Positions 1 through 64,000 of a DNA stretch of 64,000 nt are shown here, piece by piece. The notes under the pieces were generated by a model that was not told the DNA's origin, did no database searches, and saw only the letters and a program-made list of their open reading frames with translations. The stretch's first letter is position 1. Each line of letters opens with the position of its first letter. Both the position numbers and the translations under genes were made by a program. The stretch is from Vermamoeba vermiformis (lineage: Eukaryota). The stretch spans positions 248,001-312,000 of the forward strand of contig JBEWZL010000238.1 in assembly GCA_045837725.1 (NCBI GenBank), given 5' to 3'.

Positions 1-575
1 ATCGTAAATATCGAAATAAGTACCTGAGTATTATATCCAAGCCATGTTAAATACCGCGTGAGCTTCTTTGATATGTAAGACTTGCCTCTTGCGGGCAATC
101 CGCTCATAAAAATTACCAACTTCTCATCTGAATTATAATCTTCATCTTTTGCAAAAATATTCGAAGTTCTTCGTGTAATACTCTTTCTATTTATCAAATT
201 TACTATTAATATTGCTCTGAAAGCTCTGTCGCAGAAAAATTTTTTCAATTGCATTATTATTAACCTTCGGGATCGTTTAAATATTATAGATAAAATTTAT
301 TACATTATTCCTTTAGTAGAAAATTAATAACTGAGGCAAGCCCGAGTATTTTGAAGGAATAATAAATTTCAATATCTTTGAGGAACTTACGGAGAAGGTG
401 TAAGCAAATTCATATTCGCAAATTAGTGCATTAAGTGTTGTCTTCACTTCATACTGAATTAAGATTTTGAAAAAATCGGGTGAAATGCTTTTTTTGACCG
501 TTTTTTCTTGTGTTGCAAAATAACAGCGCCGGTCGAACACAAAACGGAATTGTAAAGCGGCGCTTTTGAGTTGTT

Positions 576-2681
576 ATGGATACTATTCCTAAAGAAGTGC
601 AGTTGCATATATTATCATATTTGAGTTGGAACTTGAAGTAAGCGAAACTTACCATACATCTAGATTTTACTTTGTTTTTTAATAACGGTAATTAATGTAT
701 TTAAATATTATTATAATTCTATTAATATTATACACGTGCGTTTAGCGAATAAATACATTGGATAACTATCAGTACCGTTTCTGTCGTTTTAACTTGATTT
801 TTTCGTTAGCTTGACGTTGGTTTCTAAGAAATGGCGCAGATTATATTGGCACACTAGGGGGAATAATTTATCATATAGCAATGGTGCTCCAACAGCAAAT
901 TATTGGCAGGAATTTTTTAGGGAGGTTGATCCTCACAGTATTAAACATCTGAGAGTGCGAATTCCTCATGTAGACAATACTATATTGCAAGATGGACTAT
1001 TATCGAAGCTATTATTCAATTTAGAAACGTTAATAGTCGACATTTTTCCGCCCAACAATTCGGATGTGTTTTTTGGTCAACTTCCGTCGCTTACTCGCTT
1101 ACGCACTTTGAAACTCGATAAACATAAAGGTACTTTACTTACTATAATGATCATATATCTTTTAAATAACAAGGTTTAATATTTCTCGAAACAGATTCAA
1201 GTCAGGTACTTAGCGCAGATTCGGTCTCAAAAATAGCAGCCTGTACAAAACTTGTGTCATTAGCGTTACCACATAATTACCGAGGATTGGCCGCACTGAC
1301 AGTACTGACTAATCTTCAGACCTAAAGTTTTTTTATTATGGAAATAGCGATGCACAACTTGAAGACGCACAAATATTAATGGATTCAATGACGCAACTAA
1401 AAAAATTGAACGTTGTTGTTAGGGAAGTAAGCGACATGTTCAATATTAAGAAAATAACTGGTTTGAAAGCATTCTCGGTCGAATTAAGTAAGTGCCCCAA
1501 AACTGAAATGCGATTATTTCCAAATTAGGAAGTTTTAATTAATCAAATTCTCGACGTGCTATGCACCTAATATATAACCTTAATTAATAAGGGATTTATT
1601 ATACAAAACTATTTTAAAGGATAGCGAAAAAAACATTTTCTTAATTAATTAATTTGCCTCGTATTATAGATGACCCATCAACGGACGACAATATACTAGA
1701 CGAAAGTAGAGGCTTTTCAATGGCCCCGCAGGTGATACTGGACAAATTGAAATTAACAAACGTCGCGTACATCGACGAAGTGGCAGGCTTGAGAAACACC
1801 AAAGAACTTCATTTCAAAGTTTTGGATGCAAATCATGCGCTGTACACGATTGATTTCGAGATGTTTAGACATATGACTAACTTGCAGGTGAGATTTTTTT
1901 AAACGAAAACAAAAAGTAGCTTATTCTCAATTTAAATGATCTAATTATGCTCATTTGCTTATTAGCGATGCTATCGTCACTTTTATTATTAGCTTATTGA
2001 TCTAACCTTTTTTAGAAATTACGGATCGACTCGTGGTTGTTATCATGCGATGAAGAATTGGCTCCATTAACGAATCTGATCAGCTTGATTGTTAAAGGGA
2101 CTGCATCGATAACAGGGGACTATAAATATATATTCGCTGCGGCACCCAACTTAAAACAGCTCTACATCCAGGTCAAGGACAAAGAGAGAACTTATGATTT
2201 TCGAGATTTGGAGCTTCTAAAGCATTTAGATAACTTTAAGATATATGGCATACTTCCTGATAACGAGGAAATACTGCAAAGATTGAAAGAAAAGAATTTA
2301 AGAATTCTTGGATTGGATGCGACTAATTTTACTCAGCAGCATTTTGACATACTAGGAAATTTCGATAGCGTAACGAATCTATCGGTAACTAATATTAATA
2401 TTCGGAATAATCCTATGGATCTAACGCAGATCTTCTCGCTGCCGAATCTGGAAATTTTGTACTTACAATTCCTGGGCGCTGTGGCTAGGGAAGACTATGA
2501 CAAATGGATGGCGGCTGCATTTAACACGAAACTTAGTCTATTTATCAATAGAAACGAATACGCACGAGTCTCAGCTTGGCAAAAAATCTTTCAAGGTAAC
2601 CAGTGGATTTGGATTCGGCTTAGCGACTTGGAAAGGGTTCGTAGTCCTGTTATTGAAGAGATATCTGCATTTTCCTTGTAA
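576..2681 (+). pseudogene. F-box + leucine-rich-repeat protein, probably pseudogenised
   Basis: First exon reads MDTIPKEVQLHILSYLS (F-box-like); later exons are LRRs (LTRLRTLKL, LTNLISLIV, LPNLEILYL). A 1-nt frameshift at about 1321 gives TAA (1323-1325) where LQT-L-K is expected, and there is an in-frame TAG at 1526-1528 in FPN*EVL. Confidence 0.7.
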
Positions 2682-3023
2682 TCTGTAATAAAGCAGCGGC
2701 GCCTTCAGATTAATAAACGCGAGCTCGATCGCGAGATTACTTTGTTGCTCAAGTAGCGCTTATTCTTGATAGTCAATAGGACATTTTTTAATATTGCCCT
2801 TATTTCATTCGGATATCCATTAAATTTAATCGGGTTGCACTGTAACTCATACAGGCCTTGGTCCCAAATCCAGCAGTGGGAGCGGATAATTACGCCTAAT
2901 GGCTGCAATAGGCCTTATAATACAAATATTACATCTTTATATTAAAATCCGTCTTAGTATTTATATTTCGAAATGGTACAATATTTACATTATGTATAAT
3001 TGTCGTCTCCCGTTGAAATTTCT

Positions 3024-3735
3024 TTAAACAAACGAAGCCTTAGCGTCATAATAACGAGCTGAATCCGATTCAGAGAACGATGTTGTGTCACGACTATAAT
3101 TGTCTTCGCGCGCACGAGATACGCGGCTCGATCGGCTTTAAAACAATTAGAAAACGGTTCTAATCGGATAATATCATTATCAGGTAGTACCTTTGTTTAT
3201 TCTTAGGCTTTTTAAGGGTTTCTTCGACACTTTCGAGCGTGATCGGAGATTGCAAGTCTGAGAAAGAGAATTTACGTTAATAAACAGAAAAACTTCGTTA
3301 ATATGTGGCTTCGGTTACCCTAACACTCACCCTCAATGTTAGATGATGATTTGCTGTCGATTACAGTAGAATTTGGCTCCAATTCAACAGGGCGGGATCT
3401 AGTTAATTAAAAATCGGGTAATTAGTACATCTGCTCACAGTGAATCAAACTTGAGCTTACTCTTGTCTGCCTTTATGTCCTACACTATCTCCAATCACAT
3501 AGAACTTATCTTGCAGGTCTAAAACAATTAATTAGCTACATCCAGATCAATAATTAAATAGAAAATTTGTTTTACCTCTTAGGCGCGGTGATTTACTATT
3601 TAATTCACCTCGTGACGAGCTAACAGTACGCGCTCTATCTACAGAGCTCTCGCTGTAATCATAATCGAAGTCACGTTCTTCCCAAGCGTCATCTGCCTGC
3701 GGCTTTTTATGAGATTTGCTACTGACACAGCCCAT
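3024..3735 (-). CDS. Small Ser/Arg/Asp-rich protein with an N-terminal MGC myristoylation/palmitoylation motif
   Basis: Starts MGCVSSKSHKK; several short exons with GT-AG introns; last exon ends ...DSARYYDAKASFV*. Confidence 0.65.
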
Positions 3736-4329
3736 GGTTAATTAGCAGAGTCTATTGTTGCATATAATTAGTTTGAGTTTGTGTTTTAATGAAGCAAACC
3801 GGTTTTTATCGCGTGCCAATTAGCAAAAAAAATTACCGCGCGAATTGCGAAAAATTACGAAAAATAGCCTAATTTAATTATCTGATCGTGCTAGAATAAT
3901 ATCAATGTTAAGGCGTAAGGAAAATTTAATACTTTGACGTTTTATATTAAATATGATTTGGATTTGTGGCACGGATTAGATTTACCGCTTACATTTCAGT
4001 TTTGATTCGTGTCAGACTGCTGTAATACAATTATATATGGCGCTTGGGAATACTTTCAGACGCACTTCTAATTGTGTTGCTCTATTTAATGAATTGATTG
4101 AATCAATTTCGGTTTGTCACACGAATTAACAATTGAATTGGCAAATCTTGAAATTTCATACCTGCCAGATCCCAGCGGTGCATATTCAGTCTCATAAACT
4201 TAGACTAACCTATCGAGAAGTCCTATCACGTTCAACCGCAAATTTACTTTTTTTGATTTATTTTTTATTTTTCGTACCTAAACCAGGCAAAGGAAGCAGA
4301 TCCAAAAGCATCTCTGAACTACAATCAAG

Positions 4330-5012
4330 ATGGGTGATAGTATGGTCCCTATGCTCAGTGCAATCGGCGCTGGAATTGCAGGTTATTTTGTCGGCCGCAG
4401 ATTAGCGAAGCGTTACGTTTCAGTTTGCTCTCCTGCTAGCGATGTAAGCATAATATTCATATTTAAATAGGACCCATTTATGTATAATTTCTTAAATTTA
4501 TCAATTTTGCAAGCTAATTAAAGAATTTTAATTCGTATAACGGTCGGATTCGCCAAAGACTTCCATTATTCCGATTACTAATGCTAAATTATTACATCAG
4601 AGCGCGATATTAGCCGCGTATTATGCCATGATTGAAATGTTTGGACCATGTAAGTGCAGGATGCACCGAAAAATTATCTTCGATTGTTATTAACGAAGAC
4701 GTCTTTTTCAAAATAATAGATCATATCTATTTTTCATATATTATTTAGTAGATTCTACTATTTTGATTTAGCGCCGATAAAAACAAGGCTGGATTCCAAT
4801 CCACAAAATCTCATTCTCTTTTCAGCCTTTTGCTACGGCCATATCGATAATATTTCCGCGCAATGTTATTAACTTGTATTTCATTAGTCGTTGTGGCTGG
4901 TCTTGGTGCTTACAGCACGCGAGTTCTTGCAAATTACGGATTTGGTTATTTCTCGCTGTATCTTGGCTCGCTCGCTGTGGCTTACAAACTCTTCGAATTA
5001 ATTTCGACTTAA
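4330..5012 (+). CDS. Small hydrophobic membrane protein (3 exons)
   Basis: MGDSMVPMLSAIGAGIAGYFVGRR... | SAILAAYYAMIEMFGP | FVVAGLGAYST...YKLFELIST*; splice phases are consistent. Confidence 0.65.
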
Positions 5013-5145
5013 TAAGTAATACATGTATTAGTAGACTGCACCTGAGTTGTCTCAGTATAAAAGTTGTACTGTATCAATAAAGTTTTTTTTGTTCAAACTC
5101 ATGAGATCGCACACCAGTGATTGACGTTTTAATGATTAAAGCAAA

Positions 5146-8100
5146 ATGAAGTATGTCGTACTCATATTTTGCATATTTTTTGTATTAATAGGGCTGAACT
5201 CTTCGGTCCATGCTCAAGTAAGAGAAAATCTTTTCAGATCAAAACTCAAATCAATTTGTAGACTGATTTTATAATTATAATAATTATCAATACCTTTAAA
5301 ATAGACCGTAATAACAATTCTAAGGGAAATTGGCTCGTTTCCTGCATCAGAAAATTATTAAAAATATTTTCAATATTATCGTTTGCTTTGCAAGGCTCAA
5401 TTGTTAATTATATTAATAGGACTTCTATCCTCATTACCCTTCGCGCGTTATTCACCGTATGAATGGCTTGTGGGACTTCGTTTTCCTCGGTGATGTGCAC
5501 GCAGACTCGATCGATGTTTCATCGATAAAATTCAACGATTCAATGGCTGTACCTGCCTGTTTCGATGCCACTCCTAGTTACGCTGGCAAAAGAGGTACAG
5601 AATAATCATAAGGATGGACATATAATAGCTGAATTTCGCATTTCGGTCGGATCAAACAAAAATTAAATATAGTCCAATATTAGTTTATTATAGTAATATC
5701 TATATAGAGTATTGAAATAAAAATGGCACGAGGGGGCCACGAATAATTTTTACTTTATTAATTTTCTCGTGGAGTTTTTCCCCTGTGACAGATCAATGAT
5801 AGATTTTTTTATGCAGTGCCTTAATGAATTATATTATAGGTTTGGTAGCATATAGAACAAAAGCCAAGATCACACCGAATTCAGCTTCATTACTGTATTT
5901 TGGCTCCGTTTCATTTTGGGCTAAAGTTTTCGTCGACCAAAAGCCGCTTGCCGTGCATTCTCCGAGTACGTCTTAATAATATTAAATGTCCACATATATC
6001 ATATTATTGATATTGAGGCACCGTTTACAGGTTATTATCCGTTTTGGGTGAATGTACCGCCTGCATCTAGCACCGACCGTGATCTGATCGTGTTGGTTGA
6101 TAATCGATTCAATTCTAGTACGAGTGTCTTACAATACCCCAATTTCGACTTTTACCAATACGGAGGCATTAATAGGGATGTTTACGTAAGTACCACAAGC
6201 CGGTACAAAAATTAGTCTAATCGGAAAAACTATCCTTTTTCAATACGTTAGCTAATTTAGTTAACACATGGCAAAAATTTTGTATGTTTTGGTATGGTAT
6301 TCTTATTTTTGTATCAGTGGTACGAAGTTGGATCCAGTTTCATGCAACGCGTTGAAATTTCGACCGATGTTGTTGGCACCGTGTCATTAGCGCTAATCAT
6401 CGGCGGAAATATTAAGAATACGCTTAATATTGTTGTTGAAATTGATACCAACGTTAAAGTAAGTGGCTTAAAGCTCAATTAAGAACGTGACTAAAATCAA
6501 AGATCTAACGTTTAATTAGGGAAAATTCAGTCGAGCACCGAATGATAAGGGCGTTATTAATTTACCAGCAATTTCGATGAATAATCCTTATTTTTGGCGT
6601 CCAAACACACCCCACCTTTATTACATCAAAATTTCGTTATTGGACACCTCCAACAATAGTAAGTCTGATACGTACTTCAAAATCAAATAATTAATAGCAT
6701 TATTATCGCAAATGAACGTAAATTTAATTGTTTTTCTGTAGTTTTGGATGTGCACGTGACGAGATTTGGGTTCCGTAAAATTGAAGCCAACAACGGTGGT
6801 ATTTATTTGAACGGCGAACAAATTCAACTGCACGGAGTTAACAGACACGAAGCACATCCTGAATTCGGTCCTGCATTGCCGTTCTCGTTGTTACTCAGCG
6901 ACATTCAGTTGCTCAAAGTACGTCGTTCGAAACACGCGAAAGTTTCCGAACTAACATTTCCTTATTTAGAATCTCGGTGTAAATTACGTTCGTGGGGCAC
7001 ATTATCCTCAAGATCCGCGTTGGATGGACCTTTGCGATCAGGTACGTGTCTTCAACTGAAATTTCGTTACGCGTGTCAACAATTTTCTCAATTGTTTAAT
7101 ACCACATGTTTTGACATTTTGACATTTATTCACGTTATTTCAAATCTATGACGCATATACTTCCTTCCTCTTAGCAAGATTTTCGTTCAGCTATTGAAAC
7201 GATTTTGAGTTTTCGTGGCTCTAATTTTTGTTTTGCTAATTGTAGTACGGAATTCTTTTGTGGGTCGAAAATATCGCGTGGGGCTATGACACTAAATTAG
7301 TACAAAATCCAATGTTTATGCCGGCACAAGTCGCATCAATGAATGAACTGATTGACGAGTCCTTCAATCATCCGTCCGTCATCATTTACGGATTCTTGAA
7401 CGAATGTAAGTTATCATTATGAATATTTCCACGGCAAAACTACCTTTTGTACGCTTGTAGTCGCAATTTTCCTTTTATGGAAATTGTAACGGATCCAAAC
7501 TCGAACTCCGCTATATTTATGCTTTAACAATTATAAATTATAGTAACATTATTCTATGTTAGGTCCTAGCGACAATCAGGATTGGTCAATAGTCTATTCA
7601 ACGCTGGTTAATGTAATCAAAAGCCGAAATACAGGTCGATTAGTACGCACGAACTTTTTCGTTATTAACGGGATAATAACTATAATTCCTATTTATAGAT
7701 CACGTATGCTTCAAATAGAGGTCAAAATGATATTTACATGGACTTGGTCGACATCGCATCCGTAAGACTTCTGTACGCAAAAGTTATGACGTTATAATTA
7801 ACGTTTTTGTTATGAATAGTTCAACACATATCCTGGTTGGTACGACACTCCAGATATTGGCCTCGATGAACTCTTGAGTCACGTTACTATGGAGCTGGAT
7901 GCGCTCCAACATTGGGCATCGAAAAAACATCCGGGGTAAAGAATCGAAAATGAACGCGAATAATGAGATTAACATATTTCAAATACAGCAAACCTGTTAC
8001 TATAAGCGAGATTGGTGCAGGAGCAATTTACGGCTGGAGGTTTGTACCGTATTTCCTTATTTGGAAAGTTTCTTAATGTATTGTTTGCAGAGATGAATTG

Positions 8101-8382
8101 AACGGATTCTGGACGGAGAGTTATCAATCAGAGTATTTGTCGCTAGCGATGGGCCACGTGATCGATCACCCTCAAAAATTTAGCGGAATTTCCTTGTGGC
8201 AATTCTTCGACATTAGAACGTACTCTGGTGCTCGTGACTTAGGACGTCCTAAAGGCTTTAATAACAAAGGTATATTAATACACCATATCGACGTGAATCT
8301 AATGATTTATTAAGGCTTATTGAACGCGAATAGAAAACCCAAAGAAAGCTATTGGACGATCCAAAAGTTGTTGCGAAAGTAG
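5146..8382 (+). CDS. Secreted glycoside hydrolase family 2, beta-glucuronidase type
   Basis: Signal peptide, then GH2 motifs across exons: DFYQYGGINRDV, RFGFRKI..LNGEQIQLHGVNRHE, RGAHYPQD, NHPSVIIYGFLNE (acid/base), ISEIGAG (nucleophile), GISLWQFFD, and NNKG (glucuronidase N-x-K motif). Confidence 0.9.
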
Positions 8383-8521
8383 CCAAGCAAAGAACTGTGT
8401 AATAAATCTTTGTAATATCATTGCTTTCTTAATATTGCTATACCCTGATTTAGTTAGATCCCGCGGCCAAAAAATTACGCATGAAAATTCTTCAGAATGA
8501 TATTATTCATATTGAAAGAAG

Positions 8522-9096
8522 ATGAGTGACCACGATTTAGACGCTATTAAAGAATACCATTTCCACATTTATTTCGAGCTTAATAATCCTGAATCTCGTG
8601 CTAAAGCAATGAAGATCCGGGAAGGGCTTGAAAATTTGATCGCGAGAAATATTTTGAAAATTAGTTTGTATCATGTAAGGCGATGATAATTACTAACACT
8701 ACTCCTATTAAATATTTTTCTGATTTTTAAAATTATTTAGATTAATGACAAGCCTGTCGGGCCACATCCAATCGGATCTTACGAAGTTTGGGTCCCACGC
8801 GAAGAATTCACATCAGTACTCAGCTGGATCACTACTAATAGAGATAGAGATACACCAGTACTCATTCATCCTCTTACTCGTTACGAAATACTGGATCACA
8901 CCGAGCGCGCAATGTGGATGGGACGAAAATTAACTTTAAATCTCGCTGTGTTATCTCCTGATCTCGGTACATATCGACATTATTATAGCTTATTCTATAT
9001 TGATGCATTAGGCAATATCTGTCGCATACTAACAAAAATTTAGGTTCGCCTCCGTTGCAGAATCCGCACTTCAAGTTGGGCTACTCGAAGGAATAA
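8522..9096 (+). CDS. DOPA 4,5-dioxygenase family protein
   Basis: IKEYHFHIYF, KPVGPHPIGSYEV, VLIHPLTRYEILDHTERAMWMG match the DOPA_dioxygenase family pattern. Confidence 0.9.
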
Positions 9097-9584
9097 GCAT
9101 CGATCGTCATTACTTGTAATATATACCTATGAATCTTTAATAATGATAAATAGCCTTTCAGATAATTATCTGTTGTATTGTTTCGCGTGACGGGATCTCA
9201 AATCGACACAATGACTTTGAACCTATAATTAGACCAGTAATAGCTATTTAAGCGATATCTAATGATAATTATCAATTAGGTCCGCCGAGAAGATGTTGAC
9301 CACGAGGACTGTTTCATTGCACGTGAATATGAAGGCGAGCCTTGGAGTGCTGAACATGGTCCCGCTGATGCCATTTAAATGCATGACAATCACTGTTGTG
9401 GTAATGCTGCATAAGAATTTGCTAAGCAGCGTTATTCCTAGTATTCCTAAGTTGTCAAAATGGATTAATTGGATCTTGCTTGCAACTTTGGTAATGTTTT
9501 TTGGCTGCAAATTTCGCTCGTTGCAACGCCTAAACTTTAAAGTTCTCTATTTAAATAGCAATAATCAAAGTAGTAAAACACAAT

Positions 9585-10227
9585 ATGGCTGGCAAGGAAC
9601 TGGTAAAGATAAACCTGGACATGCTCGGCAGTGAATCTAAATTAGATCTCGATCTGCATCTGTCGCAAAATTGTGCGATGAAGAGTCAGGAATGGCAAGA
9701 CGAAATCAAATCTAAATTGGCAGATATTTATAGCATTAAAAAAGAAGATATTGAACTTGATTGGTATTTTAAGCCGAAAGTTTCAGCGTACAACGAATTA
9801 TTCAAAGACTTCGCTAATTCTGGCAAAAATTACCGATTATTTGCTTCATTAAAAGGAGAAAAATTCAAAATTAATATTGAAGATGATCGCCAGAACGAAC
9901 CGGATCCAAAAAATCGTAAGCTTTTTAAATTGTCTTTCCTGAAATAACTACATAATTATGTAATTATACTACCAGGTACAACGTACACTAAAGCTCAAAT
10001 GCGAAGCATATCTAAAGCTGTGCAACAGATTTCAACACTTCTCGAACAAAACAACGAACCAGATCTACATGCTATGCTCAAAGAAAAACTGAACGGGTTG
10101 ATTTCGAAGCTACTACTACCCGAAACTATTGAACAAAGCGTGCAAAACTTGATCGGCAGTGTAGTATCTCGTTTGATTATATCTGAGACGGAGAAAGCTC
10201 AAGTTGGAGATCCACCACGCGACTAAG
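9585..10227 (+). CDS. Hypothetical protein (5' end uncertain)
   Basis: ORFs 9585-9947 and 9999-10226 join across a GT-AG intron. Upstream exon-like blocks (9211-9490) do not join in an open frame. Confidence 0.5.
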
Positions 10228-10432
10228 CCCCTACTCCCTTGCAAAAAGTATCCTATTTAAAATAAATATCATCAGGAGACGATAGTTTAAGCATACAACA
10301 TTGCCATCGCCAATCGCTAATATCAACTGCAAATTGTCGAAAAAATTGAACGGCCAAAACAATAAAAATAGACGTTAATATTTATATTTTAAAAGAATTA
10401 ATATACAGTTATAAATTTGCACGAATAATTGG

Positions 10433-12181
10433 TCATTCGTTACCGCTACTATTGTTATTGTTATTCTTCAATTTTTGCATAGCGCCGTAAATATCCTGCA
10501 AGGTGCTCAAAGCCTTGGCTTGGAATGAAATGAATTTCGACTGTAATGTCTTTTTTTTGTCGCCAATGTGCGGGAAATCAGGATTGATTCTGATCAATGT
10601 AGCGTTGTCAGTCTCGCTGATCAATGACTCGGATTGGTAGCGCACTGTCGGGATCTAAAGAATACAGGTTAGGAAAAGTACGGCAATATAGTCATATAGA
10701 ACTATAAAATATAAGAAAAATTTCCAGTAAAACTATTTCAAGCTGGATCCGTTTGAAAAAAAATCGAAAATTTTTCTCCCATAATGACAACATATTAAAT
10801 TCTTACTAGTGAATATATCGGTTACGTGTATTAAATAGGGATTTAGTTTTAACGAGATTAATATCGTTCAAACTTACGGTAATTCCAGCCCCACACTCAA
10901 TCACGACCAACTTCTTGTCAGGATATTCGCGCATTATTATGTCCAAATTTTGCTTCCATTCGTAGTAACTCTTTTTTATATTTTCAAATCGTTCGTACGA
11001 GCTGTCGCAGAACATCAAAACATTTCTAAATAAGGAAAGTATCGTTAGTTAATACTTATGAAACTGCCTATAATATTATATGTCTTATGTAGTTATATTT
11101 CTTACGGTCTTGCTAGTCCACCACATTTTGGACACGTAGGACGATTTTTCAAAGGATGATCTGATTTTTCGTCGGCCTTCATTGACTTGATATCGATCTA
11201 ACGATATTAAAATTAATACTAATAAGGTATAAATAATATATATAAGAATATTACATCGAATCTGAAATCGTTTGGTAGTTTCCATCGGTCAGTATTGCAG
11301 TCGGATCCTTTAAGGCATTGCCAATAATCGCAAGTACCATGAATTTCATATACTTCCTCTGCCTAATAACATATGTTAGTATAATATTGCGGAAATATAT
11401 TTATTTTACCTTAAATCCGGTTTTAATAAAGAAACCATCGACGTTACTAAAAATAGCAAAAATTTAGATCCGGTTAAAATAGTTCAATTAACGTACCTAG
11501 TGTACACGAATGACTGATTTAATTCGATTTTTTCTTCTTTGCCCTCAGAAGACTTATAAGTATAGGTCTTTGTTTTGTCAAACAGATCTTTTTTGATCTT
11601 CAAAAGGATCTCGTAACCTTCGTGCGGCTTAACGTCTTGATAATCATTATAACATTTGCCCCAAAATCCTATAATCATATTAATATTTATAACGGAATTA
11701 TTGACAATTCTTTACCGTAAAAAATGCTCGGATCTTTTTCTAGCCAATCGGGTTGACATAGATCTGCATAATCTAAGTTGAGCTTCTCATAAGCAGGAAA
11801 TTTAGCAACATCTTTATACTAAAAGAATATTGTTAGTGAATTTAAAGCGAGATAAGAATTGGATTTGAAAAAAAAGACTTTGCACGAACAGATTTCGGTT
11901 GAAAAATTAATATTGAAGAATTAAAACTTACTACTGCTAAGCCTGAATCCGCTGAAAAGCCTGCACCAGCTGCAAATACGATAAACTAAAAGATTCCGTT
12001 AAAAAAATGGTTTTCGAAACGAGTACATCCAAAGACTAAAGAACCAATTGATACGCGATATTTGACTAATAATAATGCTCAATATTCTTACTTCAGCCTC
12101 TGCTATAGCTTTCGCTGCTTTTTCTAATTTTTTGTTGTCGTCCAGTTGAATATCAAATCCAAGCTCGTCAACATCCGCCAT
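10433..12181 (-). CDS. Sirtuin (Sir2-family NAD-dependent deacylase), bacterial-like subclass
   Basis: AGAGFSADSG, DPSIFYGFWG..Y....PHEGY, YTSNVDG, EIHG....QC, IECGAG.TVPTVR, LIRINP. Confidence 0.9.
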
Positions 12182-12449
12182 AGTTATTTCTTCAATAGAC
12201 CTTTACAACAATTTTTCTATCGACTTTTCAAAGTAGGATATAAATATGCTATTAGGGAGGTTTTGTGGTCGCGAGACAGCTCGGTTTGGATCGAATGGGA
12301 ATTTTCTTCCCGACGAATCAATTTGTTTCACAAAATAAGTTTAATTTTCTCGCCATTATCTAAGGAAGACTAGATACCTATCATATTAAATAGATATTAA
12401 CCTTCCTGTATTATACTCCGCTCCAGTTATTAGATTCGGCAAACGAAAA

Positions 12450-15400
12450 ATGGTATCTGTCTTAAAAAAGGTGGAATTGCAGTATATCTAATCTAAATAT
12501 GATCAATAGGAAGAAGAAAAAACGGTGCAATATAGTCCAGAAGAGCTAGCACGTATTGATGATTACGCTCAAAGAATGCACGATCCAAAAAATGGAGTTG
12601 AAATTAAGGATCGCAAATATAAGCTCAAAACTTATTCACAATGCTTCTTAGGTAATTTTTTAATTATTTCAATAATTTTCCAAATTAATTTTGCATAAAA
12701 GTTGAAAATCGGTTTACAGCAACATCGATCTCCGTATACTTTAATAATTTACGCTTAAAAATTACCAAAATATCTATTACAATAGTACTTATATTATTTT
12801 ATGGCATGTAGGCAATGAAGCAGTGAATTGGATGACCAAAAATTTCCAGATGACATCCGAAGACGCTTTAAAACTTGGCAATCAAATGATCGAGCTGGGA
12901 ATTATGCACCACGTGTCTTTTGAACATACATTTAAGAACGAAGGATATTTCTATCGATTCCAAGTAAGCTTTAATTATTTTATTTGTAACGGTCAAGATC
13001 CGTCAACGGAATTCTATTTAAAACAAAAATAATCGCTCAACAGACGTACCATATAATATATTACTATATTTAGTTACTATTATGCTTATTTATTCATTTT
13101 TAGATGGACGACAAATCATCGACATTAAACAATAAGAAAGTTTGGGTCGTAGCAGCGCGTTCGGCCAATATAGTCGCCATCGAATTATTAGCTCGCGTTG
13201 TGGAGATTTATCAAACTAATTTCTCCGATGGAAATCTCGATAAGAAACTACTTAAGCAAGTTCGAGGAAGTACTGAATATGTCGACTTTGCAACTGCTAC
13301 TGCCGAGCTTCAAAAGGTATTTATATCAGTATATGGACCATATTATATTATAATTTATCGATATGGGGCTTAAATACCTAAAAGCAACCAAACTTAATTT
13401 TGGATCGGCAAAACGGATCCGTTACACTCGGTTAGCCCAGCAAATTTATTATAACTATGACTATTAATATATATAATAGGGTGTTAATGACTTATTTACA
13501 ACAGGTCGATATCGCTTCATTAACACACGAGCAACGCTTAACATTTTTCCTCAACATCCACAACGTGCTCGTACTTCATGCCATGATTGACGTTGAAAAA
13601 TTGCCTGGAGGTACTAATACGACTATTATAACTATATACGTATTGACTGACTCATTAAGGCGGTCCTGGCTGGTTTTGGTTGTCGCGTGGATCCAAGTAC
13701 AATATTGCAGGCGATGATTATTCCATGCTTGAAATTTATCATGGCATATTAAGAGCTGCGATGAATGCACCTAAGATTCCATTTGGTAAGATACAAGCAC
13801 AATGAAGTCCTAGTAGACTGTCTGCGGTTAAAATTTTTTAGCGCATCCGCGAAAAAGCGAGATCTGCATTAACCTTTAAATAGCTTACAACATTCTAATT
13901 ACTATTATACCAAATTATTATTATCAACAGTACTATATCATTTTTAACGCTTTTTTATGAGCTCGAAAGTGCCTACTTTTCGAGTCTTTACATTGGTTCT
14001 AATTTCTTATTTTTTCCTAATTAGGAAGTATTTTCTTCAAGCTTGCCAAGCCCAAAGAACCCACAAAAGCAGCGCAAATGTTCAAAGTACCCGAGCCACT
14101 TATCTGCTTCGGAATCTACCACAACACAATGTCTAGTCCCGTACTTCGATTATACACTGAATCTGACGTGCGTAATGTTATCAAAGCTGCGTCAGAAGAG
14201 TATTTATTGCGCGAAGTTTCAATTAATTTGGAAAAAAACAAAGTAAGTCTAAGCGAAGAATTTTTACCGTTGCGAAGTGTCAGATCTGACGAACTTTTTT
14301 TAGATTACTTTGCCGAAATTTTTCTACTGGTTCAGCAAAGACTTTGGGCTCGAGACCTCCGACAAAGAAGCGATAGTTAAAGCTCTTGAAGTGTTGTTGC
14401 CGGATCAATTGAGATTGGACTTGGCCAAGGTCGAAAAATCAAAAATTTCCCTCTCGTACTCAGATTACAATTGGAAACCATTTTTCCGCGTTGATAAGTA
14501 CGTCTATAATAACACCATAATATCACTATTACTACCCTGAAATTCAAAAAACGACAAAGTTATCAATTTTTGTCGAAGATCTTGCACAAAAGATCTGGGC
14601 GGATCTGGGAGGCTTTTGAAATTTGCTCAATTCGACCCAAATGCGCCGAATCAACTTGACAGTTTTTTGATATATTAATAGTAATCTGTATTTTCCTGTG
14701 AGCTAATTTTTAATTTTGTACTGCAGAGCTGAATACGAACGAATCAAATTGGTCCATTCCGATCTTCAAGAGCGCGAAAAACTCCAAAAGTAAGTTATAT
14801 TAATTTAATTCATTTGCACCTTAATCTCATCATTATACAATCCGGATTTCCTGTGAAAATTTCGAATTTTTCCAAAATTGACAATTTTTTTAAAACTCTT
14901 AACGGAGGTTATGTTTTGCACTATTATTTAGCTATCCCTACGTCCTTAATATTAAAATATTATGTTAGAGTGTCACGCGTGCCAGTCTTCGGCATGACAT
15001 TCGCGCAATTGGCGTCACGATTCCCTAACACAAAATTACCGCCATTCTTCACCAAATGCTTGCAACACATTGAAGACAAAGGTACAAAGAAAATTTATTA
15101 CTAAATAAGGAAATAATTTGTTAATTTCTGTTCAGGCATTGATACTGTCGGAATTTTCCGTTTGGCCGGTTCTTCGATGCAAATTTTAACTTTGCAACAA
15201 TTGTGCTCGAGTGGTATGACCTTATATTATTATATATCCATATAAGTATATTAATTTATTATTCGTTGCTAATTTTAGATCAAGATATCAATTACGATCA
15301 ATTTGATATTCATTCAGTATCAACTTTTTTCAAGCGATTTTTGCGTAATATTCCCGAACCTATTATTCCGTACGATGCCGTGGACGAAATTCTCCGAATT

Positions 15401-15926
15401 CGTAAGTACAATTGTTATTTCCATATTTGGAAATGCCAGTACGAGGATCTAACGAAGAAAAATTTTTCATTTAGCCACGAGTCCATTCCCGGAAGAAGTT
15501 GCGAATCAAATTCGCATCATTTTGAAGCGCACAATGGACAGAAATTCAATGGAGTGGCACTTGTTAGTCGAGTTAATCAATTTTTTGAAGCGGATCGTAA
15601 GTGATAAAACAATCTTCATATCGCTAATAACGACGCTATCTTAGGACGCAAATGCAACTAAAAACATGATGAATTCATATAATTTGGCTATTGTCTTTGG
15701 TCCTACTATCGTAAGTTTACAATTTTTTCGAATTTTTGTACTGAACTGAAATTTCTTTTCAGTTGAAACTCCGGGACAACAATCCTAGCGCACAATTGAC
15801 GCTAACAGGTAATAATACGAGGTCAGATGTAACAAGAATTAAGTGAACTAACGCAATTCGTTTGCAGGTGTTATTGGTTTCATGTGCCAGATCCTGATCG
15901 ACTTCTGTCAAGGAATCTTTTCGTAA
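12450..15926 (+). CDS. DEP domain - DUF547 - RhoGAP multidomain protein
   Basis: DEP: GVEIKDRKYKLKTYSQCFLGNEAVNWM...IMHHV...FKNEGYFYRF. DUF547: LTFFLNIHNVLVLHA...EPLICFG...SSPVLRLY. RhoGAP: GIFRLAGS arginine finger, KRFLRNIPEPIIP, NMMNSYNLAIVFGP. Confidence 0.85.
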
Positions 15927-16165
15927 ATAAAATATAAGTATTATAATAGATGAGCAATACATATTGGTCAACCTTGTAAATTCCCTAGACAAATGTTTGC
16001 AGGATATCATTTTTTTCAACTCCAGATCAAGTAACTTTGTAACGGATCCAATGTATTATTAAAAGATTTAGATATTTATAACATTACATCGTCTATTATG
16101 TTTCTCGTTCAAGCCAACTTGATGGCCGAAACGTGAAATAAAGAAAAAATTGACCACGAGCGGAT

Positions 16166-19100
16166 CTACAGCTTGAAAAATCCGAACAATTGAGCGCAAT
16201 CCACAACACCGTATCCGTTCTGTTGCAACAACACTGTGACGTCTGTGCAAATGTTCTCGAAATAATCGCGGATTCGTTGATGTTCTGGGGCAGTCAAGAT
16301 CAGGCGTTCTTCTCGTTGCTTTTCATCTTTCATGTCAAGCTTGTCCAAAAGGCGCATCCAATCAAACATGTCTTGGAAGTATCGCAATTGAGTGTATAAT
16401 TGGTTCTTATCATACTGCAAAAAAAAAAAAATTGGTCAGATCCAGGTCGATTCATGAACGATTTTTCCTTTTTAGGAAACTTACCTCCAAGCTCATAGTA
16501 CCGCTGCAACCTTTACGCGGGCAAGCAGGCTGTCCGTCGCTCTTCAGATTGAACTCACGAGTCTTAATAGCGCAAGTTCGTTCGTCGCATTGGTACGGGC
16601 TGCTGTAATATCGGCCAATGTGTTTGCGCGTAGCCAGTGTGACGGCATTAGTAATCGCAGCACCGCTAAACTGTCGTTTGCAGTTTTGACACAATGTGCA
16701 TGCAAAAATACCCATCGACTTGTCCTCTTCGGAAGCCTTGTGCCAGACACCCAAGAACTCATTTTCCTACAAAGGAAATTAGTACTTGATGACGGTCCCA
16801 GGTACTTCTTATATTACCTTAGAGCACGAAGGGCACTTCAATACCAGCTTTTCGACGTCCTTGTACTTCACAGTGTCATCAGTGAGCGAAGGCAAAGCCA
16901 CGTTAGAGTCAACGCCAGCATTGTTGAGTCTAATGCCAAACTTAGTGGGGTCCAAGCCCAAGCATTGAGCGATCAAGACGTTGTCGGTGCCGTCAAGAGG
17001 CTCGATCAAACGGGCAATAGGAGGGTAGATCTGGGCAGCAAAGTACCATTCCAGATCGATCTGCAAGTTCAACTTCTTGACGGTTTCAGGGTGGAAAGCT
17101 CGCGCACCCATTAAAGTGCTCTTATCAGCATCAGGAACCTTGCAGATGATGTACGGGATCACATCACCAACGCGTACTGATTGGCCCTAGAAAAAAATTA
17201 TCGTTAATTTCCGCGAACAAAAATAAGGGTCTGACTCGTGGTCAGAGGCTATAGAACTTACTTCTTTACGCATAGCAAGTGCGACTTGCACGTGAGGTTG
17301 AGCCTTTGAGTCATCCTTGTAGTCTTCAGGAGATTTTGTCAAAGACTAGATGCGGATCAGTTAGCAAATCCAAGTTGACGTTGAAGAACGTTTGTAAGCG
17401 TACCTTTGTAATGGCGAACTTCTTCAAAGGAACCTTGCCTTGACGAATATCGTCGGCCATGCCTCGCAAGTAGCCGTGGATGTTATCAACAACTTCGTCC
17501 TTAGCCGAAGACTTCAAGATCTTGTCCAAAACGTACCTGGTGTTACCTCATTAACAAATGAACCATATAGCTAATCAACTTAACGATACTTACTCTCCCA
17601 TCTCGTGAGAAAGCTCGCACCAATCTCTGCGCACAAGATCCAAACCCTTCTTTTCGATGGAAAGCTGAGTGCCGTCAGATCCGCCAGCACGAACAGCAGC
17701 GTACTTTTTCTTCTTGCACAAGAGCATCGTCTTGAAGATACCGTCGACTTCGATCTCAAGCGTTGACTTCTCGCCTTCACGAGCGTTGGAATTGTTGACC
17801 TCTTTCTTGATTCGTGAACCCATTTCTTGAACTGCTTTGTACGAGTCCAAGCCAGTGTTAATCATAATAGAGTCCGTATCACCATAAATAACCTAAAGAA
17901 GGCATTAGTAACTTGCATTAAACTAAAATAACATGTTGTACTTACTTCCAAACCCAATTTCTTGGTGGCAATGTCAACGGTCTTTTGCAAGTTTTCACGA
18001 CCTTTACGAGTTACGAGCTCGGCTAAAGGCATGGCCATGAAACGTGAGTTGGAGAAACCCAAGCAACCATACATAGAGTTAGCAACCAACTTCAAGGCCA
18101 ATTGTTGAATTTCGAGCTGAGACTTGGTGTTGGAATCGGAGGCTGCTCCGAGCTTCTCTTTAACTGCACGACGTCTTTGGACCAAGCTTCTAATAACCGT
18201 CGGCAAGATACCAATACTGGTACCTTGTGGGGGAGGATCGGACAATTGCCACTTCTTGGGATCAGCCGGATCCTGCACGGATGCGTTAGAAAATTTAACT
18301 TTACACCTTTGCCATATCAATCACTACTTACCTTCTTACGGTCAATTGTAGTGAAGCAAATGTTGTACTCTTGGATGATAGAAGGATACAAACTCTGGAA
18401 ATCGAGCAACAAAATGTACTTGTCGTACAGACCCTTCTTCGGCTCCAAGACGAGACCTCCTTCATAAGCAGGCTGCTTCTTCTTAGTAAAGCCTTCGCCA
18501 CCCTCCTCAACTATACCACGCGTTAGTACTCGCCAGCTGTAACATCAATGTATGAGACTTACGCTTGGCCTTGTCAGGCAACATGTAGTTGTGAGCATAG
18601 AACTCGTGCAAAAGCAAGTACTCAATACGTTCAGCACGAGCACCAGTCAAAGATCTGTACCACAAGTTACCAGAGACTTGTGTCAGTTGCTTAGTCAACG
18701 GCAGAACGTTGAGCTTGAACATCAACTTCAACGTCAAGAACGCGTCGTTTGTGGTCAATCGGCAGAAGTAGAGCAAGTCCTCCGTGGTACCGAACAACGA
18801 GGGCATCTTGTCTGAGTTGACAGACTGTCTGTTCGTGTTCAACTTGGTTCGTGCCAAAGTTGACAAAGTGTAATCTTTCGACTTGATTAATTCCTGAAAA
18901 TAACGGTTAGCCTCAAATCCATCGCTTTTCTAATGCCTAAACGAACCTTAGCTGAGTGATAAGTGTCGCAAACAAGTCGACCAATAGTGACCTTTCGCTT
19001 AGTGTAGTTAGACTCTCCCTTGTTGTTAATACCTGTCTTCTTCAAGTGAGGCATGCTAAATTGGCGTTAGAATAGCCCTCGAGTAACTAATAGAGATAAC

Positions 19101-21859
19101 TGTACGTACTTCTTTTGGTTAAGTCTGCCAAGCTTGGACCACGAGACGCATTGGAGATCGTGCATGCGGTGCAACAAAACGTCAAGATCATAACCGTTGA
19201 TGTTGTGACCGACGAGCATATCAGGGTCGAAGTTGCCAATCATTTCTGACATGCAAAAGGTTAGTCTTAAAGTCATACAATGGTTTAATGCGCAACCACT
19301 TACCCATCGCAGAGTTCAACAAGTCACGTTCGTTGGGCTTAACTATGATGTTGTTCTCGAGCTTGTGCTCAGTCAAGTAGCGAGAGAAGGACAAAGGCAA
19401 GGTATGGCCTTGAGGCTTGCGCAAGAAGACAATGTCTGAGGTGTCCTTTTGAGTCTGTTCAATAGGCGTGGGAACCTCTGTGTTGACGTTTCGCTTGAAG
19501 AGCAAGCCAACGGCAATAATCTCGTTGACTTTGTTGCTTTGGTTGACGACTGTTTGAACCTTCAACGAGCAGATTGTGACTGGAGGAACAGGCGGAAGAT
19601 TGTCGTAGACAACAGTCAAGTGAGTAGGGCTGTCGATTGAGCACTCGAACTTGCACCATGATTTCTAATTAATAGTTAACACGTGAATGTAACATATGGT
19701 CTCGAGAAGGACTTACCATGCCAGAATTGGCTTTGACGTTTTTCAAGCTGACCCAGCCAGGACCCATCAACTTGCGTTGAATGATGAAGTTCTCGAGGGC
19801 CGAGACGTTGCCCAAGATGTGACTGAAAGTGTTACCCTTGAGGTCGGCAGGAAGCTCTTGAGCGCTGTAAGGATACACGACTTCGAGCACTTCAATGTTC
19901 TTCTTGCGCGGAATGTCTTCAATTTCAAAAGCGTAGTTCTTGGCGACTTTTCTGCTCTTGTAGTCGAAGCTGCCGTGGTTGTTTCGGACAGTCATGAATT
20001 CTTTTTGAACTTCCTCGACCTTGACAGGAATAGGATTGCCTTCAGCATCAACTTCACCCGAGTTCTGCTTGGGCACGACGTAGATTGTACGTTCAACGCC
20101 TCTCACAGTCAAAGCGCAGCTGAGGAACTGCTTGGTCTTGGGCTCATACACTAAATAGGTTCTGTCAGACAAGTACTCGCGTGAAGACACGTGTGACTTT
20201 ACTCACCTTTGCCGAACATGTAAATAGTGCCAGGAGCACCACGTTGGTCGTCTTGAGCATCGAGCCAATAGAACAATACTTCGCCGTTGGAAGTTTTTGG
20301 AAGTTCGTCGATGGACTTAGCAGGACCAAAGTCTACAACGGGCGTTAGATCCAATACCACTCCCGAGTATTATCATAATCGAACTTACTTTGAGCGATAA
20401 TGTCAGCACCAGCGTCTTGATCTTTCTCTTTCAATGCAAACCAATCGTCGCCAGTGTATTTAGCAGCTTCAGCGTCTTCCTCGGCTTGGTACTTGGCAGC
20501 ATTATTTTCATCGTCCTCAACTAAACGAGACAATCGTAATTAGCTCGTGTCACTAGTATGTATATTAAAGCTAGTCCTTACTATCAGACATATCAACCAC
20601 TTTGGCGGCAGCACTGTTAGATTTGGCAGCGCCAGTGGCGGTCGAAGAAGCTGACTCTTTGGGCTTGTCTGAGCCATTGGCTACGGGCTTGTCAGCGGGT
20701 TTTGTGGCTGCCTTAGCATCAGTTGTGTTCGTGTTGTCGGACACTGTGTTAGCATCGACTTCCTTAAAAGGAACTTTGGCGGGCTATTGCACGAGTTAGT
20801 CTCAAAGTGACCACATCCGCGAGAACAGAATCACCGTTCTTACCTCCGAAGTGACCTTCTTGAAAGGAGGGGCGATAGGAACAGGTGCTGCGGGGGCCAA
20901 GGGGTTCTTTTTGATATCGGCGAACAAAGCCTCCAACTCGGCGTTAATCGGAGTGTTCTCATCCGGCTTGGCAGCACCAGTCTTTAACTTCTTGGTCTAT
21001 TATAGGAACCAATTGATTAGTACTATAATGTGAATAGCTTTTAGAGCATAGCACGTACCGGAGTCTTTCCTTCGGTTGTGGATTGTTTGGGATTCAAAAA
21101 CATGTCAGTGATTCTTTGCGAAGGAACTGAGGTTTCTTGTTTACGTTGGGCGCGCTTTCTCTTTTTACCGAGCTTGCTGTCGCCATTAGCGGCCTTCTTT
21201 TTCTTTCCGGAGGTTGAATCTGAAAAAGGCGCATTAGCCGATCCGAGCCAATGAACCTTATTATAAGCGTATTTTCTCGTGCACCGTACCTTCTTCATCC
21301 TCTTCGTCATCGTCAAAGCCTAAATCATCCTCTCCGTAATCGTCGTAACCGAGGCCATCTGTTTGCGATCGTGTAAGCATAAAATGATATCATTGTGGAT
21401 AATAATATTGCTCATTATCAGAAGTAACGTATTGTTATAATTTGCACGTACCATCGTCTTCAACAAACATCTTGCTGCGCTTTTCCTCGGTCAATTTTCT
21501 GTATTCTGCTTCATCGACCTCGCTGTAAATAGGAGCTTCCTCTCGCACCTATAAATAATATTAAATATTATTGTCATAATTAGCGCCGAGTAATACGCCC
21601 ACGGCTATTTTTGTTTGTTATTTATTATATTTTCTTTTTGTAATTTCAAATCCGCGCCAAAAGAATCTATCTATGAATTATTTAGGCTACTTACTTCGTA
21701 ATCTCGTTTACCACCGTCTTTTTTAATACGATTCAAATCTTCAAGAGCCTTTTTGGCGGATTCATTCACGCCACGTTTTGCTTTCACTGTGCGGCGAGTG
21801 GTTCTCTTGTCCTCTTGGACCTCCACGCCGTTGTCATTAACTGGCTCTTCCATATCCAT
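16166..21859 (-). CDS. POLA1: DNA polymerase alpha catalytic subunit
   Basis: Family-B motifs [58 protein letters not shown]; Pol-alpha N-terminal FVEDD..G.GY; C-terminal zinc-finger cysteines. Confidence 0.97.
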
Positions 21860-21956
21860 GCGCAAGTATGGTCTCCTTGACAACAAACAATTTGAATAAT
21901 GAATTACAGTTTGGGCGGGAAAAAAATCTGCGACCGTTTTTGGATCTTTTTCGCGC
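21654..21956. promoter_or_regulatory. Three E2F/DP consensus sites (TTTSSCGC) around the POLA1 start
   Basis: GCGGGAAA at 21915-21922 and TTTCGCGC at 21949-21956 upstream of the ATG; GCGCCAAA at 21654-21661 in intron 1. Confidence 0.7.
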
Positions 21957-22431
21957 CTTCTGTTATTAACTCGCGAGCTGAAAGACTCCACAACTCGCCA
22001 ATCACTTTATACTATTTAATACATCGCACGATTGTAAGCAAAACTTGCGGCTCTTTGTTGCGGCAAGTGATTTTTAATTGGATGCTGAATCCGAGTGCTC
22101 TAATTGCGTACGAAATTTTAGGTATATGTTCTTAAATATGTAATTTTTTACCACTATACAAGCTGCAATCTGTTTTACAACCAAAGATCAACAAGGCTCC
22201 AGAACGACATCCACTACGAACGGCTTAGAAACGTCTAAAAAACAGTCTTAATAGCTGCTGTTAAGACTGTAATACAAGGTTTGAGCAGTATTTTGCTATT
22301 TCGATCGATTTAAGCTTTTATAGACCTAAGCACGTGATTGTTTTCGGTTGAAACGAACGATTTTTGGCAATATTTATTACCAATCCAATGACTCGTATAC
22401 ACTATATAGAATACCGTTTGATGGCACTCTA

Positions 22432-23899
22432 ATGTTCAGTAATCGAGCAGTTAATTTGTTTGTTGTTTTCTCCGTGTTCTGGCACTTCCGAGTCGAGGCA
22501 CAATGCACTCAAAACTTGCTTCCATTCAATTCATTATGCTCAGGTATGTTATAGTACTATAACGGACCTTATAATACCTTTTTAAGACCGATCTTTCGAA
22601 CTTTTTGAGTAACGCCTTTCTTACAGGTCACGGCACGTGCGAAAATGATACAAGGTGCATATGTGATGCAGATTTTAACGGAGTGGCGTTATATTTCGAT
22701 GTGGGAGACATGGATTGCCCCATCCACCGAGTTGCATTTTCCGCTCTTGGTTACATCCAGTTTGGCGTCAGTAAGTTTGCTACAAATACTACATTTGCGC
22801 TGATACACGTTTATCTTAGGCATAATAACGATGATAGTATAGCGTTTCGCTTCATCACTTTGCGGAATCATGATTGGACAAGCAAAAAAATGATAAGCAC
22901 GAGGAATATATTAGTGACCATGATGATCCCCGCAGTTTGTAAGTATTCGATTGTTTTTCGGCTTAGCATCGCGATGCCTCACCTGATCCTAAAATAGCAA
23001 TCTAAATTTAAAATTTTATTTTGATTGTTAACGGTCTAAAACTTGCAATGCTTTTATAGGCAGTTGCGCGTATGCGGGGCTTTACCTCTTTGGGGGACTA
23101 TTCATATATAATAGCATTGCATCGTTGGTTATCTACTGCGCTATGTGGATCGGCGTGGGAGTGGAGTACTATTTTAGAAAAAAGAACGTATTCAAGTTAT
23201 TCGTAGCGACCAGCATGGGAGAAGACAAAAAAAAGCTTAAAAATTCCAAGAAGATATTTGGACTTGAAGTTTTCAGTTCTGTTCTGACATCCGCTTCGCA
23301 GATCGCACTCGCTATTGCCGTTTACGTCGTTAACGATACTCAAATCCGAATAGGTATGTACTGTTTCGTAATAGGGCACTTTATGATACTATTACCGCGT
23401 TAGAAGAGTTTCAAAGGCCTACTGAATTAACGAGCTTTTTTTTAGATTTAACGCGGGTCATTGCGGGAGACATGTTAGGCTTATTCGTACTCAATACATC
23501 AGTGACATTGTCCTATGCGATTCAAGTACGTCATCGTCTCCTCGAGCACCTAAAAACGGATGCAGCCGTCGAGAACGCTAAAACGATTAACGTTGGATTG
23601 AGAAAGATCACACTGATTCGCAATGCATTAATTATCGGCACAATATTATCGATTATACCGCAGGTCTTGATTATGGCCATGCCTATCGTTCATGCGTAAG
23701 CGATTTGACTCAACCACAACCTAGGTTTGTCCTAACTCTGAAATTGCTTAGGTATATACTACAAATCTACTTAATGTTGTATATGGTGACTATTATACAA
23801 ACCTCAATGGCTGTTTTCCAACCAGCCAAGTTGCAAAAAGATTCAAACTCTGCGAGCACTACTATGCAAGACATTACGACTCCATATTCTGCCAGATAA
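22432..23899 (+). CDS. EGF-domain, seven-transmembrane (GPCR-like) receptor
   Basis: Signal peptide, CSGHGTC...CIC..DFNG EGF module, about seven hydrophobic segments, Ser/Thr-rich tail. Confidence 0.7.
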
Positions 23900-23949
23900 T
23901 ATCGCTGTGTGGCGTATGAATAAAGTTGCCTTAAGAGTATTTTTACGTA

Positions 23950-24130
23950 CCACTTAGTGATTATTTGGACACCTGATCCTCAGAAGTGGATCCGGTCCTA
24001 GATCAGTTAGGTATAGCTAAACCTAGACCAACTACTGACCTCTTACCCTAATCACGCCCTTACCGCTCCCTGGGAGCCGATCCACTGGCCCATCCGAATC
24101 TCCCGCTTATGACTTGTGACCGAGTCAAAA
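23950..24130. ncRNA. Candidate structured non-coding RNA (family unknown)
   Basis: GC-richer intergenic island with helices GTGATTA/TAATCAC, GTGGATC/GATCCAC, TAGGT/ACCTA, GCTCC/GGAGC, TGACT/AGTCA; no ORF. Confidence 0.4.
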
Positions 24131-24282
24131 AGTTGACAGTTGCATAATTCAGCCTTTCAAACCGCATTAATTATAATTCAGGAGTCTGCTTTGTTAAGTA
24201 CGCATTGGGTCTTCGAAATTCTTATTGTATTTTTTTCTATCGGCGTGGTTCCACAGCAGGCTCCATTAATTATTAAACCAAT

Positions 24283-26999
24283 ATGCTTCGATCAGTAACA
24301 CTTATTGCACGAACCAGCTCCAAGCAATTGTATGAATCTAACAGTAGTGAAGATCTTCAATCTAGATGAAAAAATTATAAATATCCACAGCGTGCGAATA
24401 TCAATGTATTAATTCGTGCATTAATTTTAGGGGACAAAATAGCAAGCCTTTGTTATTCACATTGTCGCGAAGCTATGCTAGTAAGTGAAATAATAATTTT
24501 TATTAAAAATATCAACGGATCCCTCACCATTTCAAACCGCTTATTTTCAATTTATTCTTCAGTAAAATTAATGACATAAATTTAAATAATATATACAAAA
24601 TATTGCCGTGTAAGCAGTATCATTCAGAATTATTTCATGCATCTGCCAATCTGGAACTTCCCGCGCAGACATTTAACAGCAGCCAAAATTTTATTATATT
24701 ATCACAAATTATTTATGTTCAAACAAGCCACAAATTTTTGCTGCCAGATGCGTCAGGATAATAATATTAATTTTTTTTCTATTAGCCAACACTTCTCACG
24801 TCAAGGGAGCTACGAGCGCTCAACTCGTCGACAAAACATACAATCAATTAATTGCTGAACAATTGAGCACTTATCCACACAAAGACTTATTTAAATCATA
24901 TGACGAAGTTAAATGGACTTTCCACCAAGCCAAGGTAAGTAACGCTATTGTTGTTTGACAAATTAATTTCATTGATAATATAATGAACAACTATGCAAAT
25001 TTTAAATAGTTATTCAAATTTCTTTTTCGTGTTGGATCATCCACATCTAGGCTTGCCTAATATAAAATTTAACATACAATTCAACGTGTAATTTAACATA
25101 TTAAGCGACGCTAATAGAATTATTTGTTTATAGCCTTATATTGACGCCACTACCTTGGGTTTATTGGATCTTAACCTCGACACCAAGGGCAGTTACACTA
25201 TTGCCATGCCAAACCGTGCTGAAGCCGTAAGTTCATATTCATATATCATAGTATATATACAGTATTATATACAATGGCTAGTAATACAGAAAAGTTCCGC
25301 AATCGCTGATCTCATCAACTTTTCTATTCAACGCAAATTCTGGATTTGAATGGCGTGACATTACTGGTTGAACACCATTCATTGTAGATTTGCTATATTT
25401 AATTCATTATTGACCCTTTTTATGATTTTTTTGTCTCGTGGATCCACCGTTACGACCGACAATTTCTCATATTATAATTGTTTAGTGGGTCGCACAAATT
25501 GCTACACCTATTTCTGGTTTCAAGTTTGGCAGTATCAAGCCTGATTTACCCGCCGACGAATACGAGTAAGTTCAATCACTTCGCGTCAACATCAGATCTC
25601 GCGTTAACTTTACGTTCCATTTTAGAAAAGCTTTGATTAAGATGCAGCCCTCCTTGTTGGCTGTTAGCCCTAAAGTTGGCGAAAAAGTTGTTCTTGATAC
25701 TATTTACGACGTTTTCAATGGCCTTAAGGACCACGATCGTGAAGTTTGGATCAAGAAAGTTGATGCTCGATTCCCTTACTTGAAACACATTGTCCACACT
25801 GCCCGCAAGCACTTGGGAGGTACGCTATATTTCTACTACATGTTATTGGCCGCTAGAGTCCAGTACTAACATTCGTGTTTGCAGGCATGATCCCCTTGAA
25901 GAGCATGTTCGTCTTCGAGGCACCTCCTCGTATGATGGGTAAATTGGCTGCTAAAGACAGTCCTAACAACGTTAGCTCATTGATTGTTACTCCTGACATT
26001 AAGGTACGTTATAGTTGTTGACAAAAGTGGTACCCGAGCAAGATCTAACAACTTCTGAATCAGTTGGTTGGTCTTAGTCAAAGCGCTATCATTAACACTG
26101 GCTTGTTGATCGGCAAGGCTCTTAACATCAAGGACGACGACAACGTCATCTCTACATTGCCTCCTTATCTCTCTGTTGCCCAAGCCGTCAACGTTGGCAT
26201 GACTTTGACCGCCAAGAACAACTTGACCCTGATTGGCGAGGCTTTTAACGCCACTAAGGCTGTCGAGAGCATTCACGTGTAAGTATCAGTGTTCATTGAC
26301 TTAGAGCATTATTTTAATGAGTTGATCTTAGCGAGGGTGCCTCTGCCTTCATCGGTCTCGCTGAACACTTTGAGCAATTGCTTCAAGAAGAGAGCCTTGC
26401 TCGCACTCAACCCAAGTTCAAGCGTCTCAACAAGGTTGCCATCGTTGTTGTTCCTGGCTCCAAGGCCACCACTAGCATCGCTGATTTGGTCGCTCAGTAA
26501 GTACTAAGCAAGATCCAGCTCGGAATGCATACTCACTCTATTGAAGACTTTTAAAGTCAATTATAAGCTTACCATGTTATATGCAGTGTCTAATAATATT
26601 TTATTTAGAACTCAAAGCAAATTGAAGATTGAGAACGTGCAAGTTATTTTCAGCGTGCAACAGTCAGCTGGTGCTGTTTTGCAAGGCACCGGAAGCGAGT
26701 TGAACGTCTTCCCTCACGTTGAAGTTAAAGTTGTCGATGGCAGCGGTAAAGTCGCTTCTGTCGGTACTGAAGGAGAGTTGTTGGTTAAGGGGTAAGTTCC
26801 TCGAAAGATCTCGATCCGCTGGGATCCGTTGAAAGCAAAATTTAATCTAATTTGCCTGCCAAATAGTTTCAACGTTGTTAAGGAATATTTGAACGACGCC
26901 GAAAGCACCAAGCAAGGATTTGATAAAGACGGATTCGTCAAGACCGGAGTTACAGCAAAAGTCAACTCTAACGGAACTGTCAGCCTCGTAAAATACTAA
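24283..26999 (+). CDS. Mitochondrial-targeted acyl-CoA synthetase-like (AMP-binding fold) protein, catalytically degenerate
   Basis: Arg/Ser-rich presequence MLRSVTLIARTSSKQ...SRSYA; ANL-fold motifs FPYLKHIV, PHVEVKVVD..G...GTEGELLVKG, Y.ND...T...FD.DGFVKTG; the TSGTTG.PK loop and the C-terminal domain are missing. Confidence 0.75.
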
Positions 27000-27085
27000 A
27001 ACTGCGTGATATTTATCAATTTTTTGTAATAGCTGTTATTCAATCTGTTCGCCAATAAAATTTAATAATTCTAACGAGCCCGGAA

Positions 27086-28754
27086 ATGGACGCCACAAAG
27101 AAAACAAAAAAAAGCAAGGACAAGGAGCAGGTAATTTTTAATTTATAGATATTCACATATCTGAAGAAGTTCTATTCCTCCTTGAAGTGTAAAGTGACGC
27201 CAATATTTTAAATTAATTTTTAATTTTAATTTCATTCAGTTGCCGACCCCTTACTCTCAGCGAGATGTTATATCATTGATGGAGGCTGGCAAAGATTTTA
27301 TAATAGATTTGAGGGATTGGGAGATTGAAGGGCAGAAGGGACTAAAATATTTAGCGCGGGCGATCCACCGATCTCTTACTCTCGAGAAAATTAGTCTTGC
27401 TAACATACGAAAAATCTCACCTAGAGACATGGAAAGAATAATAGAAGTATTGAGTGACCACAAAACTATTACCACGCTGAAAATCAGAATGTCGTCTTCG
27501 GATGCAGAATACAAAATCTTGACAAGCGTGTTACAAAAAAATGCTAGAGTCAGGTATTTAGAGCTTGATTGCGCAGAATTATCACTTGAAACTGCAACTC
27601 TACTGTCAGATTCGTTGAAGGTCAACACCAGTCTGGATGAGATCAAATTTATTGCAACAAAGTTGGATGTCCCTAAACTGGCCATATTAGCAGAAGGTCT
27701 AAAAGTACATCCAAAGATACACACGACGCAATATTACTCAGAGACTCTCAATAACGAGTGCAGCAAAATCATCTTTTCAATCATCGAGCAAAATCCAAGG
27801 ATTAAAAGCCTCGAATTATCGGCCTCGCTGAGAGAATTTACCGCTTTAGAAGAGTTTGTCAAAACTAATACTACATTGGAGGCTATTGGATTCTACGAGA
27901 TTAGACCACCGCATCTGGATCCTTTCTTGCAAGCGTTGGCAGTCAACAATGGTCTTAAAGAATTTACTATGCGACATTCACATTGGGATTACTCAACGTG
28001 CAAAATTTTGGCAAATACTCTCAAAACAAATACTACCTTGCAGATCTTGCGTGGCGACTCGAAGTATTTGAACGCTGAACACGTTCGCTTGTTGTCTAAA
28101 GGATTGGCAGCCAATAATACCTTGAAAAAGTTAGATTTCCGAGAAAATAATCTTAACTCGGTCATGGACAAGACGAAGAACCCGAAAGGAAAGCCTACCG
28201 GCACCGGAGCATTTTGCGAAGCGTTGAAAAACAATACGTCCATTACAGACATCGATATATCAAATAACAAGCTATATGAACGTGGGTACGTTGATATCGC
28301 AGCGTTGCTTAAGAACAACAAAGGCATCCGGAAACTACAAATGGATCTGTTCATTGGCCACACGACCATTGACGAGTCTCTCAGGCTCATATGCGAGTCC
28401 TTAAAAGTCAATAAGACTCTAACCTCTTTAAAGCTCTATCAGTGCGTCAAGTTTTCAAATCAGGCTTGGAGTTACATTACGGAGATGTTAGAGGTCAATA
28501 GAGCCTTATCAACGCTCGAAATACCTTACGTAGACATTCCTGAAAATGTGCAGCGAAAATTAAAAAAGAATAAGAGGCGGCGAGAGAAGGGAGTAAGATC
28601 CGCCAAAATGTTGATCAGCATGATAGCGCTGCGGCCAAAAGCTTATAGTGCCGTGCTGCCTATCGAAATTTGGGCGCTTGTACTGAGGTATTACGAAGTT
28701 ACGGGCGTAAACATCAACTTCGAAAAGGAGTTTTTGGCTAAACTAAAAAATTAA
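27086..28754 (+). CDS. RNI-like (NLRC3-type) LRR protein with a C-terminal F-box-like motif
   Basis: Short Lys-rich first exon, then a 1.5-kb exon with repeated L..NTTL..L units, ending in LPIEIWALVLRY. Confidence 0.85.
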
Positions 28755-28839
28755 ATTCGGATGCACGAGCACACTTGACTTACTTGTGCATCAGCTTGTA
28801 TATTTAATATTTGTATTATATTATGTGAATAAATTGAGG

Positions 28840-30527
28840 ATGGAGAAAAACAAGACTAAGCACAAAACTTTAGGCGCCAAGCAAAAAGTAAAAAAAGAAA
28901 AGGTACATAAATTGTGATTATGCTGAAAATAATCAAAATATTAATAGTAATTTTTTAAAATTATTAGGCGAAGAAAGTGGGGGTTATTGAAAAAACTGCT
29001 CTTACCACGAGATACGTAAATCAATTCCTTGAAGAAAAAGCCCCTTTCGTCATCGATATGACAGTGGTAGATACGTATCAAATACATGAAATGAATCAAC
29101 TTTTTGCGGATGCGATCAAGGGAAGCAAGACGCTAAAAAGTTTCTTTTTCGTGTATCCTAGAGCAACCATTTCCATAGACGATTGGAACGCAATGACAAA
29201 TGCATTATCCGAAAATCAATCAATTACAGAGCTAGGTTTCAATAATAAAGGGCCCAAAATTGACGCTGAAAAAATGTTAGTGGATGTGCTCACCCGCAAC
29301 AAGAGGATAAAAAAGCTCGGATTTACTTATCACTCCAAGAATACGATGAAATACTTGAAGCACACCGTCGGCAAAGGAAGCTCGATTGAACATCTAGACA
29401 TATTGCAGTGGACTCAAGCTGAATCAACGGATCAGGAAGACTTATTTAATGCGTTGAAGGAAAACACGTCTATAACTACGTTGAGCTTAAAGCAACAAGG
29501 ATTGGGTTATTCAAGCGACCTTCTAAATAGCATTCTGAAAGCATTGGTGTTTAATACAACAGTTCACACTTTCATCGTAGATCTTGGAATAAGCAGCGCT
29601 TCAAACGAGGAGATTTCATTGTTTAAGGAATTGCTGCAAAAAACTAATTCACTAAAGACGATTGATTTGTACGACAGAAGATCAGTAGTGAAGTATTTGC
29701 CGATTATAACAGAAGGTCTGAAAACAAACAAGTCCGTAGCAAAACTGGTTCTCGATATATCGATAGAACAAGAGGATTATGCCTTATTAGGGGACGTTCT
29801 TATGGTTAACAACACATTGACGAGCTTAGACATGAAAAATACGGAGATTTCGTATAGCAGACTTGCAGATTTTGCACGAGGCCTAGCGCACAATTCAGGC
29901 TTAAAATCTTTGAATATTAGAAACAAATATCGTAGAAGAGCAAATGAATCGACAGATGGGTTGGACGCATTGGAGAACGCGTTGTTACAAAACAACACTT
30001 TGACCAAATTGGACATTAGAAACGCACCGGCGAAAGACTTTGAAAAGCTTTTGACGCATAATAACACATTACAAACGTTAAAATTGTGCGTGGATACTCC
30101 GGATATACAGTGGTTACTCAGATCTCTCACGAAAAATCAATCCTTGACAAAACTTGGGATGGTTAAGAGCCCGGGCTTCTCGCAAGATTTCTTCGAATCA
30201 ATGACGAGTTGTTTGGAGTTCAATCATTCATTACTATATTTGGAAGCAACGTCGGTTTGGGATTTGGGAGGCACAATGGCTCAGACTTTTGATCCGGAGG
30301 CTTGGACCAAGATTTTGGACCGAAATAGAGCCAATATGAAAAAAAGAAAATCGGAGATATTACTCGTTCTTCGGACAATTTTAAAACAACCCGGATTCAC
30401 TGAAAGGCTGCCACTGGATCTTTGGGCGAAGATTCTCTCCGAATTAAAGTTTCCTGGCATTACAGCTGATTTAGGACAAGTATTATATTCGTTATCGCAA
30501 CGCCCTAACGCAAAAGTGTTATTTTAG
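28840..30527 (+). CDS. RNI-like LRR protein with a C-terminal F-box-like motif (tandem paralog)
   Basis: Same two-exon layout; NNTLTSLD repeats; LPLDLWAKILSEL near the C-terminus. Confidence 0.85.
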
Positions 30528-30838
30528 TAGTAAAGAACATGTGCATATTTGTTAGGCTCTTTTATCACCGTTCGACCAGGGCGCTCAACAGGTTTTTTTT
30601 TTGGGACTTGTCAAAAGTCATTAGCGAGCACGCCATAAATAAGAGATACCAGATGTATTATACGTTTGTTATCGGAAGCTCATTTGGCTGAATTTTTGGA
30701 GCTTCCGATTCTCCGAAAATTCATTTTTTTGATCGAGAAACTTCTATGGGAGCAAGATAAAAAAGCGGCATGCAGCCTATTATTATTACAATATTACAGC
30801 AGCCACACTAATATTATTCTCCCACGGATTTATTCAAA

Positions 30839-31816
30839 ATGAGCACAGATGAAGGAAAGAAATGGGACAAAACTGCAGAAAAATACAACAAATACATCAC
30901 TATCACCGAAGACTATGCTAAAAAAATTATCGACGATTATTTGGAGAAGTCTCTTGCCCAATACGCCCACGAGTCACGAAAGCTTGATTTTCTGGATGTA
31001 GCATCTGGACCTGGCGCCGCCACGATGAAGTTGATCGAACGATTTGGCGACAAAGCAAATTATGTAGCCACTGATATTGCGTCTGCTATGCTCGAGGCAC
31101 TTCAAACCAAAGCTCACAAGTTGAACGTACCTGTTACCACTAAAGTACAAGATGGTCAAGTAAGTCGTCGATTAATCTTGGTCGATTAAGTACTAATTAT
31201 TTACAGAATATGAACGAAATCGCTGATAAGTCCGTCGATTTTCTCTTTTGTCTCTTTGGCGTCATCTTCTTTCCGGATCGAAGCAAAGGCTTTGCGTACG
31301 TAGCTCAGTGATGCTTAATGGTTTTCATTGACACGAATATACTATAGAGAGATGTTTAGAGTACTTAGGCCAGGCGGCAGTGCGTTTGTAACGAGTTGGC
31401 TTCGAACAGACACGATCGAGATCGGCTACGCGCTCGCTAAACGATTTGGCAACGAGGAAGAAGCCAAAAAAAAGTTTTCCGGTCCTATGGTACTTGCTGA
31501 TAAGGATCTTTTCAGAAAGGTACGCAATTCCGGTTGATTATAAGCGAGATCTTCATTTGTAACGAAATTTCCAAAACAGGAATTGCACGAGGCAGGCTTC
31601 GTTGACATCAATATCGATACGATTGAAATTAATACGTCTATTATTCGAGAAGGCATGGTCGAAATGATGACTCACAATCCAGTTTTGTCGATGTTCGAGC
31701 CCGATCAAGCTGGCCCAAAATTGAACGAGTTCTTTGACGACCGCTATGGTAAAGGCGTGAATATTATTCCATTAAAATTCATTGCGCAAGTAGCTATTGC
31801 GAACAAACCTCTATAA
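30839..31816 (+). CDS. Class I SAM-dependent methyltransferase
   Basis: FLDVASGPG (motif I), ATDIASAML, SVDFLFCLFGVIFFPD, EMFRVLRPGG. Confidence 0.9.
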
Positions 31817-32041
31817 GAGAAATTGCCAGAATTTTATTCGAAGAGCTACATTCGTTAAATAAATTGAATTTTTTTGTGTCGCATAATATTGATCAATTGT
31901 AATATCAGGATAAGACAAGTAAACCTTGCTTCATAAGGAAATGCGTATAAAGCGGACGTATATTCCAAATTAGGCAAGAAGAAACCGGGTTGATTTGTAC
32001 GAGTTGAGTTTTTTACTATTACTATTAATTACTGCACAATA

Positions 32042-34525
32042 ATGAAGCTATTATTGCTAGGCATAACCCTTTTGCTGGCGCTTAATTTTGGGAGCGCTTA
32101 CGTTCCTGAAGAAGTTTCCATTCTGATCTCAGTAACGCTTCAACGCGCAACTCCGTCGATTGGCCTCGAATGGAATTATACCCCACCAGCAGATGTTACC
32201 TGTTCCACCGAGTGCGTTTTCGATTTGTTCAGATGCGCTGATCCGTTCGATCCGACCCCGGACTGCTGGGGCCAGGCTATTTATACCGTTGATGTTACCC
32301 AAGGGCCAGGAACTTATAGTTATACTGACACTAATGTTCAGGTAAGGCTAAACAAATACTCACTAAGTACTTTACTAAAATTTCAGTTTGATCTCTTTCT
32401 GGAAAATTACTTTTTACGTAAAATCATATTATATGAGAGTACTACATGAACGGATTTCCTTTAGTTTTTTTTTCGGATCAAAGCAAAATTGTAACCAAAT
32501 ATTTGTCCTTAGATTGGTCAGCCTTACGAGTACAAAGTTGTCTTTAGGAATTTAATTCCTTACACTGAAGGCTATGTCGTGGCAGGAATTGATCTGCCAT
32601 TGATCGAAAACAGAGGCCACGTAATTCTTGTGGTAGCTTCGGATGCGGCGACAAACATGACTGAAGAGCTTGACCAGCTTAGAATGGATATGATTGGCGA
32701 CGGATGGGAGATTTCTAACATTTTAGTAGATATAACTGATACTGGTAAGTTTGAACGGAAATCAAAACTCGATCTGCAACTAAAATTTCTCCTTGAAGTG
32801 CCTGATGTCCATAATAAGATTAAAGAAGCCCATAATAATCGCGACATGTCGACCATATTTTTGTTCGGAAATGTTGCTGTACCCTACAGTGGCGATCTCA
32901 ATCCGGATGCTCTTTCATATCACAAAGGCGCTTGGCCTGCTGATGGTACAAGCATACTACTAGTTATACATGTATGCTAATTACATATTTGCAGCATTCT
33001 ACACAACGCTTAATGATAGCGTGTGGACCGATTCTATCGTCAACAACGTTGATGCAACAGATCCGAGAAATCACAACGTCCCTGGTGACGGCAAATACGA
33101 TATTAGCTATCTTAACAGCAACGACTACTCTTACCCGATCGGAGATGTGCGTCCAATCACAATCTCTCATATGGAGGTGAGTAAACCAAGTTTGTTCTGC
33201 TTCGAATTTGTGGGCTGACTTTTTCGTAGCTTGGACGAGTTAATTTGAATCAATTTGACGGATACGACGAAATGGATTTATTAAGGAAGTATTTGAAGAA
33301 GAATCATGGGTACAGACATCGGGAGCCCGAGTACACTTACGCGCAAAAGGCAGTCATTAACGATCTTTGGAAAAACAATGCAGCATTGCAGCCTGAAGCT
33401 ACTGCAGCTGCGGCGTAAGCAAAACATGATCATATATAGTAGTATTTACTTTGTATAACCGATTTTTAGTTGGCGAACTTTTGCAGGGTTAGTCGGCAAA
33501 GACAACATCCGCGAAGCGAATTTATTTGAAGCTCTTGATACGGACACGTAAGTACATATTATTAATATAATGGCATTAATTGGTAATTAAGGGCTGTTCT
33601 TTCTTTCTCTGTTGGTTTCGGATCATACGTTTCTCAGTACGTTGATACCCCGAACATTGTTGTTTACTTCTATTACGACTGGCTGAACAAGACCGTTAAA
33701 TCGCCTTTTCAAATTCAATCTGGTGGCATGTTTCCTGATTGGGATGTGCCGAACAATTACTTGCGCTCTGTTATCGCTGGAAGTCACGCGTTGTCAGTGA
33801 TGACTTCATCTCGTCCTCAAGCGTACTTCCATCATTTGAACTCCGGCACTCATCTTGGAAAATCAGCTCGATTGACGACAACACATGAACAAAAGTATAT
33901 AACGGTAAGATTTCTTGGAGAAGTTCAGCCGTCCAGATCTGACGGAGTTCTATTTTTAGGGTTACTATCCAACCGCAGTGACTCATTCTTTGCACGGAGG
34001 TACGCAAAATGAAAATATTTGCAACGTATTCTCATCCGATTAACTATACTTGTGCAATTAGATCCGACTCTTCGGATGTACGTTGTGGATCCGCCTCGCG
34101 ATGTTGTACGCGATAATTCGGAGAATAGTGGTGTTAAACTATCATGGACTGCATCTTCAGATACAGTGCTTGGCTATCACGTGTACAGATCAACAGCGTC
34201 GCTTGATGGACCGTACACCAGAGTCACAGAAAATATCGTGAGTGAGACCACTTTCACCGACACGTCAGCTGTTCAAGGAAAGAATTACTACATGGTGCGG
34301 GCCGTACAACTAACGCAGACGCCGGCAACTACATTTTACAATCCAAGTCAAGCTGCTTTCTTCGAAACAACGTTCCCATCACCGTCACAAAGTCCATCAT
34401 CACCGTCGAATTCTCCATCAAAACCTCAAACTCCTGGTACGGCAGCCTTGTCATTGGGTTCAACTTTATCGGTACGATTGCTGCTCGTAGTAAGTTCTTT
34501 GATTGTTACTCTGGCAGTCCTTTAG
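32042..34525 (+). CDS. Secreted/GPI-anchored peptidase-C25-like + fibronectin-III protein, copy A
   Basis: Signal peptide; GHVILVV..ELDQLRMDMIGDGW, LFGNVAVPYSG, GAWPAD..Y, LGRV, HSLHGDPTLR; FnIII LSW...VLGYHVYRS...YYMVRAV; Pro/Ser linker and hydrophobic C-terminus. Confidence 0.75.
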
Positions 34526-34892
34526 GAACAAGTCATATTGCATTTTATATTTTATTAGTAAAATTTAAGGTTTTTGCATCGCGTTCCGAATACAGAGAGG
34601 TTTACGCTGACCTTTGGGTTCAATTCAAACCAAACTGATTAACTTATCGTCCGATTTGGAGCAACTACAACTTTTCTGCGTGGATGGATCTATCATACAA
34701 ACTAGAACTAGATTTTGCATTTAAAGAGGTCAACGGGGTATTAATTTTTAAAAATTCGACAGAGAAACCGCGACAGTTGCAGTTCTATTCTTTTCCGGAG
34801 TTGCTATGTTTGGAAGCAGCTCCGCTTTCCGAAGCTCCCGTCCCGCTTTACTCAACAGTTTAACGTAGTGCGACCACGATACTAACACAACG

Positions 34893-37409
34893 ATGAAGTC
34901 ATTATTATTACTGTGCCTACTCTTGCTGACCGAAAGCAATTTTTACGTCAGCGCGGTGTATCCGGAAGAAATATCCATTCAGATTAAAGTAACGCTGCAA
35001 CGCGATGCCCCTGCGATCACCCTCGAATGGAATTACACCCAACCAGCTGATGCTGACACATGCGTTTCTGATTGCGTCTTCGATGTTTTCAGATGCGATG
35101 ATCCGTTTGATCCGACACCGAATTGCTGGGGAAATCCCTTTTGCACTGCTGATCTCATCCAGGGCCCAGGTTCTTATGGTTGTACCGATACTAATGTTCA
35201 GGTAGGTTGACTGATGAACAAATAAAGAGGTGAATTAATTTTTGTAAAGCGGAACAAAATTTCATTTCTAATTTAAAAATATTTACCTCTATTTTTGTTA
35301 TTGAATTAGTATTAATACTTATAGCGCTTGGTCGATAATTTGACCGTTTTCGCTTTCTTCGATCCGAACAACAAACGAATACAAAATTGTACTAAAACAG
35401 TTATCCAGATTGGTCGGCCTTATGAATACAGGGTTAAATCAAGATTTATTGTCAAAGCTTCTTATTCTCCCCCTGATGGCTATGTCGTGGCAGGTATTGA
35501 TCTGCCATTGATCGAAAACAGAGGCCACGTAATTCTTGTGGTAGCTTCGGATGCAGCGACAAACATGACTGAAGAGCTTGATCAGCTTAGAATGGATATG
35601 ATTGGCGACGGATGGGAGGTTTCGAATATTTTAGTCGAACTCAACGATACGGGTAAGTTGCCAACAAAAAATGAAAAATAAATTATAAAATCGATCCGAA
35701 TCTAACTTCAATCTGCAGTGCCCGATATCCGCAGTAAGATTAAAGAAGCTCATAATAATCGCGACATGTCGACCACATTTTTGTTTGGAAATGTGGCTGT
35801 TCCCTACAGTGGCGAACTCAGTCCGGATGGACACACAGACCACATAGGAGCTTGGCCCGCTGATGGTAGAACTATAATCCGTCTTTCAAGGATAAACTAA
35901 TCTTCTATTATTCAGTTTTCTACACTTCATTGAATGATAGCGTGTGGACTGATTCTATCATCAACAACGCAGGTGCAACAGATCCGAGAAATCACAACGT
36001 TCCTGGTGACGGCAAATACGATGTAACCTTTCTAAACAACCTTCAAGTGCCTTTGATAATCGAAGTGCGGCCTATAACTATCGCTCATCTGGAGGTAAAC
36101 CTGGACTTCGAGCAATTTTACAGTCTGACCATTTTCATCAGCTTGGACGAGTTAATTTGAAGCAATTTGACGGATTTGACGAAATGGATCTATTGAGGAA
36201 GTATTTGAAGAAGAATCATGGGTACAGACATCGAGAGCCAGAGTACACTTACGCGCAAAAAGCAGTCGTTAACGATGGTTGGAAAAATGTAGCAATAATG
36301 CAACCCGAAGCTAATGCAGCTACTGCGTAAGTCTGAATGCACAATAAAGTTAATATACATTTAAATAATGGTTATCATTTTTTCAGTTGGCGAACTTTTC
36401 CTGGATTGGTCGGCATCGAAAATATCTACGAAGGAAACTTGTTTGACACTCTTTATAACGATACGCAAGTACTTTCGATATATTTTGCATTATTAATGGT
36501 ATTTTTCAGAGCTATTCTTGCATACGCAGTTGGTTACGGAACATACACCTCCGAGCAGTACGTCGGAAGTACCTCCGATTGGCTGACAAAGACCGTTAAG
36601 GCCCCGTTTCAATTCCACCACGGAAGTTACTTCATTGATTGGGATGTGCCGAACAATTACTTGCGCTCTGTTATCGCTGGAAGTCACGCGTTGTCAGTGA
36701 TGACTTCATCTCGTCCTCGAGCGTACTTCCATCATTTGAACACGGGTACTCACCTTGGAAAATCAGCTCGATTGACGACAACACATGAAGACAAATATCA
36801 TTCGGTGAGATGACAAGAGATTTAAAAGTTTTCTTTGAGATGTGATCTGAGATGCGTTCTTTTTTAGGGCTTGTTTAAAAATTCAGTCACGCATTCTTTA
36901 CACGGAGGTATGTTTATTAATTTTTCAACGATTTTGAACTAATGCGTGGTTTGTCGTGAGCAGATCCGACTCTTCGAATGTACATTGTGGATGCACCTCG
37001 CAACGTCACTCGTGATAATTCTGAGAAAATTGGCCTGAAACTATCATGGAATGCATCTTCAGATACAGTGCTTGGCTATCATGTGTACAGATCAACAGAG
37101 TCGTTTGATGGACCGTACATCAGAGTCACCGAAAATATCGTGAGTGACACCACTTTCACCGACATGCCTGCTGTTTCGGGAAACATGTACTACATGGTAC
37201 GAGCCATACAACTGACGCAGACGCCGGCAACTACATTTTACAATCCAAGTCAAGCTGCTTTCTTCGAAACAACGTACGTTGCACCTCCACAAAGTCCTAT
37301 CCCGCCACCAAACGCTCCTGGTAAACCATCCGTGGCATTCGCTTCAACTTTATCGGCACAATTGTTGCTCTTAGTAAGTTCTTTGGCCGTCACTCTTGTA
37401 GTCCTTTAG
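34893..37409 (+). CDS. Peptidase-C25-like + FnIII surface protein, copy B
   Basis: Paralog of copy A with the same intron positions; one intron needs a GC donor at 36465. Confidence 0.75.
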
Positions 37410-38046
37410 GAATAACAGTCACTCTGTGCGAAACACCTTTCGGAACAACCGTTATGTTGTATTCGAGTGTAAAGTATCTCATTTCACCAAACAGAATAGC
37501 TGCTACAGTAAATTAAATTTACGTATTTACATCACCTTTTGGCATCACATATCTAATGGCCGTTGCTACACATAACGGTTCCGAAATGGTTATTTGAATT
37601 CACGATTGAAGTACCCACAGCCATTAAGACATTGGTGTGGTAGATCGGTCGTTTTTCATCGTCACGTGCTTTCATCGAATTACTCTAAACGTTTAAGAGA
37701 AACTGCGTTTTTACTATGTTTGGAAGCGGCCTCGCTTTCCGAAAATCAAGGCCCGCTTTACTCAACGTTTAATTTAATGCAACCACAAGTAAAGTAATGA
37801 TGAAGTCATTAATATTACTGGGCTTACTCTTGCTGAGCCAAAGCAATTTTTACGTCAGCGCGGTGTTTTCGGAAGAAATATCCATTCAGATCAAAGTAAC
37901 GCTGCAACGCGATACCCCTGCGATCACCCTCGAATGGAATTATACCCACCCAGCTGATGCTAACGCATGTGTTGTAGACTGCGTCTTCGATGTTTTCAGA
38001 TGCGAGGATCCTTTCAATCAGACTCAGAATTGCTGGGGAAATCCCT

Positions 38047-38307
38047 AAAGTTGAATTAGATAAAATGAGATATCTCCCATTCTGAAAACAAAGTTGCTTC
38101 AAAATGATCAACTCACCTCAGGCAGTACCACGCACAAGGTCCGGTCGCCAAACACTCGAAAAAAAATTTTACATCTGTGATCTGAAAAAAAAATTTTACT
38201 GCCTGTGCACCGGACCATGCGGAACAGATTGCCTGAGGTGAGTTGTGCAAAATGAAGTCAAGTTGTTTTTTCAATGAGACGTATCTCATTTTATCTAATT
38301 CAACTTT
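38047..38307. mobile_element. 261-bp MITE, copy 1 (TIR AAAGTTGAATTAGATAAAATGAGA, 4-bp TSD CCCT)
   Basis: Perfect terminal inverted repeats of at least 24 bp; CCCT at 38043-38046 and 38308-38311; absent from the matching site in copy B. Confidence 0.97.
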
Positions 38308-40033
38308 CCCTTTTATACTGTCGATCTCATTCAAGGCCCAGGTTCTTATGGTTGTACCGATACTAATGTTCAGGTATTTGACTTACGAAAAATTAACAAC
38401 GTTAATTAATTTTGTAAAGCGGAACCAAAATTTCATTTCTAATTTAAAAATATTTACCTCCAATTTTTTTTGGTGAATTAGTAATAAAGCCTGTAATACT
38501 CGGTCTATAATTTGACCGCTTTCGCTTTCCTCGATCCGAACAAAATTGTACTAAAATAGTTATCCAGATTGGTCGGCCTTATGAATACAGGGTTAAATCA
38601 AGATTTTTCATTCGTTCTGGTGATAATAATTATCCTCCTCCCGATGGATATGTCGTGGCAGGAATTGATCTGCCATTGATCGAAAACAGAGGCCACGTAA
38701 TTCTTGTGGTAGCTTCGGATGCAGCGACAAACATGACTGAAGAGCTTGATCAGCTTAGAATGGACATGATTGGCGACGGATGGGAGGTTTCGAACATTGT
38801 AGTCGAACTCAACGATACGGGCAAGTTGCCAACAAAAAATACAACTAAAATCGATCCGAATCTAACTTCAGTCTTTAGTCCCCGATGTTCGCGACAAGAT
38901 TAAAGAAGCTCATAATAATCGCGACATGTCGACGATATTTTTGTTTGGAAATGTGGCTGTACCCTACAGTGGCAATCTTAATCCGGATGCACACCAAGAC
39001 CACCTTGGAGCTTGGCCCGCTGATGGTAAAGCTATAAGATGACTTCATAGATAAACTAATCTTCTATTAATCAGCTTTCTACACTTCGCTTAATGATAGC
39101 GTGTGGACTGATGAGCTCATCGACAACGCAGCTGCATCAGATCCGAGAAATCACAACGTTCCTGGTGACGGCAAATACGACGTTAGCAATCTAGGCTTCC
39201 TTCAGATATCTGAAAAAAACATATATATCCCATGGAGGCCTATAACTATTTCTCATTTGGAGGTAAGACGAAACGTCTATCTGGTTTACAGTCTGACGTT
39301 TTTCATCAGCTTGGACGAGTTAATTTGAAGCAATTTGACGGATTTTACGAAGTGGATTTATTAAGAAAGTATTTGAAGAAGAATCATGGGTACAGACATC
39401 GGGATCCCGAGTACACTTACGCGCAAAAAGCAGTCGTTAACGATGGTTGGAGATACGTTGCAGCATTGCAACCCGAAGCTAATGCAGCTCCTGCGTAAGT
39501 CTAAATGCAATATTGAATATAGTAATAATTAATTTGTTTTTCAGTTGGCGCTCTTTTCCTGGATTGGTCGGAATTGAAAATATCTATGAAGGAAACTTGT
39601 TTGAAGCTCTTTATAACGATACGCAAGTACTTTCGATATATGTTGCAGTACTAATGGTATATTTCAGAGCTATTCTTGCTTATGGAGTTGGTTACGGTAC
39701 TTACACCTCCGAGCAGTATGTTGGAAGCACTTACGATTGGCTGACAAAGACCGTTAAATCGCCTTTTCAATTCCATTATGGAAGTTACTTCCCTGATTGG
39801 GATATACCTAACAATTACTTGCGCTCTGTTATCGCTGGAAGTCACGCGTTGTCAGTGATGACTTCATCTCGCCCCCAAGCGTACTTCCATCATTTGAACA
39901 CGGGTACTCATATCGGAAAATCAGCTCGATTGACGACAATACATGAAGGCAAATATTATCCGGTAAGACTCACGCATAACAGAGGTTCAAAAAGTTCGAT
40001 ATCTGAGATATGTTCTTTTTAGGGTTATTATAT

Positions 40034-41599
40034 CCCTTTGATCCCTGCGCACGAAAAAAAATTAATTTCGGGCGAAGATATTGGTATTTCAATTAAATTG
40101 GGCATTTTTTTGCGCATTTATAAGCTATTTACACCTAGCTATAGGGAGGTTTTTGCTGAATTTCTTCGAGTAAAAAAAATAAATAAATTATTACTCGATC
40201 TGGTCTTTAACGCGTCGCTCTGTCTTTTATCTTTGATAATATTGATGAAATAGCATACAATTAACTTTAGCAAGCTTATCACTTGCTGCCCTGTAGTTGC
40301 GGGCGATTCGCTGCCAAAAAAATAGTCTTTTCGCTGGCAAAACCGATTTATTATTCACTCCGCAATCACAGTACCATGAAGCACGACCAAATCATCTACC
40401 AGAATAAGCTGGGGTGACACCAAATCACCTTGGCCGCGTCCACTGGAGATGCTGCGGCCACATTCATGGGAAATTATCGAACTGCAAGTTATATTTGGTT
40501 TGATAATCGGAAAAAAATTGTCTTATATATAGCCATGCATTGTCGATAAAATACTAGCTGAAGAGAAGCAAACAGGTATAAAAATTTCAGATTCGAATTT
40601 TTTAATTTTTAAATATTTTCTGCACGAGCACTGTTACAAATCAATGCTTCTAAACTTACACTTACCTTTATAGATTGCAGTTATTAAATTTAAATCATTA
40701 ATGTGCAAATTCTAACGGCTATATTTTTAGGCGGCAAGTTTTTCGCGCACGATCTGAATACAACAGGTATCGATGCGGTAAAACAATGCACTACGTAATT
40801 TTAAATGACTAATTCAATACGGAAACAGCAACGGTAAGTAATAATTTACGTACCATAGTTGCGGCGAATGCGTGCCAGCAAAATTCAAGTTTTTACAGTT
40901 CCAAGGTGAATTTCATCGCCTATCTAACACTGTGTATTATATTTAGGATTGTTAAAACTATTGGACACTATTAATTATCAATAAACAATGTTAAACAATC
41001 CGGCGTCTAAGGGTGAAACCTTAGCGCCGCTACAACGAGAAAGTTACGCGTTGATTCTCGACGATGTGGGTCAGAGTATGGTCTGGAGGTCGTGTTGCTT
41101 CGGTGACACCACTGGTTCGGAACAGCACTCTCACTGGCACTGAGTTGGATGGGCTAGAAAGTGACTTGTCACTTGCCGTAGCGGACACTCTTTTGTTGTA
41201 CGGTCTCCTTTATGGAGGGGTGTCATCTTGATGCCTGCGACCTTTATCTTGATGAATCGCATGGTTTTGGCCGTGTCAGTCACCTCAACGTGACTTCGAC
41301 ACTTGGATGGGTTAGGGCCCGGCCAAATTCCTCCCTATGAATACTTAGGCTTGCTCAACCAAGTCTTGTATTGCGATTTATCCCTTTTTAATGATAAAAC
41401 AAAGAAATAAGCTTGGGGAAGTGGATCGGATCCGGGGCTGATCTGGATCCACGCAGGGGTGTGGCGCACTGTCAATGGACATCGCCCAACAAAATTGTAC
41501 CATTTTTTGTACTACAGTCTCTTCTGGCGATTAACGGAAATCAAAGGTCCTGAATTTTTGTATAATTTTTATCTAAAAGCATTGGCCGGCCGAAGAGGG
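40034..41599 (+). mobile_element. 1566-bp non-autonomous element with CCCT...AGGG ends and ATAT TSD (piggyBac-like termini)
   Basis: ATAT at 40030-40033 and 41600-41603. Removing the element and one ATAT restores GGT TAT TAT ATG AAT TCA GTA ACG CAT, matching paralogs A and B. Confidence 0.92.
41001..41490 (+). ncRNA. Candidate structured RNA inside the 1566-bp element
   Basis: About ten consecutive hairpins, a C-UUCG-G tetraloop at 41098-41103, G-U pairs that favour the + strand, repeated CTCAAC loops and a repeated TTGGATGGGYTAG motif. Confidence 0.6.
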
Positions 41600-42390
41600 A
41601 TATGAATTCAGTAACGCATTCTTTACATGGAGGTACGTATTTTGATTTTTCAACGACTTGGTACTAACAATTGGTTTGTCGTGAGCAGATCCGACTCTTC
41701 GAATGTACGTTGTGGATGCACCTCGCAACGTCACTCGTGATAATTCTGAGAAAATTGGCCTGAAATTATCATGGAATGCATCATCAGATACAGTGCTTGG
41801 CTATCACGTGTACAGATCCACAGAGTCGTTTGATGGACCGTACATCAGAGTCACCGAAAATATCGTGAGTGACACCACTTTCACCGACATGCCTGCTGTT
41901 TCGGGAAAGATTTACTACATGGTACGAGCCATACAGCTGACAGAGACGCCGGCGACTACATTTTATAACCCAAGTCAAGCTGCTTTCTTCGAAACAACGT
42001 ACGTTGCGCCTCCACAAAGTCCCATACCGAAAACTAAACCAACCGTGGCATTCGCTTCAACTTTATCGGCACAACTGTTGCTCGTAGTAAGCTCTTTGAT
42101 CGTTACTCTTGTAGTCCTTTAGAAACAACCGTATTATTGTATTGTAATAAACATAAATATTCATTGCATTTCCTATTTTAATCGCAAAAGTTAATACGTC
42201 ACAACTTATCGCATGACATATTCATAGCCTGGCTTGGAAAATTCTTTTCTAGAAACAAGTACTATGTTTAAGTAACGCACCAAAAATACAATTTGTTGAA
42301 CGAGTTCGGGTTTTTATTTACAAATGCGTGGTCAAAAGTGTACAAGAACTCCGTTTCGAGCGAAATATAAACGGGTTTTAAAGTCGTTTT

Positions 42391-43609
42391 TTATACGCTG
42401 TGATGAACGCTCTTGTAGCTCTCGATCAAATCTTTGACTTGTGAAACATTTGGGATATTTTCGAAGGCGTACGGGTTAGCGTAAAGATTGCTTCTGATTG
42501 GATGAGCACCTATAATACGAAAATACATTAATATCCATACTATTTAGCGAAATATTAATAGCGGTGCGTACCAGCAAATGTCAAGCTAAATGTCAAAGTG
42601 CCAGATCCGTCTTCTTTTCTCGTCATCGAAATTTGCTGCAAGCCCTCGTAGTCACTCGAATGCACCAATACGGCATTTGATTCGCGAAATTTCGGAGTTA
42701 AAACGATCATGAAAATACGTTTGTTCGTGATGCCGTAGAGTTTGATGTCAGTTTTGAACAAGCGATAACATCCACCGATAAATAGCATAATCCTATTATA
42801 AGAGTAAATAATACTATATATGACATAGAATATGATATTACCATGATGCTACACATGCAACAGCAACCAGCAATGGCCAAGAAATATCGTTATCACAATA
42901 GACTCCAAAAAAGACAAGACTAGCAAGAGCTGCTAAACCAGATGAACCAAATGAATCTGCAGCTCGACGGTCTATATAAAATATTAGTATCATTAATTAT
43001 AAGGTTTTTAGCGTCGCTGATCGGATCTTACTTTGGATCGCAGGTTCGAATGCCCAAGCCAAGACTTCATCCGATTTAATTTCCGATAAAAGATGATTTT
43101 TATGCTCGCTTGATACTGTTATATTATCTGAAGGTGTAGGAGTAGGTGAGGTAATCAAAGGACGTCTACAAAAAGCAGATCAGCGATGGTCGTACCGTAG
43201 AAATAATTTGCGCGGCGATTTATTTTTGTAAATTTATCATAATTTAGTATTATAATTATCGATATGTCGCATAATAAAGTAGAAGAAATGTGCACAAAGC
43301 AATTTTTCAAACTTACGTTTCTGAATCGTATTTGGGCTTTCTTTTCTTGAAGCAGGCTAGTACCGTCATAAATATAGATAATAATAGCAACGTTCCACAG
43401 AAGATTACTGCGGGAATGAAAAAAAAACGTTAGATCGGTGCATTTAAAGCAGGCCTATCTCTTTAAATATATTCCTATGAGTATATATAATACTTACTTC
43501 CTCCGATTAAGGTTTCGCGGGGAACTGATGATCCGTAAGCCGGATTTGTTCTAGCAGATACGAATCCGATCCCCAGCAATAGGCAGAGTAATTGCGGTAT
43601 ATGCTTCAT
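42391..43609 (-). CDS. Multi-pass membrane protein with a C-terminal bacterial-PH-like domain
   Basis: Signal peptide MKHIPQLLCLLLGIGFVSA, TM segments, then LYGITNKRIF...DGSGTLTF...FENIPNVSQVKDLI. Confidence 0.65.
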
Positions 43610-44077
43610 ATGTTATTCGTTACGCTTTTTTTGTTATAATTGACCGATTGTTGCGTCTATTTTAACGTTAACCAGATATCTTTTCCTTTTTGCGATTTTT
43701 CGTTGCTCGAAAATAGCGTTGAAAAGTTTCATAATTATCTTTGCAAATTTCGCTTAATTTGCAGTACCCAAAGGTAAACTATGCACTTATAATCACTTTT
43801 GACGCATCACGGCTGAATTTGAAAATTGAAATCGCGAAAATGACGGCAAAGTCTCGGGTGCACCTTTATAGTTTATCGTTAATATTATCATTTTATAAAT
43901 AAATCAAGAGACGTAGAAAATAATTCATTATATGCATGCTAAATGATGCCATTAAGTTTGAGTAAAAGTGTCAAATCTGTCAGGATTTGGCCTTTCGGAT
44001 CGATTTGTTTGTAATTTTCATCATGGCTATTTGGTCGTACGATGCTATATATACATACCTTGTATTATCCGTTGATA

Positions 44078-45543
44078 TCAATAGAGAAGATTTCTGTTTC
44101 TAGTTTCAAAAAATTTCGCCATTTTCTCACGGGACTTTTGCAGCCCTTTGACATTCGTGCTTCCATTCAGATTAACGCTCCATACACAAAAATAATCCGG
44201 GCATATCAAGTCATGGTCTTGCATCGATACTGACTCGCATCTAATTATCTCCATTAAAGATCCGATACGGAAAAAATTGGACGGATCAATTTTTGGTACG
44301 TACCTTTTGCAACAATTTTGATGATAGTGCCTAGATAGACTCAAGAAGCAGAACGAATATATATAGTCCTTAATAATAAATATATAATTAGACATAAAAT
44401 TAAGGTACAAAAATTTGACGGTGTCAAAACTTACGATGACTGTCGAACAGTTCGGACAGACAACTTTGTTCCTCGAAATAAAATCATATACTTGGCCCTT
44501 ATATAGACAGCAGGGGTATAATAAATGTCTTCTAATCAACTATAAACAAAAAAAAATTAGTTTAATTCGTGATCTCAGATCCGATATTTGCGACAATCTT
44601 GAATATTGTGTATATGCATATGATACGTACCTTTTGCAATTGTCTCTTATTTCTAAATAAGGGAAAGTTGTCTTTCGCACAGGAAGTTAGATCCGTGTTA
44701 ACTGGAATTTTGAAGCCAATACTACGCAGTACATTGTACGGATTGCCTCGAAAATCTCTAGCTGCCTTATCTAGACATAATAAAATATTAATTATAGCTT
44801 AACTAATAAATATAGAAAGCTAGTAAATAGATCTCGTAGGAGAAAAAAAAAAGATCGAATTCGAAAATTAAGGCTTGCTGTAACTTGATGCAAAATGGAT
44901 TATAATAACTTACTATGCTTATTTTTCGCCGAATTTCTTGGAATATCTAATACAGACTCGTATTGAACGCATTTACAGCCACAGTCTTCATCGCAGCAGA
45001 TCTTGTTTTTGACGCACGAACAGTTATCCATGCATCCATCTATTATTATTAATATTAATGTAATGAATTATAATTCGCGCATATTTAAGTGGCCTTACCC
45101 GTGCATTTACAAGAGTAACTTTTTGTTAATGATTGTTTGGCCACTTTCCCGAAATCAAAATTGAGAGGTAACCACTAAAAATAATACAATGTTAGCTAAA
45201 TTTAATAATAATTATTATTATTAGTTGATTTTCAAGCGCAGTCCGAAAGTGCAATTTTCGGTCCCATCTCACTTTAGAAATCGCTTTTACTTACCGATAA
45301 GTCAAAAATTGTTAATCTAGCATATTGTTTCATCCAAAATGAATTATCAAGCAGATCTTTGAATTGCGTTACGGTAGATTTGGACGTGATCGACAAACTT
45401 ACCACTGATTTCAGTGGTATTTGCTCGATTATAATTAAAAATAATTCTCCAGGAAAATCCTGATAAATAACAACGTTAATATTTACATAAAAATGCCTTA
45501 GTACTCTAAATACCTGAAAAACGGATTTGACCGATTGTTCCAT
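44078..45543 (-). CDS. Hypothetical cysteine-rich protein with a CXC/tesmin-like cluster
   Basis: Exons give SCKCT|DGCMDNCSCVKNKICCDEDCGCKC and further CxxC pairs. Confidence 0.55.
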
Positions 45544-45762
45544 CTTATCTTCTCTGGAAGCTTCGTGGTTATTAAAGATCTGGTATCTACCTTATATAAT
45601 ATAAATAGACCAAAGTCTTTTTGCACGAGGGTTGGTGGTGAACTTGCGAAAAAGATTTCAATTAACCCAAAATTTTACTGGAGCGAAACACAATCCATAA
45701 ATAACCCTTGAAATAATATCGATACAGTTAGTATATAATTATCTTCAGTGGGTTAATAACAA

Positions 45763-48700
45763 ATGGAAAAAGAATTGCTGAGCGTCCCAACGCAATCTGG
45801 CTCAGCAACGCCAAACAAAGACGGCTCAAAATCACCAGGTCGTGAACTTAATTCGAAGAATTTAAGAAGATTATCAACCGATGGTAAATCTCCCACTGGA
45901 GACTCCCTCAGATCGAGCGGCAAAGTAAAGGTAACGTTAAAAATCTTACAAAATAAATAATTAATTTGCAAGTAAATAATATGGAATGTATATGCATATA
46001 GCATAATATGAAGGTTTTAAAATTTACTTTTATTTTTGAATCGAGTTCAATTTTTGATTTTGAGATTTTATTTTAATTTTCCGGTCGTTAATGAATTATA
46101 AATAGCCTCCGAGACCATCGACGCCCAATCCCTATATGCGCTTAATACTGATGCAACAAGAGCTCCAAAGATTACAAGCGGAGAATCAAAGTTTGAAAGA
46201 ACGCGTGAAATTGCTTGAATCCGGCAAATCCACTGGTGATTCTACTTCAACTCCAACCTCAGTACCCGCGATACCTTTATATGCCACACCGGCAGTATTC
46301 GAAAAAGAACGGTAGGTTAACGTTAAGGATCTGCCAAATCTACCAAAGATTTTCGGAATCTATTTTTGGAATTGAATAGATTCAAATTCATTAGCATACT
46401 TAAACATGATTACGTATATTAATGTAATTTTAATAGGCCTACTCGAATTTCCGTTCTTTCCACGCCAGATGCGTTCTACATCCGCGACGTTATCAACCCA
46501 TTAAATCAAGGCGCAGATTACGACTACTTAGTAATCAAGAAGCATAATGAGCGACCTGGTGTATTTGAAAAGAAGAAAGGTACCTTATTCTAAGCTTCTT
46601 TATCCAAGATCCGGCTCGATCTGATTAACGGTCGAACGAAATTTTTTTATGGCTGATACTTACAATAATTTAATTCTAGGAAAAGAATTGCCTAATGTCA
46701 ACGGAGAATTTATTCCCGCCCACGGACTTATGGGTATCATTAAGATCGAAAAAAAGTACTTTTTGATCGTTGTCACGGATGCCGAAGTCGTTGGCACTAT
46801 TAAAGGCTCGCAAATTTATAGGTACCTTCTAATTGCCTTATAAAGTAATATCATATCTTAAAATATTCTTGCAGAGTCGAAGAGGTTGAATTTTTGCCGT
46901 TCGGTACTGAAGTCAAATTCACGAAAGAAGACGGTGTGAAGCCAATGTAAGTGCAAAAATAGATCTGCAAATATTAATTTAGATTCTATTTTAAGAATTA
47001 AATGAAAATTGATTTTAACCTTTGAATTTTATAGCTACCAGAAATTGAAAAAGTTCTGCGAGAAAGGCGTGTTTTATTTCTCGTACGATTATCCGCTCAC
47101 TTTGTCGCTGCAAAAACAACAAGAATTGGGCGAGGACTTGAAGAAACAAGTAAGTACTAGTATTAAAAACCTTTGCATACTTTTATTCATCTGGCAAAAA
47201 TCTGTAATTTCGAAAAATTTTGCAAATCCGTTGAAATTTATCGACCGTTTGAGTGGATTAAATAACGTTGTTTGCAATATATATTCTAATATGGTTGATA
47301 TTATTCTTGTGTTCATTTTATATACGATTATCTATTGTATCGAGATCTAATGAACTTTTTGCCGCGCAGCCTCTGTGGCAAACAGCGGACAAGAGATTCT
47401 TCTGGAACCGATATTTGATGCGCCACTTCATCGACAACAACTGCAATGACTGGATCAATCCGATCATTCGTGGCTGCGTGCGATTAGAGTCCAATTACGA
47501 AGACATCATTCAACGAGCGCCGTCGAGTGCCATGGACGTGATCATCATTTCACGTGTCTCGTGCTTGTTTACTGGAAATCGATACAAAGCACGTGGTTTG
47601 AACGATGAAGGCGAGGTGGCACAGTTCGCTGAAACAGAACAAATTTTCACGATCGGTGACTCGGATCTGTTCTCTTACGTTCAAGTCCGCGGCTCCGTGC
47701 CCGTGTTTTGGGATCAAAAATATGATGGCCCAGTGGTACTTACTAGGTAAGTATATTTATTAATGTTCTATTTGATGAAGTACGACTAACTTTGTAATTT
47801 TTCACAGAAACTCTGAAGCGACCGTTCCAGCGTTCAAAAAGCATTTTGACTCGTTAATTCAGACTTACAAAGAAGTATCGATCATTGATTTGTTGCAAAA
47901 GAAGAAAAAAGAAGAAGAATTGTTGGCCAATGAATACGCCAAACAATTGGTACGCGAGATCGGATCATTTTTTTTCGCACAACTCAGCACTCATATTCTT
48001 TTTCAGGTATTATACAAAGGCCTCGATAAGAGCACTGTCGATTATGCAGCATTTGATCTCGAAGGAATCTCGGACAAAAAATCGAAAAATATTCCCAAGT
48101 TGATCAGCCTCGTAGAAAAAGATCTCGAAATGATGGGATACTTCCACATCAATACTGCTGAGAACAAAGTAATCTCGACGCAATCTGGCGTGTTCAGAGT
48201 GAACAGCATGGATTGTTTGGACCGGTATGTTTGACCCACCAGTCCTGCATTAGTAATCATTGCATTAATTTTCTTTTTATAGAACTAACTATGCTCAACG
48301 AGAGCTCGCGTTCCAAGTCTTGCAAAAGCAATATAAGAAATGGAGAGAGACTGGCAACCCCGACAAACCGTAAGTCAACCATCTCAAAATTTCACGTGCA
48401 ATTGCTTTCACGCGCTTGCCTAATCAGGATACGCCTCCTATACTATATTCGATTTATATTCTAATTAACTCATGTGCCAGTGTCCGTTTGTTGGAGCACG
48501 AGTTACAATCGCACAAAATTTCACATGACTGGAAGCCATTCAAACAGCTTTGGAACGTCAATGGTGACTCGTTGGAGAAGGCCTATTCGGGCATTAGAAT
48601 TAAGAAAAAGAAGGACAAGGGCAAGGACAAGAAAGAGTCTACTGCCAACAATATGCAGCGAGTATACGTAAGTCTAAAAATAGCCTCAAACACGCTGCTT

Positions 48701-50730
48701 GGCATTAACGACTCTTTTTACAGCAAGCTGCAATCAGCTACCGCAGAAAACAAAACACGATCGATATTTTCTTGGGCAACACGACGTCAATCGGCAATCA
48801 GGACCACGTAAGTTCCTTACTAAAGAGCCGTTAATGGGCTATTATTGACGTCTCTGCGTAGCTCGATTGGTTGCAACAAGAGCTGAACAAGCGCGCTGAA
48901 GAGTTCCAAATCACAACGCGCAGCAAGATTATGATTGGCAACTGGAACATGAACGCGCAAATGCCCGACAAGATTGACATCGACCCGTGGATCAATCCTG
49001 GTGGAGTACGTACTTTGACACCTGTCAAAAAAAAAACACGGCGCCAAGATTTTATTACCGTGATGTTATTATGACACGTGTCATATCACTAATTCTATTT
49101 TTCACAGCAAGTGGACATTGACACGATTGACATCTTCGTGTTCGGGTTCCAAGAGATCGTCAAGTTGAACGCGGATCAAATTCTCAACACTGACACGACC
49201 AATGCCAAGCTGTGGCAAGAAGCTATTTTGCATCAACTCAACTTGAAGCGACAACGCAAAGTCATTTTGTTGCGTCAAGAACAAATGGTCGGCATTTGCG
49301 TGCTTGTTTTCGTGTCAAAAGATCAAGCTGAGTGCATCAAGGGCTTGCAAGTCCAACGCTCTGAGGTCGGTGTCGGTGGTCTGGCTGGCAACAAGGGTGC
49401 ATTGGCCATCAAATTGAGTTACAACGATAGCTCCATGTGCTTCGTTTGTGCTCACTTGTCGGCTGGTCAACATCAAGTGCAAGACCGCATCAAGAATTAC
49501 CGCACAATTAGCGATCAATTTAATAAGGGCATGTCAGCTTATTCATCAGAGTACGTCCATATCAATATTATTAGCACTACTAGTATTAATTTTTTCACTA
49601 ATAGCTACGTGTTCTGGCTCGGAGATTTGAACTTCCGAATTGACTTGCCACGTGACGAAGTTGAGCAAAAGATCAAAGAAAAGAAGTGGGATTACCTCTA
49701 CCAGTTCGATCAAGTAAGACCACGTGATATGACGTCCGTTCATGAACCATTTTTTTAATGAGCAAAAACTTAGTTGCAAATGGCCAAATCTTCACGACGA
49801 ATTTTCAAAGATTTCCGCGAAGGCAAGATTGAGTTTGCGCCCACGTACAAGTACGACATTGGCACGACAATCTACGACACGAGCGAGAAGAAGAGATGCC
49901 CCGCGTGGACTGATCGTATCTTGTACAAACCTCCTGCTAACTCGGCCTTTGGCTGCGTTGACTTGGAGATGTACAACAGATGCGAGCTGTTCGTGTCAGA
50001 TCATCGACCTGTCAAGGCCGTCTTCTCCATCGAGGTACGTATATTTCATCGAAATTTCACGACTGGTCCGAGATACTGACCACGTGATCCATAGGTTCGC
50101 AAAGTCGACCAAGAGAAGTTGCAGTTCATTGAACGAGAGCTCAGCAAGGGCGATACACGTGTCGATGAGTTGATAAAAATTGAACAAGCTGAGCGAAGTC
50201 CTGGCTCGCCACTTAGAAAATCTACGCATGTTGAAAACAACGTACGTAATATTTTTCACAGTTTTTGAGATCGTTCTAACTTCGCTTTCCTTTTTAGGAA
50301 AAAGGCGTGACGTTGGCCGAACTGACGAAGTACCTTGAAAGTTTGCAGAACAAGAGACAGGCCTTGGAGACTGCCAAGAACGACAAATCGAGTTTGATGT
50401 CTGAGTTCTCGGGCACTTTGGCCGTGATGAGCAAGTTCAACAAGTACTTGATCAACAACAACACATCGAGTGCTCAGTATGGCACTGTTAAAGAGTTCTT
50501 GGACATGTTGCAGAAACAGATCGAAGAGTTCAGTAAGTCCCACTGGGATCAGATCTGGTTGTTTATAAATTATACTGTACTAATGTGTATTTATAGCCCG
50601 TCTAGGTCTTCAAATGGGTGATGATCAAGTTCCTTCCGCTGAAAAATTCACCTTAGTCGTGCAGCAGTTTGATATGATTATTGCGACCACGACCAGCGTC
50701 ATGAAAAAGTTGTTTGCTGAACAGCAATAA
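45763..50730 (+). CDS. Synaptojanin-like Sac1 + inositol polyphosphate 5-phosphatase
   Basis: Sac1: FYFSYDYPLT, DKRFFWN, GNRYKARG, SYVQVRGSVPVFW, RVNSMDCLDRTN. 5-phosphatase: FGFQEIV, GNKGA, AHLSAG, WLGDLNFR, PTYKY, PAWTDRIL. Confidence 0.93.
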
Positions 50731-50956
50731 ATAAACGGAGTTTTGTTGATATGAACAAATAGTTCTTAAGCGAGATCATGTGAAAATGCGGAGCAGAATA
50801 AAAAATCTGATCTTTCCGCATGGTTACGGAGTAATTGAAATATTTTCATATTCCACCCAATTTTGTTTTCGTTTCGCTTAAATTCATACTTCGCGCTTTA
50901 TTATGAATTTTTATTGACAATATTCACAGTGCACAAATAAATAATGGTTTTTCTCC

Positions 50957-53900
50957 TTATTTGGAGTTGGCTAAGTCTTCCCACGGAATTCTTTCGTTTT
51001 CCCGATCCGCCAACTTGGCCTTCCCAAAGTCAGTAGTAGCTATCGAAAATGATTAGAATGTGATAAATAATCTTATAGTACATACCATTAATATAATCAG
51101 AGTATTTTGCCATAAAAATTTTGTTTGACCACAACATCCGGCGCGAATCGCTCATGCGCTTAAAATCGCGCATAGCACGACGTTTGAACTGCCGTTTTTC
51201 CATTTTAGCGATTCGTTCTTGAATAGACATCCAGTCTCTGACTTCTGGAGCAGGTGTCTGACCACTTTTTCTTGGGGTCTGTAACTTAAAAAAATCATTG
51301 TTTAGATCCGACTTTTTCATACTACGGAACTTTTGTATATGATAGTATAAGACTTTGAACTTACGCGTGGAGAAAGAGGTCTGTCGTAGACTTTAACCAT
51401 AGACTCGCCGACGTGAAGGGTCCATTTGATTTCTTGCGGCGGTTCAATAATTTCGATGATTTCGCTCGAACTTTTCGTGACAATTAAGTCATTAATACGC
51501 GGCAGATTATTAATATTAACGTTATTATCGGTATCATTAGTGCCCGTAATATCCTTCTTGTAGTCAGGATTGTTCAATCTATTCCACTCTTCTTCCTCTT
51601 CAGCCATCAATCTCTCACGTTCAATGGCCTCTTGTTCGAGTCTCTTTCGGTCCCATTCGCGCAACATTTCTTCGTACTCGGACTCATCTTCCTCGTCCAA
51701 GTCTTCCGCGCTCGTCAAGTACAACGCAATCTTTGCAACTTTTTCGAGAACATAGGGCATGGCGTACTACAAAATTATGCGTTAGTGAAGGTCCTAATGA
51801 ATATTATTTTGACATTTTGACACTCGGAAATGACACTATCATCGAATTTTGACAGGTGAATTGATTTTTAAATGAAGTGTCAAAGTGTCAAATAAATGTA
51901 CTGGATGTCATTAACGTACCTCGATAGCGTTTTGAAATGAAGGTAACCAGAATGGATGACTGACGTCTGAAAACTTCTCAATATGGAAATGAGGTCCTAA
52001 TTTCTTAATATTGGCGATAGATTTTTCTGCGTTGGACTCTTCAGATCCGTCACCGTTTTCTTTTCGCGGTGAAACATTGCCGTTCTTTTCTTCGTAGGGA
52101 GATTTCGGTGGAACAACTGACCGAGATCGCGATCTCGTATGGAGATTTGGTGAAGTTGTCGCGGACCTTGATAACGTTGATTTTTGTTTGGGCACTGCTA
52201 ATGACTTGGCGGGATGATTTCGCGTGTGAATGATTGGCGGAGTTGAGGGCATTAAGCGCAACACTGCTCCTTGATTCTGAAATTTCCTTATTTAGTAATG
52301 ATATTTGATCAAGATTTTTGCATAAAGAATTCATTCAGAAAATTGGATCTAGCAAAAAAAAAAATTTGTTTCTGGAGATCTGGATCTACGTACTCTATAC
52401 ATTCCGCAATAATTAGGTGCGGAGAAAACAGTGATGACCATCGGATAAACTCGTTCTTTGCGGCGGAAAAATATTTCTTTGTAGCCTGATTGCTCGACTT
52501 CATGGGCTCGAATAATTGATGTAATTTTGTTCTCCTGCAAAAATTCCGCTGTCGCTGCGTACCCAAAAATATATCCGCAGCCTCGTTCGGGATTAGGTTC
52601 GTACCTGCAAATGGATATTACTAAATATAGTAATGACTAAATGTTTGCAAAACTTACCTGACATCGTACCACTCTTGCATTTCACTAGGGGTCAGACCTT
52701 CGCCTGTTTCATCGCTTAACGGATCGCTCCATAAAATATCACTGAAAAATAAAATTAATAAAAATTATTGCAAAGACTGAAAGACAGTTAGTTAAAAATT
52801 TCGACGTACCATAACGGGCCTTGTTTGCCAGGTTCTTGAAACCGGTCGATACTTTGAATATCTTCGATCTAACATCACTTCATTAGTACCGATAAATTTC
52901 CTAATATGGTAATATTCACTTACAGTCGCAAAGTGCGGCGAAAGTCCACCATGTAAACATAAAAATCGTTCTTCATCACATGTAACAATTGCGCCTAACG
53001 GCAATGCATCAAATGCGTCCATAATAGCGTCATATACACCAACATCGTATTTCTTGAGACCTACAAGCAAAGTCAAAAATCGGATCCAGCATCCAAAAAA
53101 ATGTCTTTACACTTGAATACTTTAAATAACAATAAAATATTAATATATCGTCAATATGATACTTACATTCTTTTCTGAAGTTAAAATGAGTCGTCAGCAA
53201 TCGACACTCGTGATTGCCACGAATCATAAACATTTGATTCGGATAATTAATCTTCAACGCAAATAAATACATAATTATTTCTATAAAATATACCGTTAGT
53301 ACTATATCATTGAAGCTAATATATTCGCAAGATTACGAAATTTCATTATGTTCGTTCAAAGGATCGAGATCCGGTTTCAAAATTAAAAATTAAATTTACT
53401 TAAATTCTCGTTCGATTAACATAATTAATCATAATATAAATATACTTACCACATCCAAAATAGCCCCTATCAACATAATCCCCCAAAAATAAATAATGAT
53501 GAGTTGCGCTAACTGGTCCCGCTTTCTCCATCATATTAACTAAATCAAAGTATTGCCCGTGAATGTCGCCAAATACTATTTTATAATTAATTAGTACATA
53601 ATATAGCGAGCGAGTATAATAATTGACGTAATAGCGATAAACATATTTGATTAGGAAAATATTATGTGATTCGCAAGCGCGCGTATCTTTCGTGATATTA
53701 ACTGAAATGGAATTCTATATATTAATGCGTACAATGTTTATAATTATAGTAATAAATAGTATCATGAGTAATTTTTGATTTACATGTGCCATTAAATTTT
53801 GGATCGAATGTCAATTTCGAAACCAACGTCAAAATCAATATTTTAAATTTGCCAATAATATAATAATATTTGTACTACCATTATAAATCATAACTTACTT

Positions 53901-54220
53901 GTTACAGGTGCATCCAAGGCCAGCAGATTTTTTTCGTGTTTGAAAATTTTAATTACTTCGCTGCAGATAACTTTAGCCACCAACGGATCCACTTTTCCTT
54001 CATTTAGAAAATGCTTCTTTAATAATTCGTGGTCGGGAACGCTTAATGTTTCGGTGGCTATTTCAGAAGGATCCAGATTTGGATGCTGGCTCGGATCTTG
54101 GTTTGTGTTTTTGCCAAATGATACATTAATAGCTTGTCTGGGGAATACTTCTGAAAGCCCTAATATTTTATGCTCTGGAGGCTTAACCTGAGGAACTGGT
54201 CGATCCTCGGGCTGAAACAT
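50957..54220 (-). CDS. Divergent calcineurin A (PP2B)-like Ser/Thr phosphatase
   Basis: [45 protein letters not shown]; CnB-binding HPFWLP.F...PYV.EKV; autoinhibitory F..AK..DRENER.P. Confidence 0.9.
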
Positions 54221-54679
54221 CGCTTTGTCGAGTGATCAAGCCAAATAAATAATAAAAATATTATACAATATATTGTTGGCTTTCCACCGTGCGTTGCTAA
54301 TAATAGAGAAAATTCTTCCGTCAATGAAAACTGCGCAAATTAAATTTCGACATATCGCCAATTGTTTAGCGAGACTTTCTTCGTCACCTTTGTACTTCAC
54401 GCCGATTGTAGCGTAATTAGTAGGAAAATGACTCAGACGATCACGGTATTTCATATTTCCATCATTTTGCTTCCAGAAGACTCAAATTTCACCTCGATTC
54501 AGTACTCCTAACCTTGTTAATACGCATTAGATTGCAACCCCCATCACGCTACGACCAATTCTTTTTAGTACAACAATCCTCTGGGGACGGGATCTTTTTC
54601 CGACCGAACCACAATGACGTACGTTGTGACAAGTGTCACGTTTTGGTTTATCAAATGTTAGTCGAGAGCATGGACAAAT

Positions 54680-57600
54680 ATGGTACCCAACAAATACAAG
54701 ATTAACTGGGTTTTAATTGTTGCAGTGTTTTTTTCTGCAATCGTTGGATCCAACGGTCGGGTAACCTCAATTACAAATATCAAGCGATATTTAGCTCCGC
54801 ATTAATTAAACAACTAATATATTTAGTTATTTGGACTGGAGCCGATCGCCGAATTGCTTCCCAATTTAGATAGCCAACCGATCTCGAATTTCAGTGGTTC
54901 CAGCTTTGGCATTAATTTCGTGACCACAAATAATGGAACACGTTTATGCATTGGCAACCCAGGTATATAATTTAGCGTGATTTAGTTTACTTACGGTTTG
55001 GTATAATTGAATATTTTAACAGGCTACTCTGGAGTTGGCTTAGTGCACGTTTTCGATTATGATTTAAATCAATGGACCCAACAAATTCAAGTTGATGGCA
55101 GTACTAACATCCCCGCTCCAGCTGCCGGAGGTATGCAAATCCAAATCCAGAGACTCTGCATTTAAAAATCGATAGCATATCATTTTTACAATATTTATAT
55201 GCACGTACATCCATTCATATTTTAACTGATTTTTTTTTCGCTCAGTAACTCCAAATTTTGGAAACTCAGTGGATTGTACAGATTCGACGTTGCTTGTTGG
55301 AGGGTTTAGTCTTTCACAAGTGCTGTATACATATATATTTACGACAATCCCTGGCACACTCTATTATTTTGATAAAGCGCTTGGGATCGGCTTTGCTGGA
55401 TTCGAGTTTGGATTTGCGGTAAAACTTACCCCAGACAGCAGATTGGCTGTAATATCAGCGCCACGAGCTACATACTCGGAAGGAGCAACAGGTACGTTAT
55501 TAGTTAAGCAATTCTGTTGTTCTTTCGGGTTATTTCCTTTTTTGTACAAGCGGTGATGATGGATGGATCCAGTACGTTTAGTAACTTTTTGAATTATTAG
55601 GAGTGATATTGGTCTACAATATACAAACCCAAACTCAGCAAGAGATACGCCCGCCAGATCTGAAAACTTCAAACGACAACAAGCTATTAGGCGTTACTCT
55701 CGATATTTATCAGAGTCATACTATTGTTGGCGGTGCTCCAGGCGATAATGTTAATAACGGTAAGCTATATGCCTATTATTTACCAATAGAACAAAAATTT
55801 GTGCTCGGCCTGGATGTGCCTCGAGCCATTTAAGTTCGTAACTTTTTTTATTAATTTTTTGTGGCTAATAGGAGCCGTATATATATTTCAAAACGATGGA
55901 ACAGACACTTTCAAATTTCTCCAAAAATTATTGCCTGACGGAACTACTGGCGCTCAATACGGCCTTGCTCTATCAATATCACGTGACGGGCTACAACTAG
56001 CCGTAGGAATGCCTAATTTAGGCGCTAATGGCGCCGTGGATCTATATTCTCGGCCAACAATGTAAGTACGAATATTTATTTATTTCCGAAAAAAGTTAGG
56101 TTTAAACGCGATCCGCTAATTTTTTTTTTTTTTTGATAGCAATGACACGTTTACTCGACGAATCACTTTTTCCGCGGGAGGGTTTATTAATGAAGGAAAT
56201 TATTTTGGTTTGACCGTTAAATTCGACTACGACATGCTATTCGTTGGTGCACCTGCTTTTCCAGGCGGATCGAATTCGAATAACACTGGCGCTGCATTTT
56301 TATTTAATGCGAGCACTGCCAATGAAGTACCAAGATTATTAGGCTCTTATTTGACAGACGATACTGAAGAGAACTACAACATGCAGTACGGAACTGCCTT
56401 GGATGTCGTTAATGATATGGTGTATATTTCTGCGCCAGCAAAAAGAATCAATGGAACACAAGTCGGATCCGTTTTTACTTATCGGTTAAGTGAAAGTGCG
56501 TAGTCGATTATAATATAATAATATTCAAAAATATCCTCTATAGAGACAATACTAGTACCTTTTTGATACTGATAATTAATTACCTTTTATGGTAATATAG
56601 CTTGTGGCAACGGAGTGCTGGATCCGAACGAAGAATGCGATTACCACTTTTACGGCAACACAACAAAGTTGTACTGCAACCAGTTCTGCAAATGCATCAC
56701 GGGATTTTTGCCGCTGAATGATACGGATGGAAACTGTTATCCGCGTAAGTTTAAGTTAGATAGAATACCAGAAACTTTTTGACACTTTGACACTTGCGGT
56801 TTGGCACTTAACTTGTCACCTTATTTGCAAGACAAGTGAAGATTACGTTTTGGTCCAAAAATTCACACAAAAACCATGACCATTTTAATGTTTGCGCATC
56901 CGCAGAATTTTGTTAGAATAGCTGCTTTTGGAGCGCGAAATGCAGTTTAGTCGAGAAGTGTCCCCTTCTCCGACCATTGCTGGCATTTCGGCGGTTAAAC
57001 AATACCATCCAAGCCACAAAACCAGCGATTCACAAAATTCCTTCGGTCAAAACGAAACTTTGACGTTTGCGTAATCTTCACTTGCCTTGTGATTCGTGAC
57101 ACGTGTCACGATGTCAAATTTTCGCTCATTCGTGAACTAACTTTTCCCATAGTTTGCGGTGACTCGTACTTGGCTTCGTACGAAGAATGCGAGCTCGGAG
57201 GCATAGGCTGCTCGGCAGAATGTAAATGTCAGCCTGGCTACACCTCAGTAGGAACAGTTGACTGCGCCTCTCTGTGCGGAAACGGCTACTTGGATTCGCC
57301 GGAACAATGCGAGTTCAGCAACGTCACTGAATCAATTCACTGCAACAAAAATTGCACGTGTGAAACTGGGTATTATTCCTCCAATTCCTCTATCTACATT
57401 TGCACACCAAGTAAGTCTTACCATTAATATACACTACCCGACACCTACTATAGTAATATTGAACTTCTTATTAATTCGTGCATTACTAGAGTGCGGAGAT
57501 GGTATCAAAGTTAATGAGGAGCAATGTGAAAAGAATGCACCGGATGCGCAATTCTGCAGCCAATCGTGCACGTGCAACGAAGGCACGGCTACAAAGAACA

Positions 57601-59479
57601 CTACCACTAGCTTTTGCGAGTTTGTTAGTCCTAGTATTACTGACCCTCCGCAACAAAATAATTTGGGCACAACTCCGACGGATCCTCCGATCAACATTAT
57701 TGTCCCGATTGTTGTATGCGGCGCTGCTGCTAGTAAGTACCACCATTAATATTTAATAGTACAGAAGTGAGAATTATAGCTTTAACCTCGAGTCTGTGAC
57801 ACGTGTCATACTGACACTTTTGACACTTAGTTGCCGGCGCAGTCATCCTCGCTGTACTGTTGTCTCGTAGAAAAAAGAAACGCCAACGCCGTAAAAAACA
57901 CATGAACGTTAATTTGCTTGATTTGGATAAGAGTAAGCCATTCAGATCCGATTCGTACTTTACGAACCATTTCTCACTAACATCATAACCGCAGAGGACT
58001 ACAAGGCCATGCCTCTTGAAATAGCCTCAATGAGTAAGCTAAATATCATAATATAGTATTGAGGCCTATTAACACGACCACAGCCGTTGATGAAAAACTT
58101 CAAATTCCGTACAACGATTTGAAGATGGTAAAAGAGATCGGATCTGGTGCGTTTGGCAAAGTTTTCATTGCTGAGTGGCAAGCGACTCAAGGTAATATCG
58201 GTTCATGAAAATAATCAAGAGTCACGTGCTCACTTTGTTTTACAGTGGCGATTAAAGTGAGCAACATCGCGAGTGACGAAGACTTTAAACGCGAAGCTGA
58301 GCTAATGATGTAAGATTGTATATGCATATATAATGATGAATCATATGTATTAATATGCTTTTTATAGTAAACTACGACCTCATCCGAATGTCGTAAGATT
58401 TTTGGGCATCAGCACGGACGGGCCTTTTGCGGTCATTATTTTGGAGTACTGTAACGGAGGAAGTTTAGACAAAATTTTGTTTGATAAGAACAACGCCGTC
58501 CTTTACCATCAGCAACTTGATTGGGCACGTGGTATTGCCCGTGGATTGTTGCACTTGCACTCGAACCAGATCGCGCACCGAGATCTTGCCGCAAGAAATA
58601 TTTTGGTAAGTAACTGGCAATATGTATTATACTGCACTATCTTATTAATAATATTTTTAGCTCTCTGGCAAGGTCCCTAAGATTTCTGTAAGTGGAATTT
58701 CGGGTTCGGATCTGATCTGTTTCTAACGCTTTTCGGTAGGATTTTGGTATGTCTCGTAAACTTGAAGCTACAAACCAACAATCTGCTTCTGGAGTCGGTC
58801 CCGTCTGCTGGATGGTGAGTCATCAGTTATTCAGATCTGACACTTTGACACGTTGTCCGAGCCATCAAAAGTACAGTACTAACATTGATATTTCCTTAGG
58901 CACCCGAGTCAATCCAGTCACGCACGTACTCGACAATGACTGATATTTGGACATTTGGGGTTGTTCTTTATGAAATTGTTGCTCGTCAAGCGCCCTACGA
59001 TGGTGAAAACATTATGGAAGTTGCATTGCAGATCCGAGATAACGGATTGCATCCTACGATCCCTAATGGCTGTCCGCCACTATTCAAAGAGATTATGGAA
59101 AGATGTTGGAACTTGGATCCAAACCAAAGACCGGTAAGTTCATGCGAGATCTCGATCCAAAATCAGATCTCAATCTTACAATATTGTTACTTATTATCGA
59201 AGTCATGTTACGATTTGATTGATTATTCATTTGCAGACGGCGAGTGACATCTGTCAATGGCTTGACAACGAAGCTGAAGGTCTTTCAACACCAACAGCCA
59301 CAGACACAACGAATAACAACACTACGACATCAGGAGGCAGTAATATTGTTACTACGAGCAACGTCACATTTGGAACGAACAGTGCTGCATCATTGATTCA
59401 AACAAACGACAATAATAACACAAGCGGATCTGGATCAGACAGTAGCGAAAGTAGTCAAGATGATTCCTCCTCGGCATAG
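54680..59479 (+). CDS. Single-pass receptor kinase: FG-GAP propeller + Cys-rich CGNG repeats + TM + tyrosine-kinase-like domain
   Basis: Signal peptide; FG/YG...GAP...GAVY repeats; CGNG..DP.EEC repeats; TM followed by RRKKKRQRR; kinase GSGAFG, VAIK, HRDLAARN, DFG, GPVCWMAPES, DIWTFGV. Confidence 0.9.
56828..57089. mobile_element. Older MITE/foldback element in a receptor-kinase intron
   Basis: 20-bp inverted repeat CAAG(A/G)CAAGTGAAGATTACG with 1 mismatch, plus an internal inverted pair (about 56905-56935 with 57014-57041); TSD degenerate. Confidence 0.65.
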
Positions 59480-59573
59480 TTTTAACTTGATTTATAAAGT
59501 AACTTTGTTATTCCGCGTAATTTCCAAGAATATTGTGCTGCGATGCTGTCGAATGTTTAGGATCGTCATTATT

Positions 59574-62300
59574 TTATTTCAATGAGTTGATAAACTCTTC
59601 CGCTTGTTGAACACCCAAGTCAATAGGCAACCACTTGTCATCGACCAACTCTTCTTTGTAGAGCAGTCCTTTGCCGTAGAACTTGATCATCGAATCCGAC
59701 ACAGATCTGATGTTCAAATCAAAATTGGTTAGTAGCAAAGCAAGTCTAGCTTATAATCACTCACCTCATGTCAATATCGCAACGCTTCCACTTCCCTTCA
59801 AGAGCGCACTTGACAATACGGTTCACGATAATGCTGTTGTCACGCAAAGCCTTGTACGGGAAGTACACAAACATTATTCTAGTCCAAATATTAGCATAGT
59901 AATAAACCATACAATGCGAATATCGTGTTAAATAGTAACAAAAGAAGATGGGATAGATTTTCAAAAAAGTGAATTTACATTGATTTTTTACCTCTCATGT
60001 TCAGACGAATGAACCTCAGCTGTAAAAGGTATTGGACCACTATCGCTATCAATTGAGCTCGCTACTTGGGAGGGTCTCCATACATCACTATAAGCTAAGC
60101 CACTAGCCGTCTCGTTAAGCGTTCCTTGCCTCGTTGAAATGGTGTCGTTCGGATTAATGACAGCAACTTTTACAGGTCGATTCTGACGTGGATCCGGTGC
60201 TTCAAAATCGACTACGCGGATAGTATCATACCCTGAGACAATGAACTTGCCATTATCGAACTTAAAAATCAAGCGTTAATAGATTTGATCTGATCCGTTA
60301 CAAAAAAAGTAAGGATCCGGATCACCAAAAAAAACTGTTACGAAAAACTTACTCCGGATAGATTAACATATTTAAAAACACCTTGTGCTATTAGTGTCGT
60401 TAAATGCTTGCCAGAATTGATGTCGACGATGTGTATCAACCGACCAAGGTTGCATAATAACAAGTTCTTGTGAACGTAAATATTTCGGCTGTAGTGTGCT
60501 GCTTCCATATTCGTTTTGAAATTTCCTTCTTTGAGAATGTTTCCGCTAAGGTCAATAATTGACCAGATTGTCTGATCTGAATCGATATCAGCCAACATTA
60601 TCTAAAATTTAATAATTAGCGTCAGATCAAGCTTACTTTGAAAATTGTAAACGTTTGAATATTATAATAATACTCTAGCGCATCCGCGATTACTAATTTT
60701 GGATTGATTTTGTCATTTCATTTTACCTTGTTATCGTTCAGGTAAAATTCTGTGAATAGAGGTATCTCTTTCTTCAAAACTTCGTCATTCGATTCGACAT
60801 CGACGGCTCGTAATATATGAATTGTTCCGCTTTCTTTGTACGCAATGATCTTTCCGTGCAGTTGAAAATCATAAACATTTTCTCCTAAAACTGAATCTGG
60901 CCTTTTAATTTCTTTGTACTGGCCAGTAGTCAAGTCAATGAGGTAGAAGTGATCGCGACTATATAAATATTAGTTATATAATTAAACCGCTTGCTGCTAC
61001 CTTACCCGTTAACTAAGATTGTTTCGTACGCAGGATCAGAATTGGATCTCCATTCACCGTCAGACACTCGAGCAACTAGCTCAATTACTTAGTACAAGTA
61101 TTAATCTAGTAACGTTTTTAACTGACCTTCAGGAAGAGTAAGCTCTTTAACATCGCCGGCATCGGATCTTCTTTGGATCTTCAAAGTACCTTTACCTTCA
61201 CCAAACTATGCCTTGGATTAGAGCATGTATTATATTTAAATATTCTTTGCAGCTACGTACCACAAAATAGGATGGTGTAATCATACTTAACCCTACTCTA
61301 CTACGACTTTTAATTTTTTGACGGGTTCCTGTTCTGGCATTAAAAAGCTCAATTCCATTCCGCTCCGAGGACGGAATATTAGCTCTAAATGGACGGTTAT
61401 TAACTATAGATATTTAATACGATATTTACCCTCGGCAGTCGTCAAACCAATTGATGAGCACATCAGATCCGGAGACGGTGATATCGGCGATTGTCATCGG
61501 AGGCGCGTAAATAGCTTGAGTTGAAAATCTAGCGATAAATTAGTCATTTTTAAAGTTGAATTAGATAAAATGAGATATCTCCCATTCTGAAAACAAAGTT
61601 GCTTCAAAATGATCAACTCACCTCAGGCAGTACCACGCACAAGGTCCGGTCGCCAAACACTCGAAAAAAAATTTTACATCTGTGATCTGAAAAAAAAATT
61701 TTACTGCCTGTGCACCGGACCATGCGGAACAGATTGCCTGAGGTGAGTTGTGCAAAATGAAGTCAAGTTGTTTTTTCAATGAGACGTATCTCATTTTATC
61801 TAATTCAACTTTTTTTACTAAGTTTTAATCACGTACCTTCCCTTTTCAATGTTTTGAAGCAACATGTCATTCAGATCTGCGTTTGTAAGTTAATCAAATC
61901 GTACCAACTATCTCGTGTACCTTTGTCGAGATGCAAAATAGTCTGTTGGTCATTCCGAGGCAGCTCAGTTCGGTCGAGATTGAGCTTATCCGGACGGGAT
62001 GTGAAGTTCCTTACAAACCTACGAGGTTCTTTAACTTTATTTTTGGGTTTGGTGAACAATCCATAAGAACCCTTTGGCATGGCAATCTGCATGAAAAGAA
62101 TAGTTAGCAAATTATTTTTTCTTTTTATTTAATAATGGGCATCCATCTGTCGTGAATTTACACATGATGCTACTCAGTAACACATTATTAATATTTTCTG
62201 GAATATTATTATGCGCACAAGATTCCTCTCAGCGTACCTTCAGGATCGAAGAGCGCATCGCGCTCTTTGCCAAAGTAGCAAGTGCCTTCCTCGTTGACAT
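59574..62300 (-). CDS. Hypothetical multi-exon protein, possible mitochondrial presequence and beta-propeller-like body
   Basis: Starts MSTRKALATLAKSAMRSSILK; the first exons join in phase; beta-rich segments such as IHIVDINSGKHLTTL; ends ...EEFINSLK*. Confidence 0.6.
61552..61812. mobile_element. 261-bp MITE, copy 2 (4-bp TSD TTTT), intronic
   Basis: Identical by eye to 38047-38307; TTTT at 61548-61551 and 61813-61816; lies in an intron of the minus-strand gene. Confidence 0.97.
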
Positions 62301-62411
62301 TCACGTGCTGTTAAATAAACTAATCTCATGATGTTCAAACTCGGAATTTATTTACTGAATATTGTGGGGTGAGTTCAATCTTAGCTGAAATAAACAAACT
62401 AATGCGCAAAG

Positions 62412-63867
62412 TCACAAAACCATCCCTGAGTCGCAAGAAGTGACGAATAATACGATATTCAAATAGTAGCTTCGTTCTATCGTTTTATTATCATCATCAC
62501 TTAATTCTACAGAGAAAAACCGATCGTGATCCTTCCAGCAAGTTACGACCTTTAAATTATACCAAGAAAAAGCGAGCAAATGAACCCAAAATAGGAAATG
62601 CCAAGGCACTTGACTAGCGTTGAGAAGGCCTTCGTCTAGATTAGGAAACAAATAAGTAAGACAAACTTAATTAATAACGCCGGGTAACGAAAAAGAGGAA
62701 AAGACAATTTTGTTTTTCGGTTAATTATTAGTTTTGTCATGAAACGAAGTATAATATTGACCAATGTTCGATTTTGACTCGATGCGCATTCAGGCACGTG
62801 GTACCACGTGGAAAAGATTAAAAAGCATGTGCGATCCAAATTTCGAAACAAGACTACGAGAGCACCATTAGAAAAGTTGTTGTCAGTTCTATATAGAATG
62901 GATAAATGATTAGCTATACTAGACGAAAGCCAACCGGAAGATGCGCTGCTAACCGAAAACGAGGGAAATTTCGGATAAAATCCAATCTTCTCCATCAATC
63001 TCGGAATGGAGGCGTCTCCTGGTTGCCGCTTCACCGGATTCGGTATTGCCACAATATTTCACATCTTTTGAGCAAAAAAAATTTAAATTATCTTTTTCCT
63101 CTTTTTCGTTATCTTTCGTTTTATGTTGCGCAACGGTGCCTACCTTAACGAGGAATAGATTTACTATCGCGCTACTTAATAGCCACATTATATCAATGAA
63201 TCGAATGTAGGAGTTCATTACGATGAAGAACTGCATCCAATGGACAAAAGAAATCGTCAGACACAAATAGAACGCATCTGAACCTGCAGGCAGTCGATAC
63301 TGTTGACATCTCTCGAACACTTGCTCAAATCTCTTAATAGGATTGAATTCTCTTCTCGAAGTCGTTCCCTATCAGAGCAACGGTGAGCAACAGATCCAGA
63401 AATTTAGGACTGTACTATAAGAAATCGCTTCAATTCAATTATCTAAAGCGATGGTAGCTATAATATGCTATCGCATGCAATTATATGTGGATTTAAGAAG
63501 TAAAATAGCAATTGTAAAGCATTCAAATCTAAATTGAACGGATGACGTAGTCAGTTTGAAACAAAAAAGCATTGGCCTACGTGATTTATCTCTTGGCGCA
63601 ATCGATTTATCTCCTCTTTTAGTTCCATAATCTCTTTTTCGTGTTGATCAACTCGCATATTGACCAGTTCAATTTCGTCGGGATCTGCTTGGCTTGGATT
63701 TGTCGAGATATCAATAAAGTCATCCCAAGGGTCTAATAATTATGGTAAGCCATAAAATATAGCATGTTTTATTATTGTACGTGATATTTAAGGATATAGT
63801 CCGTATCTTAAGAGCGTTACATACCACGGATGTACTCGGTGTTTGAAGTGCCATTGTCACCACCCAT
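62412..63867 (-). CDS. Hypothetical protein with an N-terminal coiled coil (downstream exon structure unresolved)
   Basis: MGGDNGTSNTEYIR|DPWDDF...EIMELKGEINRLRQEINH; later exon-like blocks could not be joined unambiguously. Confidence 0.4.
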
Positions 63868-64000
63868 GATTATTCTCTAGCTATAAATATGATATATAAA
63901 TACCTCCTGTGGCTTACTACGCGTGCCAAGATGAAAACACGAGACCAACAAACAAACAAGAAAAAACTACGCCGCGTGACACGTAAACTTCACTTGTTTT

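Follow-up and report, generated by a model that had tools for sequence, protein, structure and literature searches.

The third of three tandem genes for a secreted FN3-domain protein in Vermamoeba vermiformis is interrupted by 1566 bp of DNA for which its two neighbouring paralogs have no counterpart. What is this insert, by what kind of enzyme was it moved, and what does it carry? A first-pass annotation made from the letters of the DNA had described it as a mobile, non-autonomous element that lost its protein and kept an RNA cargo, possibly as part of an undescribed RNA-associated transposon system. The question was followed up by comparison of the paralogs, searches of protein, domain and RNA families, RNA folding, and contigs from public sequencing reads.

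Insertion site and target duplication

The window, that is, the whole 64,000-nt stretch of DNA that was analysed, contains genes for a family B DNA polymerase, a synaptojanin-like phosphatase and LRR proteins with short GT..AG introns, a gene content that is eukaryotic. Introns of the window also contain a TACTAAC-like branch point. In two protein searches, identities to named proteins reached only 36–43 %, and no likeness to Naegleria emerged. The three tandem FN3 paralogs lie at about 31994–34547, 34801–37419 and 37711–42146. When the flanks of the insert were compared with the rest of the window by BLASTN, matches were obtained to 32992–34547 and 35885–37419 with identities of 75–90 %. The alignment of the paralog 3 flanks to the other paralogs breaks off at 39968 on the left and restarts at 41605 on the right.

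What the insert interrupts is a coding mini-exon of 40 nt (GYYMNSVTHSLHG) that lies between two short introns and is now split into 40023–40033 and 41604–41632. On the forward strand, the 5' part of the mini-exon (40023–40033) ends in the left copy of ATAT (40030–40033) and is followed by the inserted protein-less element (40034–41599), whose tips are CCCT (40034–40037) and AGGG (41596–41599). The right copy of the target-site duplication (ATAT, 41600–41603) comes next, then the 3' part of the mini-exon (41604–41632) and the donor GTACGT at 41633.

The homologous mini-exon is intact, with a length of 40 nt, in both of the other paralogs. It reads GGTTACTATCC...CACGGAG in paralog 1 and GGCTTGTTTAA...CACGGAG in paralog 2, and the corresponding reading of paralog 3 is GGTTATTATAT[1566 bp]ATATGAATTC...CATGGAG. 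Removal of the insert and of one ATAT returns the exon of paralog 3 to 40 nt and to the correct frame. This indicates that the boundaries at 40034 and 41599 and the ATAT duplication are correct, and that the target was a coding exon. Both the limits and the duplication had been proposed from the empty site in two paralogs, which could be read as described; the duplication is confirmed by the restored exon and by the presence of ATAT at other junctions in the read contigs. In total, paralog 3 has gained 1570 bases, consisting of the 1566 bp and one extra ATAT, and its reading frame is broken. An empty-site allele was not seen in the runs laid over the stretch, among which the one contig skipping from 39968 to 41605 has 14 mismatches and represents paralog 2.

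An introner reading, in which the element would be spliced from the host exon, was considered and rejected: the borders of the element have no GT..AG, and splicing at the closest sites inside it would bring in 74 nt and break the frame. A second transposon sits in another exon of paralog 3, and two coding exons of this gene have been struck; neither this second element nor the coding nature of the target had been mentioned in the first-pass annotation.

With both insertions removed in silico, the exon frames of paralog 3 are open over lengths comparable to those of paralog 2 (123/113, 130/118, 179/158 and 145/149 aa for paralogs 3 and 2, respectively). These open frames, together with the perfect duplication and the variant-free contigs of the element body described below, indicate that the insertion is recent, in agreement with the first-pass annotation.

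Copies, junctions and ends of the element

Parts of the stretch were contained in public reads listed in 20 rows from 13 studies, and four runs were compared (X1, X5, X7 and X21). None of the indexed runs containing the stretch was listed as RNA, and of the 16 rows with small shares (X5–X20), X5 and X7 were used. X1 is a DNA run with the same organism label and is possibly the very sample from which the window was assembled. The flank contigs of this run are single-copy, with k-mer depths of 362.7, 380.8 and 359.2, and one of them bridges the left junction. Contigs of the element, which match it with 0 mismatches, have k-mer depths of 1648, 1788, 1799 and 1861, or about 4.5–5 times those of the flanks. 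From this one run, in which summed depth is not the same as copy number, we infer that the body of the element is present about 4.5–5 times and is identical among its copies.

Junctions with other sites were observed at both ends. Three other left flanks are joined to ATAT-CCCT in run X1 (loose ends before 40024, 40028 and 40030), and one other right flank, found in run X7, is joined as AGGG-ATAT-G, as at the present locus, and then diverges. Every junction seen retains the full ATAT (4/4 on the left and 2/2 on the right, this locus included). The earlier description of a mobile, non-autonomous element is borne out by these other insertion sites at ATAT, by the raised k-mer depth and by the absence of coding capacity. 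Neither a second copy nor an end-like word was found in the 64-kb window. Exact searches with two 24-nt words, one from the right end and the other from the block of highest abundance, gave 0 matches in metagenome, viral and prokaryote genome contigs, and BLASTN in distant mode gave no match of the element to plasmids and phages. Neither a relative of the element nor an autonomous partner with a transposase was recovered from these collections.

These junctions bear directly on whether the insert is a transposon at all. It could in principle be a single capture of DNA at a break, a retro-element or a solo LTR, as the lack of a terminal inverted repeat and of an ORF, and the presence of a poly(A) signal and a spliced transcript inside, might suggest. 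However, the joining of several other flanks to exactly the same two ends, at a depth several times that of the flanks, already contradicts this reading, and the element lacks TG..CA ends and a poly(A) tail, as well as any tRNA-like or primer-binding features. No tRNA was detected in it by ARAGORN. An origin of this kind is extremely unlikely.

The family also has variant members. Loose ends behind 40063 and before 40998 in the read contigs mark junctions of variant copies, and together with the raised depth at both ends they show that some members have only the left tip region and the right 600 nt in common. The left terminal module common to the family occupies 40034–40143 on the forward strand; variants diverge after 40063, and the summed depth drops after about 40143, from 4262–5033 in the two bins covering 39996–40143 to 1648 from 40144 onwards. 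The right module of about 600 nt (40998–41599, forward strand) is common to variant copies with a different left neighbour and has the highest summed depth in the element, with 2468–9446 in the bins covering 41032–41623.

The two ends themselves have little in common. The left end, CCCTTTGATC, and the reverse-complemented right end, CCCTCTTCGG, agree over 4 nt, or at 7/8 positions when one gap is allowed, and a repeat search of the element detected no terminal inverted repeat. CCCT and AGGG are the only shared letters, so the claim that the ends are minimal, with no long terminal inverted repeat, was correct. When the duplication is included, the junctions ATATCCCT...AGGGATAT form a perfect 8-nt inverted repeat, as expected if the enzyme acts on the two ends in a symmetrical way.

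The nature of that enzyme could not be read from the coding content of this copy. A total of 37 stop-to-stop ORFs of at least 30 aa were identified in the element, the longest of 76 aa, and none of them reached the Pfam cut-off (best E 0.031, with 14.9 bits against a cut-off of 27). With all 37 lacking a Pfam match, the statement that no transposase or nuclease can be read here holds. A 52-aa forward-strand ORF that spans the 40998 junction has three weak protein matches (E 1.5e-5 to 2.7e-4), two of them in five stretches each. The protein search found no near-identical protein to this ORF and no longer protein sharing the 67-aa reverse-strand ORF of the right module.

Two other kinds of enzyme were weighed against the junctions. 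A transposase of the Tc1/mariner/pogo type would have duplicated only 2 bp (TA), giving tips of TCCCT...AGGGA, with the flanking A and T due to chance or target preference. At this locus the model restores the empty site GGTTATTATATGAATTC just as well, since ATAT consists of AT repeated in tandem. However, an A precedes TAT at 4/4 left junctions and a T follows ATA at 2/2 right junctions, which is unexpected if these bases are free, and the resulting 5-nt inverted repeat is far below the 33-bp terminal inverted repeats given for the TA-flanked SPu-1 in the cited passage (PMC3627910). Transposition of the TA type is very unlikely.

A site-specific tyrosine or serine recombinase working via a circular intermediate would make ATAT a crossover core, as opposed to a duplication made by repair. 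The invariance of ATAT at every junction seen and the near absence of inverted repeats would be expected of such an enzyme. There is also a possible precedent in MCi-2, which carries Fanzor1 and partial Crypton transposase sequence with flanking duplications, and whose class is left open by the authors in the passage describing it (PMC3627910). Against this, the exact inverted 4-mer CCCT/AGGG adjoining ATAT produces 8-nt palindromic ends, which are typical of DDE transposons, and no recombinase remnant was found, with 37/37 ORFs lacking a Pfam match. A recombinase is, on this evidence, a very improbable agent.

The spliced transcript and the right module

Splicing within the element was observed in run X7. 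The type of this run is only guessed as RNA, and the labels of X5 and X7 may stand for other species, for the same organism or for contamination. A 324-nt contig of X7 matches the element with 0 mismatches and joins 40365–40575 to 40731–40833 across a GT..AG intron of 155 nt (contig joint 40573>40729, cut +2; shorter side 106 letters). Exon 1 therefore covers at least 40365–40575, intron 1 covers 40576–40730 and exon 2 covers 40731–40833, all on the forward strand. The same contig trails nine loose letters behind 40834 that occur once in the element, at 40948, which indicates a second GT..AG intron of 113 nt at 40834–40946, less firmly placed than the first as it depends on those nine letters.

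Exon 3 would start at 40947 on the forward strand, with the AATAAA of 40980–40985 confirmed at its predicted position and lying inside a hairpin whose arms (40946–40956 and 40991–41001) are complementary at 10/11 positions. The splice sites proposed from the sequence were thus partly right: 40576/40730 was found in the spliced contig and 40834/40946 is supported by the nine letters, but the donor at 40906 and the acceptor at 40828 were without support. The longest ORF of the spliced product has about 37 codons, and the product is either a non-coding RNA or a relic that no longer codes for a protein. Run X5 contained unspliced pieces of the element with one mismatch each. The RNA run X21, which has the same species label, gave 0 reads over the whole stretch, host exons included, and is thus uninformative on the element.

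Behind the transcription unit the base composition changes, with 50 % GC in 40990–41480 compared with 35 % in the left part. The forward strand of 40990–41599 has a predicted fold of −202.5 kcal/mol (z −2.97 against 20 shuffles), which is 36 kcal/mol better than that of the reverse strand of this right 610-nt part (−166.5 kcal/mol, z −2.30). In a scan of 39300–42499 in 150-nt windows, local excess of folding was detected at 40900–41049 (z −4.2), 41000–41149 (z −2.9) and 41250–41399 (z −5.0), the first of these being the hairpin around AATAAA.

The strongest single structure is a predicted multi-branched fold of 135 nt on the forward strand at 41251–41385, closed by an 11-bp stem (41251–41261 with 41372–41382). 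Its energy is −52.2 kcal/mol (z −5.56), none of 200 shuffles folded as well, and the minimum free energy structure makes up 23 % of the ensemble. This domain is situated 215 nt inside the right end. Neither the terminal 150 nt (41450–41599, z +0.63) nor the 156 nt at 41085–41240 (z −0.19) folds better than shuffles, and a stem of CUCUUC with GAAGAG is predicted at the very end.

The earlier description of a folded GC-rich block of about 490 nt is accordingly upheld for its GC content and its local folds, above all 41251–41385 (z −5.6), and does not hold for the last 150 nt, which are unremarkable. A hairpin cluster that had been noted at 40270–40470 proved marginal (z −2.3, with 2/200 shuffles as good). 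No Rfam family matched at the gathering level in the whole window, and a sub-threshold Rfam match to a group II intron domain at 40180–40376 on the reverse strand (E 0.3) was taken as chance. The 11-bp inverted arms of 41251–41385 might suggest a nested MITE; no clear duplication was found beside the domain.

Variation among the copies provides a further view of the right module. Contigs of X1 showed a second allele at 41036, 41051, 41099, 41104, 41225 and 41226, all six of which are transitions; three further variants of one X1 contig fall outside this six-site list. A long-range helix is predicted on the forward strand between 41103–41110 and 41219–41226 (41103..41226), with pair probabilities of 0.99 and 0.89. 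Two of the variants, 41104 U>C and 41225 A>G, fall on positions that are predicted to pair with each other in it (p 0.99) and would convert U-A to C-G if they are linked, and 41226 U>C converts G-U to G-C.

Among the remaining sites, 41036 C>U leaves a wobble pair whichever of two local hairpins is formed, the 41099 variant lies within a cUUCGg loop, and 41051 U>C is in a loop under one fold and breaks a pair under the minimum free energy fold. The chance that any partners would be found among six variant sites was estimated as ~0.015 (~190 pairs among ~186,000 position pairs, with 15 site pairs). The variants at 41104 and 41225 come from separate short contigs of unequal depth (1461 vs 2540). 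The pair may be compensatory, with linkage assumed and the helix lying in a thermodynamically ordinary stretch, and it is best taken as a lead.

These observations are those on which an RNA cargo would have to be argued. According to this reading, the right module encodes a functional RNA, of the omegaRNA/reRNA kind or another, whose partner, a Fanzor/TnpB-like nuclease or another protein, would be supplied by full-length relatives, and the present copy is a protein-less hitchhiker that has retained the RNA. The right 600 nt is the shared module with the greatest depth, its forward strand folds 36 kcal/mol better than the reverse strand, 41251–41385 has a dominant single structure (z −5.56), and 41104/41225, as partners at p 0.99, would be compensatory if linked, with the change of G-U to G-C at 41226 in addition.

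The end stem of CUCUUC and GAAGAG also recalls the stems of Fanzor reRNAs, which include the terminal inverted repeat and the target-site duplication in the portion of the report consulted (bioRxiv 10.1101/2023.08.09.552727), and Sola2 elements, which duplicate ATAT, are described in the cited passage as carrying Fanzor1 (PMC3627910). Protein-less derivatives of TnpB/Fanzor systems that keep their omegaRNA resemble the element in that the part it has preserved best is non-coding, partly structured and located at one end. They differ from it in that no Rfam match was obtained here, no nuclease-bearing relative was found in the collections searched and the fold does not abut the end.

Several results argue in the opposite direction. 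This copy has no remnant of a RuvC or any other nuclease, neither the 52-aa nor the 67-aa ORF of the right module was found in a longer protein, and Rfam gave no match. The last 150 nt, where the scaffold would be expected, have a z of +0.63, and with 215 nt between the folded domain and the end, this domain does not adjoin the would-be guide. The helix with the possibly covarying pair is in a stretch with a z of −0.19, and linkage of its variants is assumed. Furthermore, 43 of the 46 pairs of 41251–41385 are Watson-Crick pairs, which means that this domain would fold on either strand or as DNA, and 40958–41475 is covered by no contig in run X7. A functional RNA as the cargo is unlikely.

The strongest form of this proposal is that a 600-nt structured RNA, kept by compensatory change, and not a protein gene, is the best-kept and most abundant part of a family that inserts at ATAT with hardly any inverted repeats. 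The element would then lack a protein of its own and carry a guide RNA or regulatory RNA for the nuclease or transposase of its relatives, within an undescribed ATAT-targeting branch of piggyBac or Sola2. We give this form, too, only a low probability. The right 600 nt is most likely a cis-acting end region needed by the transposase, and it is possibly also made as RNA.

Class of the element and its relatives

A precise 4-bp duplication of a palindromic, AT-only word, the inverted tips and protein-less copies that would be mobilised in trans together point to a cut-and-paste DNA transposon. Identical ends at several sites, a duplication and the lack of a transposase gene are also what non-autonomous members of this class generally present. 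The insert is probably a young element of this kind, and one copy of a small multi-copy family. The family is uncatalogued, with ATAT as its target and minimal inverted tips.

Judged by target and tips, the element would most readily be placed near piggyBac, which is consistent with the affinity suggested in the first-pass annotation. Elements of this superfamily normally target TTAA and have CCC...GGG tips, terminal inverted repeats of about 12–19 bp and a DDD transposase (Pfam DDE_Tnp_1_7). The likeness consists of the duplicated target, a 4-bp palindrome of A and T only, and of tips of the CCC...GGG type (here CCCT...AGGG). In contrast to piggyBac, ATAT and not TTAA is seemingly the regular target, a 12–19-bp terminal inverted repeat is lacking, and there is no transposase in this copy.

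ATAT is on record as a minority target. In the relevant passages, the piggyBac-like CsuPLE1, whose element starts CCCAGATTAGCCT, was inserted at ATAT in 2/21 sites (PMC4273485), and a piggyBac insertion at ATAT is reported from one Macrostomum transgenic line (PMC8717057). Among the literature matches listed, only such minority sites were found, and not a branch of piggyBac that targets ATAT.

Sola2 elements, which the first-pass annotation had left out of account, provide an equally good fit to the target. Those of dictyostelids are described in the cited passage as having 4-bp AWWT duplications, ATAT included, and terminal inverted repeats of 12–21 bp (PMC3627910). Transposase-less derivatives of Sola2 families are recorded in the same source, as are the Sola2-Fanzor1 chimeras DFa-1/2/3 and PPa-1/4/5, which consist of a shared half and a variable half bearing Fanzor1 (Bao and Jurka 2013, PMC3627910). 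The element resembles these, as they appear in that passage, both in its target and in its modular build of shared and variable parts.

It differs from them in having no 12–21-bp terminal inverted repeat, and the likeness is drawn to the published description of Sola2. Sola2 elements carry Sola2 transposase and/or Fanzor1 genes according to the passage cited, and the present copy is protein-less. The shared part is the transposase-side 5' region in Sola2 as described there, compared with a non-coding 600-nt block here. From sequence features, a piggyBac-like element with ATAT in place of TTAA would be the favoured assignment and a Sola2-like one the next. Both are faced with inverted termini of 4 nt, which is far below the 12–21 bp reported for piggyBac and Sola2.

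For a cut-and-paste transposon, the history of the locus may be pictured as follows. A transposase encoded elsewhere by a longer relative would recognise the CCCT...AGGG ends, and the excised element would be pasted into ATAT via a 4-nt staggered cut, with repair duplicating ATAT. Here it landed in the 40-nt coding exon of paralog 3, the last of the tandem array, and broke the frame. The left two thirds of the element represent a decayed transcription unit that is still transcribed and spliced, with two GT..AG introns and AATAAA and nothing recognisable encoded. In all likelihood this unit descends from a former cargo or transposase gene.

If the transposase proved to be piggyBac-like, the family would extend the target range of a superfamily in wide use as a genetic tool. 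If the right module were a functional RNA, a new class of eukaryotic transposons would be linked to an RNA cargo, and the element would represent a eukaryotic cellular counterpart of derivatives that consist of omegaRNA only. Neither the extension of the piggyBac target nor the link to an RNA cargo follows from the present data. What the locus offers is a clean case of transposon activity that is very recent, with two insertions into coding exons of a single member of a tandem gene family, in a eukaryote that has been sampled poorly. It also provides a lead to a cut-and-paste lineage whose target is ATAT in place of TTAA and for which inverted tips of 4 nt suffice.

Genes and introns of the host

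Two intron-less ORFs encoding RNI-type leucine-rich repeat proteins adjoin each other at 27198-28754 (518 aa) and 28968-30527 (519 aa). In a search with the 518-aa ORF alone, the nearest database protein was only 51% identical. A tandem array of three paralogs (paralog 1, 31994-34547; paralog 2, 34801-37419; and paralog 3, 37711-42146) shares 75-90% DNA identity and encodes a secreted protein that combines an FN3 domain with a hydrophobic, Ser/Pro-rich tail. Host introns were 55-70 nt in length with a yeast-like branch-point word (TACTAAC or ACTAAT), as in the intron at 41633-41688, directly after the split mini-exon of paralog 3, whose paralogous intron lies at 36910-36960. Protein searches with a conserved phosphatase domain from the window found named proteins of only 36-43% identity, indicating that the source eukaryote is poorly sampled.

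Element pieces in other sequencing runs

Pieces of the 1566-bp protein-less element inserted at 40034-41599 were present, with 99-100% identity, in two public sequencing runs (X5 and X7) filed under two other organism codes, in a comparison covering window positions 39700-41900. These pieces may stem from the same organism, from contamination or from the element having spread. By the word-share listing alone, freshwater, wastewater, biofilm and canine metagenome runs each contained a small share of the words of the stretch.

Two insertions in the exons of paralog 3

A second mobile element, unrelated to the 1566-bp element, is a 261-bp MITE present in the window as two copies (38047-38307 and 61552-61812) that are 100% identical to each other, with inverted repeats that are perfect over about 26 bp, beginning AAAGTTGAATTAG. 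Duplications of 4 bp, CCCT and TTTT, border the two copies. The one at 38047-38307 lies in the first coding exon of paralog 3, and paralog 2 retains the corresponding empty site at about 35139. As the 1566-bp element occupies another exon, the 40-nt coding mini-exon, the exons of paralog 3 have been struck twice. Their frames are still open after removal of both inserts. Both exon insertions in paralog 3 are young transposons.

Follow-up and report, generated by a model that had tools for sequence, protein, structure and literature searches.

In two dictyostelids, Sola2-type transposons carry short TIRs and are flanked by 4-bp AT-rich duplications of the form AWWT (ATAT, AAAT or ATTT), the stated TIR lengths being 12–13 bp or, in imperfect form, 21 bp (PMC3627910). 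Some of these transposons are chimeric and bear Fanzor1 genes, as in the families DFa-1/2/3 and PPa-1/4/5, and Sola2 derivatives that have lost most of the transposase gene also exist (Bao & Jurka, 2013, PMC3627910). Fanzor loci, which occur in eukaryotic and giant-virus transposons, have been described as containing a non-coding RNA, conserved and with a stable fold, where the element ends on its 3′ side; in Chlamydomonas, a further 20 copies of the Fanzor-type RNA have been reported (PMC10530073).

The 64-kb window analysed here, i.e. the whole stretch of DNA under study, contains a non-coding insertion of 1,566 bp (positions 40034–41599) that invites comparison with these systems. The host gene is tandemly triplicated, and alignment of the paralogs shows that the insertion is missing from gene copies 1 and 2 and that in the third copy it interrupts an exon of 40 nt. 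This exon is 40 nt long in both paralogs, and copy 3 retains it as two pieces of 11 nt (40023–40033) and 29 nt (41604–41632) once the insert and one ATAT are subtracted. Copies 2 and 3 can be aligned on both sides of the insertion (36379–36810 with 39537–39968 and 36880–37179 with 41605–41904), the intervening distance being 70 nt in copy 2 versus 1,637 nt in copy 3. According to the same paralog alignment, the left exon piece is closed by an ATAT (40030–40033) and the right one is immediately preceded by another (41600–41603), which would represent a target-site duplication or a crossover core. As a 4-nt repeat in AT-rich DNA, such a pair could also have arisen by chance or through microhomology.

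The insertion begins with CCCT and ends with AGGG, the only complementary stretch at its termini (8 nt counting ATAT); a repeat finder detected no long terminal repeats, and LTRs, long TIRs and a poly(A) are all absent. Its longest stop-free frame is 76 aa, and two spurious frames of 55 aa (+ strand) and 67 aa (− strand) had no matches in the protein collections; the ten longest other frames of the window belong to ordinary cellular Pfam families or have no match. The exons adjoining the insertion in copy 3 are still open and their protein products are 88% and 91% identical to those of copy 2, so the insertion is recent. Copy 3 has also received, in a different exon, a 262-bp MITE (38046–38307) with a 100% identical copy 23.5 kb away, so transposons are active at this locus.

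A non-autonomous mobile element is the most probable identity of the insertion, either Sola2-like or Helitron2-like, with no clean fit to either class; its mobility would be read from a single insertion site and a single contig edge. The Sola2 assignment is favoured by the AWWT-type duplication (ATAT at 40030–40033 and 41600–41603) and by a host group that is probably, if weakly, related to dictyostelids. However, the ends of the insertion share only CCCT/AGGG, as against the 12–21 bp of the TIRs stated in PMC3627910, and there is no transposase or Fanzor remnant between them.

In the manner described for Helitron2 (PMC3627910), the insertion lacks true TIRs and has hairpins near both ends. 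The 5′ subterminal hairpin (~40048–40074) is nested in a longer inverted repeat with arms at 40052–40062 and 40104–40114. The 3′-terminal hairpin (41519–41597; 9 bp, CTCTTC.GGC/GCCGAAGAG) stops 2 nt short of the end of the insertion and is predicted on either strand with a pair probability of at least 0.95. If the border is moved by 1 nt within ATAT, a possible 5′ T and an A^T site without duplication are obtained, as described for these elements (PMC3627910). In addition, the 5′-terminal CCTTTGAT (40035–40042) has an 8-nt inverted match, ATCAAAGG (41537–41544), in the subterminal 3′ region, and the 5′ position of the pair fits the description of Helitron2 (PMC3627910). Unlike in the elements described there, however, the 3′ match is separated from the end by 55 nt instead of ~20–30 nt and sits inside the terminal hairpin instead of upstream of it, the 5′ hairpin excludes the 5′ match (by eye), and the insertion has neither the T-rich target nor a known RepHel partner (PMC3627910).

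Several other classes could be set aside. For a canonical Helitron (Helitron1), the same 1-nt shift gives a TC start in A^T, but the element would end in ...GGGATA and not in CTRR (PMC3627910). A MITE is not expected to be 1,566 bp long without TIRs, in contrast to the true MITE at 38046–38307. The borders CC...GG, instead of GT...AG, rule against a spliceosomal intron or introner; a GT (40024) and an AG (41610–41611) are present in the flanking exon pieces, and splicing there would also remove 18 nt of the exon. No second copy of the insertion was found in the 64-kb window, where its ends, searched with up to 3 mismatches, matched only themselves.

The insertion is bipartite. Its 5′ two-thirds (40034–41000) is AT-rich, with a GC content of 0.26–0.48 in 150-nt windows and a fold z-score of −1.92 (20 shuffles). 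Its 3′ third contains a GC-richer (0.45–0.55), hairpin-dense module (41001–41490), which had been noticed in a preliminary description of this DNA as a structured segment inside an element; the paralog alignment indeed places it within the insertion, and all the helix words listed in that description sit where it put them. The module opens with an 11-bp hairpin whose loop is 6 nt long and whose stem has a single-nucleotide bulge (41001–41029; CGGCG/CGCCG words at 41001/41025); its pair probability is at least 0.97 on either strand. It is followed on the + strand by a hairpin with two G-T pairs, GTGTTGC-TTCG-GTGACAC (41092–41109, arms at 41092/41103), and by the first copy of a 13-mer, TTGGATGGGCTAG (41145–41157); the word TTGGATGGG is present twice, at 41145 and 41303. 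A composite hairpin, robust on both strands (41266–41327; TTTGGCCG/CGGCCAAA at 41266/41320), is built of TTTGGCC/GGCCAAA around GTGTC/GACAC and AGTCAC-CTCAAC-GTGACT and holds the second copy of the 13-mer (41303–41315) on its 3′ side. The next hairpin (41340–41372, both strands), ATAC/GTAT plus AGGCTTG-CTCAAC-CAAGTCT, displays the CTCAAC loop again (41284 and 41354) on a different stem. The last one (41421–41452, both strands) has GTGGATC/GATCCAC arms and contains GGATCC palindromes.

The predicted architecture as a whole is unstable. Once flanking sequence is included, the GACACTC/GGGTGTC helix, like the UUCG hairpin, yields to long-range pairs formed by the same words; the hairpin competes with the pairing of 41103–41110 to 41219–41226. 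The words GTGAC, GTCAC, GACAC and GTGTC build four of the nine helices of the preliminary description, and because these helices reuse the same few words, some of the hairpin density may stem from cryptic repeats; no relevant tandem repeats were found in the region.

The module folds moderately beyond chance. On the + strand, its predicted RNA free energy of −176.7 kcal/mol corresponds to a z-score of −3.06 and was matched by none of 100 dinucleotide shuffles; on the − strand the z-score is −2.58, with one shuffle in 100 as good. A z-score near −3 is modest, and it drops to −2.44 (+) and −2.23 (−) when the stretch is lengthened to 41599. As a background, 37 windows of 490 nt from across the 64 kb were folded on the + strand with 18 shuffles apiece. 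Their z-scores average −0.53 (sd 1.20), and a single window, 40751–41240, reaches −3 or below (z −3.82); it overlaps the module. Perfect Watson–Crick hairpins (stem of at least 6, loop of 3–14) number 6 versus 1.02 expected, a count seen in none of 1000 shuffles. The dense structure seen at the outset thus stands, as does the unusual presence of the same loop, CTCAAC, on two hairpins with different stems (3/500 shuffles), whereas a 13-mer repeated with no more than 1 mismatch is not rare (26/500).

What did not stand is the claim that this structure is strand-specific. With DNA energy parameters the z-scores are −3.94 (+) and −4.07 (−), with 0/100 shuffles as good in each case, and both strands beat their own shuffles. 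When G-T pairs are allowed, there are 27 hairpins on the + strand versus 16.9 in shuffles (12/1000) and 14 on the − strand versus 7.6 (30/1000). In the raw count of hairpins with G-U pairs the + strand ranks in the top 0.2% of windows and the − strand at 35%. The lower RNA energy of the + strand follows from its G+T richness (A106 C112 G137 T135), i.e. its advantage is compositional. The G-U wobbles and the UUCG loop had been taken as a sign of selection at the level of RNA and not of DNA palindromes; this argument is not supported, as the excess is just as strong with DNA parameters and on the other strand. Because the hairpins are equally strong on both strands, nothing in these results demonstrates a new functional RNA.

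We consider it about an even chance (probability ~0.5) that the 490 nt form the 3′ third, rich in GC and dense in palindromes, of a non-autonomous mobile element and are not a stand-alone RNA gene. The insertion, which landed recently in the 40-nt exon of the third gene copy and is flanked by the duplicated ATAT, could be either a Sola2-like cut-and-paste element, for which a 4-bp AWWT duplication is expected, or a Helitron2-like rolling-circle element. Its hairpins are short Watson–Crick inverted repeats, equally present on both strands. The analysis thus establishes the insertion with its borders and lack of coding capacity, the excess of hairpins and their strand symmetry, from which mobility, copy number, class and any role of the hairpins are inferred. 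That two stems share the CTCAAC loop is a hint that they may function in a folded single-stranded form. Tentatively, the hairpins may act in cis in a single-stranded form of the element, either a transcript or a single-stranded DNA intermediate of transposition, offering the CTCAAC loops and the 13-mer to a protein that could be encoded by the element or by the host.

Taken as an ordinary transposon, the insertion is one more unclassified non-autonomous element in an exon and comes as no surprise, yet it would help in the repeat annotation of this genome and in dating a very recent gene disruption. The insertion would gain in importance if the module were found conserved from copy to copy: the retention of one loop motif on different stems would then denote a protein-recognition hairpin in a poorly known class of elements (Sola2 or Helitron2) of protists.

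A somewhat unlikely alternative is that the module has no function, its hairpin density being a by-product of a GC-richer, possibly captured or filler, fragment that contains short words in both orientations and was picked by eye from 64 kb. Such a fragment would account for an RNA z-score of only about −3 (−2.4 when extended), for words shared by four of the nine helices (GTGAC/GTCAC, GACAC/GTGTC) whose alternative pairings compete, and for a 13-mer repeat that is not rare in shuffles; a symmetric signal requires no RNA, and relatives were not found by the searches that were run. It fits less well with the overlap between the module and the best-folding window among the 37 sampled, with the six perfect hairpins where 1.02 are expected (0/1000), and with two different stems carrying one and the same hexaloop.

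The searches for relatives covered several collections. A metagenome scan for the two 13-mers and their spacing returned 5 loci, none of which is similar to positions 39000–43000 of the window (BLAST, E ≤ 1e-3), and two of them proved to be tandem repeats with GGATGGGTTAG-like units and no relation to the insertion. There were no matches to 5 exact patterns in viral contigs, to 1 exact pattern in prokaryote genomes, or to the whole insertion in phage and plasmid collections (blastn).

We regard as quite unlikely the proposal that the element carries a functional, strand-specific structured RNA on its + strand, be it an orphan guide scaffold of the Fanzor type, a ribozyme or a protein-binding RNA. 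In dictyostelids, Sola2-type elements whose duplications are of the ATAT type carry Fanzor1 genes (PMC3627910), and the insertion resembles the loci of Fanzor guide RNA (omega RNA, fRNA) in having a folding non-coding segment in its 3′ part, near the right end, where Fanzor loci carry their stable RNA (PMC10530073). The predicted + strand fold spans 41001 to 41597, stopping 2 nt short of the element's 3′ terminus, and combines a C(UUCG)G loop with two CUCAAC loops on different stems. Orphan copies of such RNA, lacking the nuclease gene, have also been reported (PMC10530073). On the other hand, the insertion has no nuclease gene, Fanzor/TnpB-like or other, and no frame above 76 aa; its fold signal is shared by the two strands, the − strand showing an equally strong structural excess; and the UUCG hairpin is unstable in the ensemble with flanks. 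Very improbable, in our estimate, is that the module is a structured RNA, still at work or orphaned not long ago, on a transposon of an amoebozoan-like protist, which in its most concrete version would be a guide scaffold of the Fanzor kind persisting and spreading on a Sola2-like element without nuclease and transposase. The paired CUCAAC-loop hairpins would then be protein-recognition modules and a nuclease from elsewhere could serve in trans. If the module were transcribed and common to Fanzor loci, it would exemplify guide-RNA modules spreading without their nuclease.

The known RNA families likewise offer no counterpart, in agreement with the initial impression that the module is not recognisable as tRNA, snRNA, SRP, RNase P, group I intron or hammerhead. 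The covariance models of Rfam 15, which include RNase P/MRP, SRP, snRNAs, group I/II introns, hammerhead and other ribozymes, gave no matches at the gathering score in the whole window, and at E ≤ 10 there were only weak matches far under gathering in 39900–41800 and 40980–41520, the best of them in this stretch being Xist_exon4 (14.5 bits versus a gathering score of 100) and SNORD56 (15.8 versus 36). No tRNA or tmRNA was found. A cluster of box C/D or H/ACA snoRNAs and RNase P/MRP were rejected, with no fitting arrangement of boxes (by eye) and Rfam silent.

LTRs, as a rule but with exceptions, have TG...CA ends; they give duplications of 4–6 bp, and the leaders of LTR retrotransposons are highly folded. 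That the insertion is a solo LTR, with the AT-rich left part as U3 with a promoter and the structured GC-rich part as R/U5 and a folded 5′ leader with dimerisation and packaging hairpins, is improbable: its length, its non-coding nature, the 4-bp flanking duplication, the very short terminal inverted repeat CCCT...AGGG, the palindromic GGATCC and GGCCGGCC motifs, the TATA-like runs around 40525 and 40577, and the AATAAA (40981–40986) just before the GC-rich part would all suit an LTR, but the promoter and poly(A) signals are assigned by eye, the ends are CC...GG instead of TG...CA, and the 64 kb showed neither a second LTR or internal region nor a primer-binding site or gag/pol-like frame.

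A fragment of DNA polymerase alpha elsewhere in the window has its best named relatives among dictyostelids, Physarum and Balamuthia; the best dictyostelid match is 62% identical versus ~60% for plants and diatoms, a weak amoebozoan placement.

Among public sequencing runs, ~80% of the sampled words of the insertion are present in 4 runs from one sample, and 11–22% in 16 further runs from 12 other studies. No RNA run is listed among those with these words, and two RNA runs annotated to the same organism have 0 reads on 39400–42200, the exons being equally at 0, which makes these two runs uninformative. In two of the 16 further runs we obtained two contigs each, 151–256 nt long at a depth of 2–3 and 99–100% identical to the window, all of them within the insertion. 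Since the runs were picked by the insertion's own words, the absence of coverage of its flanks is weak evidence. One of the contigs (41356–41604) diverges from the window 5 nt beyond the last base of the insertion, and its 7 further letters are unlike the window.

The hairpin-dense stretch at 41001-41490 most likely forms a module within a non-autonomous mobile element rather than an independent RNA gene. It lies in the last of three tandem paralogous genes (~32000-34535, 34800-37419 and 37700-42132). Aligned blocks of copies 2 and 3 flank the stretch and are 70 nt apart in copy 2 versus 1,637 nt in copy 3. The extra DNA of copy 3 (40034-41599, 1,566 bp) interrupts an exon that measures 40 nt in copies 1 and 2 and is split here into segments of 11 nt (40023-40033) and 29 nt (41604-41632); ATAT is present at both borders of the insert. 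The exons beside the insert are open, with 88% and 91% protein identity to copy 2, so the insertion event is recent. Another exon of copy 3 is interrupted by a 262-bp MITE (38046-38307) with long TIRs starting AAAGTTGAATTAGATAAAATGAGATA and 4-bp duplications (CCCT, TTTT); this MITE is 100% identical to a copy at 61551-61812, which points to very recent transposition. The paralogs themselves (32000-42132) are multi-exon genes encoding an fn3-like domain at the C-terminus as well as a hydrophobic tail, and are repeated with periods of about 2.9 and 3.2 kb.

The 1,566-bp insertion has no coding capacity (no stop-free frame exceeds 76 aa), and neither long terminal inverted or direct repeats nor poly(A) were found in it. 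The GC content is 0.26-0.48 per 150 nt over the AT-rich 5' two-thirds and 0.45-0.55 over 41000-41450. The predicted fold includes a 9-bp terminal hairpin (41519-41528 with 41589-41597) that stops 2 nt short of the 3' border, and a subterminal hairpin near the 5' end is indicated by an inverted-repeat entry (I14) and by reading of the sequence. The 5'-terminal 8-mer CCTTTGAT (40035-40042), likewise read by eye, is matched in inverted orientation at 41537-41544, within the terminal hairpin and 55 nt from the 3' end; this pair could be a Helitron2-like asymmetric terminal repeat or could match by chance. The AT-rich part also contains similar GC-rich words, TAGTTGCGGGCGA...GCTGCCAAAA (40294-40345) and TAGTTGCGGCGAATGCGTGCCAGCAAAA (40858-40885), accompanied by TTCGCTGCCAAAA/TTCGCTGGCAAAA, 23 nt apart (repeat entries D8, D11 and I17). 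All of these are possible subterminal binding-site repeats.

Three known kinds of element suit the insertion in part. Sola2-type transposons of two dictyostelids are described in PMC3627910 as flanked by short TIRs and by AT-rich duplications of 4 bp (AWWT; ATAT, AAAT, ATTT), some of them bearing Fanzor1 genes; the flanking ATAT fits this pattern, whereas the TIRs do not. Helitron2 elements, according to the same paper, carry a 5' T, hairpins at the two ends and asymmetric inverted repeats of 8-15 bp (PMC3627910); the insertion has an 8-nt asymmetric match and a hairpin at each end, although its distances and the make-up of its 5' hairpin are unlike those of Helitron2 as described there. A solo LTR would agree with the 4-bp duplication and with the AT-rich then GC-rich layout, the structured part corresponding to the R/U5 leader. 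However, LTR ends are usually TG...CA, and those of the insertion are not.

All helix words of the preliminary description are present where it placed them, and the density of hairpins in the 490 nt is above chance, though not extreme. The + strand RNA fold has an energy of -176.7 kcal/mol, compared with -157.4 +/- 6.3 for 100 dinucleotide shuffles (z -3.06; 0/100 as good). Among 37 control windows of 490 nt across the 64 kb (+ strand, 18 shuffles each; mean z -0.53, sd 1.20), only 40751-41240, which overlaps the stretch, reached z <= -3 (z -3.82). Perfect Watson-Crick hairpins (stem >=6, loop 3-14) number 6 versus 1.02 expected (0/1000 shuffles). Two hairpins with different stems have the same CTCAAC loop, a coincidence seen in 3/500 shuffles; the repeated 13-mer TTGGATGGGYTAG, matched in 26/500, is less remarkable.

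The structure had also been taken as strand-specific and as a product of selection at the RNA level, neither of which the strand controls support. The - strand RNA fold gives z -2.58 (1/100 shuffles as good), and DNA energy parameters, under which G-T pairs weigh little, give z -3.94 and -4.07 for the two strands (0/100 each). When G-T pairs are allowed, there are 27 hairpins on the + strand versus 16.9 in its own shuffles (12/1000) and 14 on the - strand versus 7.6 (30/1000). The lower absolute energy of the + strand and the high rank of its raw G-U hairpin count (top 0.2%) parallel its base composition (G137 + T135 of 490). Thus, the excess consists of ordinary inverted repeats, which by themselves cannot distinguish RNA from DNA. 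The predicted architecture is also unstable: folding of 40981-41610 replaces the UUCG hairpin and the GACACTC/GGGTGTC helix by long-range helices of the same words (41103-41110 with 41219-41226; 41066-41082 with 41499-41515). GTGAC/GTCAC/GACAC/GTGTC make up four of the nine helices, and lengthening the stretch to the end of the element gives z -2.44 (+) and -2.23 (-).

The sole feature that favours a function is the hexaloop shared by two stems differing at several paired positions. A protein binding double-stranded inverted repeats would preserve the arms, not the spacer; since here the loop is conserved while the stems vary, recognition would be of a folded single strand, which could be the element transcript or a single-stranded DNA intermediate. 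Judging from these two hairpins, we tentatively give such recognition a probability of about 0.4. A bolder version, in which the module would be an orphan Fanzor-type guide-RNA scaffold, has a precedent in the structured non-coding RNAs at the 3' end of Fanzor loci and their extra copies without the gene (PMC10530073), but the element lacks a nuclease gene and its structure has no strand asymmetry. As a module of a mobile element, the stretch adds one more unclassified transposon, of modest interest unless genome-wide copies show conserved hairpins.

In agreement with the earlier failure to recognize a known RNA family, no Rfam family reached its gathering score anywhere in the window, and matches at E <= 10 around the stretch were noise alone; no tRNAs were found. 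No further copy of the insertion lies within the 64-kb window, and searches of viral, prokaryotic, phage and plasmid sequences, and of protein collections with the region's spurious frames, found no relatives. The run index lists 24 runs, with no RNA run on record; ~80% of the sampled words occur in four runs of one sample and 11-22% in 16 runs from 12 other studies. Two RNA runs have 0 reads on the whole 2.8 kb, exons being equally blank, and so are uninformative on expression. Two public runs (X5 and X6) each yielded two short low-depth contigs, 99-100% identical and all within the insertion (40149-40402, 40715-40956, 40253-40403 and 41356-41604), the match of the last ending 5 nt past the insertion's last base and followed by 7 letters unlike the window. 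These contigs are compatible with a repeated, mobile sequence, weakly so because the runs were picked by the element's own words and the contig edge is a single observation. A metagenome pattern scan for diverged relatives matched unrelated tandem repeats: four contigs from related samples (L001, L002, L004 and L005) carry long GGATGGGTTAG-like arrays and were matched solely because their repeat unit is similar to the 13-mer.

The window is eukaryotic, with short GT...AG introns and cellular genes, among them those for a RhoGAP, a synaptojanin-like phosphatase and DNA polymerase alpha. For the DNA polymerase alpha fragment, the best named relatives are from dictyostelids, Physarum and Balamuthia, an amoebozoan placement that is tentative because plants and diatoms follow by a small margin; the gene lies on the - strand in a GC-richer block (16000-22000, 0.44-0.46). 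Two adjacent intron-less frames of ~518 aa (27198-28754 and 28968-30527), neither with a Pfam match above cut-off, show a periodicity like that of leucine-rich repeats and have similar LPxxxWxxxL motifs at the C-terminus.
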